Origin: PVC group bacterium
Lineage (GTDB): Bacteria > Omnitrophota > Gorgyraeia > B26-G9
DNA: 64,000 nucleotides
Reading direction: 5' to 3'
Assembly: GCA_024231215.1 (NCBI GenBank)
Contig: JAAEQR010000034.1
Location: 12,668-76,667 of the forward strand
Shown: piece by piece, positions 1 through 64,000 of the stretch
How the letters are laid out: the number at the start of each line of letters is the position of its first letter
Position numbering within the stretch: position 1 is the first letter of the stretch
Position numbers and translations under genes: made by a program
Notes under the pieces: generated by a model
The model's database searches: none
The model's input: only the letters and a program-made list of their open reading frames with translations
Told to the model about the DNA's origin: nothing

Positions 1-456
1 CGGCACAAGAGCTGCAACAGAATCAACTACTATAATGTCAAAAGCGTTAGACCGGACTAATGTTTCAGTTATTTCTAATGCTTGTTCTCCGTAATCCGGT
101 TGGCTAATGTAAAGGGATTTTACATCTACACCGAGCTTAGAAGAGTGTTCTGTAGAAAGAGCATGTTCAGCATCAATGAAAGCTGCTACTCCCCCGACTT
201 TCTGAGCCTCGGCGATAACGTGCAGGGTAAGGGTAGTCTTTCCGCCCATTTCAGGGCCGTAAATCTCGACAACCCTTCCTCTTGGTAGCCCTCCAATTCC
301 TAAAGCCCCATCTAGCCCTATACTACCAGTGGAAATAGATTCTATTTTCGTGTTTATCGCGTCGTCCCCCAACTTCATTATGGAGCCTTTGCCAAATTGT
401 TTTTCAACCTGGGCAACTGCTTCATCTATTGCTTTCTGTTTTTCTGTGATTGTCAT
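1..456 (-). CDS. recA: RecA recombinase, N-terminal 152 aa (5' partial; gene continues past window start)
   Basis: Reverse-complement translation from ATG at 456..454 reads [32 protein letters not shown]...[33 protein letters not shown]: canonical RecA N-terminus with Walker A GPEMGGKT. Absent from the ORF track because the window edge truncates it. Confidence 0.85.
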
Positions 457-686
457 TAATATTTGCTCCCGCTTTTTAGTTCACCTCGCAACAAAAGAGC
501 AAGTTTATCGGGGAAGATAATCCATGTTCCCCGCTCAACTCTCTGTATGCCAATCTTATATTTCCTAGCCCACGCAATTAGCGTAGGCCGGGAAACTCCT
601 GCTTCTCTCATTGCCTCTGTAACAGAAATAGCGTCTTCTGTTTCAAAGGCAGCTTCTTCCAACTGAATTCTTGAATTACCCCTCAT
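456..686 (-). CDS. small helix-turn-helix DNA-binding protein (MerR/excisionase-like)
   Basis: Internal Met start of track ORF 456..869 ([46 protein letters not shown]...); HTH-like segment; its TAA stop overlaps the recA ATG (TAATG coupling). Confidence 0.4.
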
Positions 687-1770
687 CTTTCTTATCCAAT
701 TTGTCAAATTCGTCAGCACACTTTTGCCAGATTGCATCATCACAATTACGGCATTCTGATTTGTTGCCATTATCTCTTCCGTAATCATGACCATATGGAC
801 AAGGATTATCTTCAGTGGGGCGAACCCTCGCTCTTTCTCTGCGAGTCCTTCTCTCGGAATCTGCATCATTCACTTCTACAACCTCGGCAGTCGAACCAGC
901 AACCGCGCCACGGTTTTGAAACGGGCTGGCGCCAACAGGTGCGTCTTTCGGCTCAGTGTCCACTGGTTTCTCCTCTTCTTCAACCTCTTGTGTTCCATAA
1001 TAAAGATTGCGAACCTCTTCATAAGTAGGAACAATAAGAAGTTCATCAAGGCTGTAAGTATGATCAAGAACATCTTCCTTGTAAGGTTCTCTGTCGAGAA
1101 AGTCTACCCTTTCATATTTGAAAAATTTACCAAACTGGTTATTAACCTGGATGGTTCTCATCTCAACTGTCTTGCCAATTTCCCGATCATAAAATATTAA
1201 AACCCCGTCACCTTTCTTAGACGAACCAGCTTCTTTGATTAGAGTGTTCTCGAAAAGGAAATAAGACTCTTCAAAAAGTTGAACCTTAGCTTCCGACTCG
1301 GGAGCATCCAGATTTATGATGTTGTAATAGCACCGATGTTTCGCCTGATGTTTCTTAATCATTTCCTTGTCTGCATCAGGGTCTTTCTCTAATTCATTTA
1401 ATTCTTCACAGATTGGGCATTTTCCTTTATTACCGCCGAAGGTCTTATCCAGACACAGAACTCTTTCTTCACTCGGGCCAACATTTTTGTGTACCCATAT
1501 ATCCAGGATATAATCTTCTTTCCCTGCCGGGACTTGCTGAGGATGATTCTTCGTTTTAACCCTGTACGGCAGAATATCTATTCTGTTGTAAACAGGATCA
1601 CTTGGTCTTTCACCAACTTCGGGTTTATAAAACAGATCTTTTCTATAACCGCCGATCAAATCCAGATCTAAAATCTGCCTTTTTCCGGAAAATCCATCCC
1701 CGGTAGCCTTTTTGTAATTATTCAGTAATCTTTCTTGTGCTTCTTTTACTCGTTCTTCTTTTGTACTCAT
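676..1770 (-). CDS. gp32-like zinc-binding ssDNA-binding protein (putative)
   Basis: 364-aa ORF; H-x12-C-x11-C-x2-C (HKNVGPSEERVLCLDKTFGGNKGKCPIC) matches the T4 gp32 His/Cys3 zinc-site spacing; acidic C-terminal tail (EEVEEEEKPVDTEPKD) as in SSBs; operon with recA. Confidence 0.45.
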   Translation of the reverse strand: MSTKEERVKEAQERLLNNYKKATGDGFSGKRQILDLDLIGGYRKDLFYKPEVGERPSDPVYNRIDILPYRVKTKNHPQQVPAGKEDYILDIWVHKNVGPSEERVLCLDKTFGGNKGKCPICEELNELEKDPDADKEMIKKHQAKHRCYYNIINLDAPESEAKVQLFEESYFLFENTLIKEAGSSKKGDGVLIFYDREIGKTVEMRTIQVNNQFGKFFKYERVDFLDREPYKEDVLDHTYSLDELLIVPTYEEVRNLYYGTQEVEEEEKPVDTEPKDAPVGASPFQNRGAVAGSTAEVVEVNDADSERRTRRERARVRPTEDNPCPYGHDYGRDNGNKSECRNCDDAIWQKCADEFDKLDKKDEG

Positions 1771-1940
1771 TTTTAAATCTCCTTTTTTAAAGTTTTAATT
1801 AGTTTTTCATAATTGATAATAAGCTCATTTAAGTTTGCAATAAATTTTACAGGAACATAAGAAGGTGCTGATTTGGTTAGATTAAATTTAGCGTCATTGA
1901 TTTTTTGATTAAAATACAATTCAAGTGACATTTAATAAAT

Positions 1941-2411
1941 TTACCTCCTTGCATGATCCAACAATTTTTCTCTTACTATTTCCGCCGATATACCAGACGG
2001 TTCAAATTCTTTTTTTAAATCTCTAGGTGTAGTCGGCCCAGCGAAATAATTGCCGATCCACATTCTTACTTCATTTTCCAGCGCCACTTTTTTATCAGTA
2101 ACAGCATCCAGTCTGCCAGAAATAATATCGTCTTCATACATCGCCTGGCTTAACGCGGAAACTGCCTCTTGATAGCGCGGATCTAATTCAATGCTCATCG
2201 TGATCAATGAATCAGTTACTTTTCCTCCTCTTTCTCTCACCTCCTTGCTTATTTCAGCAGATACTTGTTTGACCTTTTGCTTGAGATCTCTTGCATTCTT
2301 TTTTGTCTCCGCAGAAAGTTCCCCGTACTTTAGTCTCAACCGGGGTTGTCTTAACCATTCGACATCTAATGCCTCAGATTCAATGTCAAAATCTTTCCTG
2401 ATCTCGCTCAT
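1941..2411 (-). CDS. hypothetical protein
   Basis: 156-aa ORF in the same orientation as neighbours; no recognisable motif. Confidence 0.45.
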   Translation of the reverse strand: MSEIRKDFDIESEALDVEWLRQPRLRLKYGELSAETKKNARDLKQKVKQVSAEISKEVRERGGKVTDSLITMSIELDPRYQEAVSALSQAMYEDDIISGRLDAVTDKKVALENEVRMWIGNYFAGPTTPRDLKKEFEPSGISAEIVREKLLDHARR

Positions 2412-2434
2412 AATTTTTCTCCCTTTTTATTTAT

Positions 2435-2935
2435 TTAATTTTTAATTTCAATAGAAGCAATTGTGTCATGTATTGCTCCCCCATGGGAAAATAAACCTAT
2501 TTTATAAACTTGGAATCCTCTTCCTTTTCCCATTACATTACTATGATATCCAAAAGTTATTATTCTGCCGTTCTTTTTTAAAATTCTCGGAACCTCATCT
2601 TTCAATCTTTTAAATGGGCTGGCCTTATTTCCTTTATAAAATTCCATGCTTTTTCTATACGAATAAGGTGGGTCAAGAAGAATAGTATCAAAAATTTTTC
2701 CTTTCCATTTCATAACAAGTTGTAATGCGTCTTCATGGAAATCGGCAAGAGCATCTTCATCTATATCATTTCGCACTTCATCAATATCAAGTTTTGTATA
2801 TCCAGAAAATAAATTCAGAGTCAATCCGACACATTCATTTTCAACCCATTTTCGTATAGGTCTTACTTTGAATGTATATTTATTCAAGGGACATTTTATG
2901 TAATCAAATTTTATTCTCTTTTCCACTTTACTCAA
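2435..2935 (-). CDS. DNA methyltransferase, amino-MTase type (N6-adenine/N4-cytosine; DPPY motif IV)
   Basis: 166 aa; LNLFSGYT (motif I-like) followed by DPPY; small phage-type MTase without an obvious TRD. Confidence 0.6.
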   Translation of the reverse strand: MSKVEKRIKFDYIKCPLNKYTFKVRPIRKWVENECVGLTLNLFSGYTKLDIDEVRNDIDEDALADFHEDALQLVMKWKGKIFDTILLDPPYSYRKSMEFYKGNKASPFKRLKDEVPRILKKNGRIITFGYHSNVMGKGRGFQVYKIGLFSHGGAIHDTIASIEIKN

Positions 2936-5900
2936 ACCTCTTTATGAAGTCACAGAAGTTCTTGATACCATCCCGAAACATTTCCTTGTTCTCAGGATTG
3001 TATATTGTTGAAGCAGGATGAATAACCCAACTGATAAAGCAACCATACTTTTCATTCCATTCCAACTCACCGCTCTTATTCATTATACCGCTTTCTTCAT
3101 CTGTAAAAAACTTAATTGAAGTGTTCCCACAAGCCAGAGCAACAAACGGTTCAATTCTTTCAAACTCATCGTCCAGCCACATAGAACATTTTTCTATATG
3201 CTTTTTTGTCGGGGTCTTTATTGTCCTTCCGGGATAGCATTTACAGACATTTGTTACATGGAAATCTCTTCGGGTAAAAGAATTATCTTCTACCTGTTCC
3301 CATAATTTCTTACCGGAATCTCCCACAAAACCTACGCCTGTACGGTCTTCATCCGCTCCAGGTGCTTCACCTATAATCATAATGTTCCGGGTAGAACGGC
3401 TCGGGAGGACAGGGAGAGTACATTCTCCTTCCAGTTGACACTCTTTGCATTCCAGTAATTCCGTGTTTTTGTACCTTGCCCTTTTTACAGGTTTCAACTT
3501 TAATCCTTCAAGTCTGCCCCTCAGTAAATCTTCTGCGAACCACATCCGGTGGCAGACAATGTTACCGCTTTTCTGAGGCATGTTTATTTTAATAAGAACA
3601 TATGAATCTTCTGAATGTTCTATCTCTTCTATATTCTCATTGTAATACGTTTTATCAAAAGAAAACTGGAGATCCCCTGTTTCATCTCTGAATAATACGC
3701 TTACACTGGCTTTTTTCCCGCTACTCCCTTTAAATGTACTAAGCTTTAATTCTTCTATTTTTCCGAAATAATACCTCATATTAGAGTCAATGTCGTATAC
3801 TTTTATGTCTTTTGCTTTTTCTATCTTTATTCCGGAACCATTTAAAAAATTGATAAATTTCTTATACTGATACAAACTATCCCGTACAAAAGAGAGTCCT
3901 GTGTACTCAGATAATCTATCGGCTTCTTCGTCGGTAATAGCCACATTATCATACGCATTTATAATGTCAAGTATATTAAGGAACCTTTTTGTCACTGGTT
4001 CTTTCTCTTCTGAACCCTCATAAAACCCCTTGGCTTCAAGCTTTTTAAAGCTTTTTGCGGTCTTTTCGCCAACACCTTTGATCTCTATAAACGGGGCATA
4101 AAGGATGTTATCTTTTATACTCCACAAGAACGGATCGCTTATCCCGACCTTCGGAAACCGCACATCTATCCCTAAACGGAAAGCTTCCTGAACGAATTCT
4201 GTCTTCTTCGCGTCTTTCTCTGTCCCGGACGCGCCGTATGTGAGAAGGGCGCATATAAACTCCGTGGGATAATTTTGTTTCAGATATTGATCCCAATACG
4301 TCAGCATTGTGTAAACAACTGAATGACTTTTATTAAACGAATACTTTCCATATTCTACAATATTATTCCAGAGGCCATAAGCCTGTTCGTCTGTCAAAGT
4401 TTTCTTCTCTACACACCCTTCCACGAATTGTTCCTCATATTTCCTGAGAGCATCTTTGCCTTTGCTCTTGGCAATATCTTTTCTTATCTTGTCACAAACA
4501 CCCCACTTTAATCCCGCGAGAAGGTTCGCAACCATCATAATCTGTTCTTGGTAAATAAGGAGACCGTAAGTGTCTTTCGTTATCTCGTCGTAAATATGGT
4601 GGAGCCCCGGAGTCTCTTCTAACCCTTTTTTTCTTTTTATATATAAATCGCTGATGCCACTGTTAAGCGGCCCTGGCCTGTAAAGAGCGGTGATGTCAAC
4701 TAAAGTGTTAAAGTTATCGACGCCAACCTGTTTACAATATTTTCGTAACCCCCGAGACCCCACTTGAAAACAGCCTACATTGTTCCCTTTACTGAACTCA
4801 CTGAAACACTTCTCATCATCCAAAGGGATTTCCTTAAAGTTTAAATCTACTCCACGGTTTTCTTTTATGAGCCTCTTAGTTTCCTCTAACACCGATAGCA
4901 TTGACAACCCGAGTACATCCAGCTTAATCAACCCAACATGTTCGATGTCGTCTTTGTCCCAATTTATTACCGGGTTCTTATCTTTATCAACAGTGAAAGC
5001 ACACCTCGTCCCTCCACGAAGGTCTTCATCTGAAATAACCAGGGCTGCTGCATGCACCCCTTTATTCCGGATAGTGCTTTCCATTTCAGCAGATATTTTT
5101 GCCACTTTAGGATATTTCCTGGCGAACCACTTTCCATCTTCAAACATTTCAAATGCTTCTTTGATTGTCTCTCCATAACCTTCATCGCCTTTCAGCCTTG
5201 ATATTATAGCTGAACACCCTCTATCCACATCAACGTAAGGCACATCAAACACTCTGGAGACATCTCTTAAAGCCTGTTTGCCTCCCATAACAGAAGTAGT
5301 GCTTACACTGTTTACATTCCACTCCCCATACAACTCTCCCAGATGATCTCGTATAAGGTGCCGTTTAACATCCGGAAAATCAATATCTATGTCAGGCAGA
5401 GAAATTCTGTCTGGATTTATAAATCTGGAAAACAACAGGTTATACTTTATAGGATCTACACCAGTAATGCCTATCAGATAACAAACAAGAGAGCCAGCAC
5501 TGGAACCCCTTCCCGGGGAAATAAATATATCATTCTTCTTACACCATTCTATAAGTTCCCATACAATCAAAAAATAACGGACAAAATCCTGTCTCACTAT
5601 TAGATTGATTTCCTCTTCAAGCCTTTCCTGATATGCGTCTTCTCCTTTCTTCCCTATCCTGTGCATTCCGCTTTCGCATAAATTTTTTAAGAAAAAGATT
5701 TCGTCTTCCCACGCTAAACTCTCAGGCAAAGGAAGATGAATCTTTTTCTCAGGTATTTTTGTGAACCCACTACACTTCTCCGCCACTTCCATCGTGTTTA
5801 TCAAAGCCCTTCGGCATTCTCTTGAAGAGAGAGCGCCCTGAGCCTCAAAACTTTCAATCATTTCTTCTCTGGTTTTCAAAAAATAACTTCCAGAATCTTT

Positions 5901-6602
5901 AAACTTCCACCTTTTCGGGTCTTTCCATTTCTTCTTAATCTGTACCGCGAGTAAAACTTCATGGTTCAGCACATCTTCACTATTAACAAAATGAGAATCG
6001 TTTGTCGCTATTAACGGCAAACTATACTTTTCTGAATACATTTGACATAATACATTAACATCTTTCTGCTCCTGAAAATTATGAGGCATGATTTCCAGGT
6101 AGAGATCTTCCGTGCTTTGGTCTATTAACCTTTTCAAAAAGTTTTCTCCCCATGGGAAAGAAAGGAAAGACGCGGAACAGGCAGTAGATATGATCAACCC
6201 TTCCCGGTTCTCCGCGAGAAGTTCTGGAGATATTCTCGGTCGGTAATAGAACCCTTCTATGTTTGACAGGGTAATAAGCTTAAGGAGATTGTTCCAGCCG
6301 ACCTCGTTCTTGGCAAACAAGGAAACATGAGCCCGTTTCTCTCCTTTTTCATGGAGAATAATATCTGGAACTATATATAACTCCGCACCGAAGATCGGTA
6401 TAATATTATTCTTTTCACATTCTTTTTGGAACTTAATCGCTCCATCCACGTTGCCATGGTCTGTCATTGCAAGATGGGTAAACCTCGCCCTCCTTGCCAC
6501 TGAAGCATATTTTTTATGAGAGCCAAACCCGTCTAAATACGAGTATTGTGAATGGCAATGTAGGTGACAAAAGTTTTGATCCATTTTAATATCCCAAAGC
6601 AC
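2928..6602 (-). CDS. dnaE: DNA polymerase III alpha subunit (DnaE-type, PHP domain) with C-terminal family-4 uracil-DNA glycosylase domain
   Basis: N-terminal PHP motif HLHCHSQYSYLDGFG...MTDHGNVDG; long polymerase core; C-terminal ~200 aa carry UDG family-4 motifs GEAPGADEDRTGVGFVGDSGKKL and HPAS plus four Cys. Likely true start is the second Met (MDQNF, ~6584). Confidence 0.85.
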   Translation of the reverse strand: MLWDIKMDQNFCHLHCHSQYSYLDGFGSHKKYASVARRARFTHLAMTDHGNVDGAIKFQKECEKNNIIPIFGAELYIVPDIILHEKGEKRAHVSLFAKNEVGWNNLLKLITLSNIEGFYYRPRISPELLAENREGLIISTACSASFLSFPWGENFLKRLIDQSTEDLYLEIMPHNFQEQKDVNVLCQMYSEKYSLPLIATNDSHFVNSEDVLNHEVLLAVQIKKKWKDPKRWKFKDSGSYFLKTREEMIESFEAQGALSSRECRRALINTMEVAEKCSGFTKIPEKKIHLPLPESLAWEDEIFFLKNLCESGMHRIGKKGEDAYQERLEEEINLIVRQDFVRYFLIVWELIEWCKKNDIFISPGRGSSAGSLVCYLIGITGVDPIKYNLLFSRFINPDRISLPDIDIDFPDVKRHLIRDHLGELYGEWNVNSVSTTSVMGGKQALRDVSRVFDVPYVDVDRGCSAIISRLKGDEGYGETIKEAFEMFEDGKWFARKYPKVAKISAEMESTIRNKGVHAAALVISDEDLRGGTRCAFTVDKDKNPVINWDKDDIEHVGLIKLDVLGLSMLSVLEETKRLIKENRGVDLNFKEIPLDDEKCFSEFSKGNNVGCFQVGSRGLRKYCKQVGVDNFNTLVDITALYRPGPLNSGISDLYIKRKKGLEETPGLHHIYDEITKDTYGLLIYQEQIMMVANLLAGLKWGVCDKIRKDIAKSKGKDALRKYEEQFVEGCVEKKTLTDEQAYGLWNNIVEYGKYSFNKSHSVVYTMLTYWDQYLKQNYPTEFICALLTYGASGTEKDAKKTEFVQEAFRLGIDVRFPKVGISDPFLWSIKDNILYAPFIEIKGVGEKTAKSFKKLEAKGFYEGSEEKEPVTKRFLNILDIINAYDNVAITDEEADRLSEYTGLSFVRDSLYQYKKFINFLNGSGIKIEKAKDIKVYDIDSNMRYYFGKIEELKLSTFKGSSGKKASVSVLFRDETGDLQFSFDKTYYNENIEEIEHSEDSYVLIKINMPQKSGNIVCHRMWFAEDLLRGRLEGLKLKPVKRARYKNTELLECKECQLEGECTLPVLPSRSTRNIMIIGEAPGADEDRTGVGFVGDSGKKLWEQVEDNSFTRRDFHVTNVCKCYPGRTIKTPTKKHIEKCSMWLDDEFERIEPFVALACGNTSIKFFTDEESGIMNKSGELEWNEKYGCFISWVIHPASTIYNPENKEMFRDGIKNFCDFIKRFE

Positions 6603-6746
6603 TCATAATATTCAACAGCACGATCAGGCCTAACAGGTAATAAAACACCTTTATCCACTGGAGAGAGAAAAAATACCAACTACATCTAATACATAAATAA
6701 ACAACAAAAAGCCAAAAAATAGTTTCCATTTTTCCCTCTCAACTTT

Positions 6747-7040
6747 TTAAAGTTCTGCTTTTATATTAATTGCTTTAAAAACTTTTATTAGTTCTGTCTG
6801 CAATTTTTTACTTATCATCATATCCAACTCTTCGCTGTCTAAATATAAGTCTAACCCATCCGTCCACTCTTTGAGAAACTCTCCTATTTTTACCCCGATG
6901 TGTTTCTTTATATTTAATTCCCTTATGGCAGATTTAAACTGCGCTACGATTGCCTTTTCCAACTCTTTTTCAAGTTCCGGGTGCTTATCAATAATAAAAC
7001 TAATTTTGGTTCTCAATAAATCTTCAACTATATTTTCCAT
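6747..7040 (-). CDS. hypothetical protein
   Basis: Track ORF 6747..7115; internal Met (MENIVEDLL) has a strong AAGGAG SD and avoids overlap with the upstream gene. Confidence 0.4.
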   Translation of the reverse strand: MENIVEDLLRTKISFIIDKHPELEKELEKAIVAQFKSAIRELNIKKHIGVKIGEFLKEWTDGLDLYLDSEELDMMISKKLQTELIKVFKAINIKAEL

Positions 7041-7050
7041 TTTTTTCTCC

Positions 7051-7260
7051 TTATTCTTTGCAGTACGGACAACAGGCTCGTATTCCCTCACCTTCCATAA
7101 AAAACTTAGAATCAAATGTCCAGCCCTGACTTTCTAAAAACTCCATCGCCTCTGTCGCGGTTTCTTCTGATTCTAAACTGACGATCACTTCACCGTAACA
7201 GCCTTCTTTATCCCTTTGTTCGTCACAATTAACTATTACTATTCTCTGTAGTTCTATCAT
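7051..7260 (-). CDS. hypothetical small protein (C-terminal CCPYC)
   Basis: 69-aa ORF, co-oriented, Cys pair at C-terminus. Confidence 0.35.
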   Translation of the reverse strand: MIELQRIVIVNCDEQRDKEGCYGEVIVSLESEETATEAMEFLESQGWTFDSKFFMEGEGIRACCPYCKE

Positions 7261-7269
7261 AGAGCCACC

Positions 7270-7680
7270 TCATCCGTAAATTGTCGCACATATCCTGCAA
7301 GGATGATGTTCGCTTACCTTATCATATATTTTCTTTATATGATCTAAATCCTCAGACATCAAACTCCCTACTTCCCAGCCTCCTTTCTCTTCATCATCAT
7401 AATCTTCATCGAAATAAGCGAGAAAGTATTTTTTAGGATCAACGCTTTTCTTTCTTTTGCCTTTCATGGGAATCTCTTTTATTCCGGATAGAATGGCTTG
7501 ATTTATTTTCTCTTCAAATTTCAGCAACTTAGAGTGCCACCCGTAAACATTGAGCCACTTAGAAAGCAGTTCCCAAACAAGGATATAACAATCTTTACAC
7601 AGGAAAATTTTTTCATCCTGGAACGGGGTCTCTAATTCGTATTCTATTTTCCTTCTTTTACATCTACTACATTTTTCCAT
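7270..7680 (-). CDS. zinc-ribbon protein
   Basis: CSRCKRRK...CKDCY and HPCRICATIYG Cys motifs; start moved to MEKCSRC, which has a GAGGGGGA SD. Confidence 0.45.
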   Translation of the reverse strand: MEKCSRCKRRKIEYELETPFQDEKIFLCKDCYILVWELLSKWLNVYGWHSKLLKFEEKINQAILSGIKEIPMKGKRKKSVDPKKYFLAYFDEDYDDEEKGGWEVGSLMSEDLDHIKKIYDKVSEHHPCRICATIYG

Positions 7681-7696
7681 TTTTCCCCCTCTCTTT

Positions 7697-7726
7697 ATAT
7701 ATATCACGGAATTAATTTTGCTGTAC
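7697..7726 (-). promoter_or_regulatory. promoter of the cgTGaTATATA family (minus strand)
   Basis: Minus-strand reads AAAAAACGTACAGCaaaattaattccgTGaTATATATAAAGAG, ~20 nt before the start of 7270..7680; same element as at 20194, 29194, 29708 and 32178. Confidence 0.4.
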
Positions 7727-7779
7727 GTTTTTTAATAAAAACTTTGTACAAATTAAAGCATGGTTCGGATATACCCCAA

Positions 7780-8097
7780 TTAAATGCCATTGGCTATCAA
7801 ATCATCTAAAATTTTGCTGGCATTATAATATTGTTCATGTGCATTTTCATTGTCACTTCCGGTATGCAAATAAAATTGTTGTAGAACATACAAAACATTT
7901 TTCAATTTTTTCTGCATTTCTGCTATTTTATCTTCGCCAACAGCACTTAATTCATGCTTATGCAAAATGCTGGCTTCCTTTTTAAAGTTTGCCCCACACG
8001 AATTACATTCCCATCTTTCGTTATAAGTCCCATTACTACTAATTGTTGGCTTATATTTTACTATCGAACAAGCACATCCACAATTTTGTTCTTCCAT
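7780..8097 (-). CDS. Cys-rich zinc-finger protein
   Basis: CGCAC...C-x2-C pairs (CNSCGANF); AAGGAG SD. Confidence 0.45.
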   Translation of the reverse strand: MEEQNCGCACSIVKYKPTISSNGTYNERWECNSCGANFKKEASILHKHELSAVGEDKIAEMQKKLKNVLYVLQQFYLHTGSDNENAHEQYYNASKILDDLIANGI

Positions 8098-8139
8098 TTT
8101 TTATCTCCTTTTCTTCGCACTTCGCATACGCCTTAGCCA

Positions 8140-8388
8140 TTAAATGAAATACTTGCTAAGCACTTCTTGCAATCGTTCTTTATCTAATTCCACAGTATAA
8201 CGTTCTTCGATCAAATTTATAGATTCTATCTCCGCAAGTACATCATCTAATTTGGCATATGTGGAAATTGCTCTTTTGTATTTTACATCTGTTTCCTCAA
8301 TTTTGTCCTCACACCACGTATGGTATCTGTCACCCTCGCCGTCGTCATCATACTGTATGTATATTTCGTCTAATAACATTTTGCTCAT
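8140..8388 (-). CDS. small acidic protein, paralog family member 1
   Basis: 82 aa; C-terminus ...LQEVLSKYFI shared with 9407..9664; similar to 8436..8687. Confidence 0.5.
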   Translation of the reverse strand: MSKMLLDEIYIQYDDDGEGDRYHTWCEDKIEETDVKYKRAISTYAKLDDVLAEIESINLIEERYTVELDKERLQEVLSKYFI

Positions 8389-8435
8389 CGCCTATCTCCT
8401 TTCGTTTATTCGCAACATCGCATATGCCTTAGCCA

Positions 8436-8687
8436 TTAGGGTAAATATTTGCTTTTAATTATCTCAAATTGTTGTCTGCTTATACGCATCATATCGTTAT
8501 CACGATGAGAATAATATTCCTCAAGCTCCGCAAAAACTTCCCCTAATTCGGTATATGATGAAATTGCTTGTGCTTTTTCTTTAGCATAATCTTTATATTT
8601 TATCCAAGAACCATCAGCATCTTCTTCAACATCTAATCTATGCCTATCCCAATCAAAACAATCTATACCTATCTCATACCTTTTCAT
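8436..8687 (-). CDS. small acidic protein, paralog family member 2
   Basis: 83 aa; SSYTELGEVFAELEE...KSKYLP parallels the other two paralogs. Confidence 0.5.
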   Translation of the reverse strand: MKRYEIGIDCFDWDRHRLDVEEDADGSWIKYKDYAKEKAQAISSYTELGEVFAELEEYYSHRDNDMMRISRQQFEIIKSKYLP

Positions 8688-8729
8688 TGCCTATCTCCTT
8701 TCCCCGCAACTTCACATATACCTGTACCA

Positions 8730-9377
8730 TTAAATGCCATTGTTGGCCTCGTCAAATAGGCACGGATGCCGAGCCTCGGTTTCACTGTGAACATCAAACG
8801 CACAATTATAAATATGTAGCCCTAAATCTGGATTAACTAAATTTCTAATAATTTGATCCTTCCTGTGCTTAATTTTGTACCCTGAAATATCAAAACCGAA
8901 TCCTTTACTGCCCTTTTTCCGTATATCAAATTTTTCACTTTTTTGAAATGAATTTGAAATTGAATAATTTGACCAAAAACAATGTCTGTCAATTATCTCT
9001 GAGGGTTCAACAAACGGCTTATAATATGGCTTTACATTTTCAACAACATATTTCCCTTTATAGAAATGCTTTAAAAAAACAATTTCTCCCCATAAATTCA
9101 TATCTGGAAAAACTGCATCATACATTTCAGCAATAGCACCCATCCTTCTTATGTCAGAATGGCTTTGACATGGTGGACTTGACCATATGAAATCGTAATC
9201 CTTGTAATTCTTTAATAAAAAATCATGTGCATCATCAACAACAACTGTATCATCAGGAAACAAATCTTTATATATTTCTGCTATCTCTGGATTTAGTTCA
9301 ACTGCTGTAACTTCTACACCCTCCCATAGTTTTCTATTACCGCCAATCCCAGCGTACAAGTTTAAAACTTTCTTCAT
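8730..9377 (-). CDS. compact DNA (cytosine-5)-methyltransferase-like protein
   Basis: 215 aa; motif I LYAGIGG, motif IV SSPPCQSHS (PCQ), motif VI VVENV; much shorter than typical Dcm-type enzymes. Confidence 0.6.
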   Translation of the reverse strand: MKKVLNLYAGIGGNRKLWEGVEVTAVELNPEIAEIYKDLFPDDTVVVDDAHDFLLKNYKDYDFIWSSPPCQSHSDIRRMGAIAEMYDAVFPDMNLWGEIVFLKHFYKGKYVVENVKPYYKPFVEPSEIIDRHCFWSNYSISNSFQKSEKFDIRKKGSKGFGFDISGYKIKHRKDQIIRNLVNPDLGLHIYNCAFDVHSETEARHPCLFDEANNGI

Positions 9378-9406
9378 AATATATTCTCCCTATTACTGTT
9401 CATCAA

Positions 9407-9664
9407 TTAGATGAAATACTTGCTCAATACTTCTTTCAATCTTTTTTGATAGAAAGTATCTCCATCCTCATCTAAACGTAAATCTATTTTCCGAATCTCC
9501 GCAAGTACATCCTCTAATTCAGGCTTATTCGAAATGCTGGCTTTAAATTGCTCAATTTTGTCAATCGCCTCTTCAATTAAATCTCGCTGTACTGTTATCT
9601 GTTTTTCATCGTTTTTACACAACGCAACTTTTAACATTTTTTCAACACTCATTATTCCCTCCAA
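9407..9664 (-). CDS. small acidic protein, paralog family member 3
   Basis: 85 aa; ELEDVLAEIRKIDL...KEVLSKYFI matches 8140..8388. Confidence 0.5.
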   Translation of the reverse strand: MEGIMSVEKMLKVALCKNDEKQITVQRDLIEEAIDKIEQFKASISNKPELEDVLAEIRKIDLRLDEDGDTFYQKRLKEVLSKYFI

Positions 9665-9679
9665 AATTTATCTCCTGTA

Positions 9680-10591
9680 TCATCCTAGCTCCTCCAGGAA
9701 CTTAAATGCTGGCTTCTCTTTTAAATCATATTCAAGAATTCCATAAGAACTATCCACTGAATCCGCTATATCATATAGGATAACCTCTTCAATAGGACTA
9801 TGCTGAATATAATTGAGTAATAATTCTATATATTCTTTTTGTTCTTCATAAAAGCAATTGCTTGTTTTCCACCCCGTTTCTGTTAACCAGATGGGTTTAT
9901 GAAGTTTCTGGAGAGTTCCCAGAATTGATTTATATGAACCACCCCGGAAAGGTATTCCAAAAACAATTCTCCTTATCACTGACAAAGCCGAGTCTCGGTA
10001 TACATGGAAGGAAACAATATCAAAATACTTTTTATACCTTTCCGCAGCTTTGATCCAGGCATACCAGTCATTGTTGTCCATAACACTAACGCAAGGCGCA
10101 ACTATCCGGGCGTCACTCTTCCTTGAAATAACCTCACTCGCTGGCTTAAGAATATTTTCGAAATAAAAGAACCTTGAACCCTGATAAAACCGGGGCAGAT
10201 TTGGTTCATTCCAAATTTCATAAAAATTGATCATCCCCTTATACCGTTCTACCACTGTCTCAACAAAGTTAACCCATTTCTCAATAAAAAATTCTGGATC
10301 GTTAAACCCTTTATCCGCCCACTCGGGATTGTAGCCCAATATAGCCAGGATTTTTATTCCTCTTCCTTCACAAAACGAAACGATATTATCTGTAGCCTCC
10401 CAGTCAAACTTCCCCTCATCTGGTTCAATCAAAAACCAATTGAAGTCACACCGGACAAGCGGTGGGTTAAGTTCTCCCAGTTTCTCAAACTGCTGTAAAT
10501 CGTAGAGCAAATGAACATTCAACCCATAATCTTTTTTGCATGGAATTGAACGAAACCTCTGTAACAGCCACATAATTAAAGATCTAATCAT
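9680..10591 (-). CDS. glycoside hydrolase, clan GH-A (GH5/GH39-like TIM barrel)
   Basis: FYEIWNEPN (acid/base Glu in NEP) and IWLTETGW (nucleophile Glu in TE-x-G) at the expected spacing. Confidence 0.6.
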   Translation of the reverse strand: MIRSLIMWLLQRFRSIPCKKDYGLNVHLLYDLQQFEKLGELNPPLVRCDFNWFLIEPDEGKFDWEATDNIVSFCEGRGIKILAILGYNPEWADKGFNDPEFFIEKWVNFVETVVERYKGMINFYEIWNEPNLPRFYQGSRFFYFENILKPASEVISRKSDARIVAPCVSVMDNNDWYAWIKAAERYKKYFDIVSFHVYRDSALSVIRRIVFGIPFRGGSYKSILGTLQKLHKPIWLTETGWKTSNCFYEEQKEYIELLLNYIQHSPIEEVILYDIADSVDSSYGILEYDLKEKPAFKFLEELG

Positions 10592-10658
10592 AGTCTTTCA
10601 CCTCTTTTTGTTGTTCTTTTTAATTCGAGATCCCCCCAGAACCCCGAATAGTTAACTC

Positions 10659-10946
10659 TTACACCTTCCAGTTTTCAACTTTCTCTACAATACGTCCAGC
10701 TGCCTCACCTCTTTCTTTCTCTGTATGAGCTTCCTGCCACTGTTCATAATCTTCACAGGGCTCTACCAGTCCTAAAGGACACTCCTTACAACCGCTGCAA
10801 ACCTCGCACAACGGGCAATATGCTTCCGCCTTGGAAATCTTCTCGTAGAGTTCGTCTGGAAGGTCTTCTTTAAACTCAATCTCCGGATGATCTCTCAAGT
10901 GTTTCCACATTTCTAAACAAAGTCTTTTGGCTCTCTTTTTTGTCAT
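10659..10946 (-). CDS. Cys-rich small protein
   Basis: CPLCEVCSGCKECPLGLVEPCED cluster. Confidence 0.4.
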   Translation of the reverse strand: MTKKRAKRLCLEMWKHLRDHPEIEFKEDLPDELYEKISKAEAYCPLCEVCSGCKECPLGLVEPCEDYEQWQEAHTEKERGEAAGRIVEKVENWKV

Positions 10947-10947
10947 G

Positions 10948-11502
10948 TTACCACCTCGGAATCATTTTATCCATATTTTTACTAACATATAAATCTAAAG
11001 GGTTTATTTCATAAGGCTCTTGACCCTCAACAGCCCTGTGAGAACAGCCTGCCTGGTATGCCATGGCAACAAATTCACTGCACACCATTGCGTCCCTGTC
11101 CCAGTCTCCAACTTTCCGTAAACCGAGTATTGCTTTTACAGCAAGGGCAACCAATTGTAGAAAAGCATATCTCTCCCCATGCTTCCGGAAAGAATAGGCC
11201 TGTAATTTCTCAAGCCTTCTCTTTGTTAAAGCAACACCTTTCGGTCTAGCCACCCTGATTTGATACTTCAGGCTATTATACTTAGTGGCTGTCTTAATTC
11301 TTATTCCGTTCATCCCAGCTTCCGCCATCATGGGAATACCTTTTATTTCTCCCAAGTACAGCGCAACATGAGCTATCGGAACCGCATCTTTTCTTGATAC
11401 TCTCCATTTAGAAAACCAGAAGATGTGTTTGTGTAACCAGCTATCACAATATGTGAATATTGTTTCTCCCCCGGCTAAATCGTAATCGCTTAATACTGCC
11501 AT
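10948..11502 (-). CDS. hypothetical protein, possible permuted papain-fold (NlpC/P60-like) hydrolase
   Basis: Track ORF 10948..11625; internal start MAVLSDY has a GGAGGAAGC SD; conserved-looking His (HVALYLGE) then Cys (CSEFVAMAY). Weak. Confidence 0.3.
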   Translation of the reverse strand: MAVLSDYDLAGGETIFTYCDSWLHKHIFWFSKWRVSRKDAVPIAHVALYLGEIKGIPMMAEAGMNGIRIKTATKYNSLKYQIRVARPKGVALTKRRLEKLQAYSFRKHGERYAFLQLVALAVKAILGLRKVGDWDRDAMVCSEFVAMAYQAGCSHRAVEGQEPYEINPLDLYVSKNMDKMIPRW

Positions 11503-11515
11503 GCTTCCTCCTTTT

Positions 11516-12976
11516 TCATGTTCTTCCCATATTTGTAATTCTTCCATCCAGATACGGCTGTCCGCATTCCAAACACTGTAAAACCAAAGCTTCTTTGTTC
11601 GGCAATATACCTCTGTGCCGATCAACCAGAGTTCTTACTCTTATAGAATTATTTAATTTATCTTCCTCTGAACTGTTCAATGCCAGCGCCATCGTAACAT
11701 GGTTTAATTTCCTGGCATCTTCTGAAAGATCACTCTCTCTAATATCCCTGTCCAGTGTCTGCTTGTTGGAATGCGAAGCAGTTACCATTAATAAGTTCCT
11801 CTCCTGACCAATCGCCCTGTGTCCCATCCAGACAGAATCTATCTGGTGCCTTCTTTCCTCTTTAGTGTCCGGTTTACATATATCAGCATAATCTGTAACA
11901 ATCACGTCCGGAACAAAGTCTTCATAATATTCAAGATTGTCTAATATATTTCTCATATCGTCTGGGGTCGTGGATTTACTCGGGGCGCACTCTATCCTCA
12001 GCCTTGAGTTCTTAACGAAACCAGACATGGAATTGATCTTGGTATACACTTGATTATAATTCATAACAGGCTTGATAACTTTTCTTTTAAAGACATCGCC
12101 ATTCTGATCAAAGAAGGGGATTTCCACTTCTCTTTCACTCTCTTCTTCGTGAAAAGGGACAACTCCCCCGGTCAACCTCTGGTAAAATCTTAAATTCAAA
12201 TCATGTTTCGGCATCTCCCAAGAGAAGAATAAAACATTACATTTATTCAAAGTCGCCCACAAAGCCATTTCCATCAGCATGAATGTTTTACCCCGTTTTG
12301 CCGGGCCAATAACAGCAAGAAAGTCTCCCCGTCTTAAAGGCCTGATAAGGTCTCCTAACGCCCCAGGCAAGCGGAGAAGGGCGTTAGTTTGACCAAGAGC
12401 GTTCAGGGAGGTCATTATCTCTTCTGTGCTACTGTCCCAGAAATTAAACCCGTCTGACACAGTTTCTTCGACTCTCTTGAATTTGGCTATCTCTGCCTCT
12501 ACTGCCGTGTAGTCTCCGAGTAGCCGTAAACCTTTTATCCTTTCCTCAAGAATTTCAATGGCAGATCCCTTAAAATAATTCTTTGCCTTATCAACATTAT
12601 AATCAACATTATAGTGCTGATCCTCTTCCTCAAACCTGTCACTTATCCTTGATAAAAAAGTGTCTATTAATTCTATCTTTGATTCATTCGCTATAGCAGT
12701 CTTCTTTGCCTCGAACAGACTTTTGATGTCTTTAAGGGGGGCTTTTTTATACTTATCGTAATATTCTATACACCATTTAGCGACGGTCTTTGTATAAAAA
12801 ATATTGAAATATTCCGGTTGGTACATAGGTCTAATTCTTTTGATAAAATCTGTCGAAATAATCAATCCCAAAACAACATCCTGCTCTTCATTTTTATTTA
12901 TTTCTTGACTTTCAAAATTGATAGGCATGATTGTTTTCTTTATTTCTCCTATGTAAATTAACTCATACTGCACCAA
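11516..12976 (-). CDS. replicative DNA helicase, DnaB-like
   Basis: DnaB N-domain-like EQDVVLGLIISTDFIKRI; RecA-fold Walker A LAVIGPAKRGKTFMLMEMAL in the C-terminal half. Confidence 0.7.
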   Translation of the reverse strand: MVQYELIYIGEIKKTIMPINFESQEINKNEEQDVVLGLIISTDFIKRIRPMYQPEYFNIFYTKTVAKWCIEYYDKYKKAPLKDIKSLFEAKKTAIANESKIELIDTFLSRISDRFEEEDQHYNVDYNVDKAKNYFKGSAIEILEERIKGLRLLGDYTAVEAEIAKFKRVEETVSDGFNFWDSSTEEIMTSLNALGQTNALLRLPGALGDLIRPLRRGDFLAVIGPAKRGKTFMLMEMALWATLNKCNVLFFSWEMPKHDLNLRFYQRLTGGVVPFHEEESEREVEIPFFDQNGDVFKRKVIKPVMNYNQVYTKINSMSGFVKNSRLRIECAPSKSTTPDDMRNILDNLEYYEDFVPDVIVTDYADICKPDTKEERRHQIDSVWMGHRAIGQERNLLMVTASHSNKQTLDRDIRESDLSEDARKLNHVTMALALNSSEEDKLNNSIRVRTLVDRHRGILPNKEALVLQCLECGQPYLDGRITNMGRT

Positions 12977-12989
12977 TACTGTTAGGTGT

Positions 12990-13169
12990 TCATTTTTTCA
13001 CCTTTCCAACTTTCCCTATAAAAAATGACCAGATAAGAAAACACAAAAAGACACCCTTTGTATCATCTGCTGAAACCATGGCAAGTGACGGAGTAAAATA
13101 AAAAGCTTTCCAGTCAAACTTACTCTGCTTAAAACAATTGATTAAATATATTTCTATTTTTTTATTCAT
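12990..13169 (-). CDS. small hydrophobic protein (59 aa)
   Basis: Manually found: ATG overlaps the TGA of 13166..13813 (ATGA coupling), GGGGAGAA SD; not in track (<60 aa). Confidence 0.3.
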   Translation of the reverse strand: MNKKIEIYLINCFKQSKFDWKAFYFTPSLAMVSADDTKGVFLCFLIWSFFIGKVGKVKK

Positions 13170-13813
13170 TTTAATTCTCCCCTGTTATGTTCAAAAACTG
13201 CTATAGAAAAACCTCTCGGAGTAGCACTTCTGATATTTTTCGTCTTATCGCTTTTGCCCCCAAGTTTTTTATGCTGTCTTGAATAACCGGCTTCAGGAAT
13301 CACTGGGTTTTTCTCTGGCATAACAAACCCATTACCAGTCCACAAACAAGTTCTCTTCGGGTAAGCGTCCCTTGGTGCTATGTGTTCAGGCCAGTCAGGG
13401 TGCTGGTCGTCTTCCGGTAAGTACCCTCCATATTCAAAAGGGTCAAAAATATACTCTGGTTTCCTCCAATATGTTGAGAACGTACTTACCGGATTTTCAA
13501 CCATGTACGGACTTTTGTAACGATCAATTATTCTTAAACAACTTGATAAAAGAGTGAATGCTTCGACTGCTGCCTGTGGGCCTTTTGATTTAAAATGCGT
13601 TGCCCCGGAAACCGCCGTATGAGTGCATGGTGGGAATGCGAAAACGATACTTGGTGCAAAATCAGGGAAAAACTTGTTAACATCTGCCTGGATATGGTGA
13701 ATGTTGTCTTCATCCTCAGCCTTTTGTATATCAACACAATAACATTCATGTCCGGCGTCTGCCCATGGTTTAACCATGATCCCTGTATGATCACACAAGC
13801 TTAAAACCTTCAT
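13166..13813 (-). CDS. compact C5-cytosine methyltransferase-like protein (divergent motif I)
   Basis: 215 aa; motif IV FAFPPCTHTAVSG, motif VI MVENP, C-terminal motif X-like ATPRGFSIAVFEHN; motif I lacks G-x-G (LSLCDHTG). Confidence 0.5.
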   Translation of the reverse strand: MKVLSLCDHTGIMVKPWADAGHECYCVDIQKAEDEDNIHHIQADVNKFFPDFAPSIVFAFPPCTHTAVSGATHFKSKGPQAAVEAFTLLSSCLRIIDRYKSPYMVENPVSTFSTYWRKPEYIFDPFEYGGYLPEDDQHPDWPEHIAPRDAYPKRTCLWTGNGFVMPEKNPVIPEAGYSRQHKKLGGKSDKTKNIRSATPRGFSIAVFEHNRGELK

Positions 13814-13840
13814 GTCTCAATCCCCTTTACCTCTTTAAAA

Positions 13841-15325
13841 CTAAACAGCAGCCATTTGGAACTTGTTTACTCCTCGATTCTTCTTTTTTTCTGCCCAATT
13901 CTGTCGCTGTTTTTCATGCTCTCTTTTTTCTCTTTCTCGGATCTCTGCTCCCACTTTATGTTCTTCATAAGCGGTTTTTGCATCCAGAATCTTTTCTTCA
14001 GATGGGTCTAAATCATAAGAATTACCGTTCGTCTGCTTCATCCAAATCACAAATTCTTTCCACAGCCAAAGTCCGTACAACTTATATATACCACCCTTTC
14101 GGAAGTCACTGAATTTTTTTTGTAAAAAATTTATATGCTGGGTATAAAATCCGTCACCCTTTATCAAAGGAAGGTTTATATATTTTCCAATTTTCTGCTC
14201 ATATAAGGCTTTTTGAGACACAATATAGTTAACACCCTTGACAAGCGCACAAAGCTCCGTATCGTTGATCTGAGAGCTTCTGAGAGCCTGTCTGTACAAC
14301 TTTAATACCCTTTCATCCTTAATTTTCTCCATTTTCAGGTCAGGGTCTTTATATAAATGTATCAGGGCGCAACTGCAACCATTTTTTTCATTTAATAACC
14401 ACGCTTTACAACTGCGGTATTGTTTACTTTTATTATTGTAATGTCCCTGTGCATCGGGGGTCTGGAGAAAGTCGGCTCTGTCTATTGCTTTGTAAAGTTC
14501 TTCCTCTCCCCACTCCCTGTGACCCATTTCAGCCGGGACTCCAAAATCTTCGAGGTGTTTAAAGTTTAAAGTTCTATGTCTTTTTATAAAAATACCTTTC
14601 TCAAGTTCTCCGAACATTTTTGCGGAATCCTGGTAGACTTTGGTATTTGTTTTATGGGTGATTAGATTTGATTTGGAATTCCAGTATTCGACATATTTGT
14701 TAGTCTCGTCTAACTTTTCGGCATTATTGATCTTTTTATCGGTAAAAAAAAGAGTGGCACAATTAAAAGACTTATCCGAAGACTCCGTAGGGTTTTCTTT
14801 TTCAGAAAACCCTATATCTTTTACGTTAGTAAAAGATACTTCCTTATTCTTATTATCTAATACTTTATTACTATAGGGCGAGTCGTCCGCATTCCGACCC
14901 GACCGAGAACCGGAAAACCCGTCATCCGGTGGGGCCTGATTATAGTCAATAAGGGTGTAATTTACCTCTTTTTCGTCTATATTCCACCGATCAAGGTGTT
15001 CTTTTATCACCTTTTTGTCCAAAACAGGTGTTTCTAACACATAATACCCATTAGATAAGAACCTTCCATTTGACCCTTTTATAGTATAATTGTACAAATA
15101 CCCGAATTCTTTCAGTTCTTTTATAGCCGATGAAACGCTGTCTTTGCCATCTTTTGATTTGTTTATGAGGTCTGTTCTCCATGCTTTCCAGTCGGGGGGT
15201 CTGCTGATCAGGTAGGTGTGAATGCCTTTTGCTTTCCAGGACAGGTTGCTGTCCTCGATGCAATCCAGCTTAATTGTTTTGTATGATTCACTTTTATTTA
15301 CTCGTAGAATTTTTAGGTCTGCCAT
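13841..15325 (-). CDS. hypothetical protein, possibly replication-associated (N-terminal winged-helix-like region)
   Basis: 494 aa, between helicase and primase; no catalytic motif recognised. Confidence 0.35.
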   Translation of the reverse strand: MADLKILRVNKSESYKTIKLDCIEDSNLSWKAKGIHTYLISRPPDWKAWRTDLINKSKDGKDSVSSAIKELKEFGYLYNYTIKGSNGRFLSNGYYVLETPVLDKKVIKEHLDRWNIDEKEVNYTLIDYNQAPPDDGFSGSRSGRNADDSPYSNKVLDNKNKEVSFTNVKDIGFSEKENPTESSDKSFNCATLFFTDKKINNAEKLDETNKYVEYWNSKSNLITHKTNTKVYQDSAKMFGELEKGIFIKRHRTLNFKHLEDFGVPAEMGHREWGEEELYKAIDRADFLQTPDAQGHYNNKSKQYRSCKAWLLNEKNGCSCALIHLYKDPDLKMEKIKDERVLKLYRQALRSSQINDTELCALVKGVNYIVSQKALYEQKIGKYINLPLIKGDGFYTQHINFLQKKFSDFRKGGIYKLYGLWLWKEFVIWMKQTNGNSYDLDPSEEKILDAKTAYEEHKVGAEIREREKREHEKQRQNWAEKKKNRGVNKFQMAAV

Positions 15326-15478
15326 ATTTTTGCTCCTTGATATTAAATTGCTCTATAAACTAAAAAACCCCGAAACGCAGTTATTTTTTGTCAAATTGTA
15401 AGAAGGTGGGAAAATTGAGAGAACAAAAAATTCTGCATTACAGGGTGTATGTGTGAATTATAATTCCGATTTAAAAAA

Positions 15479-15536
15479 TTCTCGGGGGCTATTATTAAAA
15501 AGGGTTTTTTGGTTTACGGAAAGTCTCCCCCGAGAA
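15479..15536 (-). terminator. GC-rich inverted repeat with minus-strand U-tract (terminator or attenuator-like)
   Basis: TTCTCGGGGG ... CCCCCGAGAA, 10-bp arms; TTTTTTAA follows on the minus strand; lies in the 5' leader of 13841..15325, downstream of a candidate promoter. Confidence 0.35.
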
Positions 15537-15564
15537 TTAGTAAACATAATTTACTTACGATAGG

Positions 15565-15593
15565 ACTTTAAAACGCTTTTTGTACCTTGTCAA
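15565..15593 (-). promoter_or_regulatory. candidate sigma70-like promoter (TTGACA-17-TAAAGT) on minus strand
   Basis: Minus-strand reads cagTTGACAaggtacaaaaagcgttTTAAAGtcc. Confidence 0.3.
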
Positions 15594-15856
15594 CTGTTTT
15601 TTTAAGTAAAGATTTTTCAATCTCTTCCGGTGAATATTCTTTTCTCTCTTTAGCCTCTGCTTTTTTTCCTTTATTCCACTGGTTTATTGGTCTGAATTCA
15701 GAAATAGCCACATACGCGAGAGTAATTCTCGACAGGAATGGCTATTTTCTTTTGACCTCCTTCTCTTTCGACTTTGTTTGTTTCTATCATGGTTTCATTT
15801 GATCCTCCTTATGGTCTTTTTGTTCCATTATTTTCAAACTCCTTTTTTTTTAGTTT

Positions 15857-16081
15857 TTAAATACACATTTCGCAACCTTCTAGACCACAATCAGTACATT
15901 GGAGACAGCACCAATATTGTTCCTCGTCATTCTTGGAATCCATCTCCATTATATTTACAGAACCACATTTCCCACATATAGAAGCACCACACGCACATTC
16001 TATCCAACAACAATTTGATGTTTGTTTATTATGTAATCTTCCACAGTTGTTGCATTTCATCTTTTCGTTTTTTAATTCCAT
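15857..16081 (-). CDS. Cys-rich zinc-finger protein
   Basis: CNNCGRLHNKQTSNCCWIECACGASICGKCG...CCLQCTDCGLEGCEMC. Confidence 0.45.
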   Translation of the reverse strand: MELKNEKMKCNNCGRLHNKQTSNCCWIECACGASICGKCGSVNIMEMDSKNDEEQYWCCLQCTDCGLEGCEMCI

Positions 16082-16091
16082 TTGATCCTCC

Positions 16092-16316
16092 TTATGGTCT
16101 TTCTATCAACAATCTTCTTTTAGCTGGCTCAGGCCATTTTCTTCTTACCATAGATTTTAAATTATTGCTGTAGTTCTGTCTCTGGTATAGCCTGTTATAT
16201 TCCCTCCTCTCTTCTTCTTTCTCTTCTGCCTTTTTTGATAAATATTCAACTGTCCACATCTCATTCATTTGCTTAATATACTTCTCAATATCATCAGTTC
16301 TTTCTTCTAAAGTCAT
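16092..16316 (-). CDS. hypothetical basic protein
   Basis: 74 aa, coupled upstream of the primase gene (start overlaps by 4 nt). Confidence 0.35.
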   Translation of the reverse strand: MTLEERTDDIEKYIKQMNEMWTVEYLSKKAEEKEEERREYNRLYQRQNYSNNLKSMVRRKWPEPAKRRLLIERP

Positions 16317-17224
16317 ACACTACCCCTGAATATTTTTTTAACGAATCTGTCTGCCTCTAATTGGGAAAAATCTCCCGGGTCTTCAACACCATCGAGGGAA
16401 ATAATATTAACCCCGACTCCTAAACCGGATAATTCAGAGCCTAATCTAAACGCTTGTGCTTTAGCTTGTTTTTCTGTGTCAAAAAGGATAGTAACCTTTT
16501 TAAACCTGTTCGCTAATAACAGCACTTGTCTGTCAGTGTAACTAATCCCAAAGGTACAAACGGAGTGATCGCCCAGCCTCCACTTATCGAAGATCCCTTC
16601 AACGACAATACAATGATCTCCGGGGACGCTGTCTATTCCATAAACGATATTCTTGTAGTGTACAACTTCATCTTTCTTGGAACAGCTTTTGTATCTCAAG
16701 TCAGTCTGGTCAGTATACCCTCTTCCCTGGAAAGATACAAGCTTATTTTTAAAATAGATAGGAATTATTATCCGGAACTTATAATCCCCCAAATGTCCAG
16801 TGGAATATACTTTATATTTCTCTATAAGCCTGTTAGGATCAAAGCCTCTGCCGTAAAGATACTGGAATGCTTTCTTGTTCAAGGGTTCTTCCTGACCTTT
16901 TGGCAAAATGAGAGAAGTTCTCGCAGCCTCCCTTGGCTTGTGCTGTTTTAAAAGGTGATCACGGACATTCAGTTCCAGTTTATAATTCAAATGTACATCG
17001 AGCCAGTTCTCCCCGACAAGGTGTAGCATTGCTTCGTTCAGGGGATGATAATGGCACTTAAAACAAAAAAACCCAAACTTTTCGGGGTGTATTGCTCCGA
17101 TTTTTTTACCGGAGCTGGAGCCACAATTCGGGAACGGACATTGCACCTCATAATACCCCCGAGAGTTTGGGCCTGAATATTGAACGTCGTAATCATTGAA
17201 AATTCTGGGAAAATCATATATCAT
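16313..17224 (-). CDS. dnaG: DNA primase, DnaG-type (CHC2 zinc finger + TOPRIM)
   Basis: Zinc finger CPFPNCGSSSGK...HPEKFGFFCFKCHYH; TOPRIM CIVVEGIFDKW, DTEKQ and SLDGVEDPGD. Confidence 0.8.
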   Translation of the reverse strand: MIYDFPRIFNDYDVQYSGPNSRGYYEVQCPFPNCGSSSGKKIGAIHPEKFGFFCFKCHYHPLNEAMLHLVGENWLDVHLNYKLELNVRDHLLKQHKPREAARTSLILPKGQEEPLNKKAFQYLYGRGFDPNRLIEKYKVYSTGHLGDYKFRIIIPIYFKNKLVSFQGRGYTDQTDLRYKSCSKKDEVVHYKNIVYGIDSVPGDHCIVVEGIFDKWRLGDHSVCTFGISYTDRQVLLLANRFKKVTILFDTEKQAKAQAFRLGSELSGLGVGVNIISLDGVEDPGDFSQLEADRFVKKIFRGSV

Positions 17225-17399
17225 TGATGATCCTCTCTATTGAATTTTTTCTTGTCATGTAGGCATAGTCATTGACTACATGATCAAACCATTCATCAGT
17301 ATATTTCCTTCTCTTATACCAGACATATACCTTTTCCAATATGCCTAAGATTGAAAGCATACCTAAGACAAGCACTGACGTAAACGCTAAACTAATCAT
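17214..17399 (-). CDS. small membrane protein
   Basis: 61 aa with one hydrophobic helix. Confidence 0.35.
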   Translation of the reverse strand: MISLAFTSVLVLGMLSILGILEKVYVWYKRRKYTDEWFDHVVNDYAYMTRKNSIERIINDI

Positions 17400-17409
17400 C
17401 TTTAACCTC

Positions 17410-17709
17410 CTATTTTAAATTTTTTATTTTATTTATATAATAACAAACTCTATCGAAGTCAAGCCAACCACAAACATTATCCCCGGAATCTTCTTCATCA
17501 AGAAAAGAACCATCAAGGAGCCCAGCTTTGTTTATTGGTGCTATTTCATAAAGCCCTAATTCCCCACCATAAGTGGTATACCCGCGTACAATGGATAATT
17601 GCATCCCATTCTTAAAGGTCAGAAGTAGTCTTGAAATAAACATATCAGAAGTGTCTTCCACTTTTTCTATTCCTAAAAGCTTGTTTTTAAATGTTGTTAA
17701 ATTATTCAT
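17410..17709 (-). CDS. hypothetical protein
   Basis: 99-aa ORF, co-oriented. Confidence 0.4.
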   Translation of the reverse strand: MNNLTTFKNKLLGIEKVEDTSDMFISRLLLTFKNGMQLSIVRGYTTYGGELGLYEIAPINKAGLLDGSFLDEEDSGDNVCGWLDFDRVCYYINKIKNLK

Positions 17710-17931
17710 TTAGTCCTCCTTATTTTTTAATTCTTCAATTTCTTTTTCTAAAAAACTATACCCGACCAAAGGAACACACAGCATTTTATCGCCGTTTTCT
17801 ATTATATACTTTAACATATAACCCACCAACATTTCATCTGTTGGTGTACACCAATTCTGTGCTCCATCGAGCAAAGTACAATCATCAATAGCATAGTTGT
17901 TTTCCAGCATCCATTTCCAAAATTCATTCAT
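17710..17931 (-). CDS. hypothetical protein
   Basis: 73-aa ORF, contiguous with the downstream gene. Confidence 0.4.
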   Translation of the reverse strand: MNEFWKWMLENNYAIDDCTLLDGAQNWCTPTDEMLVGYMLKYIIENGDKMLCVPLVGYSFLEKEIEELKNKED

Positions 17932-18066
17932 TCTATCAAATCCCTTATCACACTACATAGTAAATAAATAAATATTATTACCGATCCAACAATTGCCAAT
18001 ATAACTAAACCAAGAAATATAACAACAACAAACGACTCTACCGCGTTAATAGATAAATCCATATTA

Positions 18067-18282
18067 TCACCTCTTAACCTCCTTGGTATTTTTTAATAAA
18101 TAATCTTCAAATGTTTCTCTCTCGCCATACCATTTTCGATATCTTTTACCAAATTTAATCCAATAATGAAAGTCAAAATCACTTCCAATTATTACCGCTT
18201 TTAAAAATGTTGCCCATACGGCTATGGATATTAAATATACTATTACGGTTGAAGCTATGACTATTAGTTTTGTTTGTTCCAT
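18067..18282 (-). CDS. small membrane protein
   Basis: 71 aa, two hydrophobic segments; AAGGAGG SD. Confidence 0.4.
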   Translation of the reverse strand: MEQTKLIVIASTVIVYLISIAVWATFLKAVIIGSDFDFHYWIKFGKRYRKWYGERETFEDYLLKNTKEVKR

Positions 18283-18284
18283 AA

Positions 18285-20177
18285 TTAACCTCCTTGGTAT
18301 TTTTTAAATAATTCGAATAACAGGCTACTATCTTTTACATCTTTACCGTCAATAATAGCCGTTATTACCTTATTTTTTTCATCTATTATTTTTAACATAT
18401 CCTCTTCGATAGTGTTCTCGGAAACCAGATAATAAATATTAACATGATCTGCTGTTTGCCCTATCCTCTGGCACCTGTCCTCAGCTTGAATATGTAAAGC
18501 TGGCACCCAGTCTACTTCTAAGAATGCCACTGTGCTTGCAGCCGTTAATGTGATTCCTACTCCCGCAGCCTTTATGTTTCCAACAAAGATTTTTATTTCC
18601 GGATTTTCCTGGAATGAGTCAACCGCTTTCTGTTTCCTTTTTGGTGTATCTCTTCCATCAAGTTTAACAGCAATGTCCCCATATTTTTCCATTATAAAAT
18701 CAATAGTCTTATGATGAACCGCGAACAAAACTATTTTCTGATCAGTCTCCAGAAAATTATCTATCCATTCAGAAATATAATTCATCTTACCCGTAACCGC
18801 TAACTGGCGAAGCTTATTGAATTCTGCTAACACTCTTGCCATCTGAGCCCGTCTTGCAGCATCATCCCCTTCCAGACTTCTTATAAAGCTGACTATATCT
18901 GCTTTAGCCCTTTTGTATTCACTTCTATTGTTGATCTCCAAAGGAATAACAGTTTTAGTTTTTGGAGGCAACTCTTTCAATACATCTTCCTTTATTCTAC
19001 GGATCATAAAAGATTTTATAATGGAGTTTAATTTCTCAACATTGCTCGCTCCATTATACGTCCAGCCAAAGCCATTGTGTACAGGATTACAAAATTCCTG
19101 AGTATACCTAAACCAGTTTGGAAATAACTCAGGCTTAAGCATATTCAACCCTGTAAAAAATTCCGATGGTCTGTTCGTTATCGGTGTTCCGGAAACGCAT
19201 AGGATATGATCTATTCCATGAGCGAGAGAACATCCGGCTTTTGTCCTGTTTGCTTTTGGATTCTTAAGATAATGATGTTCGTCAAAAATTACTAATTGAG
19301 TGTTTATGTCCATTAAAAACTCTAAATAATCTTTTAATATATCGTAGTTGATTATTATTATGTTCTCGTCTCTTCCCCTTATCACTTCATGTCTGCCTTG
19401 AAAAATTCTATAATTTTCTTCCGGAACCCAGTCGTCCAGTTCTCTACTCCAATTTATTTTTAATGTTGCCGGACAAACAATTATAGCTGGTCTTAACTCT
19501 GGATTCATTTTCATATACAGGATAGCTTGCAGTGTCTTGCCTAGTCCCATATCATCAGATAGCAAAACTCGTCCATCTAATTCGTTCAAGCGCTTTATCC
19601 CTTCCACTTGAAAAGGGAAAGGGCTTTTACCGGAGAGACTAACCATTTTGCTAATATCATCTGTCATTAAGACAGTCGGCTTTTTCTCCTTTATTTCTCC
19701 TGTAATTGTAAAACCTAAATTCTTAACTTCTTTGACTGTGTACTCAGACACAGGAACACTCCACAACTTTTCTCTGGAGTGGTACTCCCGACCAGGCAAA
19801 TTTTTTACTTCTTGTAAAACTTTTACCCACTCTTCTTTTTTCGGTAGTTTAAATTCTAAATATATCCTGTTGTCTTTTATTTCAGCCTTCTTAATTTTTT
19901 CCGCTTTTGAATTCGTCGATCTCTTTTTTTTCTTCGGGTCTGGGATATTGTTGTATTCTATCCCCAGACTGGATAATTGTTTTCTGTACTTTCCCATCAT
20001 ACTGTAAGCTGCGATTGCCGTAAGCACTGTCCAATTATTCTCTCCATGGAGTTGTCTGGCGAATATAGTATCGTATTTGTTAAAACCTATCCCGTCAACT
20101 GTTCTCGCTCCATCACAATTAAATAAAATTGCACTTAAAGCTTCCCTCAATTCGATGTAATTTTCTTTTTCCTTCAT
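18285..20177 (-). CDS. SNF2/Rad54-family helicase/ATPase
   Basis: Motif I LSDDMGLGKT, motif II IFDEHHYLKN, motif III CVSGTPITN, C-terminal motifs IV-VI (FLEVDWVPALHIQAEDRCQRIGQ). Confidence 0.85.
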   Translation of the reverse strand: MKEKENYIELREALSAILFNCDGARTVDGIGFNKYDTIFARQLHGENNWTVLTAIAAYSMMGKYRKQLSSLGIEYNNIPDPKKKKRSTNSKAEKIKKAEIKDNRIYLEFKLPKKEEWVKVLQEVKNLPGREYHSREKLWSVPVSEYTVKEVKNLGFTITGEIKEKKPTVLMTDDISKMVSLSGKSPFPFQVEGIKRLNELDGRVLLSDDMGLGKTLQAILYMKMNPELRPAIIVCPATLKINWSRELDDWVPEENYRIFQGRHEVIRGRDENIIIINYDILKDYLEFLMDINTQLVIFDEHHYLKNPKANRTKAGCSLAHGIDHILCVSGTPITNRPSEFFTGLNMLKPELFPNWFRYTQEFCNPVHNGFGWTYNGASNVEKLNSIIKSFMIRRIKEDVLKELPPKTKTVIPLEINNRSEYKRAKADIVSFIRSLEGDDAARRAQMARVLAEFNKLRQLAVTGKMNYISEWIDNFLETDQKIVLFAVHHKTIDFIMEKYGDIAVKLDGRDTPKRKQKAVDSFQENPEIKIFVGNIKAAGVGITLTAASTVAFLEVDWVPALHIQAEDRCQRIGQTADHVNIYYLVSENTIEEDMLKIIDEKNKVITAIIDGKDVKDSSLLFELFKKYQGG

Positions 20178-20193
20178 AATTTATCCTACACCT

Positions 20194-20223
20194 TATATAT
20201 ATCACGCTTTTAATTTTGTCACA
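20194..20223 (-). promoter_or_regulatory. promoter for the SNF2 operon (gTGACA-15-TGaTATATA)
   Basis: Minus-strand reads gtgTGACAaaattaaaagcgTGaTATATATAAGG, ~20 nt before the SNF2 start. Confidence 0.4.
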
Positions 20224-20259
20224 CAAAAAAAGCCCCTATTAAGCATTTTAATAGAGGCT
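20224..20259 (-). terminator. rho-independent terminator (minus strand)
   Basis: AGCCCCTATTAA-gcatt-TTAATAGAGGCT hairpin, 12-bp stem with one mismatch, followed on the minus strand by TTTTTTTGTGTG. Confidence 0.5.
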
Positions 20260-20270
20260 TTTAATTAGGT

Positions 20271-20438
20271 TTATATCCCAAAAACATAAAATAATTTTTC
20301 AGCTTTCTTTTCTGTTTTTTTAATTTCTTCTTTGTTTTCACAAAGATCAAAGTCTAAGACAGAAACATCGGCATCTATGTCGTCACAATAAACCTCTTGA
20401 ACTATTCCGGTCTTTACAAATATAATTATTTTTGACAT
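20271..20438 (-). CDS. small protein (55 aa), N-terminus MSKII
   Basis: Manually translated MSKIIIFVKTGIVQEVYCDDIDADVSVLDFDLCENKEEIKKTEKKAEKLFYVFGI; the 38-nt RBS/start segment is identical to that of 20510..20848. Confidence 0.4.
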   Translation of the reverse strand: MSKIIIFVKTGIVQEVYCDDIDADVSVLDFDLCENKEEIKKTEKKAEKLFYVFGI

Positions 20439-20509
20439 AATACTTTCTCCTTTTTAATAATTTTAAAACTTATGCCAGCCTGTTGAACAAGCTAGCATAA
20501 AGTCTAAAA

Positions 20510-20848
20510 CTACGATCCAATCTTTGTTTCGATTGTTGTCGGAGTCAGATAAACTTTTAAAAGTTTACCTGTAGTAAAGCCAGTCATACAGGCTAATTCC
20601 CTAACGGTCGCTATTGTATCACCACCGTCGTCGCCACCGTAGACCGCCCTCTTCTCTTCCCACCAATCGTCGTCTTTAGCGGGATTGATTCCTTTAGCAT
20701 AAACAATTTTTCTCTTTTCGGCTGGTTGATCAAAACACATTAAATATACTCCTTGATCGCCAACCAGAAAGATTTCTGCATCAATGCTTAAACCTGTAAC
20801 GAGATTTTTCACTTCATCCAGATTAAAATTTAAAATTGTTTTTGACAT
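20510..20848 (-). CDS. hypothetical protein
   Basis: 112 aa; N-terminus MSKTI and the upstream RBS region duplicated from 20271..20438. Confidence 0.5.
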   Translation of the reverse strand: MSKTILNFNLDEVKNLVTGLSIDAEIFLVGDQGVYLMCFDQPAEKRKIVYAKGINPAKDDDWWEEKRAVYGGDDGGDTIATVRELACMTGFTTGKLLKVYLTPTTIETKIGS

Positions 20849-20881
20849 AATACTTTCTCCTTTTTAATAATTTTATAAAGC

Positions 20882-20911
20882 TTACTCCTGTACTGATTAG
20901 TACAAGAGTAA
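20882..20911 (-). repeat. hairpin TTACTCCTGTACT-gatt-AGTACAAGAGTAA (copy 1 of a 58-nt intergenic repeat)
   Basis: 13-bp stem immediately 3' of the stop of 20915..21076; second copy at 21299..21328 differs only in the loop. Confidence 0.5.
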
Positions 20912-20914
20912 AAC

Positions 20915-21076
20915 TTATAAATCTCTTTTACGCCGTTCTAATATATCAATTGCTATTTGTTCAATTGTTGAACCACCAACAGACAACTCATTTTTCAATT
21001 CCTCAATGGTAATTTTATTATCGGTGTCATTATATTGATTAACCGATTTTAATAAATCATTTAGTGTATCTTCCAT
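20915..21076 (-). CDS. small protein (53 aa)
   Basis: Manually translated MEDTLNDLLKSVNQYNDTDNKITIEELKNELSVGGSTIEQIAIDILERRKRDL; conserved AAAAAGGAGAAAG SD. Confidence 0.4.
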   Translation of the reverse strand: MEDTLNDLLKSVNQYNDTDNKITIEELKNELSVGGSTIEQIAIDILERRKRDL

Positions 21077-21117
21077 AATCTTTCTCCTTTTTAATAATTT
21101 TATAACGGCACATGATA

Positions 21118-21270
21118 GATTATCTCTGGAAAAGATTCTTCCATTTCTTCAATAGATAAACGATGTGCCTCCCAATCATGGATTGAATAATCTTGTTGTT
21201 GCATAGATTGATATGCTCCAATTAGATCGGCATAGGCACATTTGATTACTTCTTTTTGTTTGTCTGTCAT
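21118..21270 (-). CDS. small protein (50 aa)
   Basis: Manually translated MTDKQKEVIKCAYADLIGAYQSMQQQDYSIHDWEAHRLSIEEMEESFPEIIYHVPL; GGAGG SD. Confidence 0.4.
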
Positions 21271-21298
21271 AATTAAGACCTCCTTAATTTTATAAAGC

Positions 21299-21328
21299 TT
21301 ACTCCTGTACTGGAAAGTACAAGAGTAA
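21299..21328 (-). repeat. hairpin TTACTCCTGTACT-ggaa-AGTACAAGAGTAA (copy 2)
   Basis: Identical stem to 20882..20911, directly 3' of the stop of 21332..21835. Confidence 0.5.
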
Positions 21329-21331
21329 AAC

Positions 21332-21835
21332 TTATAAATTATCGTTAATCTCTTCTTGTGTCCACTCTTGCCAACATAAGCCTAGAGACACGTCCCAGAC
21401 TTTGATTGGTTTAGTATCACAGATCAATATCCTTTTCTCGATCCGGTATTCCTCCTCACCATCATGATGGATCAATACATCCCCTTCCATTCTAAAAGAC
21501 ATGGGAGAATTATTGTTGCCGGTAAAATCTGTTGTATTTTCTATAAACTTTAAAATTTGATCTTTTTCCATCCACGGACATTCCCAGCCATTCCATTTGC
21601 AATTTGTATCTACATAAGCATCATAAATTCCGCCTTCTATGTAGTCGAAACCAACCTTGATTTTTTTGATGTCTGTTGGTAAAATTACATCCATCTCTAC
21701 AATATCACTTTTAGGAATAGAATAAGAAAACCCACCACCGAGAGGAAAACAGGAGATACAATCTTCCTTGACATCCTCATCCCTGTAATTGAAATAATAA
21801 GGCTTGCCGTTTTGTTCTACTTTGAGTATTTTCAT
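21332..21835 (-). CDS. hypothetical protein
   Basis: 167-aa ORF. Confidence 0.5.
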   Translation of the reverse strand: MKILKVEQNGKPYYFNYRDEDVKEDCISCFPLGGGFSYSIPKSDIVEMDVILPTDIKKIKVGFDYIEGGIYDAYVDTNCKWNGWECPWMEKDQILKFIENTTDFTGNNNSPMSFRMEGDVLIHHDGEEEYRIEKRILICDTKPIKVWDVSLGLCWQEWTQEEINDNL

Positions 21836-21844
21836 AACCGCCTC

Positions 21845-22393
21845 CTATACCCAGACTTCATTGAGACCTTTTTTAATCTCAGTAAAGCCTAGTAAAATTC
21901 TTTTTCTTTCCCAGCCGATACTTCGAAGATATTTATATAAATCTTCTTTCTTTAATCTTTTACAAAAATTCTCTTTTTCCTTTTTCTTGATTTCTGTTGG
22001 CGGGTTAAAGAAAATGTCAACGATGTCCTGAGAATCTTGGGACATATTCAGAATCGTCGCATCAATAATGCTATTGACGTTTTCCTGTCTTTTATCTTCA
22101 ACTTGAAAATCATCAATGTCAACAATAATTCTCCTTTCCCAAAAATGGTTTTTTCCTTCTCTTCTTCTCTGTTCCCCAGACAATTCACGACATTTTGTAT
22201 AGAGTCCAAAGTATAAAGAGTTTGATAAAAAATTCTCAAACTTTCCAATTTTGGGATCAAAATTCTCAGCACACTGACAAAAAATTAAATTCGCCTCAGA
22301 CAAAATCTCTTCTCTTTCCAAGCGATTTTTTCTCATCACTGAAGATACTGCACGATCAATAATAGGCTTTGAATCTAGATAAAGTTTTTCCAT
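21845..22393 (-). CDS. sigma-70-family-like protein (region 2 and HTH-like C-terminus), putative phage sigma factor
   Basis: EANLIFCQCAENFDPKIGKFENFLSNSLYFGL aligns with sigma region 2.2-2.3 (LiQeGniGLmkAvekFDPerGfkFsTYAtwwI). Confidence 0.4.
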   Translation of the reverse strand: MEKLYLDSKPIIDRAVSSVMRKNRLEREEILSEANLIFCQCAENFDPKIGKFENFLSNSLYFGLYTKCRELSGEQRRREGKNHFWERRIIVDIDDFQVEDKRQENVNSIIDATILNMSQDSQDIVDIFFNPPTEIKKKEKENFCKRLKKEDLYKYLRSIGWERKRILLGFTEIKKGLNEVWV

Positions 22394-22419
22394 AATGTTA
22401 CCCTCTTATAATAGTTTTT

Positions 22420-22466
22420 AAGATTTATAAAAATCTTATGTAAGGCTATTAAAAATTAATAGCCTT
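22420..22466 (-). promoter_or_regulatory. early-gene promoter/hairpin cassette (TTAATA-17-TATAAA; hairpins A 22420-22437, B 22442-22466)
   Basis: Hairpin A AAGATTTataaAAATCTT; hairpin B AAGGCTATTAA-aaa-TTAATAGCCTT; on the minus strand the -35 lies in an arm of B and the -10 in the loop of A. Confidence 0.45.
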
Positions 22467-22479
22467 ACCATAATGACTT

Positions 22480-22698
22480 TTAGTGATTTTTTTCGATCCC
22501 ATCAATTTCGATGATCTGAGAATTGGTTATTTTAACCAAACTGTCTATAATTCTATCTGCCTCCACTTCCGATGCACAATCATATTGACCGATGTATTCA
22601 CAGTGGTAATCTAAAAAATATACATCATAAGCATATGATCCGTCGGTCAACTTTAATTTTACCTTTTGGATTTTTTCTACTCGTTGTGTATCTCCCAT
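22480..22698 (-). CDS. hypothetical protein
   Basis: 72-aa ORF following a cassette. Confidence 0.45.
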   Translation of the reverse strand: MGDTQRVEKIQKVKLKLTDGSYAYDVYFLDYHCEYIGQYDCASEVEADRIIDSLVKITNSQIIEIDGIEKNH

Positions 22699-22741
22699 AA
22701 TGTTGCCCTCTTATAATAATAGTTTTTAAAGTTTTAATTGA

Positions 22742-23050
22742 TTAAATATTAAATCCAAGTGCTTTCCTAACTTTTTTCGTCAAACTACCTTTATAATCTT
22801 TATTATGGGTAGTACAAATTTTTCCTTGGATTCTGTCATATAGCCACGCACCGGATAAAATTAAACTATCGGTCAATTCTTCAATTTCTTTGACTTGATA
22901 TTGAATATCTGAATTATCTAAAGAATCGTTATTCTGTAAATATTCGCTAACTGCCTCAACCATTTTATAATGTACTTCTTTTTGAAAATGGTTGTGTAAT
23001 TGCTTAAGCCTTTTTTTTAGTTGCTTTTGTGTTTTAATCATAATAATCAC
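22742..23050 (-). CDS. hypothetical protein
   Basis: 102-aa ORF. Confidence 0.45.
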   Translation of the reverse strand: MIIMIKTQKQLKKRLKQLHNHFQKEVHYKMVEAVSEYLQNNDSLDNSDIQYQVKEIEELTDSLILSGAWLYDRIQGKICTTHNKDYKGSLTKKVRKALGFNI

Positions 23051-23081
23051 CTTTTTAATAATAATAGTTTTTAAAGTTTAA

Positions 23082-23573
23082 TTAATGTAAATCACCATTT
23101 TCAAGATATTCATAATTATTCATTATTGAATGTTCATTAAATTCATCAATTGACATTCTATAATCGAGTGTTGAATATCCGTCCTTTTCAATTTTGTAAC
23201 AAATATCATCGAAAATAGACTTGAATTCAATTTCTGTGTCCTCATCTGTACCCTCATCAAAAAAAATATTAACGCTATTCCGATGAGAATAACGTCCTAT
23301 ATGTTTTATTGTAATATCGTTTTTTTTCCATTGAAATTGACCAATAAAACAAGCTCCATCTCCTTGACGATAGGATAGAGAATAATATACTTTTAAATCG
23401 TCAAAAGTTATATTATTCTCATCTAACAAATATTTACAATATTCTGTCAGGTCTTCTGGTAAAAAAGGATAATCTTCTAGTTCATACCATTTTTCAATAG
23501 CTTTTTCTTGACTTTCTCTAGACAGTTCGCTGAATTCATAAATAATAATTTCTTCTTTTCTCATAATAATCAC
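23082..23573 (-). CDS. hypothetical protein
   Basis: 163-aa ORF. Confidence 0.5.
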   Translation of the reverse strand: MIIMRKEEIIIYEFSELSRESQEKAIEKWYELEDYPFLPEDLTEYCKYLLDENNITFDDLKVYYSLSYRQGDGACFIGQFQWKKNDITIKHIGRYSHRNSVNIFFDEGTDEDTEIEFKSIFDDICYKIEKDGYSTLDYRMSIDEFNEHSIMNNYEYLENGDLH

Positions 23574-23595
23574 CTTTTTAATAATAATAGTTTTT

Positions 23596-23641
23596 AAGAT
23601 TATAAAAATCTTATGTAAGACTATTAAAAATTAATAGCCTT
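23596..23641 (-). promoter_or_regulatory. early-gene promoter/hairpin cassette (hairpins A 23596-23612, B 23617-23641)
   Basis: Near-identical copy of the 22420..22466 cassette (A shortened by one T; B with one A/G change). Confidence 0.45.
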
Positions 23642-23654
23642 ACCATAATGACTT

Positions 23655-23975
23655 TTAAAGGTTAGGATCAAAACCGTTTTCGAGGCAATCTCTTTTTAAT
23701 CCGTCCTTAACATTCCAGAGAATCGGGTAATTGTTGTTCATTTCATATTGTCTATAATCTTTCTCTGGAATCCAACCACTCTTCACCATTGCCAGCAATG
23801 CCGTTTCTTTGTATTGTTCTCCGTAACCATATTCAAAAGGGCAATACAAAACCTTGCTATCGCTAGCCCTTACAATTCTCGCTGAATGGTAAGTGTTGCC
23901 GTTAATCTTGTCAAACCATCGGCAACCAGTGACAAAAAACTTGAGTTCTCTTTTTGTTGTCTTTTCGTTGTACAT
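23655..23975 (-). CDS. hypothetical protein
   Basis: 106-aa ORF; AAAGGAGAAAG SD; the iteron array lies directly upstream. Confidence 0.5.
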   Translation of the reverse strand: MYNEKTTKRELKFFVTGCRWFDKINGNTYHSARIVRASDSKVLYCPFEYGYGEQYKETALLAMVKSGWIPEKDYRQYEMNNNYPILWNVKDGLKRDCLENGFDPNL

Positions 23976-23998
23976 AATTCTTTCTCCTTTTTAATAAA

Positions 23999-24054
23999 GT
24001 TCTCGCCTTCCGAGTTCTCGCCTTCCGAGTTCTCGCCTTCCGAGTTCTCGCCGA
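23999..24054. repeat. iteron-like direct repeats, 3.7 x 15 bp (GTTCTCGCCTTCCGA)
   Basis: Units at 23999-24013, 24014-24028, 24029-24043, and a partial unit 24044-24054; GC-rich island in AT-rich DNA. Confidence 0.8.
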
Positions 24055-24067
24055 GTGTAACGAAAAT

Positions 24068-24226
24068 TCTCAAAACCAAAAATCCTGGATTTTCGAAATT
24101 TTTTCCAGCACCGAAAAGAAACATTTTTTGATGTTTCTGCAGCACCGAAAAGAAACATTTTTTTGATGTTCCTAGACTATCCCGAAAATTTTCAGAATCG
24201 AAAAAACCAGGTTTTTCGAAATTTGA
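24068..24226. repeat. cluster of inverted repeats plus a 33-bp direct repeat (x2) in a non-coding leader
   Basis: AAAATCC-t-GGATTTT (24079-24093); two copies of CAGCACCGAAAAGAAACATTTTTTGATGTTTCT (24106-24138, 24139-24172), each holding palindrome AGAAACAT-n6-ATGTTTCT; CGAAAAAACC-a-GGTTTTTCG (24199-24218). Confidence 0.7.
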
Positions 24227-24257
24227 AATTTTTTAAAAAACCCTTAATAATAAATTT

Positions 24258-24310
24258 AAGATTTATAAAAATCTTATACCTAGCTATCAATAATAAAAAT
24301 TGATAGCTAG
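24258..24310 (-). promoter_or_regulatory. early-gene promoter/hairpin cassette (TTGATA-17-TATAAA; hairpins A 24258-24275, B 24280-24310)
   Basis: Hairpin A AAGATTTataaAAATCTT; hairpin B CTAGCTATCAAT-aataaaa-ATTGATAGCTAG (12-bp perfect stem). Confidence 0.5.
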
Positions 24311-24320
24311 TTACAAAATT

Positions 24321-25220
24321 TTAATCATTTTCTTTATAATCTACATTGTTATTATAATGTAGATTATTAGAATATTCATTTTCACAAAATTCAATGCAAG
24401 TTTCACAAAGTAATAATCCCTCATACGCCTCTAAATCATCAACTTGATGATCAGTGTCGCAAAATTCGCATTTTGTGACAACATTTTTATCAGCGTATTT
24501 TGATTTATTACTTTTTTTACCGTAAACTTGACCAGTATATTTATTATAATCATAACCACTTCCATAAACACTCCCGCAAAATCGATCATAATAATCGTTT
24601 GACATATACTTATTTTTATAAGTATATTTCTCTTGTTTATAAGTAGTGTTGGAATAATAAATATTTTTGTCTTTTTCAAAATCACCAAAAGAAAATAAAT
24701 ATCCTTTTTCGTCAAGTGCTATAACTCTAGATCCTTTTAAAGATATTTTCAACAATTTTTTAATATGATCTTTTTCAAAATCACAATTAGAAAAATTTGC
24801 TAAAATGTCTTTCACGAAAATTTGAGAATCTGACAAATTTTCATTTTTTTTGTCAGTAATGGAGATAACTCCATTGTGTGCAAAACCTTTTTCGCTGATA
24901 ATTTCAGTACTTTGTAATAATGAAATATTGTCAGTGATAGGAAAAGGATGACAATTTTCCGCCTTTACTTTTCCCGCGGTTGCTATCCTAGCGTGAATAA
25001 CTATACTGACATCCTGTTCATGTAATCCAAAATCAAAAAGTTTTGCATTCAAACTTTTCCTTAATGCTTTCGCACTTGAAAAACCTTTTTTAATAAATAC
25101 TCCTTTACTGGGAATATTAAACATATAACCAGCGCCATCGGGATTATTTATCAAACAATTTTTAACAATACTGTTATCCGGTAAAAATTGCTTTTTCGGT
25201 TTGTAAATAATAATACACAT
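24321..25220 (-). CDS. class-II glutamine amidotransferase-like (Ntn hydrolase, YafJ-type) protein with C-terminal zinc ribbon
   Basis: N-terminal Met-Cys (MCIIIYKP; Cys2 nucleophile after Met removal); HARIATAG fits the H-x-R-x-A-T-x-G motif of GATase-II; C-terminal CEFCDTDH...CETCIEFC. Confidence 0.5.
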   Translation of the reverse strand: MCIIIYKPKKQFLPDNSIVKNCLINNPDGAGYMFNIPSKGVFIKKGFSSAKALRKSLNAKLFDFGLHEQDVSIVIHARIATAGKVKAENCHPFPITDNISLLQSTEIISEKGFAHNGVISITDKKNENLSDSQIFVKDILANFSNCDFEKDHIKKLLKISLKGSRVIALDEKGYLFSFGDFEKDKNIYYSNTTYKQEKYTYKNKYMSNDYYDRFCGSVYGSGYDYNKYTGQVYGKKSNKSKYADKNVVTKCEFCDTDHQVDDLEAYEGLLLCETCIEFCENEYSNNLHYNNNVDYKEND

Positions 25221-25249
25221 AATAGTTAACCCTTTTTAATAATAAATTT

Positions 25250-25302
25250 AAGATTTATAAAAATCTTATACCTAGCTATCAATAATAAAAATTGACAGCT
25301 AG
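25250..25302 (-). promoter_or_regulatory. early-gene promoter/hairpin cassette (hairpins A 25250-25267, B 25272-25302)
   Basis: Same A/B hairpins as 24258..24310, one mismatch in B's right arm. Confidence 0.5.
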
Positions 25303-25316
25303 CTACAAAATTTCAA

Positions 25317-26615
25317 TTAAATTCCCTTTTCAATACAAGCTTGCAAAAATTGCTTGTATTTTAATTTTCTAGCCATTTCAAGAACATTTTGCCAGTTCAT
25401 TTTTTGAATTGACATTATACTATCATTTTCGGCGATAATAGCAATCAAATTAGTTAATTGCATAAATCCAATTAAAGAATTTATTTTTAATGTTCCGCGC
25501 CATAATCTAAACTCAATTGTTGAAATGGGTATTAAATTAACACTTTGATAGCGTCCTTGCTTGACATTTTTTTCTTTAATGCCAGTGACAAGCTTTTTAT
25601 TTAATTTTCCTAGATCTTCATTTTTATGACAATAATTCAGATTATTTCTTTTTGAGAAAAGAAATAAATGTTGCCACAATTTCTCGAAAATTAAACAAAT
25701 TTTAGTTGCTGACAATTCATAATTTGAAAAATATTGACGATTTACATGGATATGAAATCCACAATTTCCCGAATTATGAGAAACGGCATTATAATCACGA
25801 CATATTTCAACTAATTTTTGTAAAGGGAATTTATTGACAAAAAAATCTAGAGTGCAAGGTTGTGAACAAATTTCAATTCCTAGATCTGACAATGAACCGT
25901 CTGTTTTTAAATAAAAATATTTTTCATTTTCACTTAAATTATATAATTCATAAACTAAATCGGGTACATTATCAATTTTTTCAATCTCTAGCTCCCAACC
26001 TAAAAACAAGTCAGTTGCTTTTTTTTGTGAAATGGAATGAAAAGTCATTCTATTCGGTGTATAATCATAATTATGTAAGTGTTCAATGCACCCATGATCA
26101 TTATAGCAATCTTCACAATAAGATCGGTGACATGATTCACAATAATAAGATTGATCATCGTGATATAAATCACCACAACGTGAACACGTAAAGTATTCTT
26201 CTAGACAATTTTCGCATAAACAATGATCATTATTATAATGATAATGATCATTGTCCCGATGTATATCACATTCACAACTATCACAAACTAGGTAATCATT
26301 TTCATAACAAGTTTGACAAACTATTCTATTTCCATCATTTATAGAAATAGAATCATCATTAAGATGAACATTTCCGCAATCGTCACACTCAAAAAATAAT
26401 TCCTCAAAACATTCTTCACAATAATTTTTTCTGTTAATTCGCTGTAGATTTTCCCTATCTCTTTCAAAATGTTCCTTACAATGACTACACTTAAAAACAT
26501 TGTTTTTAAAACATTCTGAACAATAAGAAAAATCCTCATTGTGATATTCAGTTACAACTTGTCCACAACTAGAACAAACTTTTTCCGCTTGTACTTCTTT
26601 TTCCTCTTTTTCCAT
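25317..26615 (-). CDS. Amidoligase_2-family-like protein with N-terminal Cys-rich zinc-ribbon repeats
   Basis: N-terminal ~190 aa hold more than ten C-x2-C pairs; the C-terminal half has GWELEIE, KTDGSL..GIEICSQP and CGFHIHV, resembling amidoligase (GS-like) motifs. Confidence 0.45.
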   Translation of the reverse strand: MEKEEKEVQAEKVCSSCGQVVTEYHNEDFSYCSECFKNNVFKCSHCKEHFERDRENLQRINRKNYCEECFEELFFECDDCGNVHLNDDSISINDGNRIVCQTCYENDYLVCDSCECDIHRDNDHYHYNNDHCLCENCLEEYFTCSRCGDLYHDDQSYYCESCHRSYCEDCYNDHGCIEHLHNYDYTPNRMTFHSISQKKATDLFLGWELEIEKIDNVPDLVYELYNLSENEKYFYLKTDGSLSDLGIEICSQPCTLDFFVNKFPLQKLVEICRDYNAVSHNSGNCGFHIHVNRQYFSNYELSATKICLIFEKLWQHLFLFSKRNNLNYCHKNEDLGKLNKKLVTGIKEKNVKQGRYQSVNLIPISTIEFRLWRGTLKINSLIGFMQLTNLIAIIAENDSIMSIQKMNWQNVLEMARKLKYKQFLQACIEKGI

Positions 26616-26646
26616 AATATTTAACCCTTTAAATAATTATAAATTT

Positions 26647-26697
26647 AAGGTTATAAAAACCTTATAACTAACTATCAAAAATTATTTGATAGTTAGA
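26647..26697 (-). promoter_or_regulatory. early-gene promoter/hairpin cassette (TTGATA-17-TATAAC; hairpins A 26647-26663, B 26668-26697)
   Basis: A AAGGTTataaaaAACCTT (compensated variant of AAGATTT/AAATCTT); B CTAACTATCAAA-aattat-TTTGATAGTTAG. Confidence 0.5.
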
Positions 26698-26712
26698 TAC
26701 AAAATTTTAAAA

Positions 26713-26988
26713 TTAAACAGACTCGGATAATATGCAATCTAGACAATAATTTTTCCCATTTATTTTATTTGTCTTTTCTTTATATCTTTCAAAATATCCA
26801 TTGCAATGGCTACACTTAAAAATATTTTTTAGATACGTTTTTTCTTTTCGGTCAAATAATGTAATCTCTTTCCAAATTTTGTTATTTGACTTAACATTAA
26901 AACGATCAATCGCCTGTTTTTTATAACAGTATGTCCACTCATAAACCGTTCCGCCATTTCGTACCATTGTTATTAAAAATCTTTTCAT
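26713..26988 (-). CDS. small zinc-ribbon protein
   Basis: CSHCNGYFERYKEKTNKINGKNYCLDC. Confidence 0.45.
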   Translation of the reverse strand: MKRFLITMVRNGGTVYEWTYCYKKQAIDRFNVKSNNKIWKEITLFDRKEKTYLKNIFKCSHCNGYFERYKEKTNKINGKNYCLDCILSESV

Positions 26989-27018
26989 AATATTTAACCC
27001 TTTAAATAATTATAAATT

Positions 27019-27069
27019 TAAAGTTTATAAAAAACTTTATAACTAACTATCAAATAATATTGATAGTTA
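27019..27069 (-). promoter_or_regulatory. early-gene promoter/hairpin cassette (hairpins A 27019-27037, B 27042-27069)
   Basis: A AAAGTTTataaaaAACTTT; B CTAACTATCAA-ataat-ATTGATAGTTAG; TTGATA-18-TATAAA on the minus strand. Confidence 0.45.
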
Positions 27070-27082
27070 GATACAAAATTTT

Positions 27083-27226
27083 ATTAAGCTATTTTTTGCC
27101 TGATTGCATTACGTCTAGAAAAAACTTTACCATTTTTATCAACTTCAAAAATGGTTTGAACATAAATAATTTTATTTCTTAAGTCTACAGCTTTTATCCA
27201 TTTTGTTTTTTTGATAATTTTCATTT
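27083..27226 (-). CDS. small basic protein (47 aa)
   Basis: Manually translated MKIIKKTKWIKAVDLRNKIIYVQTIFEVDKNGKVFSRRNAIRQKIA; AGGAAT SD; not in track. Confidence 0.3.
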
Positions 27227-27235
27227 TTTTTATTC

Positions 27236-27652
27236 CTAGATTATATCATATTTACGGAAAAGAGAAAAAACTTTACTTGTAATAAAATTAAAATAATTAA
27301 AAATTATTTTATCTTTATCATCATTACAAAGTTTGATATTTTCCCAATTTTCAAAAAGTGAAACAATATCTTTTTCAGATTTAGCAATTTTAAAACAGGA
27401 ACTTTTATTGGAAAGCCACTCTTTAAAGGCTAATTGTTTAGTTAGCCCTTTATATGGTTTTATTCGATAATAACCATACTGTTCCATAAAAATATCATGT
27501 AGAAATTCAAGCTTTGAAGCATTGGTCAAATTGCCGTAAAAATAATTGCTATGATCAATACTATCTAAAATATACTTACTACTTTTTTGATATAACTTTT
27601 CATTAGACATAATAAGCCCCTTTTTTAATTTAATATTTAAACATAAAATCAT
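27236..27652 (-). CDS. hypothetical protein
   Basis: 138 aa; first gene of the leftward arm next to the control region. Confidence 0.45.
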   Translation of the reverse strand: MILCLNIKLKKGLIMSNEKLYQKSSKYILDSIDHSNYFYGNLTNASKLEFLHDIFMEQYGYYRIKPYKGLTKQLAFKEWLSNKSSCFKIAKSEKDIVSLFENWENIKLCNDDKDKIIFNYFNFITSKVFSLFRKYDII

Positions 27653-28139
27653 TTTAATAATTATAAAATGACTTTATGTAAAAACATTATAAATAATGTT
27701 TTTACAACTAATTACATTGAAATCTGAAATATACAATTAAAAAATGCATATCGCTTGTAATTAGATTTTAGGGTTTTTATTATGTTAAAGGGTTTTGATT
27801 GGGATTACTTTATTTGATTTACTTGCTTTTTGCAAATTTCCGGTTTGCCCGTTTTCAATCAATCAAGATGTTTAAAACATCTTTTTTTTCATCCGTATAT
27901 TTTCAAAGATCAATAGTTAAAAACAACTATTTTGAAATAAACATTTAACATATAAAATCATTAAATATTTATTTACTAACTGTATATAGTATCGCTATAT
28001 ATAGTCAATTTGTCAATAGCTATTTTAAAAAAATTGCCTTTTTTTAGAAAAAAATTCAATAAGTTAGTCTAGCCTAATTTAGCTAATTATAACACTAATT
28101 AGAAAGTAGTAACACGATTTATCCTACACAATTTAAGAA

Positions 28140-28610
28140 ATTACAATAATTACATAATCCAGGATAATTGAATCATTTTAAATAATTACTAAAAATGAAT
28201 AAAATGGCTATAATCGGGATAACAAGCATTTTAAATAATTGATCTATTTTAAGTAATTACAATAAATGAAGTAAGTACAGAAAATGATTATAATAAACAA
28301 TTACTAAAATTAAACTAATTACAGAAAATGAATAAAATACCAGTATCATAATAAACAATTACAATAATTTAAGTAATTACAAAAAATGAACAGAACAACC
28401 ATTTTCCATAATTACAAAAAATGAAATAAATAACCTGGTTTTAATAAATTGAATCATTTTAAATAATTACTAAAAATAGACAAAATAAGCCAATACCATT
28501 TTAAACAATTACTTAAAATGAATAAATGAAAAAACTTACAAAATACTACAAACAATTACAATAAGTACTTAAAATGAATAAAATGAAGTAATTATTAAAA
28601 ATGTTAAAAA
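28140..28610. repeat. array of about 12 degenerate direct repeats, core AATTAC(T/A)AAAAATGAATAAA
   Basis: Copies near 28186, 28255, 28300, 28314, 28358, 28375, 28410, 28465, 28507, 28554, 28573, 28593; a longer ~30-bp unit TTGAATCATTTTAAATAATTACTAAAAAT occurs at 28168 and 28449; ORF-free. Confidence 0.75.
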
Positions 28611-28870
28611 AAGCTATAGAGTAGATATAAACAATCATATAGACCTTGCTATAATATACCCTCATACTGTATATAAGACACGCCATAAGCATATAGAATA
28701 CTCTATACCCATATACTATAGAGTGCTTAATATAATGGCTATAGAAGGGTATATATTAAGCCATATAGAGTGTCATATATAATAATGGCTTAAGAAGGGG
28801 ATATATTAAGGATGTAAGCTGATTGACGGCTTAAGAGTGGTATATAAAGACATATAGCGATATTATAACC
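28610..28870. repeat. cluster of (C/T)ATATAGAG-type short motifs and three ~29-bp direct repeats
   Basis: AATGGCTATAGAAGGGTATATATTAAGCC (28734-28762), AATGGCTTAAGAAGGGGATATATTAAGGA (28783-28811), CGGCTTAAGAGTGGTATATAAAGAC (28826-28850); at least 6 copies of nTATAGnG. Confidence 0.6.
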
Positions 28871-29082
28871 GGAACTCAATCCAAAAATTATAATATTGCA
28901 ATAATGCGATATAGTTAACACTATAATCAAGTAGACATAATTACTATTTTGTCTTATTATATAAACTATACATAATCATATATTATGTATAATAAAAGGC
29001 TAAACCATGTCACACACTATATATGGTACTGTTTAACCCCGCGTGTTTTCCCAGGAAATTTTTTAGGGGGTGGTGTTTTCTG

Positions 29083-29160
29083 GGGGATCCCCCGCTTAAG
29101 CCATCCGAACATAACCATCCGCTTAAGCCATCCGAACATAGCCATCGCTTAAGCCATAAA
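29083..29160. repeat. GC-rich palindrome GGGGGATCCCCC followed by 2.6 x 27-bp direct repeats (CGCTTAAGCCATCCGAACATAACCATC)
   Basis: Repeats at 29093-29119, 29120-29145 and a partial copy at 29146-29160, immediately upstream of the first rightward promoter. Confidence 0.7.
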
Positions 29161-29174
29161 AACAGAAAAAAGTG

Positions 29175-29202
29175 TTAGTCATCTACCTATACGTGATATA
29201 TA
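29175..29202 (+). promoter_or_regulatory. promoter AAAAAAGTG-TTAGTC-16-TGaTATATA
   Basis: -35-like TTAGTC 29175-29180, extended -10 TGaTATATA 29194-29202, ~18 nt before the ATG at 29221. Confidence 0.5.
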
Positions 29203-29220
29203 GGGGTTAGAGAGGTAAAG

Positions 29221-29460
29221 ATGGAAATAAACTCAATTTTTGAAATAGGTTGTAAGATTGCGATAGGAGGTGTGTGGATTTCTATAATTCTTGCACTTTT
29301 GTTTTTTTGGCATTGGTTTTGGGAAAAAGTTACTAATCGCTGGTTCGTCAGAGAAATCAGTGCTTCGGCTGCGTTAGAGGTTTTTGGTACGATTTCCTGC
29401 ACTATTATATCTATTGGTCTGATAATAGCGTTTATTGGTCTTTTAGTGGGGGAAGGTTAA
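29221..29460 (+). CDS. small membrane protein (2 TM)
   Basis: 79 aa; hydrophobic segments IAIGGVWISIILALLFF and GTISCTIISIGLIIAFIGLLV. Confidence 0.5.
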   Translation: MEINSIFEIGCKIAIGGVWISIILALLFFWHWFWEKVTNRWFVREISASAALEVFGTISCTIISIGLIIAFIGLLVGEG

Positions 29461-29464
29461 AACA

Positions 29465-29692
29465 ATGAAGAGAACGGATGAAAGGTGTAAAGTAGCTTTA
29501 CAATGTATTGTAGATCTGCAATCCATGGGAAGTTACTTCTTATGGGCAAAAATGGCAGCTATTGCAAGATATGCGTTAACCGGGGAAGTTGATGAACTGG
29601 AACCATGGCCTGTGCCTCAAGAAGTGAAAGATAAGATTGATCAGACATGCAGTGATTCCGGTTATACTGGCAAAATAGAGAAAAAGTGTTAG
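29465..29692 (+). CDS. hypothetical protein
   Basis: 75-aa ORF. Confidence 0.45.
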   Translation: MKRTDERCKVALQCIVDLQSMGSYFLWAKMAAIARYALTGEVDELEPWPVPQEVKDKIDQTCSDSGYTGKIEKKC

Positions 29693-29716
29693 TCATTCCC
29701 GTTATAGTGATATATA
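29689..29716 (+). promoter_or_regulatory. promoter AAAAAGTG-TTAGTC-16-TGaTATATA (second copy)
   Basis: TTAGTC 29689-29694; TGaTATATA 29708-29716; precedes the ATG at 29736. Confidence 0.5.
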
Positions 29717-29735
29717 GGGATGATGGGGGCATAAG

Positions 29736-30278
29736 ATGAACACATGGTTTACATCAGATTTACATCTGGGACATGAAAATATAATCGAGTATTGTAAGCG
29801 CCCTTTTAAAGATGGTGAGCATATGGACAAAACTCTTATTAGAAATTGGAATGAAAGAGTTAAAGATGATGATACAGTTTTCCATCTTGGAGATTTTTGT
29901 TTTAAAGGAGGATGGGAAGGTGGGGGGAATAAAGCTCGATATTGGGAAAATCAATTAAATGGTAAGGTTATTCATGTATCTGGAAATCATGATAAAAATA
30001 ATTCTACAAAATCAATTCTTACTCAAGCTATTTTTGAATTCGGTAATAAAAAAATTATAGCTCGGCATGTACCCTTTGAGAATACAAATGAAATTCCCTC
30101 GGAAATAGATTATGCGTTAGTAGGTCATGTACATGAGAAATGGAAACAGAAATGGTTATATGATGAGTTTAACTATAGGCTGAATATTCCAATGATAAAT
30201 GTTGGTGTGGATGTTTGGGACTTTAGACCTATTAAGTTAATAGAGATAATAAAATATTATGAGAGGGTGATAATATGA
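29736..30278 (+). CDS. metallophosphoesterase (calcineurin-like)
   Basis: SDLHLGHEN, GDFCFKG and VSGNHD: D-x-H / GD / GNH[DE] motifs of MPP enzymes. Confidence 0.7.
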   Translation: MNTWFTSDLHLGHENIIEYCKRPFKDGEHMDKTLIRNWNERVKDDDTVFHLGDFCFKGGWEGGGNKARYWENQLNGKVIHVSGNHDKNNSTKSILTQAIFEFGNKKIIARHVPFENTNEIPSEIDYALVGHVHEKWKQKWLYDEFNYRLNIPMINVGVDVWDFRPIKLIEIIKYYERVII

Positions 30279-30667
30279 GAGAAATTAAGTTCAGGGCTTA
30301 TGACAGGGTGAAGGAGAAGTGGATGTGGCCTTATCCGGAGGGATTTCATATCATTGGTGAGGTAACTGTATTCAATATGCTTAACGGGGTGCCGTTAAGG
30401 AATTTTAATGATATTGAGATCTTACAGTTTACCGGATTGTATGATTTTAATGATGTTCCGATATATGAAGGTGATATTCTGATTGCAGATCCCTTGAAGT
30501 ATGCGGATGAGACTACCCCTTACCAGGTTATTTTTGAGGATGGGTGCTTCAGGATGGAATATGCGGAATGGGAAAGAGGTTTAGGGAGGCCTGCGATTAC
30601 GAAGTCCGGTTTACGGATTCTGGATGATGTGGTTATTGGAAATAAATTTGAGGGGTTGAAAAGATGA
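30275..30667 (+). CDS. YopX-like phage protein
   Basis: MREIKFRAYD, LQFTGLYDFNDVPIYEGDIL and VIGNKFE match the YopX family consensus. Confidence 0.6.
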   Translation: MREIKFRAYDRVKEKWMWPYPEGFHIIGEVTVFNMLNGVPLRNFNDIEILQFTGLYDFNDVPIYEGDILIADPLKYADETTPYQVIFEDGCFRMEYAEWERGLGRPAITKSGLRILDDVVIGNKFEGLKR

Positions 30668-30831
30668 GTATAGATGGGGGAGATGTCAGGATTATAATAA
30701 TATTCCTGCTGTTGATTGTAGTGTTTCTCATAGCATCGGAGACTCTCCGGAGCCAGAAGGAAATAATATGTTCTCTGGAGAGGATAGAGAAGAAGATTGA
30801 ACTTCAGATAAACTATGAGGAGGAGATATGA
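30664..30831 (+). CDS. small membrane protein (55 aa)
   Basis: Manually translated MSIDGGDVRIIIIFLLLIVVFLIASETLRSQKEIICSLERIEKKIELQINYEEEI; ATGA overlaps on both sides. Confidence 0.35.
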   Translation: MSIDGGDVRIIIIFLLLIVVFLIASETLRSQKEIICSLERIEKKIELQINYEEEI

Positions 30832-31025
30832 CAGAATGGGAAAAAGAAATTGAAAAACAGCTTGATGACGAAACAAATATATTCCATCATGAAAGAAAAA
30901 TTCTTTTAAGAATAATTAAACAGGAAATCAAGAAGTTTGGTGACGAACTTGTGGATAAATCTACAAAAAGTGGTTGGCTGGACAGCCTTATAAAGGCTAT
31001 ATATAAAAAAAGAGGTATAAAATGA
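30828..31025 (+). CDS. hypothetical protein
   Basis: 65-aa ORF, coupled (ATGA). Confidence 0.45.
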   Translation: MTEWEKEIEKQLDDETNIFHHERKILLRIIKQEIKKFGDELVDKSTKSGWLDSLIKAIYKKRGIK

Positions 31026-31240
31026 CTATAACGTATACCAAAACTACAGATGGTTCCCGTGTTCGGATTGTTCGGATCAGTTACAATGGTGTGATTTATG
31101 GGGCATGGGATGAGGACGCGAATATCAATTATCCGGAGGATTTAACCCTGGAAAGAGATTTGTCTCTTCTGGTGGAGATCGGGGTTTTAATAGGGAGACA
31201 GATGGAAAGGGATGAACCTTCAAAGATTCTTCCCTTATAA
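31022..31240 (+). CDS. hypothetical protein
   Basis: 72-aa ORF, coupled. Confidence 0.45.
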   Translation: MTITYTKTTDGSRVRIVRISYNGVIYGAWDEDANINYPEDLTLERDLSLLVEIGVLIGRQMERDEPSKILPL

Positions 31241-31247
31241 AAGAAAA

Positions 31248-31276
31248 CCCCGGAGCACAAGCTTCCGGGGGGCCAT
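31248..31276. other. GC-rich hairpin CCCCGGAG-cacaagc-TTCCGGGG with A-tract on the + side (possible terminator, strongest on the minus strand)
   Basis: Follows the stop of 31022..31240; no T-run follows on the + strand. Confidence 0.3.
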
Positions 31277-31385
31277 GAGACTCTAACGACTCATAGGGAT
31301 GATAAATGTACTATGGTTATAGTAGTACATTCTGTCAATAATTTTTTGGTCATTTTTTAAAAAATGTTAAATATAATTTTCAAGG

Positions 31386-31625
31386 ATGTTAAATATGAAA
31401 AAAATAAGTAAACTTTTTAAGAGATTTATTTTTAGTTCTTTTCTTAAATTCTTTCGGAATTGTTGTGTGCTTTGTGTTGTTGCTTCGTTCTTAGAAGGCG
31501 CGTTTTTAGGGGCTTCTAATCTGAATTTTATCTTCGGGGTAGGGCTTGCGGGATTTATGGTAACCACCACTTTGTACGGGGAGTATTTTGCAGCGCATAT
31601 AGAGGAGTATTCCTGTGATAGATAG
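31386..31625 (+). CDS. membrane protein
   Basis: 79 aa; likely start MKKISK at 31396 with AAGGATG SD; hydrophobic core. Confidence 0.4.
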   Translation: MLNMKKISKLFKRFIFSSFLKFFRNCCVLCVVASFLEGAFLGASNLNFIFGVGLAGFMVTTTLYGEYFAAHIEEYSCDR

Positions 31626-31641
31626 GTGGGATATTTTATAG

Positions 31642-31667
31642 TAGGTATATATACCTACTATAAAGAG
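31642..31667. promoter_or_regulatory. 26-bp perfect palindrome TATAGTAGGTATATATACCTACTATA (candidate operator)
   Basis: Exact dyad symmetry; lies just upstream of the promoter at 31692. Confidence 0.5.
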
Positions 31668-31691
31668 AAAATGACACAGTACAAAAAAGTG

Positions 31692-31719
31692 TTGAATCTT
31701 TTTTTTACGCCTGTATACT
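31692..31719 (+). promoter_or_regulatory. promoter AAAAAAGTG-TTGAAT-16-TATACT
   Basis: Preceded by the AAAAAAGTG element shared by this promoter family; followed by the CTTGCA-n8-TGCAAG palindrome and the ATG at 31741. Confidence 0.45.
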
Positions 31720-31740
31720 TGCAAAAACGCTTGCAAGGGG

Positions 31741-31926
31741 ATGATTATGGCGAATTCGGGGATAAAGACGATTGAAGAGAGGTTTCTTGAAGAGAAAGAG
31801 AAGAAAAAGTCGGAAGGGTGTATAGCAGATGACGCCCAGGGATGTTTGATTTGCGGTTGTCCCACTTATACAAACATTAAAGTGTGTGCGCCCTGCTTTC
31901 AACGCTACAGAGATATATTTATGTAA
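31741..31926 (+). CDS. small zinc-ribbon protein
   Basis: CLICGCPTYTNIKVCAPC. Confidence 0.45.
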   Translation: MIMANSGIKTIEERFLEEKEKKKSEGCIADDAQGCLICGCPTYTNIKVCAPCFQRYRDIFM

Positions 31927-31936
31927 GGAGAAGATA

Positions 31937-32146
31937 ATGAGGATAACACCGTTAGAAATTGAAATTGAACGAGGATCTTTTGGCAGGACTCTTTTTATTA
32001 TTTTGTTAAATATCGATCTTGATCATAGTAATTCAAGTTTATTAGAGATTGGGATTTATCAAGGGGGATTTCGTTTTGAGATATTCTTCTGGAGATACAT
32101 CCGGTATACCCTGATAGAAAGATTTTTAGACAGATTAGGCGAATAA
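31937..32146 (+). CDS. hypothetical protein
   Basis: Internal start of track ORF 31886..32146, with an AAGGAGAAG SD before MRITPLEIEIE. Confidence 0.4.
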   Translation: MRITPLEIEIERGSFGRTLFIILLNIDLDHSNSSLLEIGIYQGGFRFEIFFWRYIRYTLIERFLDRLGE

Positions 32147-32158
32147 AAAGAAAAAAGC

Positions 32159-32186
32159 TTCCTCAAAACTATATCCGTGATATATA
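32159..32186 (+). promoter_or_regulatory. promoter AAAAAAGC-TTCCTC-16-TGaTATATA
   Basis: cgTGaTATATATAAAGAG, 18 nt before the ATG at 32205; weak -35. Confidence 0.4.
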
Positions 32187-32204
32187 TAAAGAGAAGGGAC
32201 AATT

Positions 32205-32546
32205 ATGGGAACGATTACGAGAACCAGAGAAAGAAATTTTATAAAAGAAAGCGCTTTAGCCCACTATGACGGAATGATTGCCTGGGCGAAAAGCCAACGG
32301 CGGTTTAATGAACCGGATAAACACACCATGTATTATCATTTACATGAATGTTGGTTTTCAGAAGATTGTGATTATTGTACTACATATAGTGTCGAAGACT
32401 TTGATGACGGTTGTTATAAATGTCCTTTAAGTAAAAACCGTGAGTGTTGTGGTGGTCTATGGTATGAAATGAATGATACAATGTTTTGGTGGACATGGAT
32501 AAGAAAGGCGAAAAAAGTAAAACAATATATAGCGGATAATGGTTAA
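32205..32546 (+). CDS. Cys-rich protein
   Basis: 113 aa; CWFSEDCDYCTTYSVEDFDDGCYKCPLSKNRECCGG. Confidence 0.5.
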   Translation: MGTITRTRERNFIKESALAHYDGMIAWAKSQRRFNEPDKHTMYYHLHECWFSEDCDYCTTYSVEDFDDGCYKCPLSKNRECCGGLWYEMNDTMFWWTWIRKAKKVKQYIADNG

Positions 32547-32686
32547 AAGATCAAAATTATGAGGTGGCGGTAGCAGTCCGTCTTAAATGACCGAAAGCGT
32601 AATTGCTTATAGTGAGGCTTGCGTGGAACGAAATGAAAGCGCGATGTCCAATATTGATGCTCAGCCTCATGATTTAGGAGAACGAA

Positions 32687-32923
32687 ATGATATTAACAAA
32701 AACTTATAACATGGAAATCGGGAGTGAGGATGTGGACGTTTTCACTTTAGAGAGCCAGGCTGGAAAAATGCACGGCTGCCTGTTTGATATAGAATCGATG
32801 TTCAGCGACAAGCTGAAAGGACATCCTCTCACTTTTATCGAAAAGTACCTATTGGAAGAATTACAGAAAGAGTTTTATGAGATACTGCAAGAACGTAAAT
32901 TTGATCTGTTCTGCGTTTCTTAA
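32687..32923 (+). CDS. hypothetical protein
   Basis: 78 aa; GGAGAACGAA SD. Confidence 0.45.
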   Translation: MILTKTYNMEIGSEDVDVFTLESQAGKMHGCLFDIESMFSDKLKGHPLTFIEKYLLEELQKEFYEILQERKFDLFCVS

Positions 32924-33028
32924 TCTCGGGAGATAATATGAGAGTTGTCTTAAGAATGGTTTTGTATGGAGCAATAATCGGGACAACCATACTGATGTAT
33001 ATAGCATGGGAAATATCGAGGTTTTAAT

Positions 33029-33193
33029 ATGGATGTACAAGCTGAAAAATTAACCAGAAAATGTGAACTACAGACTTGTAAAGGAACAATGACAGGGGTG
33101 AGGTATAAGAAAGGAGTTCTGTGGAAATGTGATGTCTGCACCGCAAGGCTTTTTGACCCTGAAGAATCGGAAGATGGAGAAAATAATGAATAG
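33029..33193 (+). CDS. small zinc-ribbon protein (54 aa)
   Basis: Manually translated MDVQAEKLTRKCELQTCKGTMTGVRYKKGVLWKCDVCTARLFDPEES...; not in track. Confidence 0.3.
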   Translation: MDVQAEKLTRKCELQTCKGTMTGVRYKKGVLWKCDVCTARLFDPEESEDGENNE

Positions 33194-33446
33194 AGGGAAA
33201 CGCGCATTGGCAGATCCGCTGAAAGGAAAAGTCTGCCAGAGGTGCAGAGTAGATCTTACACCGGAAAACACATATCTTAACCCGGATGGTTATCCTTATC
33301 ATATATGGTGTAAGGATTGTAACACTCCGGAAACGATTATCCGCAAGTGGACTAGCAGGGGAGAACTTGCTACAAACATCAGGCTGAAACAGTTAGAGAA
33401 GGAAATTTCTTACTTAAAAGAGGCTTTGGAAAGAACGAAAAAATAA
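33186..33446 (+). CDS. small zinc-ribbon/coiled-coil protein
   Basis: Internal start MNRGKRALADPLKGKVCQRCRVDLTPENTY...CKDC of track ORF 33129..33446; GGAGAA SD. Confidence 0.4.
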   Translation: MNRGKRALADPLKGKVCQRCRVDLTPENTYLNPDGYPYHIWCKDCNTPETIIRKWTSRGELATNIRLKQLEKEISYLKEALERTKK

Positions 33447-33458
33447 TAAAAAAAGTGT

Positions 33459-33485
33459 TTGACAAAATAATTTGATATTATAAAT
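33459..33485 (+). promoter_or_regulatory. promoter AAAAAGTG-TTTGACA for the 17-gene sugar operon
   Basis: TTGACA 33459-33464 preceded by AAAAAGTG; AT-rich -10 candidates (TATTAT / TATAAAT) downstream; AAAGGAG SD and ATG at 33514. Confidence 0.45.
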
Positions 33486-33513
33486 TAAATATACATATAA
33501 AGGAGCAACATAG

Positions 33514-34512
33514 ATGCCAAAGATACTAATGCTTGATCCTAACCCTAAATCTGCAGTTTCTTTTTATCGCAGTATCGGGACTTTTTCATATCTTCACAGG
33601 TTAGACCCAAATGTTCATTACGAACTGCTTTCCGTTTACAACTGGAATACATGGATGGGCGCAGATATTCTGTATGTGCAGAGGCCATACGCTGACGATC
33701 ATCTTGGAGCGATAGTTGAAGCACAAAAATGTAATGTAAAAGTGTGGGTTGACACAGATGATTTACTTCATGAAATCCCGAATTACAATCCTAACCACAG
33801 AACTTTTAACAATCCTAAAGAAAAATTCCTGGATAATTTCTTAAACTCAGTAAAAAGAGCGGATGTTGTTACTGTTACAACTGAAGTTTTAAAGGATTAT
33901 TATTCTGAGTACAATGAGAATGTTCAGATAGTGGAAAACGCTCACAATGATTATGCTTTCCCTTTTATGAAACTTATCGGGGATTCAGCAAAGGCAATAA
34001 ACTGGAGAGGGAGCAACACTCACCGGATGGACGTTCTATCGGTTGCTCAACAGATAGTGAATGTCCGTGAAAAGCATAAAGACTGGAAATGGATTTTTGT
34101 CGGAAACGATTTATGGTATATAACAGAACTTCTCAAAGGGAACGCCATAGAGATTCCCGAAAAACCTATTCTGACATTCTTTGAACTCCTCAGAACCGTC
34201 GGCAGTTCTATACAGGTTGTCCCTCTCGTTGATAATAATTTTAATCGTGCTAAATCCTCTATATCCTGGATAGAGGCTACTTATGGGGGAATGACTACGG
34301 TTGCTCCGAACTTCCCAGAGTTTAATAAGCCGGGCTGTTTGTGTTATGAAGGAGAAGAACAGTTTGAATATTATCTTGAGAAATGTATTAAATCTAAAGC
34401 TTTTCGTCAGGAAAATTATGAGAAATCCTTTAAGTATATAAAGGAAAACTTACTGTTAAGTCAGGTTAACCGGAAAAGGATGGATATCATAAACGAGTTG
34501 AGGAATAAATGA
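33514..34512 (+). CDS. putative glycosyltransferase (GT-B-like), first gene of the sugar operon
   Basis: 332 aa; Rossmann-like C-terminal half; weak assignment. Confidence 0.3.
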   Translation: MPKILMLDPNPKSAVSFYRSIGTFSYLHRLDPNVHYELLSVYNWNTWMGADILYVQRPYADDHLGAIVEAQKCNVKVWVDTDDLLHEIPNYNPNHRTFNNPKEKFLDNFLNSVKRADVVTVTTEVLKDYYSEYNENVQIVENAHNDYAFPFMKLIGDSAKAINWRGSNTHRMDVLSVAQQIVNVREKHKDWKWIFVGNDLWYITELLKGNAIEIPEKPILTFFELLRTVGSSIQVVPLVDNNFNRAKSSISWIEATYGGMTTVAPNFPEFNKPGCLCYEGEEQFEYYLEKCIKSKAFRQENYEKSFKYIKENLLLSQVNRKRMDIINELRNK

Positions 34513-35027
34513 TAGTTGCAGATTATATAGTCAAGTATCTTGAAGATTATGGAGTAAAACACTGCTTCTCCGTTGTCGGTGGAGGGAGCATGTGGTTGAA
34601 CAACTCTTTCGGAAAATCAAAGAAAATTAAAACTGTATATATGCACCATGAACAGGCTTGCGCGATTGCCGCAGAGGGATATTCCCGAGTGAATAATGAT
34701 TTGTCTGTGGTTTGTGTCACCACTGGCCCCGGAGGATTAAACTGTCTTACAGGGGTAATGGGGCAATGGACGGATTCTGTCCCTGTCCTGTATATTTCAG
34801 GACAGGTTGATTCAAGAACAATCAAAACAAGTAATCTTCGTCAGTTGGGGGATCAGGAAGTTGATATAATTAGTGCGGTTAAACCAATAACCAAATTCTC
34901 TCTTTTATTAAGGGATAGTATTGATTTGTATTTTTGGTTGCGTATTATGATTAACACGGCGATGGCGCATAGGAGAGGGCCAGTGTGGATTGATATCCCC
35001 TGGGATGTTCAAAAAGAAAAGGTATAA
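34509..35027 (+). CDS. TPP-dependent enzyme, N-terminal (Pyr) domain subunit (ALS/YerE-like)
   Basis: YIVKYLEDYGVKHCFSVVGGGSMWL...HHEQACAIAAEGYSRV...VVCVTTGPGGLNCLTGV...DSVPVLYISGQV: canonical TPP_enzyme_N including the catalytic Glu in HEQ; stop overlaps the next ATG (TAATG). Confidence 0.75.
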   Translation: MIVADYIVKYLEDYGVKHCFSVVGGGSMWLNNSFGKSKKIKTVYMHHEQACAIAAEGYSRVNNDLSVVCVTTGPGGLNCLTGVMGQWTDSVPVLYISGQVDSRTIKTSNLRQLGDQEVDIISAVKPITKFSLLLRDSIDLYFWLRIMINTAMAHRRGPVWIDIPWDVQKEKV

Positions 35028-35452
35028 TGAATATAGAAAGATATGAGAACCCACTGATAATAGCTGGTCACGGAATACGCTTATCTGGCGCGATAGATTT
35101 ATTCCACGAATTGTTAGACAAGTTAAATATCCCCGTAGTTACAACCTTTAATGGATTTGATATAGTAGCTTCTGATCATCCGAATTTTGCAGGAAGAATA
35201 GGAACCATGGGTACTCCCGAAGGGAATAAGATATTAAGGGAAGCGGATCTGGTTTTGTGTATAGGGACTCGGAACAATGTCAGGCAAATAGGTTATAAGA
35301 AAGAGGCCTTCGCCAAGAGTGCAAGAAAAGTGGTTCTTGTGGATGTGGATGAAGATGAATTATATAAAACTGGCGTTGGTTTAAAAGTGAGAAGGTTCTG
35401 TTGCATGGATGCGAAACAATTTATTCAGGAGTGTTTGGATTACGATGATTGA
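35027..35452 (+). CDS. TPP-dependent enzyme, central domain subunit
   Basis: PLIIAGHGIRLSGA...LNIPVVTTFNGFDIVASDHPNFAGRIGTMGT...ADLVLCIGTR aligns with the ALS central domain; TGA overlaps the next ATG (ATGATTGA). Confidence 0.7.
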   Translation: MNIERYENPLIIAGHGIRLSGAIDLFHELLDKLNIPVVTTFNGFDIVASDHPNFAGRIGTMGTPEGNKILREADLVLCIGTRNNVRQIGYKKEAFAKSARKVVLVDVDEDELYKTGVGLKVRRFCCMDAKQFIQECLDYDD

Positions 35453-35999
35453 TCCATATAATTTTATAAAAGTATTAACAAAAAATTTACCGGAAGACGC
35501 TATAGTGGTTTGCGCTAATGGAACCCCATGCGTTACAATGTTTCAAGAAGGTGTTGTCAAGAAGGGGCAGAGGATCTTCTGGAACTCCGGATGTGCTGCC
35601 ATGGGTTATGCCCTTCCTGCTGCGATAGGGGCTCATTATGCAAGTGGCAAAGAAGTAATCTGCATAGAGGGTGACGGGAGTTTGATGTTTAATTTACAGG
35701 AACTTCAGACAATAGACCACCATGAGCTCCCGATTAAATTGTTCGTATTTAACAATGGTGGTTATCACTCAATAAAGGAAACTCAGGATGTTTTTTTTAA
35801 AGGCGATTATCATGGCAGTGCCTTGGGAGATGTTAGTTTTCCGGATTGGGAAGAAGTCGCGGAAACATTCAACTTCCCATATTTTGTTATGGATGGGGAC
35901 GATAGAGGTGTGATTGCTCACTTCCCTTTTAATAAGTTTAAAAATGTTTTTATTGAAGTTAAATTAGGTGAATATAAATTTAGGAGGCAGGAATTATGA
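35445..35999 (+). CDS. TPP-dependent enzyme, C-terminal (PP) domain subunit
   Basis: TPP-binding motif GDGSLMFNLQELQTIDHHELPIKLFVFNNGGY (GDG-x25-NN); start taken at the in-frame ATG 35445 overlapping the upstream stop, rather than track 35409. Confidence 0.75.
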   Translation: MIDPYNFIKVLTKNLPEDAIVVCANGTPCVTMFQEGVVKKGQRIFWNSGCAAMGYALPAAIGAHYASGKEVICIEGDGSLMFNLQELQTIDHHELPIKLFVFNNGGYHSIKETQDVFFKGDYHGSALGDVSFPDWEEVAETFNFPYFVMDGDDRGVIAHFPFNKFKNVFIEVKLGEYKFRRQEL

Positions 36000-36463
36000 A
36001 TGGTTATCAAGAGCCTTGTCCTAAATGCGGGACACTTTCTTCCGGCTGTTCGGTCTTCACGAACGGGGCGATTTCTCAAGACTTTTGTAAATGTCCTGAA
36101 TGCGGTATTGCTTTCCCAAAAAAGGGTTCAACGGCAAAAGTTGAAATAATTGATGATGAAGAATTCTTTTCGGTACCCAAACCAGAAAAATTCTCATTAA
36201 AAGAAATATGTATTTGCGCAGCAGTAAAAGCAGTTGATGGAACCATTATTCGTGGACACAGGCACAGGGATTGTAGAGATGGGATAATAAGGAGAGGGAA
36301 AGAACCCATGAAAGAATGGGCTGGAGATGGTTTTATCACTTCTTACGGGAGGTTCGTTGACAGGATAGAGGGTTACGAGTTGATGAAATCTATCGACTGG
36401 GAATCTGTTAATCCGGAAGGGTATCAGAAGTGTGAGTGGTTATTCTCGGAAGATTTATATTAA
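35996..36463 (+). CDS. zinc-ribbon protein with uncharacterised C-terminal domain
   Basis: CPKCG...CKCPECG; ATGA-coupled to the upstream gene. Confidence 0.45.
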   Translation: MNGYQEPCPKCGTLSSGCSVFTNGAISQDFCKCPECGIAFPKKGSTAKVEIIDDEEFFSVPKPEKFSLKEICICAAVKAVDGTIIRGHRHRDCRDGIIRRGKEPMKEWAGDGFITSYGRFVDRIEGYELMKSIDWESVNPEGYQKCEWLFSEDLY

Positions 36464-36478
36464 AAGAGAGGTATAATT

Positions 36479-37261
36479 ATGAATAAGTTAGAATACGAAA
36501 TGATTGAAACTCTTAAGCGCTTGAAGAATGATTATGGGTGTATACAGATTAAGGCTGAGTTCGAGAACGAGGGAAGTCGTCAGGTAGAACTTTGTCGGCT
36601 TAAAGATGTAATAAGCAAAGTAGACATACCGTTAATTCTTAAGATTGGCGGTGTAGAAGCAGTAACAGATATATACGAGGCCTTGACGATAGGGGCGAAG
36701 GGGATAGTTGCTCCCATGGCCGAAACTGCTTACGCGCTTTCTAAATTTATTGATGCTGTGGAAAAATTCGTTCCGAAGGATAATCGGGAAGATGTTGAAT
36801 TTGCCGTGAACATTGAGACTATTACAGCGTATGAAAATTTTGAAAAAATGCTTAAATTAAAGAACATTGATGTTCTCCAAAGCGTGACAGTCGGGCGGGT
36901 GGATTTTACAGGTTCACTCGGGGAAGATAGAAATTATGTTGATACAGTAACAATGCGTGAACTTTGCAAAAATATCTTTTCTAAAGCTAAGGCTAAAAAT
37001 TTACGAACAGCTTTGGGCGGGGCTATTTCTTCTGCGTCAGAAACTTTCCTGGAAACTTTAACTGAAGAAAATTTATTGAACAAATACGAAACTCGGAAAA
37101 TTGTATATGATATCGAAGGGTTAAAAACCTATAAGGAAGGTTTAGAGGAAGGAATAAAATTTGAACTTCAGTGGTTGAAAAGTAAAGAGAGATATTATCA
37201 TCTGATAGCAATTGAAGACGAAAAAAGAATAAAAATGTTGGAGGAGAGAGTCAATGGGTGA
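36479..37261 (+). CDS. TIM-barrel aldolase/lyase-like protein (HpcH/HpaI or PEP-utilising family?)
   Basis: 260 aa; KIGGVEAVTDI...IVAPMAETAYA resembles aldolase/lyase barrels; weak. Confidence 0.3.
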   Translation: MNKLEYEMIETLKRLKNDYGCIQIKAEFENEGSRQVELCRLKDVISKVDIPLILKIGGVEAVTDIYEALTIGAKGIVAPMAETAYALSKFIDAVEKFVPKDNREDVEFAVNIETITAYENFEKMLKLKNIDVLQSVTVGRVDFTGSLGEDRNYVDTVTMRELCKNIFSKAKAKNLRTALGGAISSASETFLETLTEENLLNKYETRKIVYDIEGLKTYKEGLEEGIKFELQWLKSKERYYHLIAIEDEKRIKMLEERVNG

Positions 37262-38300
37262 GTGTGGAATATGTGGTCATGAATTAAACAAAGACGTTCT
37301 GGTTCTGGAGAATATCCCGGAAAAAACATTCTGTTTCTCAGACAAAACTGTTACTTTAAACATCGCGAAGTGTGGTCACTGCGGAGTAGTGCAGTTATTT
37401 GACGTTCCATTAAACGATGATTTCAGGGATGTCCATCGAAGTATAGAATCAATGCCCGGCCACCGGATGAAAAAGAAGAAAGACTTGGACGATTTTATAG
37501 AAGAGTTTGGTTTGTGGAGCAAAAGGTTTTTCGAAATGGGTTGTGGCAATGGACAGTATTTGGATATTCTCAGGGAAATAGGTGTTGAGTGCGACGGGTA
37601 TGAAGCCAATGAAGACAACATAGATGAATGTATAGACAAAGAGTATTGTGTTTCCGACGGTGTTGCTTTTAAAGAGGAAATTTTTAATAAATATGATGTT
37701 ATTTTTTCTTTTTATTTTTTAGAGCATATGCCTGATCCGGTGGATGTCTTAACAAATGTTTATGACAAGCTTAACCCCGGAGGGATGATTTACATAGAAG
37801 TCCCGAACTATAAGTACATAGAAAAAGATGGGCTCTGGCTTGAGTTCACAAGAGACCACAGGTTTTATTATGACCTTTCTTCTATGAGATTTTTATTATC
37901 AAAAACTGGCTTCAAATTGCTTAAGATAACTCCGGGAGACTTGACTTTAAAAGTGATAGCGAAGAAACCGGACGACTTCGAGAATGTCCGGGAAAGCATG
38001 GAAAAAGACATAGTCGATTTTGATATATTAACTAACAAGATAGGAAATTATGTTATAGTTGGCGCAGGACATTATACTCAAACACTGTTAAACAAGACTG
38101 CTAATAAGCCTGTACAAATATATGATTCCGTTCCCGACAAGATAGGGAAAATTCTTTGTGGAGTGAAAATTTTACCCCAGGGAGAGATTCGGGATTGTGA
38201 ATTTAATAATATTATTATAAGTTGCGGGGCGTACAATCAAGAAGCGGAGAAAAATATTGAAAGACTTACGGAAGGAAAGAATATAATTATCTGGGGGTAG
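37254..38300 (+). CDS. SAM-dependent C-methyltransferase-like (N-terminal zinc ribbon + class I MTase + C-terminal Rossmann-like domain, TylC3/NovU architecture)
   Basis: CGICGHEL...CGHCG; MTase motif I FEMGCGNGQYLD; the three-part layout matches NDP-hexose C-methyltransferases. Confidence 0.55.
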   Translation: MGECGICGHELNKDVLVLENIPEKTFCFSDKTVTLNIAKCGHCGVVQLFDVPLNDDFRDVHRSIESMPGHRMKKKKDLDDFIEEFGLWSKRFFEMGCGNGQYLDILREIGVECDGYEANEDNIDECIDKEYCVSDGVAFKEEIFNKYDVIFSFYFLEHMPDPVDVLTNVYDKLNPGGMIYIEVPNYKYIEKDGLWLEFTRDHRFYYDLSSMRFLLSKTGFKLLKITPGDLTLKVIAKKPDDFENVRESMEKDIVDFDILTNKIGNYVIVGAGHYTQTLLNKTANKPVQIYDSVPDKIGKILCGVKILPQGEIRDCEFNNIIISCGAYNQEAEKNIERLTEGKNIIIWG

Positions 38301-38301
38301 C

Positions 38302-39402
38302 ATGTCGTATACACAGAGAGAAGAACAAGTAAGAGAGTCTATTGAAGTTCGCAAACCTGTCGCATGGGCTAAGATTCAGCAAACTGACCAGAGAGTAAAA
38401 GAAGGAAAAAGCATCGCCCTTTTACAACTGCAATACAGATATGTCTGTAATGAAGTTTGCAAACACTGTGCTATAGAACGGTTTAAAGTTAACTTGGAAG
38501 GTAGAAAATTAACTCCTGCCGATGTGAAAGATATTGCAGATCAGGCTCATGAGTATGGGCTATTTTCTATCTGCATTTCGGGAGGTGAACCGTTAATCTT
38601 TCATGATCTGGAACAGGTAATAGACGCTATCGGCCCAGAAAGATTCATATTATCAATGGACACTAATGGGTTGGCTTTATCTCAACATGAGATAAAATGG
38701 CTGGTAACGAAAGGGGTTGACCGTATTCACCTGAGTATTGATGGGTTACAGGAAAATCACGACGAGTTTAGACACGAAGAAGGAGCATGGCAGCATAATA
38801 TAGACATGCTTCCATATTGTAAACAGTATGGGCTTGGAGTTGTTGTGAACATAGTTGCCACTAAAGATTTGGTAAGAAGCAGAGAAATAGAAGAACAACT
38901 TGAGTTTATACAGAAGTTTGGTTTTCATGCTTCTTTGATTTATGCGAAACCAGTTGGTAATTTTGAAGAGGCTGGAGACCAGGTTTTAAACAAAAAAGAT
39001 TTTGCATATCTTGAAACTTTAACGAAAAAGTATAACTGTTCAACTCACCTTACTCCCGCTTACGGCAGAGATGTTGGCTGTCTGTGTTTCAAGCGCCACT
39101 TTTCAATACTGCCAAACGGGAAAGTCCTTCCCTGTCCATGGCTCCCGATTTCTATGGGGAACGTACTGGAAGAAAAACTGGAAACAATTATAACAGGGTC
39201 GTTGATGAATCCATGGTTTAGCTGGAAGCATAAACACACTTGTCATTCGGGAAATCAGGATTCTTATTTTTATAAAAATGTTGTTTCTCAGTTAGATGAA
39301 CTCCACGATCTCTTTGGATATCCGGTTGACTGGAAATTGTTGAATTGGCATTTTGAATACTTCAGGAAGAGTTCCACTAAAATTACTGAGAAGGGGAGCT
39401 AA
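38302..39402 (+). CDS. radical SAM enzyme with SPASM/twitch-like C-terminal Cys cluster
   Basis: CNEVCKHC (C-x3-C-x2-C), ISGGEPL, C-terminal CLCFKRHFSILPNGKVLPCPW. Confidence 0.75.
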   Translation: MSYTQREEQVRESIEVRKPVAWAKIQQTDQRVKEGKSIALLQLQYRYVCNEVCKHCAIERFKVNLEGRKLTPADVKDIADQAHEYGLFSICISGGEPLIFHDLEQVIDAIGPERFILSMDTNGLALSQHEIKWLVTKGVDRIHLSIDGLQENHDEFRHEEGAWQHNIDMLPYCKQYGLGVVVNIVATKDLVRSREIEEQLEFIQKFGFHASLIYAKPVGNFEEAGDQVLNKKDFAYLETLTKKYNCSTHLTPAYGRDVGCLCFKRHFSILPNGKVLPCPWLPISMGNVLEEKLETIITGSLMNPWFSWKHKHTCHSGNQDSYFYKNVVSQLDELHDLFGYPVDWKLLNWHFEYFRKSSTKITEKGS

Positions 39403-40371
39403 ATGGAGATTGGTGAAAGAGATATTGTAGAGGAAGATATAAAAAAAGTATTATCTGAAAATCTGCCATGGAACAGGCTGAGAAATAAAACGATAGCGGT
39501 TTCCGGTTCAAGAGGTTTTATTGCTTCGTGGATAGTTAAATTATTAGAATCAATACAGGAAGAATATAATATTACAATCTGGCATATCAATAAACCTGAA
39601 TATGATATTAACAGGTCTCTGTTCAGTATTGGTGTCCCCAAGAGAGTAGATTATATTTTTCATGCAGCCAGTTATGCGTCACCTCTAAAGTTCAAAGAAA
39701 ATCCTGTAGATGTGATCTTGCCGAATACGATTGGTACTCATAACCTGTTGAAATTGGCAGATGCGAAAGAGGCTGAGTTTGTATACTTCAGCACATCGGG
39801 GGTTTACGGGTGGCATGATTTTGATGACTACCCTTTGTCCGAAAAACAATTCGGCAGACTTGATTGTTCTGAAGTAAAGAACTGTTATCTTGAATCAAAA
39901 AGACTGGGGGAACAGTTGTGTGTTTCTCACAGTTATCAGTATGATATAGAAATCAAGATTCTCCGGCTGGGGATATGCTATGGCCCGGGGTTAAGCCTGG
40001 ATGATGGTCGCGTGATGAATACTTTTATAAAGAAAATACTTGATAAAAAAGAACTACCTGTATACAATGAGCATGTCTATCGGAGTTTTATGTATATAAC
40101 GGATGTTCTTAGCGCAATTTTTACAATTTTATTCCACGGGGAAAATAGCCCATATAATGTATCAGCAGACAAAGAAATTTCCATCCTTCAATTAGCCCAA
40201 TTGTTTTCTTCCATGTACCCGAACTCAAAATTGAGTTACCTAAAACGGACAGACAGGTTGAGTGTTGACTTCAACAGGACATGGATGAATACAGGAAAAT
40301 TGAAAAATCTCGGCTGGGAACAAAGAGTCAGCTTAGAAGATGGTATAGAAAGAACAGTGGAGAGTTACTAG
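39403..40371 (+). CDS. NAD-dependent epimerase/dehydratase (extended SDR)
   Basis: Gly-rich IAVSGSRGFIAS and catalytic Y-x3-K (YLESKRL). Confidence 0.75.
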   Translation: MEIGERDIVEEDIKKVLSENLPWNRLRNKTIAVSGSRGFIASWIVKLLESIQEEYNITIWHINKPEYDINRSLFSIGVPKRVDYIFHAASYASPLKFKENPVDVILPNTIGTHNLLKLADAKEAEFVYFSTSGVYGWHDFDDYPLSEKQFGRLDCSEVKNCYLESKRLGEQLCVSHSYQYDIEIKILRLGICYGPGLSLDDGRVMNTFIKKILDKKELPVYNEHVYRSFMYITDVLSAIFTILFHGENSPYNVSADKEISILQLAQLFSSMYPNSKLSYLKRTDRLSVDFNRTWMNTGKLKNLGWEQRVSLEDGIERTVESY

Positions 40372-41561
40372 TGAGAAAAATATATTACAATGAAGCGATA
40401 ATTGATGAAAACGAAATAAATTCTATATGCCAGTTTATAACAGGGAAAGCCAACAGGCTTGCATATGGAGAAGAAGTTTTAGTGACAGAAAAGAAGTTAG
40501 CTGATTTTTTAAAAGTCAAACATTGTCTTCTGACTAATTCGGGGTCTTCCGCAAACTTGTTGGCTTTTATGGCATTGACATCCCCTGAATTAAAAGAGAG
40601 AAGGATAGAGCGAGATGACGAGATAATAACCACTGCGTTAGGTTTCCCTACAACTATTTCTCCTATCGTGAATTATGGAGCCGTCCCGGTCTTTGTGGAT
40701 GTTGATCTATGGACTATGAATATAAACATAGAAAGAATGAAAGAAGCTTTATCTCCGAAAACAAAAGCTGTAGTGGTGGCGCATACTCTCGGGAATCCTG
40801 CCAATATAGATGCTATAATGGGCTTCTGTGAAGAAAACGGGTTATACTTTATTGAGGACAACTGTGATTCTTTAGGCAGTAAATATAACAATAAACTTAC
40901 AGGCACTTTCGGTGATATTGGAACTTCTTCTTTTTACCCTGCACATGCGATAACAATGGGCGAAGGTGGAGCGGTATACACAAATAATACAGAACTGCAT
41001 AACATAATGCGCTCTATGAGAGACTGGGGAAGAGATTATAAATGTTCGGAATGTACCTGGGACTGCAAGAAAAGATTTGATTCCGGGTATGATTGCAGAT
41101 ATACATATTCTCATTTTGGATATAATTTAAAAGTAACTGAAATGCAAGCTTTAATTTTAAACAAACAAATAGATAAGCTTCCCATGATAATTGAAAAAAG
41201 GAAACTTAACTGGAAGAAATTACGAGTTAAGCTGGATGGTTTAGGTTTTCCTTTTCAAAGCCCTACTCCCAATTCTGATCCATTGTGGTTCTCTTTTGTT
41301 TTAATAGCAAAAGAACATGACAGGGACGACTTAACAGAATATTTAGAAAGAAACGGAATAGGGACGAGAGTTATTTTCGGCGGGAATCTTACAAAACAAA
41401 AATGTTTCAAAACGCTTTCTCCGCTCTACAGGGTGGTGGGGGATCTCAAAAATTCTGACTATATAATGGAGAATGCGTTTTTTATCGGGTGCCATCCTGG
41501 AATGACAGATGAAGACATGGATTACATTGTGGAGGCAATAGAGAGGTATGTTCAAAGATGA
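40371..41561 (+). CDS. DegT/DnrJ/EryC1-family PLP/PMP enzyme with His replacing the Schiff-base Lys (E1/ColD-type sugar 3-dehydratase signature)
   Basis: Family motifs LTNSGSSANLLAF, AVPVFVDVD, KTKAVVVAHTLGNP, FIEDNCDSLGSKY, GDIGTSSFYPAHAITMGEGG; the position of the conserved Lys (FSFhxxKxiT) holds His (PAHAIT); Cys-rich insert CSECTWDC...DCRY; GTG start overlapping the upstream stop. Confidence 0.65.
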   Translation: MRKIYYNEAIIDENEINSICQFITGKANRLAYGEEVLVTEKKLADFLKVKHCLLTNSGSSANLLAFMALTSPELKERRIERDDEIITTALGFPTTISPIVNYGAVPVFVDVDLWTMNINIERMKEALSPKTKAVVVAHTLGNPANIDAIMGFCEENGLYFIEDNCDSLGSKYNNKLTGTFGDIGTSSFYPAHAITMGEGGAVYTNNTELHNIMRSMRDWGRDYKCSECTWDCKKRFDSGYDCRYTYSHFGYNLKVTEMQALILNKQIDKLPMIIEKRKLNWKKLRVKLDGLGFPFQSPTPNSDPLWFSFVLIAKEHDRDDLTEYLERNGIGTRVIFGGNLTKQKCFKTLSPLYRVVGDLKNSDYIMENAFFIGCHPGMTDEDMDYIVEAIERYVQR

Positions 41562-42237
41562 CAAACTCGTAAAGGTAAAGAACACAATATTCAATGATGA
41601 AAATTTAATAAAAATAGGGGATCTGTTCTGGACAAAAGAAGACATCCCTGCGTATGAGTATTTAAAAGATAGCCATAAAAGAGAAATGGAAAGTATTCTC
41701 CCACATCTTGTGGGGAATGAAGTTGCCGTTCAAGCTGGCGGTCACTGCGGATTCGTGATCAAAGAATTAGAAGAACATTTCAAAAGGATTTACACTTTTG
41801 AACCGGATAACACAATGTTCCTGGCTCTTTGCTTGAATGTACCAAATAAAAATGTTTATAAGTTTCAAGCCTGTCTGGGGGAAAGACACAAAATGGTTGA
41901 TATGGAAATAAATCCTATCTGCCCTCATGCTGGAGCAAAGTATGTTAAGGGCAGGGGAAATATTCCAATGCTGGTTGTAGATGATCTCGCTTTAGATTGT
42001 TGTGACCTACTGATGCTCGATCTTGAAGGGAATGAGTATAAAGCCGTTCTTGGAGCATCTGAAACAATTCAGAAATTCCACCCCGTATTGTGTGTAGAAA
42101 GATACTGGGGGCCGAGAACAACTGGGCTTCCAGAGTCATTTTTTGACTCCCTCCTGGGCTACTTAAATTATGAATTAGTTGATAGAGTTGGAGAGAACAA
42201 ACAGGATTTTATCTATAAATATAAGGGGGTCAAATGA
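41548..42237 (+). CDS. FkbM-family methyltransferase
   Basis: VAVQAGGHCGFV and LMLDLEGNEYKAVLGA match the Methyltransf_21 (FkbM) core. Confidence 0.6.
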   Translation: MFKDDKLVKVKNTIFNDENLIKIGDLFWTKEDIPAYEYLKDSHKREMESILPHLVGNEVAVQAGGHCGFVIKELEEHFKRIYTFEPDNTMFLALCLNVPNKNVYKFQACLGERHKMVDMEINPICPHAGAKYVKGRGNIPMLVVDDLALDCCDLLMLDLEGNEYKAVLGASETIQKFHPVLCVERYWGPRTTGLPESFFDSLLGYLNYELVDRVGENKQDFIYKYKGVK

Positions 42238-43109
42238 AACCATATGTTGTCGTCACACCCGGCTACAATTCTTTTTGCGGGGGAATAAAAGTATTACATC
42301 GATTAACCCATTTTCTGAACGAGCATGGAATTCCCGCATACTCAACGGCGGGGGGGACTCCGCCGGACTGGAATGTAAGATTCTTAAAAGACCTGACGCC
42401 ATACGAAATGAAAGAAATACAACAAACTGGTATAGCTGTTTATCCGGATGTTGTATGGGGGAACCCTCTTAAATTCAATAACTGTGTCCAGTATGATTTA
42501 CAGCAAATGAGACCGATCCAGTCTAATATGCTTGGTGTCTCGCTGGAGAATTGTTTCGGTTCTAAAGTAAAACCAGATTTGACTATGATGGTAATATACA
42601 TGGAAGACCTGTTTAAGCTTCCGGAGAAAGAAGAAAGAAGAGGAACCTGTTATTATAAAGGGAAAGGAAAAACAGAATGTTCTGATCCGGACTGGTTAAA
42701 TATTGTCAACATAAGCAGAGAAGATCTGGCCAGATTATATCAAACTTCTGAATTATTAGTCTGCGCGGATAATATGACACAGACTACGGTTGAAGCGAGA
42801 TTATGCGGATGCCCTGTAAGGATGATAGAACCCGGTATGTTGTCATGGGAGAATTATCGTAATGATAACTGGGGAATGAACGGGATAATAATAAATGATG
42901 ATAAAACTATTGAACAGGCGGTTTTAGAACTGCCAGCTTTTAAACAGGATTATGATGAAAGGATGAAAAAGAACAGGGAAGAGTTCCTCCAGTTTGTTGA
43001 GGTTACACAAAACAGGCAAGTGGATTATATTCCACTGGAGTTGGCTTTTCATCCAGGGGTATTTGGGATTAGCCCGGAAATAATGAAAATTTTTGGAGAG
43101 AGGGGATAA
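42234..43109 (+). CDS. hypothetical protein (possible glycosyltransferase)
   Basis: 291 aa, ATGA-coupled. Confidence 0.4.
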   Translation: MKPYVVVTPGYNSFCGGIKVLHRLTHFLNEHGIPAYSTAGGTPPDWNVRFLKDLTPYEMKEIQQTGIAVYPDVVWGNPLKFNNCVQYDLQQMRPIQSNMLGVSLENCFGSKVKPDLTMMVIYMEDLFKLPEKEERRGTCYYKGKGKTECSDPDWLNIVNISREDLARLYQTSELLVCADNMTQTTVEARLCGCPVRMIEPGMLSWENYRNDNWGMNGIIINDDKTIEQAVLELPAFKQDYDERMKKNREEFLQFVEVTQNRQVDYIPLELAFHPGVFGISPEIMKIFGERG

Positions 43110-43110
43110 T

Positions 43111-43818
43111 ATGAGTTACCTTGAACTTAGGGGAAAAGTAGAACAGAACAAACAGCCGATCTGCCATGACTCAGTGTTCATTGCTATTTACACCAATAAG
43201 TGTAAAGAATATTGTGATCAAAGATTTTTCAGTAACCTTTTCAGTTCTAATCTCAATCATGCTTCAGTTAATGTTGTTGATAATTCATCTGATATAGAAT
43301 ACACAAAGAAGTTAGAGAAAATTTGCGAGGACAAAGCCAATGTGTATAGGATTGATATAGATGAGAAAAGGAAAGATGTCCGTTTTCTCCGGAATGTTAC
43401 TGAAAGTGTTTTATTATTGAGAGAAAAATTTTTAGAGGGGAATTGGAAATATTTTATTATACTTGAATCCGATGTTCTGCCGAAAGACAATGAATGGTTG
43501 ACTTCTTTTATGGAGGTGACGGATGAAGCCGATATAATCGGCGGGCTTTATTATATGGGGTTTCATGATCCCGGACTATGGCAGGGGGAAATAAGAGTTG
43601 TCCCGACGCACCATGTTCTCTCCGGTTGTACTTTATATAAAAGAGAAGTGATCGAAAAATATCCTTTTCGGTGGAGCGAAGAGAATCTAGGGGCTTTCCC
43701 GGATGCGTACATTTGTTTTGACGCGGGGAATGAATACAGGTTAGCTAATTACACCAAAATCGTGTGTGATCATTTAGAAAAATCTCAGGGGGATAGGGGA
43801 CATGGAAGAATCTCTTAA
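43111..43818 (+). CDS. hypothetical protein (possible GT-A-like glycosyltransferase)
   Basis: Start at MSYLEL with a GGAGAGAGGGGA SD; acidic motif ILESDVLP. Confidence 0.35.
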   Translation: MSYLELRGKVEQNKQPICHDSVFIAIYTNKCKEYCDQRFFSNLFSSNLNHASVNVVDNSSDIEYTKKLEKICEDKANVYRIDIDEKRKDVRFLRNVTESVLLLREKFLEGNWKYFIILESDVLPKDNEWLTSFMEVTDEADIIGGLYYMGFHDPGLWQGEIRVVPTHHVLSGCTLYKREVIEKYPFRWSEENLGAFPDAYICFDAGNEYRLANYTKIVCDHLEKSQGDRGHGRIS

Positions 43819-44245
43819 TAAAAAAGAAAAGTTTTTTGAGTCTGAAACAAAAAGGTTTATAGAGTATTTCGGCTTAAAAAACTGGGAAATAGAAATTTGC
43901 CGAACGGAGTCCGATGATTCTCGGGCTTCCTGTATTGCGAGAGAATCATTTGACGGTTCTTTGTCTGACAGGCTGGCTTTAATTCAATATGATAAGGAAT
44001 GGATAAATAGCGAAATTCCTTATGAAGAAATATCAAGGTCTGCATTCCACGAAGTTATGGAAATCCTTTTAATGGTTTTGCGGAATTATAATAAATATCG
44101 GGACAAGCATCTTTCATACGGAACCATAGATTCAGAGGTACATAATATAATAAGAACGCTTGAGAATACAATATATGAGGATTTTTTAAAACCAAAAATA
44201 AGGAAGAAAAATGGCAACAAAAAACATAGAAAGTCAAACTCGTAG
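43802..44245 (+). CDS. hypothetical protein
   Basis: 147 aa, last gene of the coupled block. Confidence 0.45.
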   Translation: MEESLNKKEKFFESETKRFIEYFGLKNWEIEICRTESDDSRASCIARESFDGSLSDRLALIQYDKEWINSEIPYEEISRSAFHEVMEILLMVLRNYNKYRDKHLSYGTIDSEVHNIIRTLENTIYEDFLKPKIRKKNGNKKHRKSNS

Positions 44246-44786
44246 AGGCCCTTTTGGTGGCGCTCCCGGTCAGGGCAGACCTCCAAAAAGCAAACAGTTA
44301 AAAAACTATGACAAAGCTTTAAAAATTCTTGATGATAATATCGAGAAGGCTTTAGGGGTGTTGGTTGATGGTTTAGAAGCAACAAAAGATATTTACAATA
44401 AAAGCGGAGAAATAATTGCAGAAGATGTTCCAGATAATTATTACCGATTTAATTGTGCTTGTGTGCTAATCAAGAAGGTACTTCCTGATAAAAAGGCAAA
44501 GGAAATCACTGGCCCCGGCGGGGCGCCACTATTACCAACTACTGTTATCGACCGGAGGAAAGTTGTTATGAACATTGTCCGGAAACTTGATGAACTGGAT
44601 CTGGATGAAGTGAAGGAAATGCAGGAAAAGGGTGATTTTAAATTATTTAAAGATGCCGATTATGTGATCGAAGAAGAGGCAGAGGAAGAGAATAATAATG
44701 CTGGAAACAGAATCTCAGAAGACATCGGAAGAGCTACAGAGGGAGAAGCGGAAGAAGAGGTGGAAAGAGCGGAAGAAGAAGATTGA
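44211..44786 (+). CDS. putative terminase small subunit / DNA-binding protein
   Basis: 191 aa, basic N-terminus, acidic C-terminal tail, immediately upstream of the large terminase. Confidence 0.35.
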   Translation: MATKNIESQTRRGPFGGAPGQGRPPKSKQLKNYDKALKILDDNIEKALGVLVDGLEATKDIYNKSGEIIAEDVPDNYYRFNCACVLIKKVLPDKKAKEITGPGGAPLLPTTVIDRRKVVMNIVRKLDELDLDEVKEMQEKGDFKLFKDADYVIEEEAEEENNNAGNRISEDIGRATEGEAEEEVERAEEED

Positions 44787-46338
44787 TGCCGGGGAAGATC
44801 CGAAAGATTTAAAAACTTTTGAAAGGGCTCAAAAGGCTGTTGAACTTCTTCGGATGGATTTCGCAGCAGGGAAAGAAATCCTGGAGGAGTATGAAAGAGA
44901 AGCTTTAACAGCTGTTGTTGTTAAAAAGTGTACAGATGATTTTTATTACTTCTGTAAGTATATATTGGGGAATGATTTGATGATGAGGGAGCCTCATCGT
45001 AGATGGTGTGATGATCATCAAAAAACTGTTTTGGCAAACACAAAACGTGTTATGAGATTAAAGCCGCGTAAGACATTTAAGACTACAATTTATGGACTTG
45101 GCTTTTTATTATGGGCTTGGGGCTGTGTCAGTCATGAAATAAGATTTTTCTATACCTCTTCCAACAAACTGCTTTTAGACGAAGTTGCGGATGGGCTGTC
45201 TCAATATATTGGTACAGAGAAAAATGAGACTTTTTATTCATATCTGTTCGGAGTAACTAAAGACCCGGAAGCCAAGAATACAAGCGATGTTATGAATGTT
45301 CAAGGGAGAGAGGGAAAAGGTTTTTCTCTTATCCTTAGAACTTCCGGGGGAAGCACAGTTGGTATTCACCCAAATGTAATCATTATAGATGACCCTGTCG
45401 GGGAAGATGACCGGAAATATGAGAGTGAACGAAAATCAAAGGAATTATGGTTTGATACACTGCAACCTCTTCTGGTTTCTTTCTATGATGTTAAGACCGG
45501 GATAGAATTTGAATCAATTTTTTACATAGGGACAAGGTGGCACTTAAGAGATTTAGTCTGGCATATACAAGAGGAATTAGTAAAGAAAAAAGGTCAGGTT
45601 TGGGATATAGAATCTGAATCAATAACGAAGGACGGTACTCCCACTGGTGAACCATCCTATCCCGATTTTATGCCAGCAGAAAAGATCAAAGAATTCCGTA
45701 TAAGTATGTCAGAAGAGTTCTTCGCAGCACAAGAACTTAACAACCCAATTGCCCAGGGGATGATTGTTTTTGATTTAGGGAAACTGCACTTTATTCGTCA
45801 GGAACAGTTTGACGCGATAAAATTGTACGGAAAAATCATCTGTGCTTTTGACCCTGCACTGGGGAAGGCCTCTGGTGATTACCCCGCAGTATGGTTCATT
45901 CATTATTACAATGATACAATCACTTTCTTTGACGCAATTGATAAAAAAATAGAAATAGCTTTACTCGTTCATCAAATCGCCTCTAAAAATAAATTATACG
46001 GGTGTCGGACTTTAGTGTATGAAGACAACAATGCAATGCTTATCGGTCAAAGTCTGGAGAAAGCGCACAAAAGAATAAACCACAAAATAGTATTAGACCC
46101 AGTTCACCATGGGAGCGGCAGCAATAAGAGAGAAAGAATTGTTTCCTGTCAGGACGTATTGTATAGTGGCGTAGCTCAGTTTATGAATGATTATGAGAAC
46201 AGATACCCGGAGGCTATGAATCAAGTAGCTTTTTACGGGGCTTATGGTCACGATGATTTTCCGGATGCAATGGAGATGGGAATCAGTTACTTAAACCAAG
46301 AACATTTTAAATTTGTCAGGCACGAAGAATGTCTTTAA
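44698..46338 (+). CDS. terminase large subunit
   Basis: ATPase: LKPRKTFKTT and IIIDDPVGEDD; nuclease: ICAFDPALGKASGDYPAVWF and GHDDFPDAME; N-terminal extent uncertain (overlaps upstream ORF). Confidence 0.75.
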   Translation: MLETESQKTSEELQREKRKKRWKERKKKIDAGEDPKDLKTFERAQKAVELLRMDFAAGKEILEEYEREALTAVVVKKCTDDFYYFCKYILGNDLMMREPHRRWCDDHQKTVLANTKRVMRLKPRKTFKTTIYGLGFLLWAWGCVSHEIRFFYTSSNKLLLDEVADGLSQYIGTEKNETFYSYLFGVTKDPEAKNTSDVMNVQGREGKGFSLILRTSGGSTVGIHPNVIIIDDPVGEDDRKYESERKSKELWFDTLQPLLVSFYDVKTGIEFESIFYIGTRWHLRDLVWHIQEELVKKKGQVWDIESESITKDGTPTGEPSYPDFMPAEKIKEFRISMSEEFFAAQELNNPIAQGMIVFDLGKLHFIRQEQFDAIKLYGKIICAFDPALGKASGDYPAVWFIHYYNDTITFFDAIDKKIEIALLVHQIASKNKLYGCRTLVYEDNNAMLIGQSLEKAHKRINHKIVLDPVHHGSGSNKRERIVSCQDVLYSGVAQFMNDYENRYPEAMNQVAFYGAYGHDDFPDAMEMGISYLNQEHFKFVRHEECL

Positions 46339-46363
46339 CCTGACAGAAAAAAGGGGGATGAAG

Positions 46364-46642
46364 ATGTCTTTTAAAACAAGAGAAGAACAAAAATGTTTCG
46401 GAGAGAGTAGGTCTAAGGCAGCCAAGAAAGTTACAAAGAAAAAAGAGGAACTGTCAGCTGCTCTCGTAGAGGCTTTGGGGGGCGAGGGGTTACAGTCTTT
46501 AATAGATAACCAGACCTCCGCAGTTTGTACAGGATTTAGTAACAAAGATGGAGTTCCCGTAGTGGTGTTTTTTACCGGGAAATATCTGCTCATGGAGAAA
46601 GATAAAAAATATGCCCATGTAGCGGGTAGCAGGGGGTTTTAA
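46364..46642 (+). CDS. hypothetical basic protein
   Basis: Start MSFKTREEQ with a GGGGGA SD (track ORF 46313..46642). Confidence 0.4.
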   Translation: MSFKTREEQKCFGESRSKAAKKVTKKKEELSAALVEALGGEGLQSLIDNQTSAVCTGFSNKDGVPVVVFFTGKYLLMEKDKKYAHVAGSRGF

Positions 46643-47905
46643 ATGCCCTATTCAAATGAGAGACTGCAAGAGATCTATAACTATTCTCGGGAGCATGGAG
46701 AGAATGAAACATGTGCTTTCTTTAAGATAAAACACGAAACCCTTTCTCGCACAATAAGAGAATACCATATCAGGTTTAAAACCAGAGAGGGACAGGATCA
46801 ATATGATTATAGTCAAAAAGAAAAGCATAATTTTCAGAAAGTAGTAAATAATGGAGCAATGGAACTTTCTTTAAAAACCCATGAGATAAAGACGATAGAT
46901 GAATTGCTTGCCTACGCGGAAATCGACACTGATCTGTGGGAAGTCTGGAAGAGTACAACAAACGTGTGGGGTTCTTCTGTTAACCCAAACTATCAGGTTA
47001 AAGCATGGCTTAAAAGAAAGACATGTGAGATAGATATTAAAAAAATCTGTTCAGAGGTTATCGAAAGGATAGGCAAATACAGTAAACCATCCAAGATCAA
47101 ACGGAAACTGGACAAAGAAGGGTTTCTATGGGAGGTTGGACTCATTGACCACCATGTAGGGCAACTCAGTTATGATAAGGAAGTCGGAGAGGACTATGAT
47201 GTAGATATAGCCATGCGAATAGCGAAAGAGGCTGTTGAATTTTTATGTGACAAGATTACTCCTTACAAAATAAACAAGGTTTTGTATATAATCGGAAACG
47301 ACTATTTGAATGTTGCATCTTCAGATAATACTACTACTGGAGGAACAACCCAGGATGAAGACGGAAGGTATCACAGGTCTTTCATGTGCGGTGTAGATAT
47401 TCATGTAGACGCCATCAACAGGCTTAAGAAGGTTGCGGATGTTCATGTTCTCCAGGTTCCCGGAAACCATTCAACGGAACGGGAATTTTATTTAGGATCT
47501 GTTCTACAAGCGTGGTACAGGGGAGATGAGAATGTTCTTATAGATAACAGCCCGATGTCAAGAAAATATTACAGGTATGGAAGTAACCTGTTGGGCTTTG
47601 CCCACGGGGACAAGAATCTAAAACTTGACAGACTGCTCGGCTTAATGCCGTTGGAGGCGAAGAAGGATTGGCCTCTGGCAAGTAACTATGAATGGCATTT
47701 GGGACATCTCCACCATGACGCGAAGATGCAGCATAATTTAAAGTCAGAGAGGGGGATAAAAATCAGAAGGCTAAACACTTTAATACCCTTAGATGCGTAT
47801 CACTATAATGCTGGCTATGTAAGAATAAGAGAAACACAGTCTTTTCTGTGGCACCCGACCTTGGGTGACATGGTTCATATCAATTACAGGATAAAGGAGA
47901 ATTAG
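46643..47905 (+). CDS. metallophosphoesterase-domain protein (Mre11/SbcD-like?)
   Basis: YIIGNDYLN, VPGNHSTE, GFAHGD, HLGHLHHD: MPP motifs; N-terminal HTH-like region. Confidence 0.45.
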   Translation: MPYSNERLQEIYNYSREHGENETCAFFKIKHETLSRTIREYHIRFKTREGQDQYDYSQKEKHNFQKVVNNGAMELSLKTHEIKTIDELLAYAEIDTDLWEVWKSTTNVWGSSVNPNYQVKAWLKRKTCEIDIKKICSEVIERIGKYSKPSKIKRKLDKEGFLWEVGLIDHHVGQLSYDKEVGEDYDVDIAMRIAKEAVEFLCDKITPYKINKVLYIIGNDYLNVASSDNTTTGGTTQDEDGRYHRSFMCGVDIHVDAINRLKKVADVHVLQVPGNHSTEREFYLGSVLQAWYRGDENVLIDNSPMSRKYYRYGSNLLGFAHGDKNLKLDRLLGLMPLEAKKDWPLASNYEWHLGHLHHDAKMQHNLKSERGIKIRRLNTLIPLDAYHYNAGYVRIRETQSFLWHPTLGDMVHINYRIKEN

Positions 47906-48187
47906 ATGGAAGACAGCATTGGAAAGCAGATAGAAGGTGTCGGAACGGAACTGATAAAATTTGTACAAGAGAAGAACAGGCGATACGGGAACAGTGGGTT
48001 AGACCCGTTCAGAGTTTTCAGTAAGCTTTCTCCCCGGGAAGGGTTTAATCTTCGGATGGATGATAAAATATCCAGGATTAAAAACTCCGACGTTCTAAGA
48101 AAGAATGATGTTGTCGATTTGATGGGGTATTTAATGCTGGTGTGTATCAACGAAGGCTGGATAAAGTTTGATGATTTATTAGATTAA
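47906..48187 (+). CDS. hypothetical protein
   Basis: 93-aa ORF. Confidence 0.45.
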   Translation: MEDSIGKQIEGVGTELIKFVQEKNRRYGNSGLDPFRVFSKLSPREGFNLRMDDKISRIKNSDVLRKNDVVDLMGYLMLVCINEGWIKFDDLLD

Positions 48188-48252
48188 ACAAAATAAATAA
48201 ATGATAACAAATGGTTTAATTTAAAAAAGTAACACGAATCTGAAAAAAGTAT

Positions 48253-48282
48253 TTGACAAACTTTTTTAAATTGTGTATATAA
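48253..48282 (+). promoter_or_regulatory. promoter AAAAAAGTA-TTTGACA-17-TATATA (portal operon)
   Basis: TTGACA 48253-48258, a 17-nt spacer ending TTGTG, TATATAAAG 48276-48284. Confidence 0.55.
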
Positions 48283-48316
48283 AGAGTAATTTTGGCTCTC
48301 AAAACTTGCTCTTTGT

Positions 48317-49879
48317 GTGTTAATCGACGGCCTTACGATACAAGGCAAACCTCGCGTAGCCCGGCGATACAGGGCCATTTTTCTTAAGAAATATATCTAT
48401 AGAATGGCCATAAACAAATACGATACATTATTCACAATAAGACACCCTGAATTAAAGAAGCGCGAAAACAACTGGCAGCTTATTTATCATTCCTATGTTG
48501 GCGGCGTTGAATATTCTGAAGCCGGATATTTAATTAAATATCCAAAAGAGAGTATGGGAAGTTTTACTAAGAGGAAAGAAAGGGCAGTCTATTTTAATCA
48601 GATGTCTCCCATCGTTGATATGATCTCCGGGATGTTGTTCCTGAACAAGCCGACCAGAGAGATCCCTCAAGAACTTAAATACTTTGAAACATCAATTACA
48701 CCTTCTGGCGATAAAAACCTGAACGAATTTATGCGCCTCGTTGCTGCGTATTCATTTATGTTCACATGCGGAGTACTGATAGACTCCCCCGAGTTTGACC
48801 CGGAAGAAGTAAAAACAAAAAAAGACAGGGTGGATAATAAACTTAATCCATATTCTGTTTTATATCTCCCTTTTAAAATAAGGGATTTTTATGTAAATGA
48901 AGAAAGCGGAGAACTTGAATGGATTTTATTGGATAACTCCTACATAGATCATAGTGACCCGTTTTTAAAAAGCGAAAATATATATAAGTACACTCTCTGG
49001 GACAGAGAAAAAGCTGTCGATTATACAAGAAGGGGTGAAAGAAACGAAGTTCTCCCCGGGGAAGAAAGATATCATAACCTGGGTTTTGTTCCTTTTAGAT
49101 TTGTTTCATGGAGAGATGACAACAGTGATTTTATAGCCGAGACAGTCTGCGAAGACATAGCAATGGTTTCTAAACTTATATACAACAATATGAGTTACAT
49201 GGATGAAATGCTTGCTTCTGGTACTTTTAAAATGCTTGCTTACCCGACAAAAGATGGGAGTACCCCAGATGAATTGTCACAAGGAGGTGTTGGCCCGTTA
49301 TCCATCCTTCCTTATGATCTGATAAGTCACACTGAGCCTAGCTTTATCGGTGCTGAGTTATCCGGAATAGATCCTTTTGTAAAAGCTATAAATTTTTATA
49401 TGACTGAAATTCTTAAAAAAGTCGGTTTATCTACAGATGAGATGAAGGAATTTGTTAAATCTGGTACAGCTAAACGAATCGATATGGAGAAAATGCGGGC
49501 TCTTCTTACTTCCGGCGCGATGATGATGAGTAAGTTGGAAGAATGGATGATGTTTACCGCAGCTAAATGGGAAGGGAAGTCTGTTGATGGAAGAGTTGAT
49601 TACACATCATCTTTCTCAGATGAAGACCTTGAAACTGAAGTTACACTATTAACAGGCCTACTGGTTCATCCAGTTAAAAGTTTGAAGATAGAAGTCCTCA
49701 GTCTCCTTGTTCGGAAACTGCTCGGCAACTACCTTGAACCAGAAGTTCTGGAAAGTATTCAAAAAGATATAGAAACGAATACCGTTATTAAAACAGATGA
49801 TTTTGCCCCTCAAAATACACAAGGGGTGGCAAATAAAATTTTAAATAAACCACAGGAGAAAGTAGCAAATGAAGCCTAA
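48317..49879 (+). CDS. putative portal protein
   Basis: About 490-520 aa, first gene after the terminase block, followed by scaffold and capsid genes; the likely start is MAINKYD at 48404. Confidence 0.45.
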   Translation: MLIDGLTIQGKPRVARRYRAIFLKKYIYRMAINKYDTLFTIRHPELKKRENNWQLIYHSYVGGVEYSEAGYLIKYPKESMGSFTKRKERAVYFNQMSPIVDMISGMLFLNKPTREIPQELKYFETSITPSGDKNLNEFMRLVAAYSFMFTCGVLIDSPEFDPEEVKTKKDRVDNKLNPYSVLYLPFKIRDFYVNEESGELEWILLDNSYIDHSDPFLKSENIYKYTLWDREKAVDYTRRGERNEVLPGEERYHNLGFVPFRFVSWRDDNSDFIAETVCEDIAMVSKLIYNNMSYMDEMLASGTFKMLAYPTKDGSTPDELSQGGVGPLSILPYDLISHTEPSFIGAELSGIDPFVKAINFYMTEILKKVGLSTDEMKEFVKSGTAKRIDMEKMRALLTSGAMMMSKLEEWMMFTAAKWEGKSVDGRVDYTSSFSDEDLETEVTLLTGLLVHPVKSLKIEVLSLLVRKLLGNYLEPEVLESIQKDIETNTVIKTDDFAPQNTQGVANKILNKPQEKVANEA

Positions 49880-50717
49880 AATTAAAAAGTACCCTGAATA
49901 TTTCTCGATGAGACCAGGGGAAGAGAATCAATTGCATTTTGATCTTCAACGTCATAATGAAGGTGAAGGTGAAGGTGAGGGGGAAGGCGAAGGGACTGAA
50001 AATCTTGTAGATTTTACTGATCCGGAAACCAAAGAATCTCTTCAAATTCCTGCTGAGATCCAGAAAGTTATTGGTCATGTTATTTCAGCAACAAGGAAGA
50101 AAACTGAATCCGAGTATTCTTCTTTGACAGAGAAGATAGAAAAACTCCAGAATGAAAATGAGGAGATTGATTCTGTTAAAGACGAACTGGAAAAGATGAA
50201 GATGGAAAAGATGACTGCTGAAGAAAAAGCGGAAGCTAATGCGAAGAAGGTCATCAAAGACTATGAAAAAACAATGAAGACTGCCCAGGCAGAAAGGGAC
50301 AATTGGAAGACACTTTTTGAAGAAACCACGATAAGGAATGAAATAATGTCTTCTTTCGCCGGGAATCAACTCTGCAATCCTGAACAGGTTGCTATCCTCC
50401 TTGAAAGAGAAGGAACTGCACATATCGAAGAAAAAGTTGATTCTGAGGGCAAGCCCACAGGGAAATACGAAACAAGAATTACCCTTTCTATCGAAGACGA
50501 TAAAGGGAATTATGATGTCCTTGACGGTACCCCGAAAGAATTGTTTAGTAAATGGATAAAGATGGATGTAAATAGTCATCATCTTCAAAATGATTTAAAG
50601 CCTGGAGCAGGCTCAGGGCATAAAATTAAAATGCCTGACGGGAAAAAAGTTGATCTTTCACAGATTGAGAATCCTGTTGAAAGAATGAATATTGAAAGAG
50701 AGAGAAGTGGTAAATAG
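49869..50717 (+). CDS. putative scaffolding protein
   Basis: E/K-rich coiled coil (EKIEKLQNENEEIDSVKDELEKMKMEK); sits between portal and capsid. Confidence 0.45.
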   Translation: MKPKIKKYPEYFSMRPGEENQLHFDLQRHNEGEGEGEGEGEGTENLVDFTDPETKESLQIPAEIQKVIGHVISATRKKTESEYSSLTEKIEKLQNENEEIDSVKDELEKMKMEKMTAEEKAEANAKKVIKDYEKTMKTAQAERDNWKTLFEETTIRNEIMSSFAGNQLCNPEQVAILLEREGTAHIEEKVDSEGKPTGKYETRITLSIEDDKGNYDVLDGTPKELFSKWIKMDVNSHHLQNDLKPGAGSGHKIKMPDGKKVDLSQIENPVERMNIERERSGK

Positions 50718-50787
50718 TTTTTATATTTAAAGTGAGAGCAGACATAGAGCCAGATAATTATTATGTGAAAACATAGGAGGATTATAC

Positions 50788-51714
50788 ATGTCACTCACAT
50801 TGGTTGAAGCTGCAAAGCTAAACTCTGGAGATGTTATCCGTTCCGCTATCATAGAACTCTATGCTAGAAGTTCGGATGTATTACAGTATTTGCCTTTTGA
50901 TGATATTCAGGGCAATGCTTACAAGTATAACCGCGAAGAAACTCTTCCGGGTATAGGATTTAGAGGGGTTAACGAGGCTTATAGCGAGTCTACAGGCGTT
51001 CTTAATCCGATAACTGAACCGCTTGTGATTGCTGGTGGCGATCTTGATGTCGATAAGTTTATTGTCGATACAATGGGTCTAAGCCAAAGATCGGTTCAAG
51101 AAGCAATGAAAGTTAAGGCTCTTTCTCTGAATTGGACTAAAACTTTTATCAAAGGGGATCAACAATCTGAACCTAGAGAATTTGATGGTATTCAAGTTCG
51201 TTGTACAGGGGATCAGGTAATAAGTAATGGTACTGACGCTGGCGGGACAGCCTTATCTCTCGCTAAAATCGATACACTTATTGACCAGGTTAATGAACCT
51301 CAATATCTTCTCATGAATAAAGCAATGAGAAGGCGTTTGACTCAAGCTGCAAGAACCTACACTGTGTCTGGTTTTTTAACTTACACACAAGATTCTTTTG
51401 GTCGGACTCAAACTGTTTATAATGATTTGCCTATTCTCATCTGTGATGAGGACAATGAGGGAAATCAAATTCTTCCTTTTACTGAAGCTGCCGCATCAGG
51501 CGATAGCGTAACCTCATCAATCTACTGTGTTTCTTTTGGAGATGGTAAACTGATGGGTCTTCAAAATGGCGGGATGGATGTTCGGGATATTGGTGAACTC
51601 GATACTAAACCAGCTTTAAGAACAAGGGTAGAATGGTATAACGGCATAGCCGTTTTCCACGGTAAATCTGTTGCTCGTCTAAGGTACATCAAAGACGACA
51701 CGGTAACGGTATAG
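50788..51714 (+). CDS. putative major capsid protein
   Basis: 308 aa, AGGAGG SD, positioned after the scaffold gene. Confidence 0.4.
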   Translation: MSLTLVEAAKLNSGDVIRSAIIELYARSSDVLQYLPFDDIQGNAYKYNREETLPGIGFRGVNEAYSESTGVLNPITEPLVIAGGDLDVDKFIVDTMGLSQRSVQEAMKVKALSLNWTKTFIKGDQQSEPREFDGIQVRCTGDQVISNGTDAGGTALSLAKIDTLIDQVNEPQYLLMNKAMRRRLTQAARTYTVSGFLTYTQDSFGRTQTVYNDLPILICDEDNEGNQILPFTEAAASGDSVTSSIYCVSFGDGKLMGLQNGGMDVRDIGELDTKPALRTRVEWYNGIAVFHGKSVARLRYIKDDTVTV

Positions 51715-51726
51715 GGAGGAGATAAT

Positions 51727-52158
51727 ATGAGTACAGTAAGACGATCTAGAACTTTTGATTATGATCTGTATTTGCACGACGGGACTGCTCTGACTGCATC
51801 TGCATCTGGTACTGTTGATTCTGCCGCAGTTGTTCTCGACCTTGGTACTGGTTTTGTTGACGCTGATCTTATTTTAGATGTAAGCGCGCTGGACGTTGCC
51901 AACGGTGATGAAATAGCAACTGTTGAAGTAAGGCTGAGTGACACTCAGATAGCAACTGAAGTTTATGTTGCGACTCAATACGAGTTGGGTGATTCTGCTG
52001 TTGTTTCGGGAGATGTTGATAGAACCACTGGTCGATATATTATACCTTTCAATAATATTGTCGAAGACGGAAGTTGTAAAAGGTACATGCACTTGTACTT
52101 TACGCTCGCAGGAACCATTGCAGCATTTACCGCTACAGCTTACATAGTCAAGAAGTAG
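51727..52158 (+). CDS. hypothetical structural protein
   Basis: 143 aa, GGAGGAGA SD. Confidence 0.45.
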   Translation: MSTVRRSRTFDYDLYLHDGTALTASASGTVDSAAVVLDLGTGFVDADLILDVSALDVANGDEIATVEVRLSDTQIATEVYVATQYELGDSAVVSGDVDRTTGRYIIPFNNIVEDGSCKRYMHLYFTLAGTIAAFTATAYIVKK

Positions 52159-52222
52159 AACTTAATTTTCTATGGTCGCTGTAAAAGGCGGCCATAGAAA
52201 TAAAAACACAAAGGAGACCAAA

Positions 52223-52528
52223 ATGAACTTACCCCAAAACAAAGACGGGAAGTTTTTCCTTCTGAATTCAGAGGGGAAGGAAGTAGAATTTAATCACGCA
52301 ATTGATGTTCAAGAAGCATTATTTGGAGTGATAGGAAAAGACATAGATTACAAACCGGAACATTTTTTACCGGAAGATTTTGACATGAAAGTTAAAATTG
52401 GTAAAAATGTCCCCGATTCAAGAGAAGATATTATAAATAAAAAGATTAAAAAAAGAGGGAGACCTCCTAAAAACAAAGAAGAAGTGATAGCCAAAGAAGA
52501 GGAAAAGACTGAAAAAGGGAATGATTAG
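52223..52528 (+). CDS. hypothetical protein
   Basis: Start MNLPQNK with an AAGGAG SD (track 52172..52528). Confidence 0.4.
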   Translation: MNLPQNKDGKFFLLNSEGKEVEFNHAIDVQEALFGVIGKDIDYKPEHFLPEDFDMKVKIGKNVPDSREDIINKKIKKRGRPPKNKEEVIAKEEEKTEKGND

Positions 52529-52533
52529 AAACA

Positions 52534-53046
52534 ATGCTTAGTGAAACTTATACTATTGAAGACGTTAAGAACAGACTAAGAAAACCATATTCTTTTTATG
52601 ATTTTAATTCAGATGATGAGTTTGAGTCAACACTCATAACTGTTTCTGAAGATGTAAAATTTCTTCAGATGTACCCTCTTGTTGGTACAACTGGATATGG
52701 CACTATTGAAGATAAGGATAGAGTCAGCTTAACAGCTTACGAAGTATATGTTTATTGGGCGGAAATTTATTATATTTGTTACGAATTTTTAAAATTGGAC
52801 GAGAGAACAACTGGACAGCGCCAAACCAGTTCTGGTTCAGAATCATTAAAAGTTGAAGGGTATCAATACCAGGTTAATAACAGTTATGGTTCTAAATCAC
52901 AGGAAGATGTTTCAAGAGGTTATTTCTTGGAGAAGGCCAGAGGCTATATGAAGTTAGCTGGTTTTGATATGTATTCTCTGGAAAGAACATGCAGTATATT
53001 CGGAACAACTTCAGCAAGCAATGATTCAAGCGAAACTTTAACATGA
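52534..53046 (+). CDS. hypothetical structural protein
   Basis: 170-aa ORF. Confidence 0.45.
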   Translation: MLSETYTIEDVKNRLRKPYSFYDFNSDDEFESTLITVSEDVKFLQMYPLVGTTGYGTIEDKDRVSLTAYEVYVYWAEIYYICYEFLKLDERTTGQRQTSSGSESLKVEGYQYQVNNSYGSKSQEDVSRGYFLEKARGYMKLAGFDMYSLERTCSIFGTTSASNDSSETLT

Positions 53047-54056
53047 TCCCATATGTAGATATTGAATTATATGACCCTATCAGTGTTTATAGCGATTATT
53101 ATTTAACTGGAGAAGACTTGGATATATTGTCCAGTATGATCGAGGAAGGGAGACCCCAGGATGCAGTTGATTACTTTATTAGTCAAAACATACTTCCTCC
53201 TGGAATTAAATATCAAGAGGCATTGTCAAAATATTTGGATTATTCTTCCATGGGTATTTTAAAAGAAAAAGAAAAGAAAAGAGTGTTGCGCAATACTGCG
53301 CTATTAACACTGGGATTATCCTCACTCCTGTACACGAACTATAACACTTTCATCAAAAAGGTTTATGCTGACCATGTTTTCAAAAAAGCTGCCCTGACAG
53401 CCGGGGGAGCGAAACGGGTTGTTAAAGATGAGATCTTAGGCGGGATGGAGCAAATAGTAGACGGAACTTTTACACAAACCCAATTCTTTATTACAAACAG
53501 TATAAAGACCCTTCAGAAAGAAATGTTAACCGCAAATATACGTTTAAATAAGATCGGCCTCAAAGGGGAAGCAGTATCTTATCTTATAGAGGAATTCAAA
53601 GCCGACCTGAAGAACAGATACCCGCACATATTTAAAGCTATCAAAGATGGTAATGTATTAGTTACATCCAAATATGGGCAGGATGGTTATCGGGTTAAAC
53701 ATTTCAAAGTCGATAACTATCTTGACAGTATCATTAGTAAGTCTATCCTTGATTTAGACCGAACTGCCAATGTTGTTTCCGCGACAATTGCCGGGGAAAA
53801 GGTTCTTGAATTTTATCTTGCGAATACAAGAAAAGTTAAGAAAGACAGGGAGATCTGCCAAGAGATCATTGCGAAGAAAATCAACGGAGTTTCTGTATTA
53901 GCGTTAGACGAAGATACTGCGGGGAAGTTAGGAATAATGACCGTTGCCGAGGCAGAAGGTACACCGGATTTTGCGTTCTCTTATAATTGCAGACATGGTC
54001 TCAAAAGGCTGGATCGTGGATATTTACAAGGGATAAATAAAATATTGGGAGACTGA
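53043..54056 (+). CDS. hypothetical structural protein
   Basis: 337-aa ORF, coupled. Confidence 0.45.
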   Translation: MIPYVDIELYDPISVYSDYYLTGEDLDILSSMIEEGRPQDAVDYFISQNILPPGIKYQEALSKYLDYSSMGILKEKEKKRVLRNTALLTLGLSSLLYTNYNTFIKKVYADHVFKKAALTAGGAKRVVKDEILGGMEQIVDGTFTQTQFFITNSIKTLQKEMLTANIRLNKIGLKGEAVSYLIEEFKADLKNRYPHIFKAIKDGNVLVTSKYGQDGYRVKHFKVDNYLDSIISKSILDLDRTANVVSATIAGEKVLEFYLANTRKVKKDREICQEIIAKKINGVSVLALDEDTAGKLGIMTVAEAEGTPDFAFSYNCRHGLKRLDRGYLQGINKILGD

Positions 54057-54057
54057 T

Positions 54058-54321
54058 ATGAAATTCAAATTTAAAATCGAGTTTGATGATGGAAAGATTC
54101 TGGAGCTCTCAGAAAAGAAGGCGAGAGAGCTTTATTTAAAATTGGGGGAGTATTTTTGTAGCCCTTTTCCTGAGTCTCGTATAAAATTGGGGGAGTATTC
54201 TTGTAGCCCTTTTCCTGAGCCTCGTATTTATGAGGAGCCTATAATTGAATGGCCAGAACGTGCGCCGGAACACACACCATCATATCCTATAATAACTTGT
54301 CAGGTGAACGATGGCTGTTGA
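54058..54321 (+). CDS. small protein with internal 15-aa tandem repeat
   Basis: KLGEYFCSPFPESRI / KLGEYSCSPFPEPRI encoded by a 45-bp x2 direct repeat (54138-54227). Confidence 0.4.
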   Translation: MKFKFKIEFDDGKILELSEKKARELYLKLGEYFCSPFPESRIKLGEYSCSPFPEPRIYEEPIIEWPERAPEHTPSYPIITCQVNDGC

Positions 54322-54715
54322 CGATCAACTCACATCAACTAAATTAAGCACAGCAAAAACTCATGTGTATAATGTTACACAACTGGGTTTAGATGTGACT
54401 CTTATAGGTTCAGCGACAAAAGATGAATTCGGGGGAATACTTACCGAAAGCACAATAGACCTTAAAGCCTTTCCGGTAAGACTCACCCCTTATGATAGAG
54501 ATGTAACGAGAAGAATAAGCTGGGCGGAAGACACAGATCTTATCGCATATGTTTCCAAAAAGGAAATAGATGACTTAGGATTAACTTCAGAGAATATAAG
54601 ACGGAACTACAAGAAGATCAGACACGGGGGAAAGACATATGAACTTCGTTATACAGAACCATATAACGCTTTTGGAACTGACTTTCTGTATTATGTGCTT
54701 GGCGGTAAAGCTTAA
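54311..54715 (+). CDS. hypothetical structural protein
   Basis: 134-aa ORF. Confidence 0.45.
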   Translation: MAVDDQLTSTKLSTAKTHVYNVTQLGLDVTLIGSATKDEFGGILTESTIDLKAFPVRLTPYDRDVTRRISWAEDTDLIAYVSKKEIDDLGLTSENIRRNYKKIRHGGKTYELRYTEPYNAFGTDFLYYVLGGKA

Positions 54716-55302
54716 TGGTTACATGTAGATTAGATCAAAGAAGTTTCGATGAATTCGTAAAGGGATTACAGGAATTAGGGCATAAGATCAACGATCCTAA
54801 CCTGCAATTGCATCGAGCTAAAAAATTTAGGGAATATACTATAAAGGCAGTTAGCAGCGGGGAAATAGATTTAAAGGCTTTGTCAGGGTTAACCCAGGCT
54901 ATTTCCGGAGGAACTTACGGCCCCATATGGAAGACAGGCGGGGTTTTAAGAGAAATGGGGTTTAAATCCACAGGAAAGAATACTGCGGAAGCTGGGTATT
55001 GGGACGACACTACAAGGATGCTTCCCGGGAAAAAGATAACTTATGCCGGATGGGTAAGGGCTTTACATACAGGTTTTCGCATCCCTTTAAAGGGGGACGC
55101 AGGGGAAAGAGTTAGATGGTGGTTCAGGAAATATCACGGGATTGTATTTAAAGAAAGTACAGAATGGTTAATAGTACCGCCGAGACCGTTTGTTTGGAAA
55201 GCTTATTTTGATTATGTCAGGACGAATAAAGACGTTGAAGCAGTTGATGAATTCTTAAGAGGATTATCTAATAGTCCGAAAACTACCAGTGGGGCATCTT
55301 AA
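54715..55302 (+). CDS. hypothetical structural protein
   Basis: 195-aa ORF. Confidence 0.45.
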   Translation: MVTCRLDQRSFDEFVKGLQELGHKINDPNLQLHRAKKFREYTIKAVSSGEIDLKALSGLTQAISGGTYGPIWKTGGVLREMGFKSTGKNTAEAGYWDDTTRMLPGKKITYAGWVRALHTGFRIPLKGDAGERVRWWFRKYHGIVFKESTEWLIVPPRPFVWKAYFDYVRTNKDVEAVDEFLRGLSNSPKTTSGAS

Positions 55303-56414
55303 TGTTTGATGAATTTCAAAATGTAGCGTGGACTCCTTCTGATGCGGGGCTCATAACAATTGCCGACAATACAGACACCTCGGTTTCCGGGGCATGCACA
55401 AGCCTTGTATTCGCAAGTGCTGCGAATGAATATGTTGACTTCACCTTCACTGGTGTTGATTTATCTCAATGGCAGGAAGTGGTTTTATGGCTTTACATGA
55501 GAGACCAGCTTACTGCGGATAATGTTTTACGGATTACGATAGATGGAACTAATTATGATCTCAGTAGAGCCGATATAGTCAATGCTGGCAAATGGAAACA
55601 GATCCTGTTTGACTGTACGGAAATGGGAACTGTTTATTCTATTCGTTTCACTTCTCTGGTTGCCAACTTGACACTGTTCGTGGATTATGTAGGTCACAGG
55701 AAAGTGGGTTATGACATGGACGTTGATGTTATAAAGGCCCTTAAAGCCCACATAAGCCTTGACTATGATGTTGCGACAACTTTATCCGCCGATGTGTCTG
55801 CTGGTGCTACCGATATTTCAGTGGACAGTATTGCGTACATCACTGACAAGTCCCTGATTGAATTAGAGGATGCCTCGGGGAACATAGAACCGACCCAGAT
55901 AGAAAGTCGGGAAGGAACAACCCTGACCATGGGGGTATCTGTTACAGGAACATACTCTGAAGGGGACGAAGTGAGAATAACCTGTCCCGTAAGATCAGAG
56001 GATTTTGATGAGTTGGAACCTGACCCGGTGTGCGGGATAAATGTTTACGATAGACACGCGGACAGGACTCCGGACATTCTCCAAACAGAGAATGGCCCGA
56101 AGTATATTGAGTATCTCGGCTCACTCGGGATAATCATATACATAGATTGTAGCAACAAAAAAAAGTTGTTGCAATTATCCAGAGAATTTGATAATAAATA
56201 TGGAAAAGGATTTGTATTTTTGTTAGACGGAGATAAAGTAACTATATATTTAGAGGATTCTGTTTTCTCAGATTCGATTATAGGAAATAACCCCAGAATG
56301 GCTTATTATTATTTTGTCGAACCCCAGCCTTACTCGCAGTCAGTTTTCGGCACCACTGGAACCTTAACCGTAATACCGCAATCTTTGAGTACAGCAGTCA
56401 CTATAGAAAGTTGA
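55302..56414 (+). CDS. hypothetical structural protein
   Basis: 370-aa ORF. Confidence 0.45.
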   Translation: MFDEFQNVAWTPSDAGLITIADNTDTSVSGACTSLVFASAANEYVDFTFTGVDLSQWQEVVLWLYMRDQLTADNVLRITIDGTNYDLSRADIVNAGKWKQILFDCTEMGTVYSIRFTSLVANLTLFVDYVGHRKVGYDMDVDVIKALKAHISLDYDVATTLSADVSAGATDISVDSIAYITDKSLIELEDASGNIEPTQIESREGTTLTMGVSVTGTYSEGDEVRITCPVRSEDFDELEPDPVCGINVYDRHADRTPDILQTENGPKYIEYLGSLGIIIYIDCSNKKKLLQLSREFDNKYGKGFVFLLDGDKVTIYLEDSVFSDSIIGNNPRMAYYYFVEPQPYSQSVFGTTGTLTVIPQSLSTAVTIES

Positions 56415-56416
56415 TA

Positions 56417-56590
56417 TGAAATATAGATTTAAAAATAAAACGGATTGTATTCAACAGTTGTCCCTTATAAGCGGCGGTAGTGTTGTAGTCTTACCGAGAA
56501 GTCGGACAGGGGGTTTTGTTGATTTAGATATTTCTACGATGTACAAAGATGAATTTGAGAGAGCAAGAAATTTTTTTGAAGTTACTCTTA
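56417..56590 (+). CDS. small protein (57 aa)
   Basis: Manually found ORF (MKYRFKNKTDCIQQLSLISGGSVVVLPRS...) just past the upstream stop. Confidence 0.25.
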
Positions 56591-56626
56591 TTTAGATAGA
56601 GGAATAATTAAAGGAGGTTTTACGAT

Positions 56627-58426
56627 ATGCCTAATTATGGAGCATATGCTAAACGAGTCCCGGCAACAGGTGGGGCGGTTTTAGCTGATGTAGATATTTA
56701 CAAGCTTGCTTTATTGGCTAAGACAGAACGCGGAATTGTGGACAGCGATGGTTTACCCATTGTCCATTCTGAAATATACTCTTTTTCAGATTTTTACAAG
56801 AAGTGTGGAGGTCATAATACCAGTTATTATGGTGCCTATGTCGCAGAGTCTTTTTTCAAGGAACTGGAAAGTAATATCAGTTGCGAGTTAAAGGTTCTCA
56901 GTTATTTAGATGCTTCTGCCGTTCAAGCGACTTACGAAATGCTGGACGATGACAGTGACAAGATTTTTGATGTTAAGGCTGGAAGAAAAGGGAAGAATGA
57001 TAAATCAGCTTTCGGCAACAAGATCGGAATAAAGGTCACTCAGATAGCGACACTTGAGATGAAAATTTCAAGCGGTATTGGGACAACTGCCACAACTGCA
57101 ACACTCAATAGTGTTGACAGCCTGGATGTAGGACACTACATCACTTTCACAGAAGGTTCAAATGTGGAAACAAGGGCTTTAACAGCAGTAAACGATTCTA
57201 CGAAAGCAGTTACATTCGCAGCCTTGAGCGGAGGAACTGGTTTTACCGCTTCAGGAACTACTGTCAATAGAGAAGACGTGAAGATTGAAGTCGCAACAAA
57301 AGACAATGGCGGTTCTTACCAAAAACAGGAAGAATGGGAAGAGGCTTTTACCGAAGCTGATACAACTGGAATTGCCGGGGTTATCAATGACGTAATTAGC
57401 GGGAGTGATTATATCATTCTTGCTGTTGATGCCACAAACACCAGTGATCCTGAAGATATAACTCCTGCTGCGCTAACTACCTGGACAGCATTAACAGGGG
57501 GTGCGGACGGTTCTGCTGCGGCGGATTCGGACTGGGATTCTTTAGCCACTACTTACTTTGGGGACGAAGAGTTCTCAATCATGCTTGCTCCTGAAGGGAC
57601 GAGTATTACTCACAATAACAACATGGTAGATTTTTGTACCGATGGTTACAAAGGGTTATACTATTGTCAATCTTCAAATGGAGCCTCTGCTGATACTCTG
57701 AAAAACTTTGGAGCATCAATGAGGGGCGGGATCAAGTTTGGAATGATTCCTTCTGACAAGTGGATCGGTGTTGATGATCCTCTCAGGAGAGGTCAATTAA
57801 AGGATATACCGAAGGTCGGTATAGACGCAGCATTCTGGTTTAACACCTACAGCAAATTTGGAGAAAGCAAAGTTGCCGCAGGAAATAAACCTGAGATGAT
57901 TCTTAAAAGTAGCGATAAACTTCGGGACAGTAATGGTTTAGTGCATGATGATAGAACTGGGGCTGGCGGCAGAATGATCAGGAATTATTCTGTTAACATA
58001 TGCCGTTACAAAAGAGGAAGAGGGATTACTAACAATAGTGCCAGGACTCTTAGTACGGATGCTGGTTACAGGTATCAGAATCAGATAATGCAGTGGATCT
58101 TATATTCTCGCTCAATTGTTGCTTTTTTAAAGCAGATAGAACAAGACAAGGCTGGAGCAACTACTATGTTGTCGCACAGGGCTTCAGTTGAAAGTTATAT
58201 GAGAAAGAAATATAACGCTGGTCATCTGTTTGTAGGACAGAAAGAAGACGGTTCATTCACTGGTTTTACCGATGTATGTATAGTCATAAATGATTTTACG
58301 ATAAATACTCTGGTAAATATATCCAATGGTATTGAAGAAATCTTCTTACAATTTGTTGCACCGCCGCCTATTGAAGAAGCGATTCTTTCTCTGGCTAGTG
58401 CATCAGTCACAACAGTAAAAGGATAG
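56627..58426 (+). CDS. putative tail sheath protein
   Basis: 599 aa; AAAGGAGG SD; followed by a small tube-like gene, a frameshifted chaperone pair and a tape measure gene (myovirus order). Confidence 0.4.
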   Translation: MPNYGAYAKRVPATGGAVLADVDIYKLALLAKTERGIVDSDGLPIVHSEIYSFSDFYKKCGGHNTSYYGAYVAESFFKELESNISCELKVLSYLDASAVQATYEMLDDDSDKIFDVKAGRKGKNDKSAFGNKIGIKVTQIATLEMKISSGIGTTATTATLNSVDSLDVGHYITFTEGSNVETRALTAVNDSTKAVTFAALSGGTGFTASGTTVNREDVKIEVATKDNGGSYQKQEEWEEAFTEADTTGIAGVINDVISGSDYIILAVDATNTSDPEDITPAALTTWTALTGGADGSAAADSDWDSLATTYFGDEEFSIMLAPEGTSITHNNNMVDFCTDGYKGLYYCQSSNGASADTLKNFGASMRGGIKFGMIPSDKWIGVDDPLRRGQLKDIPKVGIDAAFWFNTYSKFGESKVAAGNKPEMILKSSDKLRDSNGLVHDDRTGAGGRMIRNYSVNICRYKRGRGITNNSARTLSTDAGYRYQNQIMQWILYSRSIVAFLKQIEQDKAGATTMLSHRASVESYMRKKYNAGHLFVGQKEDGSFTGFTDVCIVINDFTINTLVNISNGIEEIFLQFVAPPPIEEAILSLASASVTTVKG

Positions 58427-58436
58427 GAGGAATAAA

Positions 58437-58910
58437 TTGGGAAGACCACAAAGTTATAATTACGAAATACAGATTGGAAGCAGTGCTGCTGCGGTAGTTT
58501 ACCCCGCTTCAATAGGAGAATTTGGAGAAGGGGAAGAAGGCCGGATCGATGTGGCGGATGGAGACAGACGTTATAAGATCAGAGATCAGATCTATGATAT
58601 TGGAGAGATAGAAGTAGTTGTTTATCTCAAAGCCGACATGAGGGAAGTTAATCTCATGGATCGTTGGGCTATAAGTGGTGATTCAGAAACGGTCTATATT
58701 CGTGCTAGAGGAGAAGGAAGAGATGATCCCAGCACTGGTGTTCCGGTTGGTGGAAGAACGATAATGGCTGAATGGGAACTTACAGATGTTGAGTGTGCCA
58801 TGGGTAAGAAGTCTCCTTTTGATAGAAACAGTAAAGCTGTTGATACCAAAAGATATACCCTTTTGCCGACAGAAGTTCTGAGGACTTATCCTGATCGACC
58901 AAATCCGTAA
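58437..58910 (+). CDS. putative tail tube protein
   Basis: 157 aa, immediately after the sheath candidate. Confidence 0.4.
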   Translation: MGRPQSYNYEIQIGSSAAAVVYPASIGEFGEGEEGRIDVADGDRRYKIRDQIYDIGEIEVVVYLKADMREVNLMDRWAISGDSETVYIRARGEGRDDPSTGVPVGGRTIMAEWELTDVECAMGKKSPFDRNSKAVDTKRYTLLPTEVLRTYPDRPNP

Positions 58911-58950
58911 ATAGTTTTTAAATACAAAGAGCAAGTAACAAGGAGTTTTT

Positions 58951-59817
58951 ATGACGAAGGACAAAATTAGACTATATTTTGGTTTAACAAGGAATGAAGA
59001 ATGGTACAACTACGCAGAGATTTTCCCATGTGAAGGCGGAACTCTCGCGATGTTGGACACAGGGGACAAGACCGGGATTTCCCGGTTTAAGAAATTGGTT
59101 AAAGGTTCTGTTAAAACTTTATACTCAGAAGAGGGCAAGAGTTATAATCTTATCCCTGCTGACTACGGGGGTATAAGAGCCATTGATGCCTGGAAGATCG
59201 GATATGAACAGATTAAGATAACAACCGATGAAGAACACCCGATAATCCCGGAAAATTTCTTCTGCGAAGTTTGCAGTCGTCCAAACGAGGAAAGGTATAC
59301 TCCGGTAAGAGAAAGTTGGCAGAAACTTATTGATGACGGTTTAATCGATGAAGTTTTTTCTGATGACTCTTCCTGGAAGTTTGAAGTTAAGCTGGAGTGT
59401 CCCATAGTTGTTCCTCAAAGCCAGATTTCTGTAGGAGGAGAATTCGATACACTTATCATGCAACCAGTATCTCTTGACGATGTGATGCTCATACAAAAAG
59501 ATAATTTTGCGATGAGTACAGAAGCTAATCAAATATTTGCCACATGGGATATTGCTATTGTTAATGTGCCGGGTTTAAGTGACAGGGAATTAAATACCCT
59601 GAAGAGAACACCGGAATCCTTCTTTACAAAAACATATCTCGATCCAAAGAATTATGAGACCATGGAAAGAGCTATGGTGCAAAATGCTAAAGGTATTGAT
59701 GCTTCAGACAGAAAGGTTTACTGTAGCTATTGCGGGGGAGAAATCGGAGGTTATTTGGATCAAACAAATTTTTTCTCTCCCTTGTTGCCGAAGCCATTTT
59801 CCCGAAAAGGCATGTAA
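58951..59817 (+). CDS. tail assembly chaperone (gpG-like, short form)
   Basis: 288 aa; overlapped at its 3' end by a -1-frame ORF; position between tube and tape measure. Confidence 0.5.
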   Translation: MTKDKIRLYFGLTRNEEWYNYAEIFPCEGGTLAMLDTGDKTGISRFKKLVKGSVKTLYSEEGKSYNLIPADYGGIRAIDAWKIGYEQIKITTDEEHPIIPENFFCEVCSRPNEERYTPVRESWQKLIDDGLIDEVFSDDSSWKFEVKLECPIVVPQSQISVGGEFDTLIMQPVSLDDVMLIQKDNFAMSTEANQIFATWDIAIVNVPGLSDRELNTLKRTPESFFTKTYLDPKNYETMERAMVQNAKGIDASDRKVYCSYCGGEIGGYLDQTNFFSPLLPKPFSRKGM

Positions 59818-60092
59818 GAAGCGATGTGATATTTTATCCATCCATCGGGAACAAGGGATATCCGTACACGGACTGGAGAACGAATAACTGGGAATTTTCG
59901 TGTGAGTTTTTAGAGGATGTGTCTGAACGATATAAACATATTTGCCGGATATTGAGGATCAAGTATCACTGGCCTCCGGACATTGTTGACAACATTAAAA
60001 TAAAAAGATTATTAAGGATTTTTGAAGAAACGATGGAAGATTTTACGATAAAAGACCCCGACACGGGTGAAGAAAAGTTCATGTTAGACTGA
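59730..60092 (+). CDS. tail assembly chaperone -1 frameshift extension (gpGT-like long form, 58951..59770 joined to 59770..60092)
   Basis: The -1 frame ORF begins inside the upstream gene; slippery heptamer A_AAT_TTT at 59764-59770 in the zero frame. Confidence 0.4.
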   Translation: MRGRNRRLFGSNKFFLSLVAEAIFPKRHVRSDVIFYPSIGNKGYPYTDWRTNNWEFSCEFLEDVSERYKHICRILRIKYHWPPDIVDNIKIKRLLRIFEETMEDFTIKDPDTGEEKFMLD

Positions 60093-60108
60093 TCTTAAGA
60101 GGTTATGA

Positions 60109-61872
60109 TTGAATATTCTAAAAGGATTTGCTAAAGACATAGTTATTCGCTTTACCGCAGACACCGCCCGATTAACTCAGGGGCTCAATAAAGTGAAACA
60201 AGAGATAAGGGGATTACAGGCCCCCATCCCCCCTACCGGAATTAGACCGCAAGGAATCTCGGTCGTAGGTGGTGTTGTTGGAGGCGCCCTGGGAATGGGG
60301 GGTATTGGTCAAACTGCAATAAAGAAAAGTGCGATTGAAAAAGAAGCTAAAGAGGCCAGTGCTGCATTAAAAAGTACATCCGACCGTTTTGCTACTTTAC
60401 GACAGGGTTTAAATTCTTCTCTCTTACCATTAGGTCAATTCTCCGGGTTATTAAGAGCCCTACCAGGGTGGCTTAAAGTCGCGATTGTGGGGATAGTAGG
60501 CCTTAAAAAGACCTTCCATTACGGCAGTATAATTGAACAATCCAAAATGGTTCTCGAAAGTATATACGGAAATGAAGCCCAGGCAGTGAGGACTATTAAA
60601 GGGATGAGAGATTTTTCCCGGAGAACCCAATTTTTACCGGAAACCATCGTTGGCGGAACTACAATGCTGGCTAAATACGGTGTCAACCCGTTTGAGAAGA
60701 ATACTTACGGATTAAAGGGGGGTAAAACGGCAATGGATTTGATGGCGGGTTTAGCTGCCATGCCGGGAATGGGGGGACAACCGATTGGTTTAGACAGGGC
60801 GGTTAACGCTGCCATTGCTGGTCGAGATATACGACCTCTAAAAGCCCTTGGCCCGGAAGTATTAGCTGCCTACCAAAAAGCGAGAGATGCTGGCATATCA
60901 GGATCTCCCGAATATATAAGGGTTATGTTAACCGAGTTAGCAAAACTACCGAAGATATTAAGACTGGCTAATGCCCAGATGTTTACTATGTCCGGTATGT
61001 GGTCTACCATTACAGGTTTCGCGGAAGAGATCTTTATGGATATAGCTGGCGCAGGACAACGAGAAGGTGTATTAACCTTTTGGTCTCAATTAAAAGAAAT
61101 ATTATTTGAAATAAGAACTGCTGGTGAAAGTTTTATAATAAGTATGCAGCCATTCTTTCAGCAATTTGGAGTTTTTCTTGGTGTAGGTTTTAAAGCAGTC
61201 TTCGAAGTAATAAAGTCTGCTTTTATAATCCTGGCGCCGTTCTTTAGTATATTAAAAGAAGTCTTAAAAATCTTTTTCCAGATAGGAACATTTTTAGGTC
61301 AGACGTTTATAAAAACCTTAAAGTTCTTAATGGAAGTAATAGGGAAAGCTTTTGAAATTTTTGGGGCGAATGGTTTTGTAACAAGAGCTATTGATATGCT
61401 GTACCAATTTTCAATAGGTCTACAAGTAACCTTTAAGTTCTGGGGTCTTTATATAGATTGGCTTTTCTTAAAAATTTCTAATAACTTAGATGGGATTTTT
61501 GCGAAATTCAAGTTGTTTAAGCCTTTGTGGGAAGGGTTCCAAACCATTGGGAGGTTTATGTCCCCGACATTTAATCAAGCGATAATGGAAGGTGCTGACC
61601 CTAAATATAAAGAGGAAAGTGAAAAGGCAAGAGAGCAGAACTGGGAGACTTTAACTGACATTTATAAATGGATTGACGATAAACATAAAGCGCTAGATGA
61701 GATGTCAGGTGGCTTTAATAAATTAAATGTTACCGAAAAGAATATTGAAAAAGTTTCAAAAGGGATAAGAGATGGGATAGGGGATCTTGTTGAGTATTTT
61801 ACTGGCGGAACAGTTGCTCCTATTTCAGCACCAGTAAACCCAAGCAATGCCCCAGGAGGAGAAAAGCAATGA
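60109..61872 (+). CDS. putative tail tape measure protein
   Basis: 587 aa; Gly-rich GGVVGGALGMGGIGQ and long hydrophobic/helical segments. Confidence 0.45.
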   Translation: MNILKGFAKDIVIRFTADTARLTQGLNKVKQEIRGLQAPIPPTGIRPQGISVVGGVVGGALGMGGIGQTAIKKSAIEKEAKEASAALKSTSDRFATLRQGLNSSLLPLGQFSGLLRALPGWLKVAIVGIVGLKKTFHYGSIIEQSKMVLESIYGNEAQAVRTIKGMRDFSRRTQFLPETIVGGTTMLAKYGVNPFEKNTYGLKGGKTAMDLMAGLAAMPGMGGQPIGLDRAVNAAIAGRDIRPLKALGPEVLAAYQKARDAGISGSPEYIRVMLTELAKLPKILRLANAQMFTMSGMWSTITGFAEEIFMDIAGAGQREGVLTFWSQLKEILFEIRTAGESFIISMQPFFQQFGVFLGVGFKAVFEVIKSAFIILAPFFSILKEVLKIFFQIGTFLGQTFIKTLKFLMEVIGKAFEIFGANGFVTRAIDMLYQFSIGLQVTFKFWGLYIDWLFLKISNNLDGIFAKFKLFKPLWEGFQTIGRFMSPTFNQAIMEGADPKYKEESEKAREQNWETLTDIYKWIDDKHKALDEMSGGFNKLNVTEKNIEKVSKGIRDGIGDLVEYFTGGTVAPISAPVNPSNAPGGEKQ

Positions 61873-62504
61873 GTGAAAAAGGAGGACACGCAATAATAAT
61901 AAACACTTCTAACTGGATGCCATTCATCTTCCAGTTTAACCCGGAATCGATTGAAACAAAGAAAAAGATCAGTTACGCAACTGCTCCGAACATTGGTGGC
62001 TCTTCCAAGAAAAAATATTTTTCAGGGTTTGACGCTAAAGAAATAAGTTTTACTATAAAATGTGTAGATAAAGAAAGTGCTACTGGAGTGATGGGGGAGA
62101 TTTCTTACTTTGAACAATTAAGAGAGCCTGATCCGGGTTTACTTGGTATTGCTAATTCATTCTGGGGAAATGAAAATTATCCCCCTCCCCAAGTTCTATT
62201 CCAGTTTGGAGTGAGTTTTATCCCTTTGTTCTGGGATGTAATTAGTGTAAATATAACTGAAGATCATTTCCATTCCGGAATGGTCAGGGGGATGTTAGGA
62301 TTCCCTAAAGTTTGTGAAGTGGAAATATCTCTTTCTTTAGACGAAGATGGCATTTTTAATAAAGCGAACCAAGTGGCGAAGAAAGCTGCTGTAATCGCAG
62401 CCACTGCCAAGTCTACAGTGAGAGAAACTAAAACCCTACTTGGTAGGGGCTCTACACGGAGAGAAATACCTCCGTATAAAATTCCAATTCCTCCAAAATG
62501 GTAA
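61869..62504 (+). CDS. hypothetical tail/baseplate protein
   Basis: 211 aa, coupled. Confidence 0.45.
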   Translation: MSEKGGHAIIINTSNWMPFIFQFNPESIETKKKISYATAPNIGGSSKKKYFSGFDAKEISFTIKCVDKESATGVMGEISYFEQLREPDPGLLGIANSFWGNENYPPPQVLFQFGVSFIPLFWDVISVNITEDHFHSGMVRGMLGFPKVCEVEISLSLDEDGIFNKANQVAKKAAVIAATAKSTVRETKTLLGRGSTRREIPPYKIPIPPKW

Positions 62505-62510
62505 AATATT

Positions 62511-62780
62511 ATGTTAAGATGGGAAACTGTAGAAGAAAAAGAACTGTATGGCTTAACTGTTAGACTGTATAGAGATCCATTTGTGGCAAGAGATACTGTC
62601 CAGGCTGGTTTAAAGAATTTAGAATTAGATCATTATGCTTACAAATTTCTTGGTAGTGAACTCTATACATATAAGATATTAAACACGAACTTTACAAAGT
62701 TTATAGAAGAACGGGGAGATGTAGATCGTTTAGGAGATTTGGGAATCCCGGTTGAGGCCGATTCAAGGACAACATTTTAA
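62511..62780 (+). CDS. hypothetical tail/baseplate protein
   Basis: 89-aa ORF. Confidence 0.45.
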   Translation: MLRWETVEEKELYGLTVRLYRDPFVARDTVQAGLKNLELDHYAYKFLGSELYTYKILNTNFTKFIEERGDVDRLGDLGIPVEADSRTTF

Positions 62781-64000
62781 TGGCAATAATGGAAAAATTG
62801 GGAGGGTTAGTCCGCAACGTAAATGCTCTCGGTTCTCGCAGTGGAATGGTTTCATGGAAAATAAAAATCCATGATGAAGATTTTACTAAAATTCTTGGGC
62901 CGTATGTTAACGGGATAACAGTAAAACGAAGACTCTTCCCTGCAAAAAAGAGTGAATCCAGTTTCCCTTATGAAGCGACAATCGAAATTATCTCTAACAG
63001 TTATGTAGAACATACTTTTACAGAGGGCTGCTCTATAAAAATATACCTCGGGTATAGTTCAATGCTGACTGAAAAGGATTTAGTTTTTAAAGGGGAAATG
63101 ATAACTTACCCAAGCGGTGAAGCCAAAGAGATGTTGCGGTACACTATCAAGGCGTATGGCGCTGGTGATGCGGGGATGTTCCTTACTGAAAAGAATAAAA
63201 CCTTTTTAGGAAAAACAAAGAGTATGATCGTGAAAGAAATAATGGCTAATTATCCTGATTATGAATCTACCGTTGAAATAAAAAAAGATGTTGTTATTTC
63301 CGGGAAGTATTCTCCCGGGCAAGAAGGGGAAACTGACTTTGTACTTTTAGGGAACATGGCAAAGAAGTGGGGATGCGTTTGCTGGTTTGAATTCCCTAAC
63401 AAATTTTATTTTGTAGATGCGGCAAAGGCTCATGACTACAATACCCCGTATAAGTTAGGTTATAGGACAGATCAGGCGGAATGTAATGTAGAAAGTGTGA
63501 ACTGGAAACATAATCCCAGTAGGGCAGCAGAATCATTTAACCCGGGATCAAAAGGTCTCGGAGAAGGCGGAGATTCAACTGATCCAGATTCTTATAAAAT
63601 TGATGCTTATGGACACACTTGGACTTTGAAAGAGATGTTCGCAAAGACATTGGATAAGAATAACCCTAACTTTGGAGAGTTCGCTAGGATATATGGTTCT
63701 GTAGCTTCGAAATTAACTGTTAATTGGCAGGGTTATATAGCATTAAAACTTTTTTACAGAAAAATGTCCGATGATCCAACTGGGGCAAGAGCCTCAGATA
63801 GTGATGATTCAGGATGGGAAATACGGGTTAAGTTAAATGATGGAGATCCTGGCGCAATACCCCCATTTAATGCGGAATTATATTATGAATCCATAAACCC
63901 AAAAGCCAATCATTCGGATCTGCCATACTTTATTCATTTTTACTCAGGAGCAAAGTTGCCGTACATTCAGTTAAAAGTAAACGAAACAGTTCTTACTTAT
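62780..64000 (+). CDS. hypothetical tail/baseplate protein (3' partial; continues past window end)
   Basis: ATG overlaps the upstream TAA (TAATG); open frame runs to the window edge (MAIMEKLGGLVRNVNALGSRSGMVSWKIKIHDEDFTK...). Confidence 0.45.
   Translation, partial: MAIMEKLGGLVRNVNALGSRSGMVSWKIKIHDEDFTKILGPYVNGITVKRRLFPAKKSESSFPYEATIEIISNSYVEHTFTEGCSIKIYLGYSSMLTEKDLVFKGEMITYPSGEAKEMLRYTIKAYGAGDAGMFLTEKNKTFLGKTKSMIVKEIMANYPDYESTVEIKKDVVISGKYSPGQEGETDFVLLGNMAKKWGCVCWFEFPNKFYFVDAAKAHDYNTPYKLGYRTDQAECNVESVNWKHNPSRAAESFNPGSKGLGEGGDSTDPDSYKIDAYGHTWTLKEMFAKTLDKNNPNFGEFARIYGSVASKLTVNWQGYIALKLFYRKMSDDPTGARASDSDDSGWEIRVKLNDGDPGAIPPFNAELYYESINPKANHSDLPYFIHFYSGAKLPYIQLKVNETVLTY

Follow-up and report, generated by a model that had tools for sequence, protein, structure and literature searches.

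Positions 27611 to 29220 of the window, the 64-kb stretch of phage DNA analyzed here, appear from their sequence to form a non-coding control region of a lytic-looking phage, combining divergent early transcription with what would most likely be the start of replication, and this combined reading has about an even chance of being right. Its transcriptional part, a control region with divergent promoters, is very probable, whereas the placement of the origin within the region has a nearly even chance, if perhaps slightly less. It is well known for promoters and an origin to be combined in gene-free, repeat-rich DNA between divergent phage modules. The element is thus ordinary in kind and unique in sequence, and the phage is very unfamiliar: it represents an uncultivated, deep lineage, no phage in the annotated collection has a TerL more than 25% identical to its own, and the DNA of the region had no match in any collection searched. 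For this lineage the control region gives a first working map, on which early transcription would start both ways, a 32-bp unit and a 9-bp motif are candidates for protein binding, and a 1.2-kb fragment is marked as the candidate origin. A working pair of origin and initiator, if real, would supply a replicon ready for use in a host group that lacks genetic tools.

The gene-free region and its features

The strand switch described in the first-pass annotation was borne out by open reading frame (ORF) orientation and by a gene call. ORFs of at least 150 amino acids (aa) lie on the minus strand through 26615 and on the plus strand from 29736, the sole exception being a spurious overlapping ORF, and a crude gene call gave 37 leftward genes ending at 27652 and rightward genes beginning at 29221. 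As the ATG at 27610 is preceded by the lineage's AAAGGGG Shine-Dalgarno sequence, the left boundary is probably 27610, not 27652, making the gap 1,610 bp long (27611 to 29220). The statement that it holds no credible ORF also stood. Its eight ORFs are all of 33 to 55 aa and have no significant match in PHROG, the single weak one being that of ORF 29023-29178 (E value of 0.033), and a hidden gene was rejected on these grounds. A scan of the gap for tRNA and tmRNA genes found none, and Rfam covariance models had no match there, one chance-level match (E value of 0.99) falling outside the gap. A protein- or RNA-coding gene across the region, which had been named as evidence against a regulatory role, was not found, and the corresponding gaps of relatives are also free of ORFs. 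Array A and the neighboring block are among the least stable 150-bp windows in terms of duplex stability, and AT-richness is shared by the entire 23- to 29-kb stretch rather than being peculiar to the gap. The features of the region are listed below by position in the window; all promoters given are consensus matches.

27625 to 27710, minus strand: RNA cassette of two hairpins, in the first leftward gene's leader (arms 27631-27656 and 27664-27689)
27865 to 27891, plus strand: AT-rich hairpin followed by a run of eight U, within the leftward leader
27988 to 28016, minus strand: leftward promoter-like site P_L1, TTGACA-17-GATACT with a T-run upstream (10/12 consensus matches)
28086 to 28116, minus strand: leftward promoter-like site P_L2, with extended -10 TGTTATAAT and upstream GTGTTACTA
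28131 to 28611, plus strand: array A, nine good copies and 13 AATTAC-type cores in one orientation; quasi-palindromic unit of ~32 bp, cATTTTAAAT-AATTAC-tAAAAATGAAtAAAAT
28615 to 29025, plus strand: TATA-rich block, containing array B and several -10-like boxes of the GTGATATATA family
28628 to 28655, plus strand: first rightward promoter-like site P_R1, TAAACA-16-TATAAT with TG (TGCTATAAT; 10/12 matches)
28717 to 28810, plus strand: array B, 1.9 copies with a 50-bp period, and a partial third copy at 28828-28846
28756 (+), 28785 (-), 28826 (-, one mismatch), 29096 (+), 29123 (+) and 29149 (+): TTAAGCCAT sites, common to arrays B and C
28836 to 28849, plus strand: -10-like box AGTGGTATATAAAG of the GTGATATATA family, inside the TATA-rich block
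28838 and 28988, plus strand: further rightward promoter-like sites
28955 to 29079, plus strand: conserved non-coding element X, ~125 nt, ending in GGAAATTTTTT and then a G-run
29082 to 29093: perfect 12-bp GC palindrome GGGGGATCCCCC, inside the GC island 29036-29160
29092 to 29157, plus strand: array C, 2.5 copies of a 27-bp repeat (CCGCTTAAGCCATCCGAACATAACCAT; 95% matches, score 118)
29167 to 29205, plus strand: promoter-like site of the first rightward gene, AAAAAGTGTTAGTCAT..N..GTGATATATAGGG, duplicated at 29681-29719

The promoter-like sites follow a consensus of the phage's own. The GTGATATATA family has five exact copies versus 0.12 expected, all co-oriented with genes and 17 to 21 nt before a start codon, and its members and look-alikes occur on both flanks of array A. 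A generic sigma-70 scan of the region found no excess of sites (17 versus 21.9 expected). P_L1 corresponds in position to the leftward promoter block that relatives conserve, AAAAGTCAAGyAAATwAAGAAAAAAA, and the GTGTTACTA upstream of P_L2 resembles the GTGTTAGTC of the rightward promoter family. The first rightward promoter, expected at the end of the third repeat array, was recovered as the GTGATATATA-family site at 29167-29205.

Within the 64 kb, array A ranks first both among direct-repeat families and among short-repeat clusters. Allowing at most two mismatches, AATTACWAAAAATGAA has nine copies at 28184-28578, all on the plus strand, and one elsewhere in the window, with 0.92 copies expected by chance from whole-window shuffles and 0.09 from local shuffles. 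The array proposed in the first-pass annotation is therefore real, with 13 ARTTAY cores, but its "about 12 degenerate AATTAC copies" was a generous count of nine good ones. Start-to-start spacings are 71, 62, 58, 35, 55, 42, 56 and 27 bp, which are not in helical phase and have no clear 10- to 11-bp period. The best units are dyad symmetric at 20 of 24 positions (CATTTT..TAATTA..AAAATG); written as a synthetic sequence, the unit is CATTTTAAATAATTACTAAAAATGAATAAAAT. A core of 26 to 32 bp is conserved, and the spacers differ in both length and sequence, which fits binding sites rather than recent tandem duplication. Array A takes up the 480 bp that separate the leftward from the rightward promoter-like sites, and we propose that it consists of iterons or of sites bound by some sequence-specific protein. 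In ~1.4 Mb of related loci, an nhmmer profile built from the unit had no match; the motif is unique to this phage, and conservation thus cannot confirm its function.

Several other identities for array A were rejected. Its spacing is too irregular for a CRISPR-like array or solitary repeats; the unit has what we take to be a superficial likeness to Cas12a repeats (TTTAAATAATT) but lacks their stem. The ATGAA in the unit was dismissed as a gene start, having neither consistent reading frames nor a Shine-Dalgarno sequence. Promoters for the phage sigma-like factor were rejected on account of the single copy (at most two mismatches) elsewhere in the window; being practically absent there, the motif is not a general late promoter.

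To the right of array A, TATA occurs 25 times in 28615-28914, the highest count in the window (mean of 2.6 per 300 bp, standard deviation of 2.3), and the density of G[AGT]TATAWW in the TATA-rich block is 11.3 per kb versus 1.1 per kb window-wide. The block is proposed to be a cluster of rightward promoters and/or a DNA unwinding element. The repeats of array B are genuine, with a 50-bp period and two 29-mers that are 90% alike plus the third, partial copy; the motif by which they were first described, (C/T)ATATAGAG, occurs exactly only once in the region, and its loose form YATAGAR occurs seven times. The description of the third array held, with GGGGGATCCCCC at 29082-29093 followed by the 27-bp repeats. 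Each array C copy contains the palindrome GCTTAAGC, and the array is followed at once by the -35 region of the promoter-like site at 29167-29205. All three repeat systems are far beyond chance. They are not, however, all independent, as arrays B and C both carry the 9-bp motif TTAAGCCAT, with five exact copies at 28756-29157 versus two in the rest of the window and 0.02 to 0.06 expected from local shuffles. Arranged as inverted pairs in array B and as three direct copies in array C, the TTAAGCCAT sites bracket the rightward promoter-like sites and are proposed as candidate binding sites of one regulator. Own-consensus promoter-like sites facing both ways, array A between them and the bracketing TTAAGCCAT sites support the suggestion of a regulatory or early-switch hub.

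Gap layout and element X in related phages

To compare the region among related phages, as the first-pass annotation had advised, the loci of five distant relatives, L002, L005, L008, L009 and L118, whose TerL proteins are 42 to 57% identical, were used. The same gene-free layout was found, with different repeats: an ORF-free gap of 0.3 to 1.25 kb occupies the same place in each, and all share one order, in which an A-rich top strand or repeats come first and a GC island last, with a TATA-rich block in between. This layout recurs although the flanking genes and the repeat sequences of the relatives differ, the L118 gap carrying at least 12 copies of a motif of its own. The leftward promoter block is also conserved among relatives.

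One further part of the region is conserved in sequence. Element X is homologous in L002 and L118 and, through L002, in L005, giving a four-way alignment; compared with shuffles, its local alignments have z scores of 8.8 (L002), 6.3 (L118) and 7.0 (L002-L005). It is single copy or duplicated only locally in each genome. The motif of a T-run and a G-run was rejected as a repeated late promoter, being unique to the region within the window, with other loose matches lying inside genes.

Closer relatives were sought by several routes. Viral, metagenome and genome collections had no match to any of three exact DNA patterns, the only homologue found of the phage sigma-like protein was itself, amidoligase homologues were at most 42% identical and on short contigs, and the phage metallophosphatase was not on record. 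Among helicase-anchored loci (L010 to L089), most were too distant to compare, and a few had long, repeat-rich divergent gaps.

Proposed replication start and competing explanations

The phage encodes a DnaB-like helicase, a DnaE-like PolIII alpha subunit, a Toprim/primase-like protein and a gp32-like SSB. It also encodes an initiator-like protein of 494 aa (13841-15325), whose PHROG matches are to replication-initiator and DnaD-like families (E value of 1.7e-16 for the best named one) and which weakly matches HTH_36. In lambda and SPP1 the origin lies inside the initiator gene; that location was rejected here, as the initiator gene and its surroundings have no repeat cluster. Direct repeats of ~17 to 30 bp in one orientation, at least three of which mark an iteron origin, are present far beyond chance, and an AT-rich block (25 TATA per 300 bp) adjoins array A. 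Helical phasing, which array A lacks, is typical of iteron origins rather than strictly defining, and control arrays such as P1 incA are irregular. A scan for DnaA-box and IHF consensus sequences, also advised by the first-pass annotation, found none in the region and numbers at or below chance in the window. Iteron origins typically have two to seven copies, in helical phase for cooperative Rep binding in model plasmids (PMC4980987). Array A, with 9 to 13 copies, exceeds that range, and its partly palindromic units would suit a dimeric repressor as well as an initiator. The sign of the GC skew flips between 28 and 29 kb, but a skew minimum at the switch in gene orientation is not independent evidence for an origin. 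The origin suggested earlier is plausible on circumstantial evidence, namely the only iteron-like cluster in the 64 kb searched, the replication genes, the lack of repeats at the initiator gene and the layout in relatives; a further 26 kb of the 90-kb source contig lies outside the window and could hold another origin.

If replication does start here, the initiator-like protein or another phage DNA-binding protein would bind the array A iterons. Together with negative supercoiling from back-to-back divergent transcription, this binding may open the neighboring AT- and TATA-rich DNA, at which the DnaB-like helicase, the primase-like protein and the DnaE-like polymerase would load. A second regulator, bound to the TTAAGCCAT sites, would set the activity of the rightward promoters just upstream of the first rightward gene. 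A bolder version, which we regard as a long shot, makes array A a bifunctional platform on which a lineage-specific dimeric protein polymerizes over ~480 bp separating the back-to-back promoters, silencing both early promoters and licensing replication. Element X, with its GGAAATTTTTT and G-run, would then be a conserved site at which rightward transcription starts and is regulated, perhaps by sensing nucleotide pools through reiterative transcription, by analogy with Escherichia coli codBA and upp. If real, such a platform would parallel, in a bacterial virus, the hr elements of baculoviruses or the non-coding control region (NCCR) of polyomaviruses.

The same sites could instead serve transcription only, array A and the TTAAGCCAT sites being operator arrays whose phage-encoded regulators coat the DNA separating the divergent promoters and shut off or time early transcription in both directions, comparable to the p4/p6 nucleoprotein complex of phi29 at the divergent A2b/A2c and A3 promoters. 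The 20/24 dyad symmetry of the best array A units is typical for dimeric regulators, promoter-like sites abut the array on both sides, TTAAGCCAT is found both in inverted pairs and, immediately before the site at 29167, in direct copies, and the sigma-like factor implies a timed transcription program. We nevertheless consider a switch without an origin unlikely: 9 to 13 sites across 480 bp are far above the needs of an ordinary operator, the initiator-like protein would be left without any other candidate binding sites in the 64 kb, and the flanking genes encode no helix-turn-helix (HTH) or repressor. The flanking proteins have no Pfam domain, and no HTH or repressor domain, the left one matching phrog_11100 (of unknown function) and two rightward ones matching no PHROG; since the tyrosine recombinase integrase of relatives also has no homologue in the window (64 of 90 kb), the lysis-lysogeny switch put forward in the first-pass annotation was not supported. 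A packaging signal or genome end (cos, pac or the edge of a terminal repeat), with GGGGGATCCCCC as the cut site and the 27-bp repeats as terminase-binding sites, would account for a GC-rich symmetric site beside direct repeats amid AT-rich DNA and for an element X that is single copy or only locally duplicated per genome. In L009 the region lies directly upstream of a homologue of the gene preceding TerL (a terS homologue), and breaks are frequent in the assemblies of relatives at distances of up to a few hundred bases from the region: L006 starts inside it, the first base of L003 lies 45 nt into the first rightward gene, L007 ends in a G-rich stretch, L107 and L117 start 70 to 140 nt before the motif, and L009 has a run of 100 N there. 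These breaks are equally explained by extreme AT-richness and repeats. The terS-like gene (44211-44786) and TerL (44698-46338) of the window are ~15 kb away, a site in or next to the small terminase gene being found only in L009, and the contigs of the window, of four relatives (69 to 74 kb, near full length) and of L118 (81.7 kb) run through the region, with ends at unrelated places. TerL also has no solved or characterized close relative from which to infer a packaging mode. The pac/cos proposal, left with the L009 adjacency and the breaks in relatives and with no positive evidence in the window, appears improbable.

Still less probable is that the region is a non-coding RNA locus yielding one or more functional RNAs (a long rightward leader rich in A, a small RNA derived from element X or an antisense transcript that stops at the 27865-27891 hairpin). 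The two-hairpin cassette of the leftward leader is certainly very stable: the fold of 27611-27720 (minus strand) has a z score of -4.98, none of 200 shuffles folded as well, and related cassettes with covarying stems occur in six further leftward spacers. The plus-strand hairpin and U-run at 27865-27891 look like a terminator for a plus-strand transcript, the A-rich top strand is kept in relatives even where repeats differ, and element X opens with a covarying short hairpin (ACATAAT/ATTATGT in the window versus GGACATTT/AAATGTCC in L118). Element X as a whole, however, folds no better than shuffles (z score of +0.6 to +0.8), its RNAalifold consensus structure is nearly nil (-1.2 kcal/mol), Rfam gave no match, and array A has no fold or coding signal. 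Neutral spacer, that is, AT-rich low-complexity DNA grown by slippage and duplication between the two arms, in which only the promoters at the edges matter, is scarcely credible. Gap length varies widely among relatives (0.3 to 1.25 kb) and repeat sequences are not conserved between them, but a conserved 26- to 32-bp core with variable spacers is the reverse of decaying duplications, the orientation of array A is uniform, and phages whose flanking genes are unrelated share both the layout and element X. To our knowledge, phage genomes rarely retain 1.6 kb of useless DNA.

Comparison with known systems

In lambda, the cosN-cosB region lies upstream of the small terminase gene and has a GC-rich symmetric site and, after it, direct repeats. 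The GC palindrome and array C show the same arrangement, but placement upstream of packaging genes is seen only in L009; in the window those genes are 15 kb downstream, contigs run through the site, and IHF consensus sites are absent. The control region of phi29 measures ~220 bp, and that phage replicates from its ends. The polyomavirus NCCR is a non-coding stretch between divergent early and late arms that combines promoters, repeated protein-binding elements and the origin (PMC7762344). The region resembles this NCCR and the phi29 central control region in layout only, the hosts, proteins and sequences being unrelated.

A closer parallel in layout is found in the Lactococcus ceduoviruses (c2 type), whose origin lies in a promoter-flanked, ORF-free non-coding region between divergent early and late blocks and is well conserved within the c2, bIL67 and 923 groups, with no similarity between groups (PMC7150918). 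Here, too, the region is free of ORFs and lies between divergent blocks, and relatives keep the layout and not the repeat sequences. There is no sequence similarity to the c2, bIL67 or 923 origin groups, positions 27000-30500 having no blastn match among 50,697 phage records; the resemblance is thus one of layout, not of membership. The c2-type origin needs no phage proteins to drive replication of a plasmid, whereas the present phage has an initiator-like protein, a helicase, a primase-like protein and a polymerase of its own, and its region of ~1.6 kb, dominated by the array of 9 to 13 copies, has a predicted origin role.

In iteron-type theta origins, the AT-rich region is followed by a GC-richer flank. 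The present region differs from them in its partly palindromic units of ~32 bp, its 9 to 13 irregularly spaced copies, its lack of DnaA boxes, an initiator gene 12 kb away and the absence of similarity to any plasmid. It is nonetheless like RK2 oriV, P1 oriR/incA, F, R6K and the lambda origin in having direct repeats of one orientation beside an AT-rich candidate unwinding region, a GC-richer flank and a candidate cognate initiator encoded by the same replicon (for iteron properties, see PMC4980987).

Gene content and strand switch

The window is a portion of a phage genome. Its TerL is 100% identical to an NCBI protein from a metagenome-assembled 'PVC group bacterium', encoded on a contig of 89,976 bp. 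Among 50,697 phage records, the best matches to this TerL share 20 to 25% identity and include archaeal viruses (ANMV-1, Methanobacteriales viruses) and Pelagibacter phages. No cultured TerL relative exceeds ~25% identity, and the lineage is without a cultured relative. Inteins (Hint and LAGLIDADG Pfam domains) were identified in many metagenomic TerL homologues (P0004 to P0059), and none in the TerL of the window.

Genes and hairpin cassettes of the two arms
minus strand, gp32-like SSB
2928-6602, minus strand, DnaE-like PolIII alpha
minus strand, C5 methylase
minus strand, DnaB-like helicase
13841-15325, minus strand, 494-aa protein matching replication-initiator and DnaD-like PHROGs
minus strand, Toprim/primase-like protein
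minus strand, SNF2 helicase
21845-22393, minus strand, sigma-70-region-2-like protein
24321-26988, minus strand, GATase-like and amidoligase pair
22394-22479, 23574-23654, 24146-24230, 25221-25316, 26616-26712, 27130-27235 and 27625-27710 (approximate), minus strand, spacers with a hairpin cassette
plus strand, in order: small ORFs, metallophosphatase, YopX protein, 10-kb sugar-modification cluster, terS-like gene, TerL (44698-46338), portal, structural genes

The small sigma-70-region-2-like protein is retained near the SNF2 helicase across the lineage (also L008, 1-506, and L009, 5031-5513, both relatives) and is too divergent for a homologue to be found in a search of 5.8 billion proteins. 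The amidoligase (432 aa, zinc-ribbon) is paired with the GATase-like gene, and its N-terminal zinc-finger segment (26410-26505) has a 75%-identical duplicate in the adjoining 91-aa ORF (26735-26830). A perfect 15-bp tandem repeat (3.7 copies, 23998-24052), GC-rich amid AT-rich DNA, lies in a 91-aa ORF, where it codes for (GENSE)n, and adjoins a 34-bp repeat (2.1 copies, 24089-24161); a 45-bp tandem repeat (2 copies, 95% matches) lies within the structural gene region (54137-54227). The sugar/nucleotide-sugar cluster (33514-43818) separates early genes from terminase and includes genes for a glycosyltransferase, an HpcH-type aldolase, SAM methyltransferases, a radical SAM/SPASM enzyme, an NAD epimerase/dehydratase, a DegT-type aminotransferase and an FkbM methyltransferase; it is shared in part with L004, the closest TerL relative, and may act as a modifier of DNA or the cell surface.

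ORF and gene calls bear out the strand switch and empty gap described in the first-pass annotation, and the GC skew reverses sign at 28-29 kb. Judged by the Shine-Dalgarno sequence common to the lineage, 27610 is probably the start of the first leftward gene, so that the gap would span 27611-29220; a GC island (29036-29160) ends it on the right. Phage and plasmid collections gave no match to the DNA of the region, and searches of viral, metagenome and genome collections with three exact patterns taken from its sequence found nothing.

The first leftward gene's leader carries a two-hairpin cassette with a stable fold (27625-27710, z = -5). The same ~80-nt cassette is present in seven leftward spacers spanning 22394-27710, in the order long hairpin, second AT-rich hairpin, AAATTTATTATTAAAAAGGG and start codon. 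Covariation is seen in the stems of the long hairpin (CTAACTATCAA/TTGATAGTTAG, CTAGCTGTCAA/TTGATAGCTAG, GTAAGGCTATTAA/TAATAGCCTTAC), the four cassettes that were folded gave z values of -4.6 to -7.0, and none matched Rfam; candidate roles are RNase III-type processing site, terminator and terminator-promoter cassette. Analogous hairpins separate the small leftward genes of L118, a long relative, whose leader (~320 nt) is comparable in size to the long leftward-arm leader of the window (~370 nt). Within the latter, a hairpin with a run of eight U (27865-27891, plus strand) could be the end of a short antisense RNA.

Repeats and promoter-like sites of the gap

All three repeat arrays reported in the first-pass annotation are real, with array A (28131-28611) beyond chance and repeats recovered in B and C. 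The array A motif AATTACWAAAAATGAA (at most two mismatches) occurs nine times at 28184-28578, always on the plus strand, against 0.09 expected from dinucleotide-preserving shuffles of local AT-rich DNA, and once elsewhere in the window; the unit's left half, CATTTTAAAYAATTAC, has eight matches. No direct-repeat family in the 64 kb is larger than array A, and no other short-repeat cluster there is strong. Its unit consensus is cATTTTAAAT-AATTAC-tAAAAATGAAtAAAAT, and the best copies are symmetric around TAATTA at 20 of 24 positions. The units appear binding-site-like because the core is conserved while the spacers vary freely in sequence and length (35-71 bp start to start), whereas decaying tandem duplications show otherwise.

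Array B consists of a 50-bp unit in 1.9 copies (28717-28810) and a partial third copy; the motif previously named for it occurs once only in its exact form, and seven times in the loose form YATAGAR. Array C (27 bp, 2.5 copies, 95% matches, 29092-29157) immediately follows GGGGGATCCCCC. Arrays B and C have TTAAGCCAT in common, with five exact copies in 28756-29157 versus two elsewhere in the window, arranged as an inverted pair in B and directly in C. No other 300 bp of the window is as rich in TATA as the B block (25 occurrences versus a mean of 2.6, sd 2.3), where -10-like boxes are ten times as dense as in the window overall.

A phage promoter-like family was also identified, of the form AAAAAGTGTT(A/T)G(T/A)C..N..(C)GTGATATATA, in which AAAAAGTGTT is -35-like. 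Exactly five exact copies of GTGATATATA are present in the window (7698-, 20196-, 29193+, 29707+, 32177+) against 0.12 expected, all co-oriented with local genes and 17-21 nt upstream of a start codon; looser family copies lie at 14085, 28838 and 48270. In a generic scan, sigma-70-like sites were no more frequent in this AT-rich region than expected.

Promoter-like sites of the gap (consensus matches)
28016 to 27988, minus strand, TTGACA-17-GATACT
28094 to 28086, minus strand, TGTTATAAT
28628-28655, plus strand, TGCTATAAT
28838-28846, plus strand, AGTGGTATATAAAG
28986-28993, plus strand, TGTATAAT
29167-29205, plus strand, GTGATATATA family member of the first rightward gene, duplicated at 29681-29719

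Taken at face value, these matches would place array A between the leftward and rightward promoter-like sets.

Equivalent gaps in relatives

Using TerL homologues and contig look-ups, five relatives covering the equivalent place were found, with TerL 42-57% identical to that of the window.

Gaps of the relatives
L002, 2262-3017
L005, 3144-3921
L008, 5704-6023
L009, 8292-9353, containing a 100-N gap
L118, about 5656-6907 (1.25 kb), on an 81.7-kb contig, the closest long relative (TerL 57% identical)

All five have an ORF-free gap from which genes run leftward on one side and rightward on the other, and most share the order of A-rich top strand, TATA-rich block and, towards the right, runs of G or C; L002 has only a weak GC island. 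Their flanking genes bear no relation to the window's own. Two elements are conserved in sequence. One is a leftward promoter block, AAAAGTCAAGyAAATwAAGAAAAAAA, which corresponds to TTGACT with an upstream T-run on the minus strand.

The other is element X, a 125-nt block at the right end of the gap (28955-29079). It aligned between the window and L002 (z = 8.8), the window and L118 (z = 6.3), and L002 and L005 (z = 7.0), with the score equalled by none of 200-300 shuffles for each pair. It ends in GGAAATTTTTT followed by a G-run or C-run and has no consensus RNA fold. The window and L002 each carry one copy; L005 and L118 have local duplicates.

The array A unit was not found in ~1.4 Mb of related loci; repeats differ from phage to phage, each having its own. 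Most striking is L118, in which (A)CAGGATATA or CCGATATA occurs at least 12 times at 6128-6600. This motif matches the -10-like box TCCGATATATA (at 6880, 7556 and 8128) that precedes genes of L118 itself, which favours reading the B block of the window as clustered promoter-type boxes. TCCGATATATA occupies the same position before genes as the window's GTGATATATA family; the L118 gap also holds CGTATAATTTTATGGAAATTTTTTC twice, 77 bp apart.

A ~277-aa tyrosine recombinase is encoded among the early rightward genes of L002 (6124-6954), L005 (6298-7134), L007 (3236-4066), L092 and L112. Its role might be dimer resolution or genome integration, and its presence matters to the question of a strictly lytic lifestyle in the lineage; no homologue is present in the window's 64 kb.

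Candidate functions of the region

The evidence best supports reading the region as non-coding control DNA that has divergent promoters and probably an iteron-type origin. A control role is very likely, and to this extent the hub proposed in the first-pass annotation stands; its lysis-lysogeny switch is unsupported, with no repressor-like neighbours and no counterpart of the relatives' recombinase. The presence of an origin comes close to an even chance. It is suggested by the initiator-like protein encoded alongside a full helicase, primase and polymerase set, by the lack of repeats within or near the initiator gene (13841-15325), and by array A, the only candidate site cluster (putative iterons) in 64 kb. 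An adjacent easily melted block, a GC flank and the position between back-to-back promoters point the same way: divergent transcription generates negative supercoiling, as established by the twin-domain model, and would do so around array A. Against an origin, array A spacing is without helical phase, its copy number exceeds that of classical origins, its units are partly palindromic, DnaA and IHF consensus sites are absent from the region, and the GC-skew minimum is confounded by gene orientation.

A pure transcriptional switch would fit the dyad symmetry of the array A units and the site placement, but is rather unlikely: it would give the initiator nothing to bind, and regulator genes are absent from both flanks. 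A cos/pac site or genome termini could be seen in the GC palindrome adjoining direct repeats, in the terS homologue abutting the region in L009, and in six independent assemblies of relatives, which break (starts of L003, L006, L007, L107 and L117) or have 100 N (L009, 8951-9050) no more than a few hundred bases from element X at the right end of the equivalent region. Such breaks could reflect real DNA ends or coverage loss in AT-rich DNA; however, AT-rich repeats explain them, and the window contig, four relatives' contigs (69-74 kb) and the 81.7-kb L118 contig cross the region and end at unrelated places, making termini here improbable. Less likely are a noncoding RNA locus, a slim prospect given no Rfam match and an element X without a consensus fold, and a neutral spacer, which is very improbable.

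The control region with a probable origin is a sequence-unique example of an already known phage element type and is conceptually unsurprising; its value is practical, as it defines targets to test in an uncultured lineage. A precedent alike in layout is the ceduovirus ori region, which is non-coding, promoter-flanked and situated between divergent early and late blocks, and whose sequence differs between groups (PMC7150918).

Follow-up and report, generated by a model that had tools for sequence, protein, structure and literature searches.

Yersiniose, erwiniose and caryophyllose are acyl-branched 3,6-dideoxyhexoses, and the published scheme for such sugars, tested in part, brings together an aldolase, a YerE-like ThDP enzyme, a reductase and the product of E1 (PMC9306805). 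ErwE took an aldolase-made keto acid and a ketone analogue of the CDP-sugar; with MMAR_2332 and MyGE only aldehyde acceptors were assayed. The same paper cites gene knockouts from the caryophyllose cluster of M. marinum, including that of MMAR_2331, an 'aldolase/citrate lyase family' gene (PMC9306805). The window analysed here, a 64-kb stretch of a 90-kb contig, contains a phage cassette that matches this scheme and adds to it a C-methyltransferase and a radical-SAM enzyme. The original prediction of an NDP-deoxysugar tailoring pathway inside a phage was supported, with profile searches returning the predicted families (Table 1). We consider it rather probable that the ORFs at 33514–43818 form a functional, horizontally mobile cassette for the later steps of a CDP-linked, YerE-type acyl-branched 3,6-dideoxyhexose pathway, together with three glycosyltransferases that would install the product, most likely on a virion protein.

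Table 1. Features of the cassette and its surroundings, in window coordinates.
Feature	Position	Strand	Match or remark
Promoter-like site, TTGACA-16-TAAATT	33459..33486	+	consensus match, 10 of 12
g01, putative glycosyltransferase, 332 aa	33514..34512	+	phrog_7162 'glycosyltransferase' 1.3e-31, full length
Junction ATGA	34509, 35996, 42234	+	
g02, ThDP enzyme fragment 1, N-terminal (Pyr) domain, 172 aa	34509..35027	+	TPP_enzyme_N 1.7e-33
Junction TAATG	35025-35029	+	
g03, ThDP enzyme fragment 2, middle domain, 141 aa	35027..35452	+	TPP_enzyme_M 7.1e-33
Junction ATGATTGA	35445	+	
g04, ThDP enzyme fragment 3, C-terminal (PP) domain, 184 aa	35445..35999	+	TPP_enzyme_C 5.2e-26
g05, zinc-ribbon and T4_Y16D-domain protein, 155 aa	35996..36463	+	phrog_839 1.5e-6
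g06, HpcH/HpaI ('aldolase/citrate lyase') family class II aldolase, 260 aa	36479..37261	+	HpcH_HpaI 28.6 bits
Junction ATGGGTGA	37254	+	
g07, SAM methyltransferase, N-terminal Cys4 zinc ribbon, 348 aa	37254..38300	+	Methyltransf_23 1e-21
Junction TAG-c-ATG	38298-38304	+	
g08, radical SAM enzyme, SPASM/twitch-type C-terminal domain, 366 aa	38302..39402	+	Radical_SAM 3.3e-19, SPASM 5.9e-8
Junction TAAATG	39400	+	
g09, extended SDR, reductase/epimerase type, 322 aa	39403..40371	+	Epimerase 3.5e-30
Junction TAGTG	40369	+	
g10, E1/RfbH-type PMP-dependent CDP-4-keto-6-deoxyglucose 3-dehydrase (by sequence), 396 aa	40371..41561	+	RfbH PRK15407 502 bits
g11, FkbM-family methyltransferase, 229 aa	41548..42237	+	Methyltransf_21 27.7 bits
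g12, GT-B fold glycosyltransferase, 291 aa	42234..43109	+	predicted fold; rare cassette-linked family
g13, GT-A fold glycosyltransferase, 235 aa	43111..43818	+	predicted fold
g14, protein without assigned family, 147 aa	43802..44245	+	no family match; shared by L001 alone
Small-terminase candidate	44211-44786	+	context; overlaps cassette array
Large terminase	44698-46338	+	context; overlaps cassette array

Homologous cassettes in bacteria start with a glucose-1-phosphate cytidylyltransferase (TIGR02623, 416–425 bits against a cutoff of 300 bits), include a CDP-glucose 4,6-dehydratase (501 bits in Nitratifractor) and end with glycosyltransferases. All the bacterial genomes examined have the cassette within a surface-glycan context, its neighbours being genes for a Wzx-type flippase with GT2 and GT4 enzymes, elsewhere GtrA with GT2, or NeuB/NeuC/NeuA, Maf and flagellins, a flagellin-glycosylation setting. 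Because these cassettes carry CDP-glucose enzymes, we judge the nucleotide of the phage sugar to be CDP as well. The phage cassette itself derives from bacterial surface-polysaccharide loci.

The phage setting is evident from the genes for terminase, portal, major head protein, pol III alpha, gp32 and DnaB. The label 'myovirus' was not confirmed, as a search for a tail sheath gene found none and the capsid genes of phage relatives match the BPP-1-type GP7/Bbp16 families. All the abutting or overlapping junctions that had been listed were present on rechecking, and the predicted gene chain stands, with 14 ORFs rather than 17 in 33514–44245. The sole sizeable gap, of 67 nt, lies ahead of g01 and contains the promoter-like site, which is the top-scoring + strand match of the region; the promoter proposed there is a candidate by consensus match, but such matches are frequent in the region (56 observed vs 41 ± 6 in shuffles). 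A separate operon ending at 44245 did not hold up. Beyond that point come overlaps of 35 and 89 nt that lead into the small-terminase candidate and then the terminase, and the ORF chain continues gapless into terminase and head genes. Because this tight packing, which is ordinary for a phage, continues past 44245 and no terminator-like site after the cassette is prominent in the region, the cassette belongs to a more extended array of late genes. The last ORF of the chain (g14) is probably phage backbone and not pathway, because it had no family match in profile searches or PHROG and is common only to the closest phage relative, where it occurs as two ORFs.

The ALS/YerE-like TPP enzyme was recovered in three pieces as predicted, with one domain on each of three successive ORFs. 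These fragments are 54–69% identical to an unsplit 586-aa phage ortholog (contig L006), with g02 at 69% to its N part. The best solved match of the unsplit ortholog is the YerE-like JanthE (8rph; 5.5e-97, 329 bits), while the top acetolactate synthase reaches 236 bits, which supports assignment as a YerE-like carboligase rather than an acetolactate synthase. Its motifs are intact: g02 carries the catalytic glutamate of HEQ, and g04 has the ThDP/Mg motif GDGS...NN, with the C-terminal tail absent. The three-way split has identical break points in the window, L015 and L016, three diverged phage contigs, and in the latter two homing-endonuclease or small ORFs are inserted between the pieces. Across the split genes pN is 0.23–0.28 vs a saturated pS of 0.75–0.89 (g03, pN 0.25–0.27 vs pS 0.75), a sign of purifying selection. 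Because the break points are shared and pN is low against saturated pS, the split appears to be inherited and selected, not a product of decay.

The DegT homolog predicted to carry His at the Lys position (E1/ColD-type) exceeds the RfbH equivalog cutoff of 423 bits, matches Yersinia E1 (3bcx) at 7e-110, and its His aligns with His220 of that enzyme. By these comparisons g10 is a true E1/RfbH 3-dehydrase. Its GTG start at 40371 is matched by three phage orthologs that start identically (MRKIYYNE). Unlike Yersinia-type E1, the phage clade is without the Cys251 ligand (it has a variant Cys motif) and is ∼37 N-terminal residues shorter. No E3-type reductase is encoded in the phage cassette. The SDR belongs to the epimerase/reductase class foreseen for it; as a 4,6-dehydratase it was rejected, scoring far under the dehydratase cutoffs and having STSG in place of S/T-D-K. 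As had been stated, no nucleotidyltransferase (cytidylyltransferase) or 4,6-dehydratase was found within the 64-kb window; they could lie elsewhere on the contig, because ∼26 kb of it falls outside.

The aldolase-like barrel proved to be an HpcH/HpaI family member, above the gathering score of 25. It has 1118 homologs, the top-scoring of which are 61–78% identical, and its family is tightly conserved, always adjoins a ThDP enzyme and matches by profile the YfaU 2-keto-3-deoxy-sugar aldolase (8e-4). From the scheme in PMC9306805, we infer that g06 may produce the 2-keto-acid donor. An aldolase would imply a longer acyl branch, via an aldol-derived 2-keto acid, and not necessarily the two-carbon branch of YerE; of the YerE-type two-carbon branch first proposed, the enzyme type stands and the branch may be longer. 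The predicted zinc-ribbon C-methyltransferase (g07) is probably a sugar C-methyltransferase, its TylC3-like layout being hinted at in the window protein by a match of residues 31–225 to the C-3'-methyltransferase TcaB9 (1.5e-4). Methyltransf_13 and _14 were not reached in the Pfam search with g07; bacterial counterparts in the same slot have Methyltransf_14 and a faint Methyltransf_13. Both domains of the expected radical-SAM/SPASM enzyme matched, its CX3CX2C and downstream Cys are conserved, and its orthologs lie inside bacterial cassettes at 49–58% identity. The FkbM assignment also held, above the Methyltransf_21 gathering score of 22.7, with 31.4 bits to TIGR01444, under that model's cutoff; FkbM genes are found in bacterial cassettes too. 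Orthologs of the zinc-ribbon protein g05 carry PF26092 (T4_Y16D), whereas bacterial cassettes have a HAD-IIA phosphatase in this slot; a HAD phosphatase is present in most bacterial cassettes examined, but not in Aliarcobacter butzleri.

Two to three glycosyltransferases had been proposed, and we find a GT-B and a GT-A by predicted fold and a third (g01) by PHROG annotation. For g01, thought to be GT-B-like, only the glycosyltransferase assignment stands, through that annotation; it had no match in Pfam, NCBIfam or PDB searches, and its orthologs occupy the same position in L006/L038, L015/L034 and L016. All three are predicted to be soluble, and no membrane segment occurs in any cassette protein.

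In the pathway we favour, the host would provide CDP-4-keto-6-deoxy-D-glucose, because the phage is without a cytidylyltransferase or 4,6-dehydratase. The E1/RfbH homolog would remove the C-3 hydroxyl with PMP and electrons from a host reductase, while the HpcH-type aldolase would join pyruvate and an aldehyde into a hydroxylated 2-keto acid. The ThDP carboligase, putatively assembled from N, middle and C polypeptides, would decarboxylate this acid and add the acyl carbanion to the C-4 ketone, giving a tertiary-alcohol branch. The SDR would then reduce a keto group, and the C-methyltransferase, FkbM methyltransferase and radical-SAM/SPASM enzyme would tailor the sugar further. The step order, aldehyde partner and exact product, like the roles of the radical-SAM and Y16D proteins, are what we infer from these families. 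The soluble glycosyltransferases, expressed late in infection along with the packaging and head genes, would transfer the sugar, perhaps to a virion protein, the acceptor being the most tentative part of the reading.

The same chemistry might instead supply the surface of the host cell, be it O-antigen, capsule, S-layer or flagellin glycan, remodelling the receptor against superinfection or adsorption of progeny to debris, as in phage seroconversion, and we regard this as possible though unlikely. The surface-glycan setting of all the bacterial cassettes, where the pathway feeds cell-surface glycans, agrees with it, as does the need for a host already making CDP-4-keto-6-deoxyglucose, that is, one with related surface sugars. 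Tyrosine recombinases occur in some relatives of the phage lineage, and relatives that do not have the cassette have a capsid protein of identical length (308 aa). However, none of the 13 cassette genes encodes a flippase, polymerase, ligase or initiating (lipid-carrier) transferase, and the GT-B family of g12, with 19 known members, sits on cassette-bearing contigs wherever checkable. Moreover, the genes lie in the late packaging and head array, not in an early or lysogeny region, and no integrase was seen within the 64-kb window.

That the cassette is decaying cargo or mis-assembled bacterial DNA, its pathway no longer working, is very unlikely. The TPP enzyme in three ORFs, ∼100 residues of linkers and tail shorter than its bacterial orthologs, the truncated E1 with one Cys ligand lost, the absence from the window of the early enzymes and of the HAD and NUDIX genes of bacterial cassettes, and the binning of the contig as 'PVC group bacterium' could all be read in this way. 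Against this, the break points are identical across three diverged contigs, nonsynonymous change is ∼0.25 while synonymous sites are saturated, catalytic motifs are intact, and no cassette ORF is shortened against its phage orthologs, the starts being coupled and having ribosome-binding sites; on either side the neighbours are phage genes on the same strand, and several phage lineages carry the cassette. Transfer of the sugar to phage DNA, as glycosylated hydroxymethyl bases evading restriction, seems a shade less likely still: no dCMP/dUMP hydroxymethylase or thymidylate-synthase-like ORF occurs among the scanned window ORFs (∼26 kb of the contig lies outside), DNA glucosyltransferase ranks only 48th among fold matches, and what the phage does encode is a fragment of a C5 cytosine methylase. 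We give least credence to a non-glycan small molecule, an acyloin or keto-acid-derived metabolite, with the DegT, SDR and methyltransferase proteins acting on some substrate that is not a nucleotide sugar. In vitro, YerE-like enzymes show carboligase promiscuity (PMC12247030), and the radical-SAM, Y16D and aldolase proteins are without assigned roles, but the E1 match to a CDP-sugar enzyme is at equivalog level, in the bacterial cassettes the first genes are always for CDP-glucose enzymes and the last for glycosyltransferases, and the phage cassette itself has three glycosyltransferases.

At least 32 IMG/VR contigs contain relatives of the cassette; none of 50,697 deposited phage records has the aldolase, the radical-SAM enzyme or a YerE-like carboligase. 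From its distribution, the cassette appears to be a recurrent mobile module in phages that is widespread in bacteria, and an accessory one, since terminase relatives at ∼55% identity are without it. In another phage lineage it has a Mu-F-like head gene on one side and the genes for cement and capsid on the other; this siting by head genes, like the overlap into terminase genes in the window, links the cassette with late co-expression and the virion.

The 89,976-bp contig to which the window belongs was deposited as part of a 'PVC group bacterium' MAG, and is plainly that of a phage. On its minus strand, the first 27.6 kb of the window encode gp32, a DNA polymerase III alpha subunit fused to a uracil-DNA-glycosylase (UDG) domain, DnaB, an SNF2 helicase and a cytosine methylase, while a plus-strand array from 29 kb on carries terminase (100% identical to GY853_01780), portal, scaffold and major head protein genes. 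The window cuts through a RecA-like ORF (1-560, minus strand) on its left and through a structural ORF on its right, and the contig therefore extends on both sides. No tRNA genes were found in the window, megablast of the cassette region returned no DNA-level relatives among deposited phages, and terminase peptide patterns gave no match in IMG/VR. PHROG scans of ten tail-region ORFs left the morphotype undecided.

Between 33514 and 44245 the plus strand holds a chain of 14 tightly packed ORFs. The original prediction had counted 17 genes here and treated them as a self-contained unit ending at 44245; the junctions that it quoted are all correct, but the packing continues, with the next genes overlapping by 35, 89 and 26 nt through the terminase. 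As no convincing terminator separates the cassette from the terminase genes either, the cassette (ORFs g01 to g13) is embedded in the late gene array, and the last ORF of the chain, g14, looks like phage backbone. Tight coupling is usual in phage late genes, and the packing of the cassette is in itself unremarkable. The promoter placed at 33459 was borne out as a motif, since TTGACA-16-TAAATT is present and is the best plus-strand match of the region, in the one sizeable gap (67 nt), but as evidence of a promoter it is weakened by how frequent consensus matches are here (56 in the region, compared with 41 ± 6 in shuffles).

We assigned the ORFs using Pfam and NCBIfam profile searches, which recovered the predicted enzyme families (TPP N/M/C, DegT, Radical_SAM with SPASM, Epimerase and FkbM). 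Membrane segments were found in none of the cassette proteins.

Family and domain matches of cassette ORFs and of the adjoining ORF g14 (window coordinates)
ORF	Match	Position	Strand	Score
g01	PHROG glycosyltransferase family	33514-34512	+	1.3e-31
g02	TPP_enzyme_N	34509-35027	+	
g03	TPP_enzyme_M	35027-35452	+	
g04	TPP_enzyme_C	35445-35999	+	
g05	Zinc ribbon and T4_Y16D domain	35996-36463	+	
g06	HpcH_HpaI	36479-37261	+	
g07	Methyltransf_23	37254-38300	+	1e-21
g08	Radical_SAM and SPASM	38302-39402	+	
g09	Epimerase-type SDR	39403-40371	+	
g10	DegT, RfbH equivalog level	40371-41561	+	502 bits (cutoff 423)
g11	FkbM	41548-42237	+	
g14	No family assigned	43802-44245	+	

The three TPP pieces correspond to a ThDP enzyme that is unsplit in another phage. 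This unsplit ortholog, to which the window fragments are 54-69% identical, has JanthE (8rph) as its best solved match (5.5e-97; 329 bits vs 236 bits for the best acetolactate synthase), and JanthE is described by the authors of its crystal structure as a YerE-like enzyme. All NCBIfam acetolactate synthase (ALS) scores were far below the cutoffs. Judged by sequence, the ThDP enzyme is a YerE-like carboligase and not an ordinary acetolactate synthase.

Bacterial orthologs of this enzyme are all single proteins of 593-609 aa. In the viruses, identical three-way break points occur in the window, in its closest relative (the IMG/VR contig L016) and in L015/L034, a phage of a different structural lineage, and two other viral contigs have a two-way split. 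The breaks lie at domain borders, and the split versions have lost about 28 and 45 linker residues together with the C-terminal tail. Between the N and M pieces of L015 sits an HNH/NUMOD4 endonuclease, and in L016 small ORFs and a cupin occupy both gaps. Domain-border breaks, an endonuclease in one relative and fragments kept under selection are shared with phage genes split by homing endonucleases, and the split was probably created by insertion of a mobile endonuclease.

Such pieces might instead be pseudogene fragments, a finding that the original prediction had named as fatal to its own reading. Both the catalytic Glu (HEQ) and the GDG..NN motif have been preserved, and comparison of the three split lineages gave nonsynonymous differences of 0.23-0.28 per site against synonymous differences of 0.75-0.89, which are saturated. 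Together these results refute the pseudogene reading: the pieces have been kept under selection, with the same break points in all three lineages, and the split points to a working three-subunit enzyme. Naturally split ThDP enzymes include two-subunit sulfopyruvate or phosphonopyruvate decarboxylases; the present split differs in being three-way, with the middle domain freed as what would be its own polypeptide. We know of no precedent for a three-way split in ALS-type enzymes. The conserved three-gene arrangement is a natural experiment, and suggests that an ALS-type enzyme may function with its N, middle and C domains as individual subunits that lack both the linkers and the C-terminal lid. 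New YerE-like catalysts for tertiary-alcohol synthesis are a further offering of this gene set.

The DegT protein g10 matched Yersinia E1 (3bcx) at 7e-110, and three phage orthologs support its GTG start at 40371. A His had been predicted at the PLP-lysine position, and we found that the His of the g10 motif FYPAH indeed aligns with His220, the position marked by the H220K mutant (3bb8). The [2Fe-2S] ligands of E1, which we take to be Cys193, Cys251, Cys253 and Cys261, are only partly conserved. In g10, Cys193, Cys253 and Cys261 are kept, Cys251 is replaced by Tyr, and a Cys occupies position 257 in a loop that is one residue shorter. This pattern is common to four phage E1s (those of the window, L001, L006 and L015); bacterial cassette E1s retain Cys251, Cys253 and Cys261. 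The phage-clade E1s are also shorter by about 37 N-terminal residues. A gene for E3, the NADH-dependent iron-sulfur flavoprotein reductase, was found neither among the cassette ORFs nor in the four bacterial cassettes with Pfam tables; since E3 is not encoded, E1 would draw its electrons from a general cellular reductase.

The aldolase g06 scored 28.6 bits against HpcH_HpaI (gathering score 25) and has a weak profile match to YfaU; in the loci compared its gene always adjoins that of the ThDP enzyme. Such an aldolase-like/TPP pair could also denote phosphonate biosynthesis, as PEP mutase and phosphonopyruvate decarboxylase. We ruled this out on two grounds: the TPP enzyme contains the full set of three ALS domains and has a YerE-like enzyme as its match, and its neighbours are CDP-sugar enzymes. 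The methyltransferase g07 carries the Cys pairs CGIC and CGHC and matched TcaB9 at 1.5e-4 over residues 31-225; Pfam detected neither Methyltransf_13 nor Methyltransf_14 in it, though Methyltransf_14 is present in its bacterial counterparts (24-41% identity). For g08, Radical_SAM (70 bits) and SPASM (33 bits) are both above gathering scores, and no specific NCBIfam radical-SAM subfamily reached its cutoff. Its CX3CX2C motif (C49/C53/C56), C260/C262/C278 and C314 are conserved, with one late Cys replaced by Gln in the window. The extended SDR g09 has YxxxK; that it might be a hidden 4,6-dehydratase was ruled out by scores and active-site residues.

Glycosyltransferases flank these enzymes. The predicted folds of g12 and g13 match solved GT-B and GT-A glycosyltransferases respectively, and a search of BFVD with the g12 fold retrieved no more than distant viral glycosyltransferases. 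For the putative glycosyltransferase g01, neither PDB nor Pfam gave a match, not even when a profile of 4 sequences was used, and g01 is unrelated to g12 by hhalign. In relatives without the cassette, a gene of 251 aa lies upstream of the terminase; it was tested as a g13-like glycosyltransferase and ruled out.

Searching with the aldolase gave 1118 homologs, of which the best-scoring ones are 61-78% identical; the 1118 include proteins of the cultured bacteria Nitratifractor salsuginis and Aliarcobacter butzleri. In these two species and in Omnitrophota and Elusimicrobia MAGs we found a cassette of fixed gene order: NTP-transferase, 4,6-dehydratase-type SDR, (NUDIX), ThDP enzyme, HAD, aldolase, C-methyltransferase, radical-SAM/SPASM, SDR, (FkbM) and DegT. 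The two Campylobacterota cassettes (Nitratifractor and Aliarcobacter) are shorter, without C-methyltransferase and radical-SAM genes, and A. butzleri has an adh_short SDR and a DHQ-synthase-like gene in place of HAD. The first gene scored as glucose-1-phosphate cytidylyltransferase (416-425 bits against a cutoff of 300) and the second as CDP-glucose 4,6-dehydratase (501 bits in Nitratifractor), and with these enzymes at the head of the bacterial cassettes the pathway is CDP-linked. A single-sequence scan of genome contigs for the radical-SAM enzyme gave no match; an alignment of the phage enzymes led to 15 bacterial loci in Elusimicrobia, Omnitrophota, Victivallaceae, Desulfobacterales, Smithellaceae and several CPR lineages, including a complete Wolfebacteria genome, and most of the longer loci have the same neighbours.

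The phage cassette has its orthologs in the same order as these bacterial ones (identity 45-64% for the aldolase, 49-58% for the radical-SAM enzyme and 45-53% for E1). The bacterial version, by contrast, is complete, with an unsplit ThDP enzyme, and lies within surface-glycan (polysaccharide) loci, that of A. butzleri beside NeuB/NeuC/NeuA, Maf and flagellins, while the phage version lacks the early genes and HAD and brings its own glycosyltransferases. On this likeness, the bacterial cassette is evidently the source of the phage one. Counted by its aldolase (over 1100 homologs, with cultured Campylobacterota among the sources), it is a very widespread uncharacterised sugar cassette whose product could now be sought.

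Steitz et al. (PMC9306805) proposed, and tested in part, a scheme for acyl-branched sugars that starts from a hydroxylated 2-keto acid, the product of a pyruvate aldolase. This acid is joined by a YerE-like enzyme to CDP-4-keto-3,6-dideoxyglucose (the E1/E3 product), and a reductase completes the sugar. The phage gene set fits this scheme and can therefore be read as its late half, to which C-methylation and a radical-SAM step would be added. With the yersiniose, erwiniose and caryophyllose systems (YerE, ErwE and MMAR_2332) the cassette shares an E1-type 3-dehydrase, a YerE-like carboligase and an adjoining putative pyruvate-type aldolase (in the Mycobacterium marinum caryophyllose cluster MMAR_2331, 'aldolase/citrate lyase family'; PMC9306805). 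It also shares an SDR, predicted to be NAD(P)H-dependent, a SAM methyltransferase (found in the Rhodopseudomonas palustris cluster; PMC9306805), glycosyltransferases and, in the bacterial versions, an origin in CDP-glucose. Unlike those systems, it is phage-encoded, has no DdhA/DdhB and no E3, and has its ThDP enzyme in three polypeptides; further differences are the extra radical-SAM/SPASM enzyme, the Y16D-domain protein, and an E1 that is truncated at its N-terminus and departs from the usual Cys motif. The early enzymes, which had been predicted to be missing, are absent from the 64-kb window, both the cytidylyltransferase (tblastn, E up to 1) and the 4,6-dehydratase. The families and the fit to the published scheme together support the branched-deoxysugar tailoring pathway first proposed from sequence alone. 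The pathway type is already known from bacteria, and the cassette is a variant of it carried by a phage; what is new is its presence in a virus and a ThDP carboligase conserved in three pieces.

In IMG/VR, the complete cassette occurs in seven contigs, and a more distant aldolase-ThDP-E1-SDR set in about 25 further contigs. A second, more distant group of about 20 putative viral contigs (L041-L060 and L065) encodes E1, the aldolase, two SDRs and a ThDP enzyme in one piece, but neither the radical-SAM enzyme nor the methyltransferase. None of the close cassette-bearing viral contigs has a cytidylyltransferase, though a few have a 4,6-dehydratase-like SDR. The cassette is missing from terminase relatives at about 55% identity, and is therefore accessory and mobile. 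Across 50,697 deposited phage records there were no homologs of the aldolase or the radical-SAM enzyme and no YerE-like ThDP enzyme above 31% identity; the ThDP matches at or below this value are mostly unannotated, and the annotated ones are acetolactate synthase genes, several in host-like records. E1 relatives in these records comprise one 48% match, on a 2.6-kb unannotated 'Salmonella phage' fragment, and those of some cyanophages. The 'CDP-4-dehydro-6-deoxy-D-glucose 3-dehydratase' genes of the latter (e.g. Synechococcus phage S-H68) are likewise phage-borne E1/ColD-family dehydratases, but are only 32-34% identical to the window E1.

The sugar could be destined for a virion protein, the host surface or phage DNA. 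An acceptor chosen by the phage, such as a virion protein, is modestly favoured: the cassette would be co-expressed late with packaging and head genes, it lies inside the head module of another lineage (in L015, with a Mu-F-like head gene on one side and cement and capsid genes on the other), its soluble glycosyltransferase families are tied to phage contigs, and it has no lipid-carrier machinery. The capsid protein has the same length as in cassette-less relatives. Remodelling of the host surface draws its support from the bacterial cassettes, which serve surface glycans, and from the reliance of the phage on host CDP-sugar. Transfer to phage DNA is unlikely, as no hydroxymethylase was seen within the 64-kb window.

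For a virion acceptor, the nearest parallels are mycobacteriophage virion glycosylation (Freeman et al. 2023), STIV A197 and the chlorovirus/mimivirus sugar pathways. In these systems, soluble GT-A/GT-B enzymes are encoded near structural genes, with or without methyltransferases alongside, and the predicted fold of g13 resembles A197 and Mimivirus R699. The phage systems among them use ordinary host nucleotide sugars, whereas here there is an elaborate tailoring pathway with a ThDP carboligase, and virion glycosylation is putative.

Glycosyltransferases and scattered sugar-nucleotide genes are familiar from phage genomes. Our fullest reading, offered tentatively and with somewhat more doubt than confidence, is that uncultured phages decorate their virions, or another acceptor of their choosing, with a higher-carbon, C-branched and C-methylated 3,6-dideoxy sugar made from hijacked host CDP-sugar, by way of a three-polypeptide YerE-type carboligase born of homing-endonuclease invasion. 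If true, this would be the first viral acyl-branched-sugar pathway. We found no paper describing a viral YerE-type pathway in the literature searched, where a full late-stage carbon-branched deoxysugar pathway built on a ThDP carboligase is unreported for any virus, and a 2025 review has viruses as unexplored for YerE-type enzymes. A working cassette would mean that exotic glycans, whether for virions or for host surfaces, are made by phages of poorly known anaerobic and candidate phyla. This would bear on how receptors are masked, on the evasion of immunity or defence, and on the host range of phages.

Two positions vary between cassettes. Between the genes for the ThDP enzyme and the aldolase, most of the bacterial cassettes examined, and two viral contigs, encode a HAD-IIA phosphatase; the window (35996-36463) and a further four viral contigs have a T4_Y16D protein there, and in L039 and L040 the slot is empty (loci observed also include L032 9219-10004, L035 and L036); this may reflect displacement or unrelated insertion. 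A NUDIX protein of 142-164 aa, weakly like GDP-mannose mannosyl hydrolase (loci L001 200-628, L006 2913-3350 and L033 6917-7411), is present in the bacterial cassette and two phage versions. The window lacks it, and its SDR gene runs straight into that of E1.

Elsewhere in the window, the polymerase fusion is a 1224-aa ORF (2928-6602, minus strand) with PHP, NTPase and finger domains and a C-terminal uracil-DNA-glycosylase-superfamily domain. Between the terminase and portal genes lies a 420-aa phrog_704 'DNA repair exonuclease' (46643-47905, plus strand). The terminase itself is intein-free, at 546 aa; the large subunits of many related phages (P0004, P0007, P0024, P0028, P0031 and others) have 600-930 aa, with intein, Hint or LAGLIDADG domains. 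A weakly GATase_4-like gene stands beside an Amidoligase_2 gene at 24321-26615 (minus strand), a pair often seen in phages. Among the replication genes, a 303-aa protein (9680-10591, minus strand) has weak matches to the clan-A glycoside hydrolases GH10, GH5 and GH42, and could be tied to glycan handling. Finally, GC content drops to 0.24-0.30 within 24000-30000, where the coding strand flips between about 27.65 and 29.2 kb, and this region may be an origin or early-promoter region.

Follow-up and report, generated by a model that had tools for sequence, protein, structure and literature searches.

Can an enzyme that is normally a single chain be assembled from three separately translated domains? 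ALS/POX/YerE-type ThDP enzymes are, to our knowledge, treated as obligate three-domain single chains, and the Pyr–TH3–PP arrangement usual for the ALS/POX-type superfamily lies on one polypeptide. This is not so in the 64 000-nucleotide stretch of DNA analysed here (the window). The window is phage DNA, with a portal protein at most 28% identical to those of known phages, and the three domains are found on three ORFs, each with its own start and stop.

34509..35027, + strand: ORF1 (N), stand-alone Pyr domain, 172 aa; PF02776 TPP_enzyme_N, 1.7e-33
35025..35029, + strand: junction 1, TAATG; the ORF1 stop overlaps the ORF2 start by one base
35027..35452, + strand: ORF2 (M), stand-alone central TH3 domain, 141 aa; PF00205 TPP_enzyme_M, 7.1e-33
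35445..35452, + strand: junction 2, ATGATTGA; the ORF3 start lies 8 nt inside the end of ORF2
35445..35999, + strand: ORF3 (C), stand-alone PP domain, 184 aa; PF02775 TPP_enzyme_C, 4.4e-26

We consider it likely that these three phage genes together encode the Pyr, TH3 and PP parts of one YerE-like ThDP carboligase in which the central domain is kept, and this judgement covers the explanation developed below as a whole. Since the three pieces persist in related phages, the normally single-chain enzyme probably works as three assembled parts.

All three Pfam matches lie above the gathering score, in agreement with the preliminary description of this DNA, which had placed the three ALS-family domains on three separate ORFs and the catalytic Glu on the Pyr ORF. 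This cofactor-activating Glu sits within an HHEQ motif (residues 46–49 of ORF1), of which His46, Glu48 and Gln49 are invariant in 28 sequences. ORF3 carries a GDG-x24-NN motif starting at residue 76, one residue shorter in its spacing than the x25 given previously. Both the Glu and the GDG-x24-NN motif are intact, and the loss of essential catalytic residues that had been named as a possible objection is not seen. ORF1 ends about four residues past its domain core, and an alternative ATG for ORF3 is present at 35409. Stand-alone homologues exist for each piece: 61 of the 120 best ORF1 homologues are 165–180 aa long with PF02776 as their sole domain, 18 M-only proteins besides ORF2 span 115–177 aa, and C-only homologues of ORF3 span 183–196 aa. 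The AlphaFold2 model of ORF2 (pLDDT 86.8) superimposes on the central domain of JanthE with a TM score of 0.87 and an r.m.s.d. of 1.7 Å; as modelled, ORF2 is a complete TH3 domain.

The two junction strings are as first described, and the downstream ATGs do fall at domain boundaries, with the pieces starting and ending at domain cores. Only two reading frames are used instead of the three that had been reported: ORF1 and ORF3 share one frame (each starts at a coordinate divisible by 3) and ORF2 alone is shifted. Start/stop coupling is present at both junctions, as claimed, but it does not distinguish the three pieces. ATGA-type overlaps also join the upstream glycosyltransferase gene to ORF1 (34509–34512) and ORF3 to the downstream gene (35996–35999), so coupling is a trait of the whole operon.

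A middle piece shifted by one between two pieces in a common frame is also the pattern expected if two compensating sequencing or assembly indels had broken one ordinary gene of ∼500–590 aa. Copies that look like such artefacts do occur in long-read MAGs: the three-part versions in L014, L108, L178 and L176, all from bacterial or long-read assemblies, were rejected because their neighbouring genes are broken as well and gaps separate the pieces. L108 has its N and C pieces in a single frame. L123, divided between NM and C, is probably an artefact of the same kind, since its sisters at a distance of 0.12 are fused. In the window, by contrast, the genes near the split are all full length; the RfbH homologue, for instance, covers positions 35–437 of a 440-position model.

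The three-gene layout is found again in L005, L006, L007, L009 and L175, five assemblies made from separate samples. Samples and pipelines (NCBI, ENA, Logan and IMG/VR) differ among these and the window, and the protein identity is 52–75%, yet the start and stop positions are conserved; the independent-assembly check proposed earlier for excluding indels thus returns the same gene boundaries in five further assemblies. The N, M and C proteins contain 171, 147 and 184 aa in L007, 173, 138 and 196 aa in L006, and 171, 140 and 184 aa in L175. A conserved Met opens every piece. Most of the six loci share the sequence at the start of M (M-I-D-L/I-x-K/R-Y-K-N-P-L), that at the start of C (M-I-D/C-P-Y, seen in four of the five loci besides the window) and the C-terminal DYKFRKQEL. 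Whole genes intervene in two of them: in L005 three ORFs separate N from M and two separate M from C, and in L009 a NUMOD4+HNH_3 endonuclease gene lies between N and M. The gene order is always N–M–C and M is retained in all six. By NJ the loci group as a single clade (bootstrap 93 and 97%), in which dN is 0.19–0.39 with dS saturated, and dN/dS is about 0.09–0.28 for N, M and C alike. By this measure all three parts are under purifying selection. The preliminary view that frameshift errors are improbable is borne out by the six separate assemblies, the selection on each part and the intervening genes, and the comparison shows, at the level of sequence, that the split has been passed down and conserved within a phage clade and is subject to purifying selection.

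The size of the difference from fused relatives bears on the same point. Classification covered 175 sequences, the window and 174 fetched loci that include several duplicates, and found 150 of them fused; close phage relatives are either fused or divided once, as N/MC or NM/C (a slash marks a gene boundary). In the fused phage relatives L008, L010, L012 and L013, which are 580–594 aa long, a linker of ∼25 aa occupies the position of junction 1 and one of ∼30–35 aa that of junction 2. In the three-part forms these two linkers have been lost, as has the C-terminal tail. The DYKFRKQEL end falls ∼25–30 residues short of L008, L010, L013 and JanthE, and the YerE-like tail F-x-P-K-L ... D-G-T-I/L-V ... 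E-N/D-M/L-x-P is absent from the clade. Altogether ∼85–90 linker and tail residues are gone, which is beyond what indels can explain, and we regard the indel explanation as wholly improbable. The same boundaries are met in two-part relatives: L001, L021, L177 and L003 share the N/M boundary of the window, and L180 shares its M/C boundary and truncated tail. The neighbouring genes of these two-part versions are those of the window.

Fused YerE-like enzymes conserve a C-terminal tail, and its absence from the split forms counts against our preferred explanation. Together with the loss of both linkers, and with a degenerate relative (L176) in which the N fragment has only 78 aa, it would suit a decaying pseudogene whose pieces are remnants without a working enzyme. 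Against such decay stand the low dN/dS of N, M and C at saturated dS, the retention of the catalytic Glu and of GDG-x24/25-NN in six of six loci, the 34 invariant columns in the alignment of M-only proteins, and a deeply diverged clade in which no part has been lost. We therefore think decay very unlikely.

The pieces might instead be re-joined into a single chain, whether by split-intein trans-splicing, by intron splicing or by programmed frameshifting. In favour of this, ORF2 has an open −1 frame that extends 33 nt upstream of its ATG, junction 1 is preceded by an A-rich stretch (CAAAAAGAAAAGG), and endonucleases with flanking split inteins or inside introns are described from phages and metagenomes (PMC2677866, PMC2988022). 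Rfam, searched at gathering thresholds in the window, L005, L009 and L063, gave no group I/II intron and no other family, and intron-based re-joining was dropped for this reason. As the pieces begin and end at domain cores, there is no room for intein halves. The junction sequences differ between loci, five protein-coding ORFs separate the pieces of L005, and a fused product would still be without both linkers. Re-joining thus has as small a chance of being correct as decay.

Three genes that remain separate would go back to the fission of one gene, within a phage lineage, at its two domain linkers, and subsequent loss of the linkers may have produced the compact, overlapping start/stop junctions. 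Free-standing HNH homing endonucleases are found in relatives at both linkers, at N–M in L009 and at M–C in L063. In L063 an HNH_5 gene (1.8e-10) lies between M and C; compared with L024, its fused sister, only ∼7 linker residues are interrupted. Neither junction of the window, where the genes overlap, contains an endonuclease ORF. The HNH gene of L009 was considered as the cause of the N/M split and rejected: L009 and L175 are sisters (100% bootstrap) and L175 lacks it, so that it probably entered later, at a junction that was already there. The case for a homing-endonuclease origin of the three-part clade is circumstantial. As to whether NM/C or N/MC came first, the relevant nodes have bootstrap values of only 18–65%.

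Functional phage 'genes in pieces' have been described, namely Aeh1 nrdA split by mobE, T4 topoisomerase 39/60 with mobA, and 43A/43B of Aeromonas phage 25 (PMC2988022). They resemble the window in being separate cistrons, with products that reassemble and with free-standing HNH or seg endonucleases alongside. They are two-part and some are split within functionally critical regions, whereas the window has two splits at linkers and the linkers are deleted; unlike them, it no longer carries, or never carried, the endonuclease. It adds a two-break, domain-precise case to this short list, with homing endonucleases at both linkers in its relatives.

JanthE (PDB entry 8rph) is the top PDB match for ORF2 (1.8e-19) and for ORF3 (1.2e-33, JanthE residues 384–537). 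The N domain was matched to it through the fused relative L008 (5.5e-97 against 8rph), and PpYerE (PDB entry 5ahk) is the next non-repeat match for L008 and for the M ORF. The earlier suggestion of a YerE-like enzyme is strengthened by these matches for the parts tested and by the RfbH, aldolase and glycosyltransferase surroundings. A role as biosynthetic acetohydroxyacid synthase (IlvB, IlvG or IlvI) was rejected, as the best scores of 115, 68 and 93 bits compare with NCBIfam cut-offs of 538–976 and the genes lie in a sugar-modification operon of a phage. The M subunit has G-x-G and GTR motifs, and its RNNVRQ stretch also occurs in fused phage relatives. JanthE Tyr268 and Pro293, reported as FAD-stabilizing (PMC12188165), align to Met and Arg, and hence the cofactor content and exact chemistry may differ. 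The window shares the catalytic Glu and GDG-x24-NN with the YerE-like carboligases YpYerE, PpYerE, JanthE, ErwE and MMAR_2332. These described members are single chains of ∼560–620 aa encoded in an LPS or LOS locus, while here there are three polypeptides, without linkers and tail, encoded in a phage and with a predicted function.

In the ALS-type architecture the active site lies between Pyr and PP of neighbouring protomers and TH3 packs against both. The three polypeptides would assemble non-covalently into this usual arrangement. Nature also has ThDP decarboxylases without a central domain, the sulfopyruvate and phosphonopyruvate decarboxylases; in ComD/ComE and the split phosphonopyruvate decarboxylases Pyr and PP are separate polypeptides that assemble non-covalently. 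N and C might accordingly form a minimal ComDE-like two-subunit enzyme, the free central domain having a separate or optional role. A 365-aa N+C protein adjoins PEP mutase in L003, and the FAD-stabilizing residues of JanthE are not conserved in M. However, a conserved central-domain gene lies between Pyr and PP here, kept in all six loci and as constrained as its neighbours; the nearest relatives of M are central domains of fused enzymes of the same subfamily, and no N+C-only member of the three-part clade was seen. We judge this two-subunit enzyme unlikely, although less so than re-joining or decay. An equally unlikely variant is that the freed TH3 domain may be an exchangeable third subunit on a ComDE-like Pyr–PP core, in which case the small M subunit would gate assembly, FAD loading or substrate choice and the phage would tune activity by stoichiometry. 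If TH3 were exchangeable in this way, the NMC, N/MC, NM/C and N/M/C phage forms would be a natural experiment on the purpose of the central domain.

Returning to the three-part carboligase, how far it departs from known split ThDP enzymes can be stated more precisely than before. The enzymes of the ComD/ComE type are indeed two-part, as the preliminary description had it for split TPP enzymes in general, but multi-part ThDP enzymes also exist in other superfamilies, such as E1 α/β and the 2-oxoacid:ferredoxin oxidoreductases. The ComD/ComE type (classified in TEED; PMC2831816) lacks the central domain, which in the window is a third subunit on the ALS/YerE branch. A full-text literature search on split TPP enzymes found only split transketolases. 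Such transketolases, for example that of Carboxydothermus hydrogenoformans (PMC7661550) and the sugar-branching ones of Streptomyces (PMC12247030), are encoded by adjacent genes and give an active hetero-oligomer on reconstitution; some are proposed to branch keto sugars. They belong to another superfamily, with the domain order PP–PYR–TKC, and have two parts where the window has three. The full texts searched contained no account of an enzyme split three ways with its central domain retained, which is not proof of absence. The earlier claim of novelty stands to this extent and is narrowed by the two-part N/MC and NM/C versions of the subfamily, which are common in metagenomes, on phage and bacterial contigs, as unnamed database proteins; no publication describing them was found.

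The role of the central domain in non-redox ALS-type members is a long-standing puzzle. A natural three-piece enzyme provides material to ask whether assembly proceeds without covalent links, whether the central domain is needed, and what the linkers and C-terminal lid contribute, with the fused, N/MC and NM/C phage sisters as built-in controls. YerE-like enzymes are sought for chiral tertiary alcohols, and small separable subunits could help to engineer such biocatalysts.

The surroundings of the three genes suggest what the enzyme may do. A blastn search with 33500–37300 found nothing among 50 697 phage records, and there was no annotated relative to serve as a guide. The neighbouring genes were assigned as follows.

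33514..34512, + strand: glycosyltransferase (phrog_7162, 1.3e-31), directly upstream of ORF1
35996..36463, + strand: 155-aa protein with zinc-ribbon-type Cys pairs in its N-terminal half
36479..37261, + strand: HpcH/HpaI-type aldolase (PF03328, 1e-06; 28.6 bits against a cut-off of 25)
37254–38300, + strand: SAM methyltransferase
38302–39402, + strand: radical SAM/SPASM enzyme
39403..40371, + strand: SDR-family sugar-nucleotide dehydratase or reductase (PF01370, 3.5e-30), under the cut-off of every NCBIfam equivalog
40281..41561, + strand: RfbH-type CDP-6-deoxy-4-hexulose 3-dehydrase (E1) (NF011936, 5.5e-151, 503 bits against a cut-off of 423; also PF01041, 1.5e-85)
41548..42237, + strand: FkbM-family methyltransferase, also in L175

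RfbH, the HpcH aldolase, the SDR enzyme and the glycosyltransferase together make up a deoxy-keto-sugar cluster. YerE genes are found with a pyruvate-type aldolase, an RfbH 3,6-dideoxy-4-keto pathway, a reductase and a glycosyltransferase (PMC9306805, PMC12247030), which is the same context as in the window. Judged by homology, the neighbours fit the published scheme for acyl-branched sugars, in which an aldolase, a YerE-like enzyme, a reductase and a glycosyltransferase cooperate (PMC9306805), and the phages appear to carry the full acyl-branched deoxysugar pathway. The RfbH-type enzyme is predicted to make a 3,6-dideoxy-4-keto sugar of the kind accepted by YerE-type enzymes, and the aldolase presumably makes the 2-keto-acid donor. 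The substrate for decarboxylation by the complex would be a 2-keto acid (pyruvate, or a 4-hydroxy-2-keto acid from the adjacent aldolase). The acyl anion equivalent would then be added to the ketone at C4 of a CDP-3,6-dideoxy-4-keto-hexose that comes via the 3-dehydrase. Reduction and methylation of the acyl-branched sugar may follow, and the adjacent glycosyltransferase may transfer it. We recognised no NDP-sugar pyrophosphorylase in the window, and the sugar acceptor would therefore need to be supplied by the host.

Much of this neighbourhood is shared with relatives. The upstream position of the glycosyltransferase is conserved in L175, L005 and L009, with 37% identity to the L175 gene. The aldolase is co-located with the TPP genes in L001, L003, L005, L175, L177 and L180, and the methyltransferase and radical SAM pair also follows in L005, L175 and L180. 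The 155-aa protein is 66% identical to the product of L175 2858–3262. In relatives the PP gene is followed by a T4_Y16D-family gene, to which the C-terminal half of the 155-aa protein is homologous; the Pfam family T4_Y16D is annotated in L005, L007, L175 and L177.

The N-terminal Pyr, central TH3 and C-terminal PP domains of the ALS/YerE-type enzyme are encoded by three open reading frames, each of which carries a single Pfam domain scoring above its gathering threshold.

34509–35027, + strand: ORF1, 172 amino acids, TPP_enzyme_N (Pfam, 1.7e-33)
35025–35029, + strand: junction of ORF1 and ORF2, TAATG
35027–35452, + strand: ORF2, 141 amino acids, TPP_enzyme_M (Pfam, 7.1e-33)
35445–35452, + strand: junction of ORF2 and ORF3, ATGATTGA
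35445–35999, + strand: ORF3, 184 amino acids, TPP_enzyme_C (Pfam, 4.4e-26)

Both junction sequences are as given in the preliminary description. ORF1 and ORF3 share one frame and ORF2 alone is shifted, where three different frames had been proposed, and the ThDP motif of ORF3 is GDG-x24-NN rather than GDG-x25-NN. An alternative upstream ATG for ORF3 is present at 35409. ATGA overlaps also tie ORF1 to the gene before it and ORF3 to the gene after it, so that start/stop coupling characterizes the operon as a whole.

The N ORF has 2,351 homologues, and among the best 120 of these 61 are proteins of 165–180 amino acids containing PF02776 only, many of them on long contigs, and none has 500 or more amino acids. 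For the M ORF, 18 other M-only proteins were retrieved (115–177 amino acids, 50–63% identity), and the C ORF has C-only homologues of 183–196 amino acids. Relatives with three genes are found in assemblies of different samples in NCBI, ENA, Logan and IMG/VR.

L007: separate N, M and C genes (171, 147 and 184 amino acids)
L006: separate N, M and C genes (173, 138 and 196 amino acids)
L175: separate N, M and C genes (171, 140 and 184 amino acids), in full synteny with the window from the glycosyltransferase through the FkbM methyltransferase
L005: separate N, M and C genes, with three small ORFs separating N from M, and a cupin and one other ORF separating M from C
L009: separate N, M and C genes, with a 178-amino-acid NUMOD4+HNH_3 homing endonuclease between N and M

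Most of the six three-part loci have in common the start of M (M-I-D-L/I-x-K/R-Y-K-N-P-L), the start of C (M-I-D/C-P-Y-N/K-F) and the end of C (DYKFRKQEL). The N, M and C parts are each under selection: pairwise dN is 0.19–0.39 with saturated dS, and for the pairs with a computable ratio dN/dS is 0.09–0.28, equal for all three parts. The catalytic Glu of H-x-E-Q and the GDG-x24/25-NN motif are kept in all six loci, and the loss of catalytic residues that had been named as a point against the split is not seen. Confidently modelled alone (pLDDT 86.8, pTM 0.85), the M ORF is a complete domain, matching the central domain of JanthE (PDB entry 8rph), a YerE-like carboligase, with a TM-score of 0.87 and an r.m.s.d. 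of 1.7 Å over 135 columns. The best structural matches of this model are all full-length chains of more than 500 amino acids.

An ordinary gene broken by frameshift errors, or an enzyme gene undergoing pseudogenization, could also appear as several ORFs. Artefact splits were indeed encountered in four long-read bacterial MAG contigs (L014, L108, L176 and L178), where gaps separate the pieces and neighbouring genes (DegT, 2-Hacid_dh, NTP_transferase) are broken, whereas the neighbouring genes in the window are intact; these contigs are handy negative controls for the appearance of a frameshift artefact. Given the stand-alone pieces, the shared layout, the conserved ends, the selection, the kept motifs and the whole M domain, both origins are excluded for practical purposes. 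The three genes thus represent a real split and not random frameshifts, as had been proposed, and at the level of sequence the case for it is strong. Alternatively, the pieces could be re-joined by programmed frameshifting, splicing or trans-splicing. This is unlikely, since Rfam matches no family, introns included, in the window, L005, L009 or the GC-rich phage locus L063, there is no space for intein halves, the junction sequences vary from locus to locus, and whole genes stand between the pieces in L005 and L009. The Rfam scan of the whole 64 kb window at gathering threshold returned no RNA family, tRNAs included.

The architecture was counted in 175 sequences, consisting of the window and 174 fetched loci, several of which are duplicates.

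150/175: fused in one chain, including almost all 80 loci from bacterial and archaeal genomes
6/175: two genes, N and MC
5/175: two genes, NM and C
8/175: three genes, N, M and C (L014 and L108, which are artefacts, and otherwise the window with its relatives)
6/175: incomplete

Piece boundaries were mapped on L008, a fused phage relative of 586 amino acids whose N domain is 69% identical to that of the window. In L008 numbering, N pieces end at about 170–174, M pieces start at about 199–203 and C pieces start at about 374–378. Missing from the three-part proteins, compared with L008, are about 25 residues of the N–M linker, about 30–35 residues of the M–C linker and about 25–30 residues of the C-terminal tail, which fused YerE-like relatives carry; the three parts together have 497 residues versus 586.

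JanthE is the best solved match for fused L008 (5.5e-97), the M ORF (1.8e-19) and the C ORF (1.2e-33), followed by PpYerE (PDB entry 5ahk) and AHAS; scores against the NCBIfam AHAS equivalogs are far below the cut-offs. JanthE, a YerE-like enzyme with ThDP and FAD, joins 2-keto acids to ketones (PMC12247030, PMC12188165). At the positions of its FAD-stabilizing residues Y268 and P293 the window has Met and Arg, as do the fused phage relatives. The operon contains the following further genes.

upstream of ORF1: glycosyltransferase (phrog_7162, 1.3e-31)
35996–36463, + strand: T4_Y16D-like protein, 155 amino acids
HpcH/HpaI aldolase
SAM methyltransferase
radical SAM/SPASM enzyme
39403–40371, + strand: SDR dehydratase or reductase
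40281–41561, + strand: RfbH-type CDP-6-deoxy-4-hexulose 3-dehydrase (503 bits, cut-off 423)
FkbM methyltransferase

The T4_Y16D-like gene always adjoins the TPP genes. The C-terminal 93 residues of the 155-amino-acid protein are 66% identical to the product of a T4_Y16D-family gene 3' of the PP gene in L175, and such a gene is also annotated in L005, L007 and L177 (a phage locus with N and MC genes); the N-terminal half contains CxxC...CxxC pairs that are not seen in these relatives. The RfbH-like ORF, as listed from 40281, overlaps the end of the SDR gene (40371) by 91 nt. Its true start is probably further downstream, as the NCBIfam match begins only at residue 32.

In the 'unifying scheme' for acyl-branched sugars, a 4-hydroxy-2-keto acid, produced by a pyruvate aldolase, is added by a YerE-like enzyme to a CDP-3,6-dideoxy-4-keto-hexose, after which a reductase and a glycosyltransferase perform the last steps (PMC9306805). 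The operon in the window is the gene set of this scheme, with no pyrophosphorylase recognized within the window. From the likeness to JanthE and this match we infer that the three subunits would form a YerE-like carboligase whose substrate is a CDP-3,6-dideoxy-4-keto-hexose-type sugar, in line with the YerE-like identity first assigned to them. This reading is tempered by the missing pyrophosphorylase, the loss of the C-terminal tail and the substitutions at Y268 and P293. The downstream chemistry varies among relatives: in L006 the three TPP genes are followed by a gene for a NeuB-like synthase and by two radical SAM genes (4329–5420), and L177 encodes a protein of 554 amino acids that matches Pfam families of glycosyltransferase-2 and radical SAM (3895–5559). 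The 106-amino-acid cupin between the M and C genes of L005 (7730–8050; MannoseP_isomer C-terminal type, 7.4e-14) resembles a gene of the pathway more than a mobile element and may encode a sugar ketoisomerase or epimerase.

The window is a segment of a phage genome. It also encodes a replication initiator, a DNA helicase and a repair exonuclease.

2928–6602, − strand: large DNA polymerase (phrog_405, 9e-275)
11516–12976, − strand: DnaB-like helicase
48317–49879, + strand: portal protein

In NCBI the three ORFs are deposited as hypothetical proteins of a 'PVC group bacterium' MAG (GY853_01710, GY853_01715 and GY853_01720); the source contig (89,976 bp, locus tags GY853_017xx) is probably a phage mis-binned into this bacterial MAG. 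The phage is distant from every deposited phage: no annotated phage was matched by blastn, and its portal protein reaches no more than 28% identity to those of known phages. Elsewhere in the window (24321–26615, − strand) an Amidoligase_2 protein (432 amino acids, PF12224 8.7e-07, phrog_16683) is paired with a class-II glutamine amidotransferase-like protein (299 amino acids, weak match).

Neighbour-joining trees built from the concatenated domains place all six three-part loci in a single clade (93% and 97% bootstrap), which is distinct from the phage clade with N and MC genes (L001, L021 and L177; 100% bootstrap). The three-way split has a single origin and has persisted to about 55–70% identity. 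Fused L008 and L010, together with L180, which has NM and C genes, branch near the three-part clade with weak support. L180 and L181, which are organized alike and occur on six contigs, retain the N–M linker and share the break between M and C, the TAATG junction and the truncated tail with the clade of the window. From this tree placement and these shared features, all four architectures coexist in related phages. Among viral lineages, the form with NM and C genes is seen in L047, L073 and L081 (IMG/VR) as well as in L180 and L181 (Logan).

Free-standing HNH genes occur at the linkers of this enzyme in unrelated phage lineages.

L009, 6513–7049: NUMOD4+HNH_3 endonuclease at the N–M junction (Pfam 1.6e-16 and 1.3e-12; phrog_59 3e-47)
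L063, 6038–6751: HNH_5 endonuclease at the M–C linker (1.8e-10)

The endonuclease of L009 is probably a later insertion, as it is absent from the sister locus L175. In L063 the HNH_5 gene splits NM (370 amino acids) from C (243 amino acids) at the point that corresponds to the start of C in the three-part clade, and the interruption amounts to only about seven residues compared with its fused sister L024 (68% and 66% identity). Phage 'genes in pieces' include Aeh1 nrdA with mobE, T4 genes 39/60 with mobA and phage 25 gene 43A/B, and the split products of nrdA and gene 43 reassemble as active enzymes (PMC2988022). The homing endonucleases at both linkers among the relatives of the window resemble these cases, and by analogy the split in the window may have an endonuclease origin.

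ComDE and some phosphonopyruvate decarboxylases consist of two parts and lack a central domain, as the preliminary description had stated for known split TPP enzymes in general; other split ThDP enzymes also exist, and E1 alpha/beta and the multi-subunit 2-oxoacid:ferredoxin oxidoreductases are further multi-part examples. Split-gene transketolases are on record (PMC7661550, PMC12247030), as are phage genes divided into cistrons (PMC2988022). The full texts that were searched gave no account of a three-polypeptide ALS/YerE-type enzyme with a stand-alone central subunit, which agrees with the earlier impression that such a split had not been described, nor of two-part forms of this subfamily. 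What appears to be new here is thus the three-way split of an ALS/YerE-type enzyme, split ThDP enzymes and phage genes in pieces being already known. On the bacterial-looking contig L003 (492–2880, − strand), an enzyme with N and MC genes has two neighbours, a PEP mutase with a fused cytidylyltransferase domain and a 365-amino-acid phosphonopyruvate-decarboxylase-like ThDP protein made of N and C domains, so that one glycan or phosphonate locus holds two ThDP enzymes, each truncated or split in a different way.
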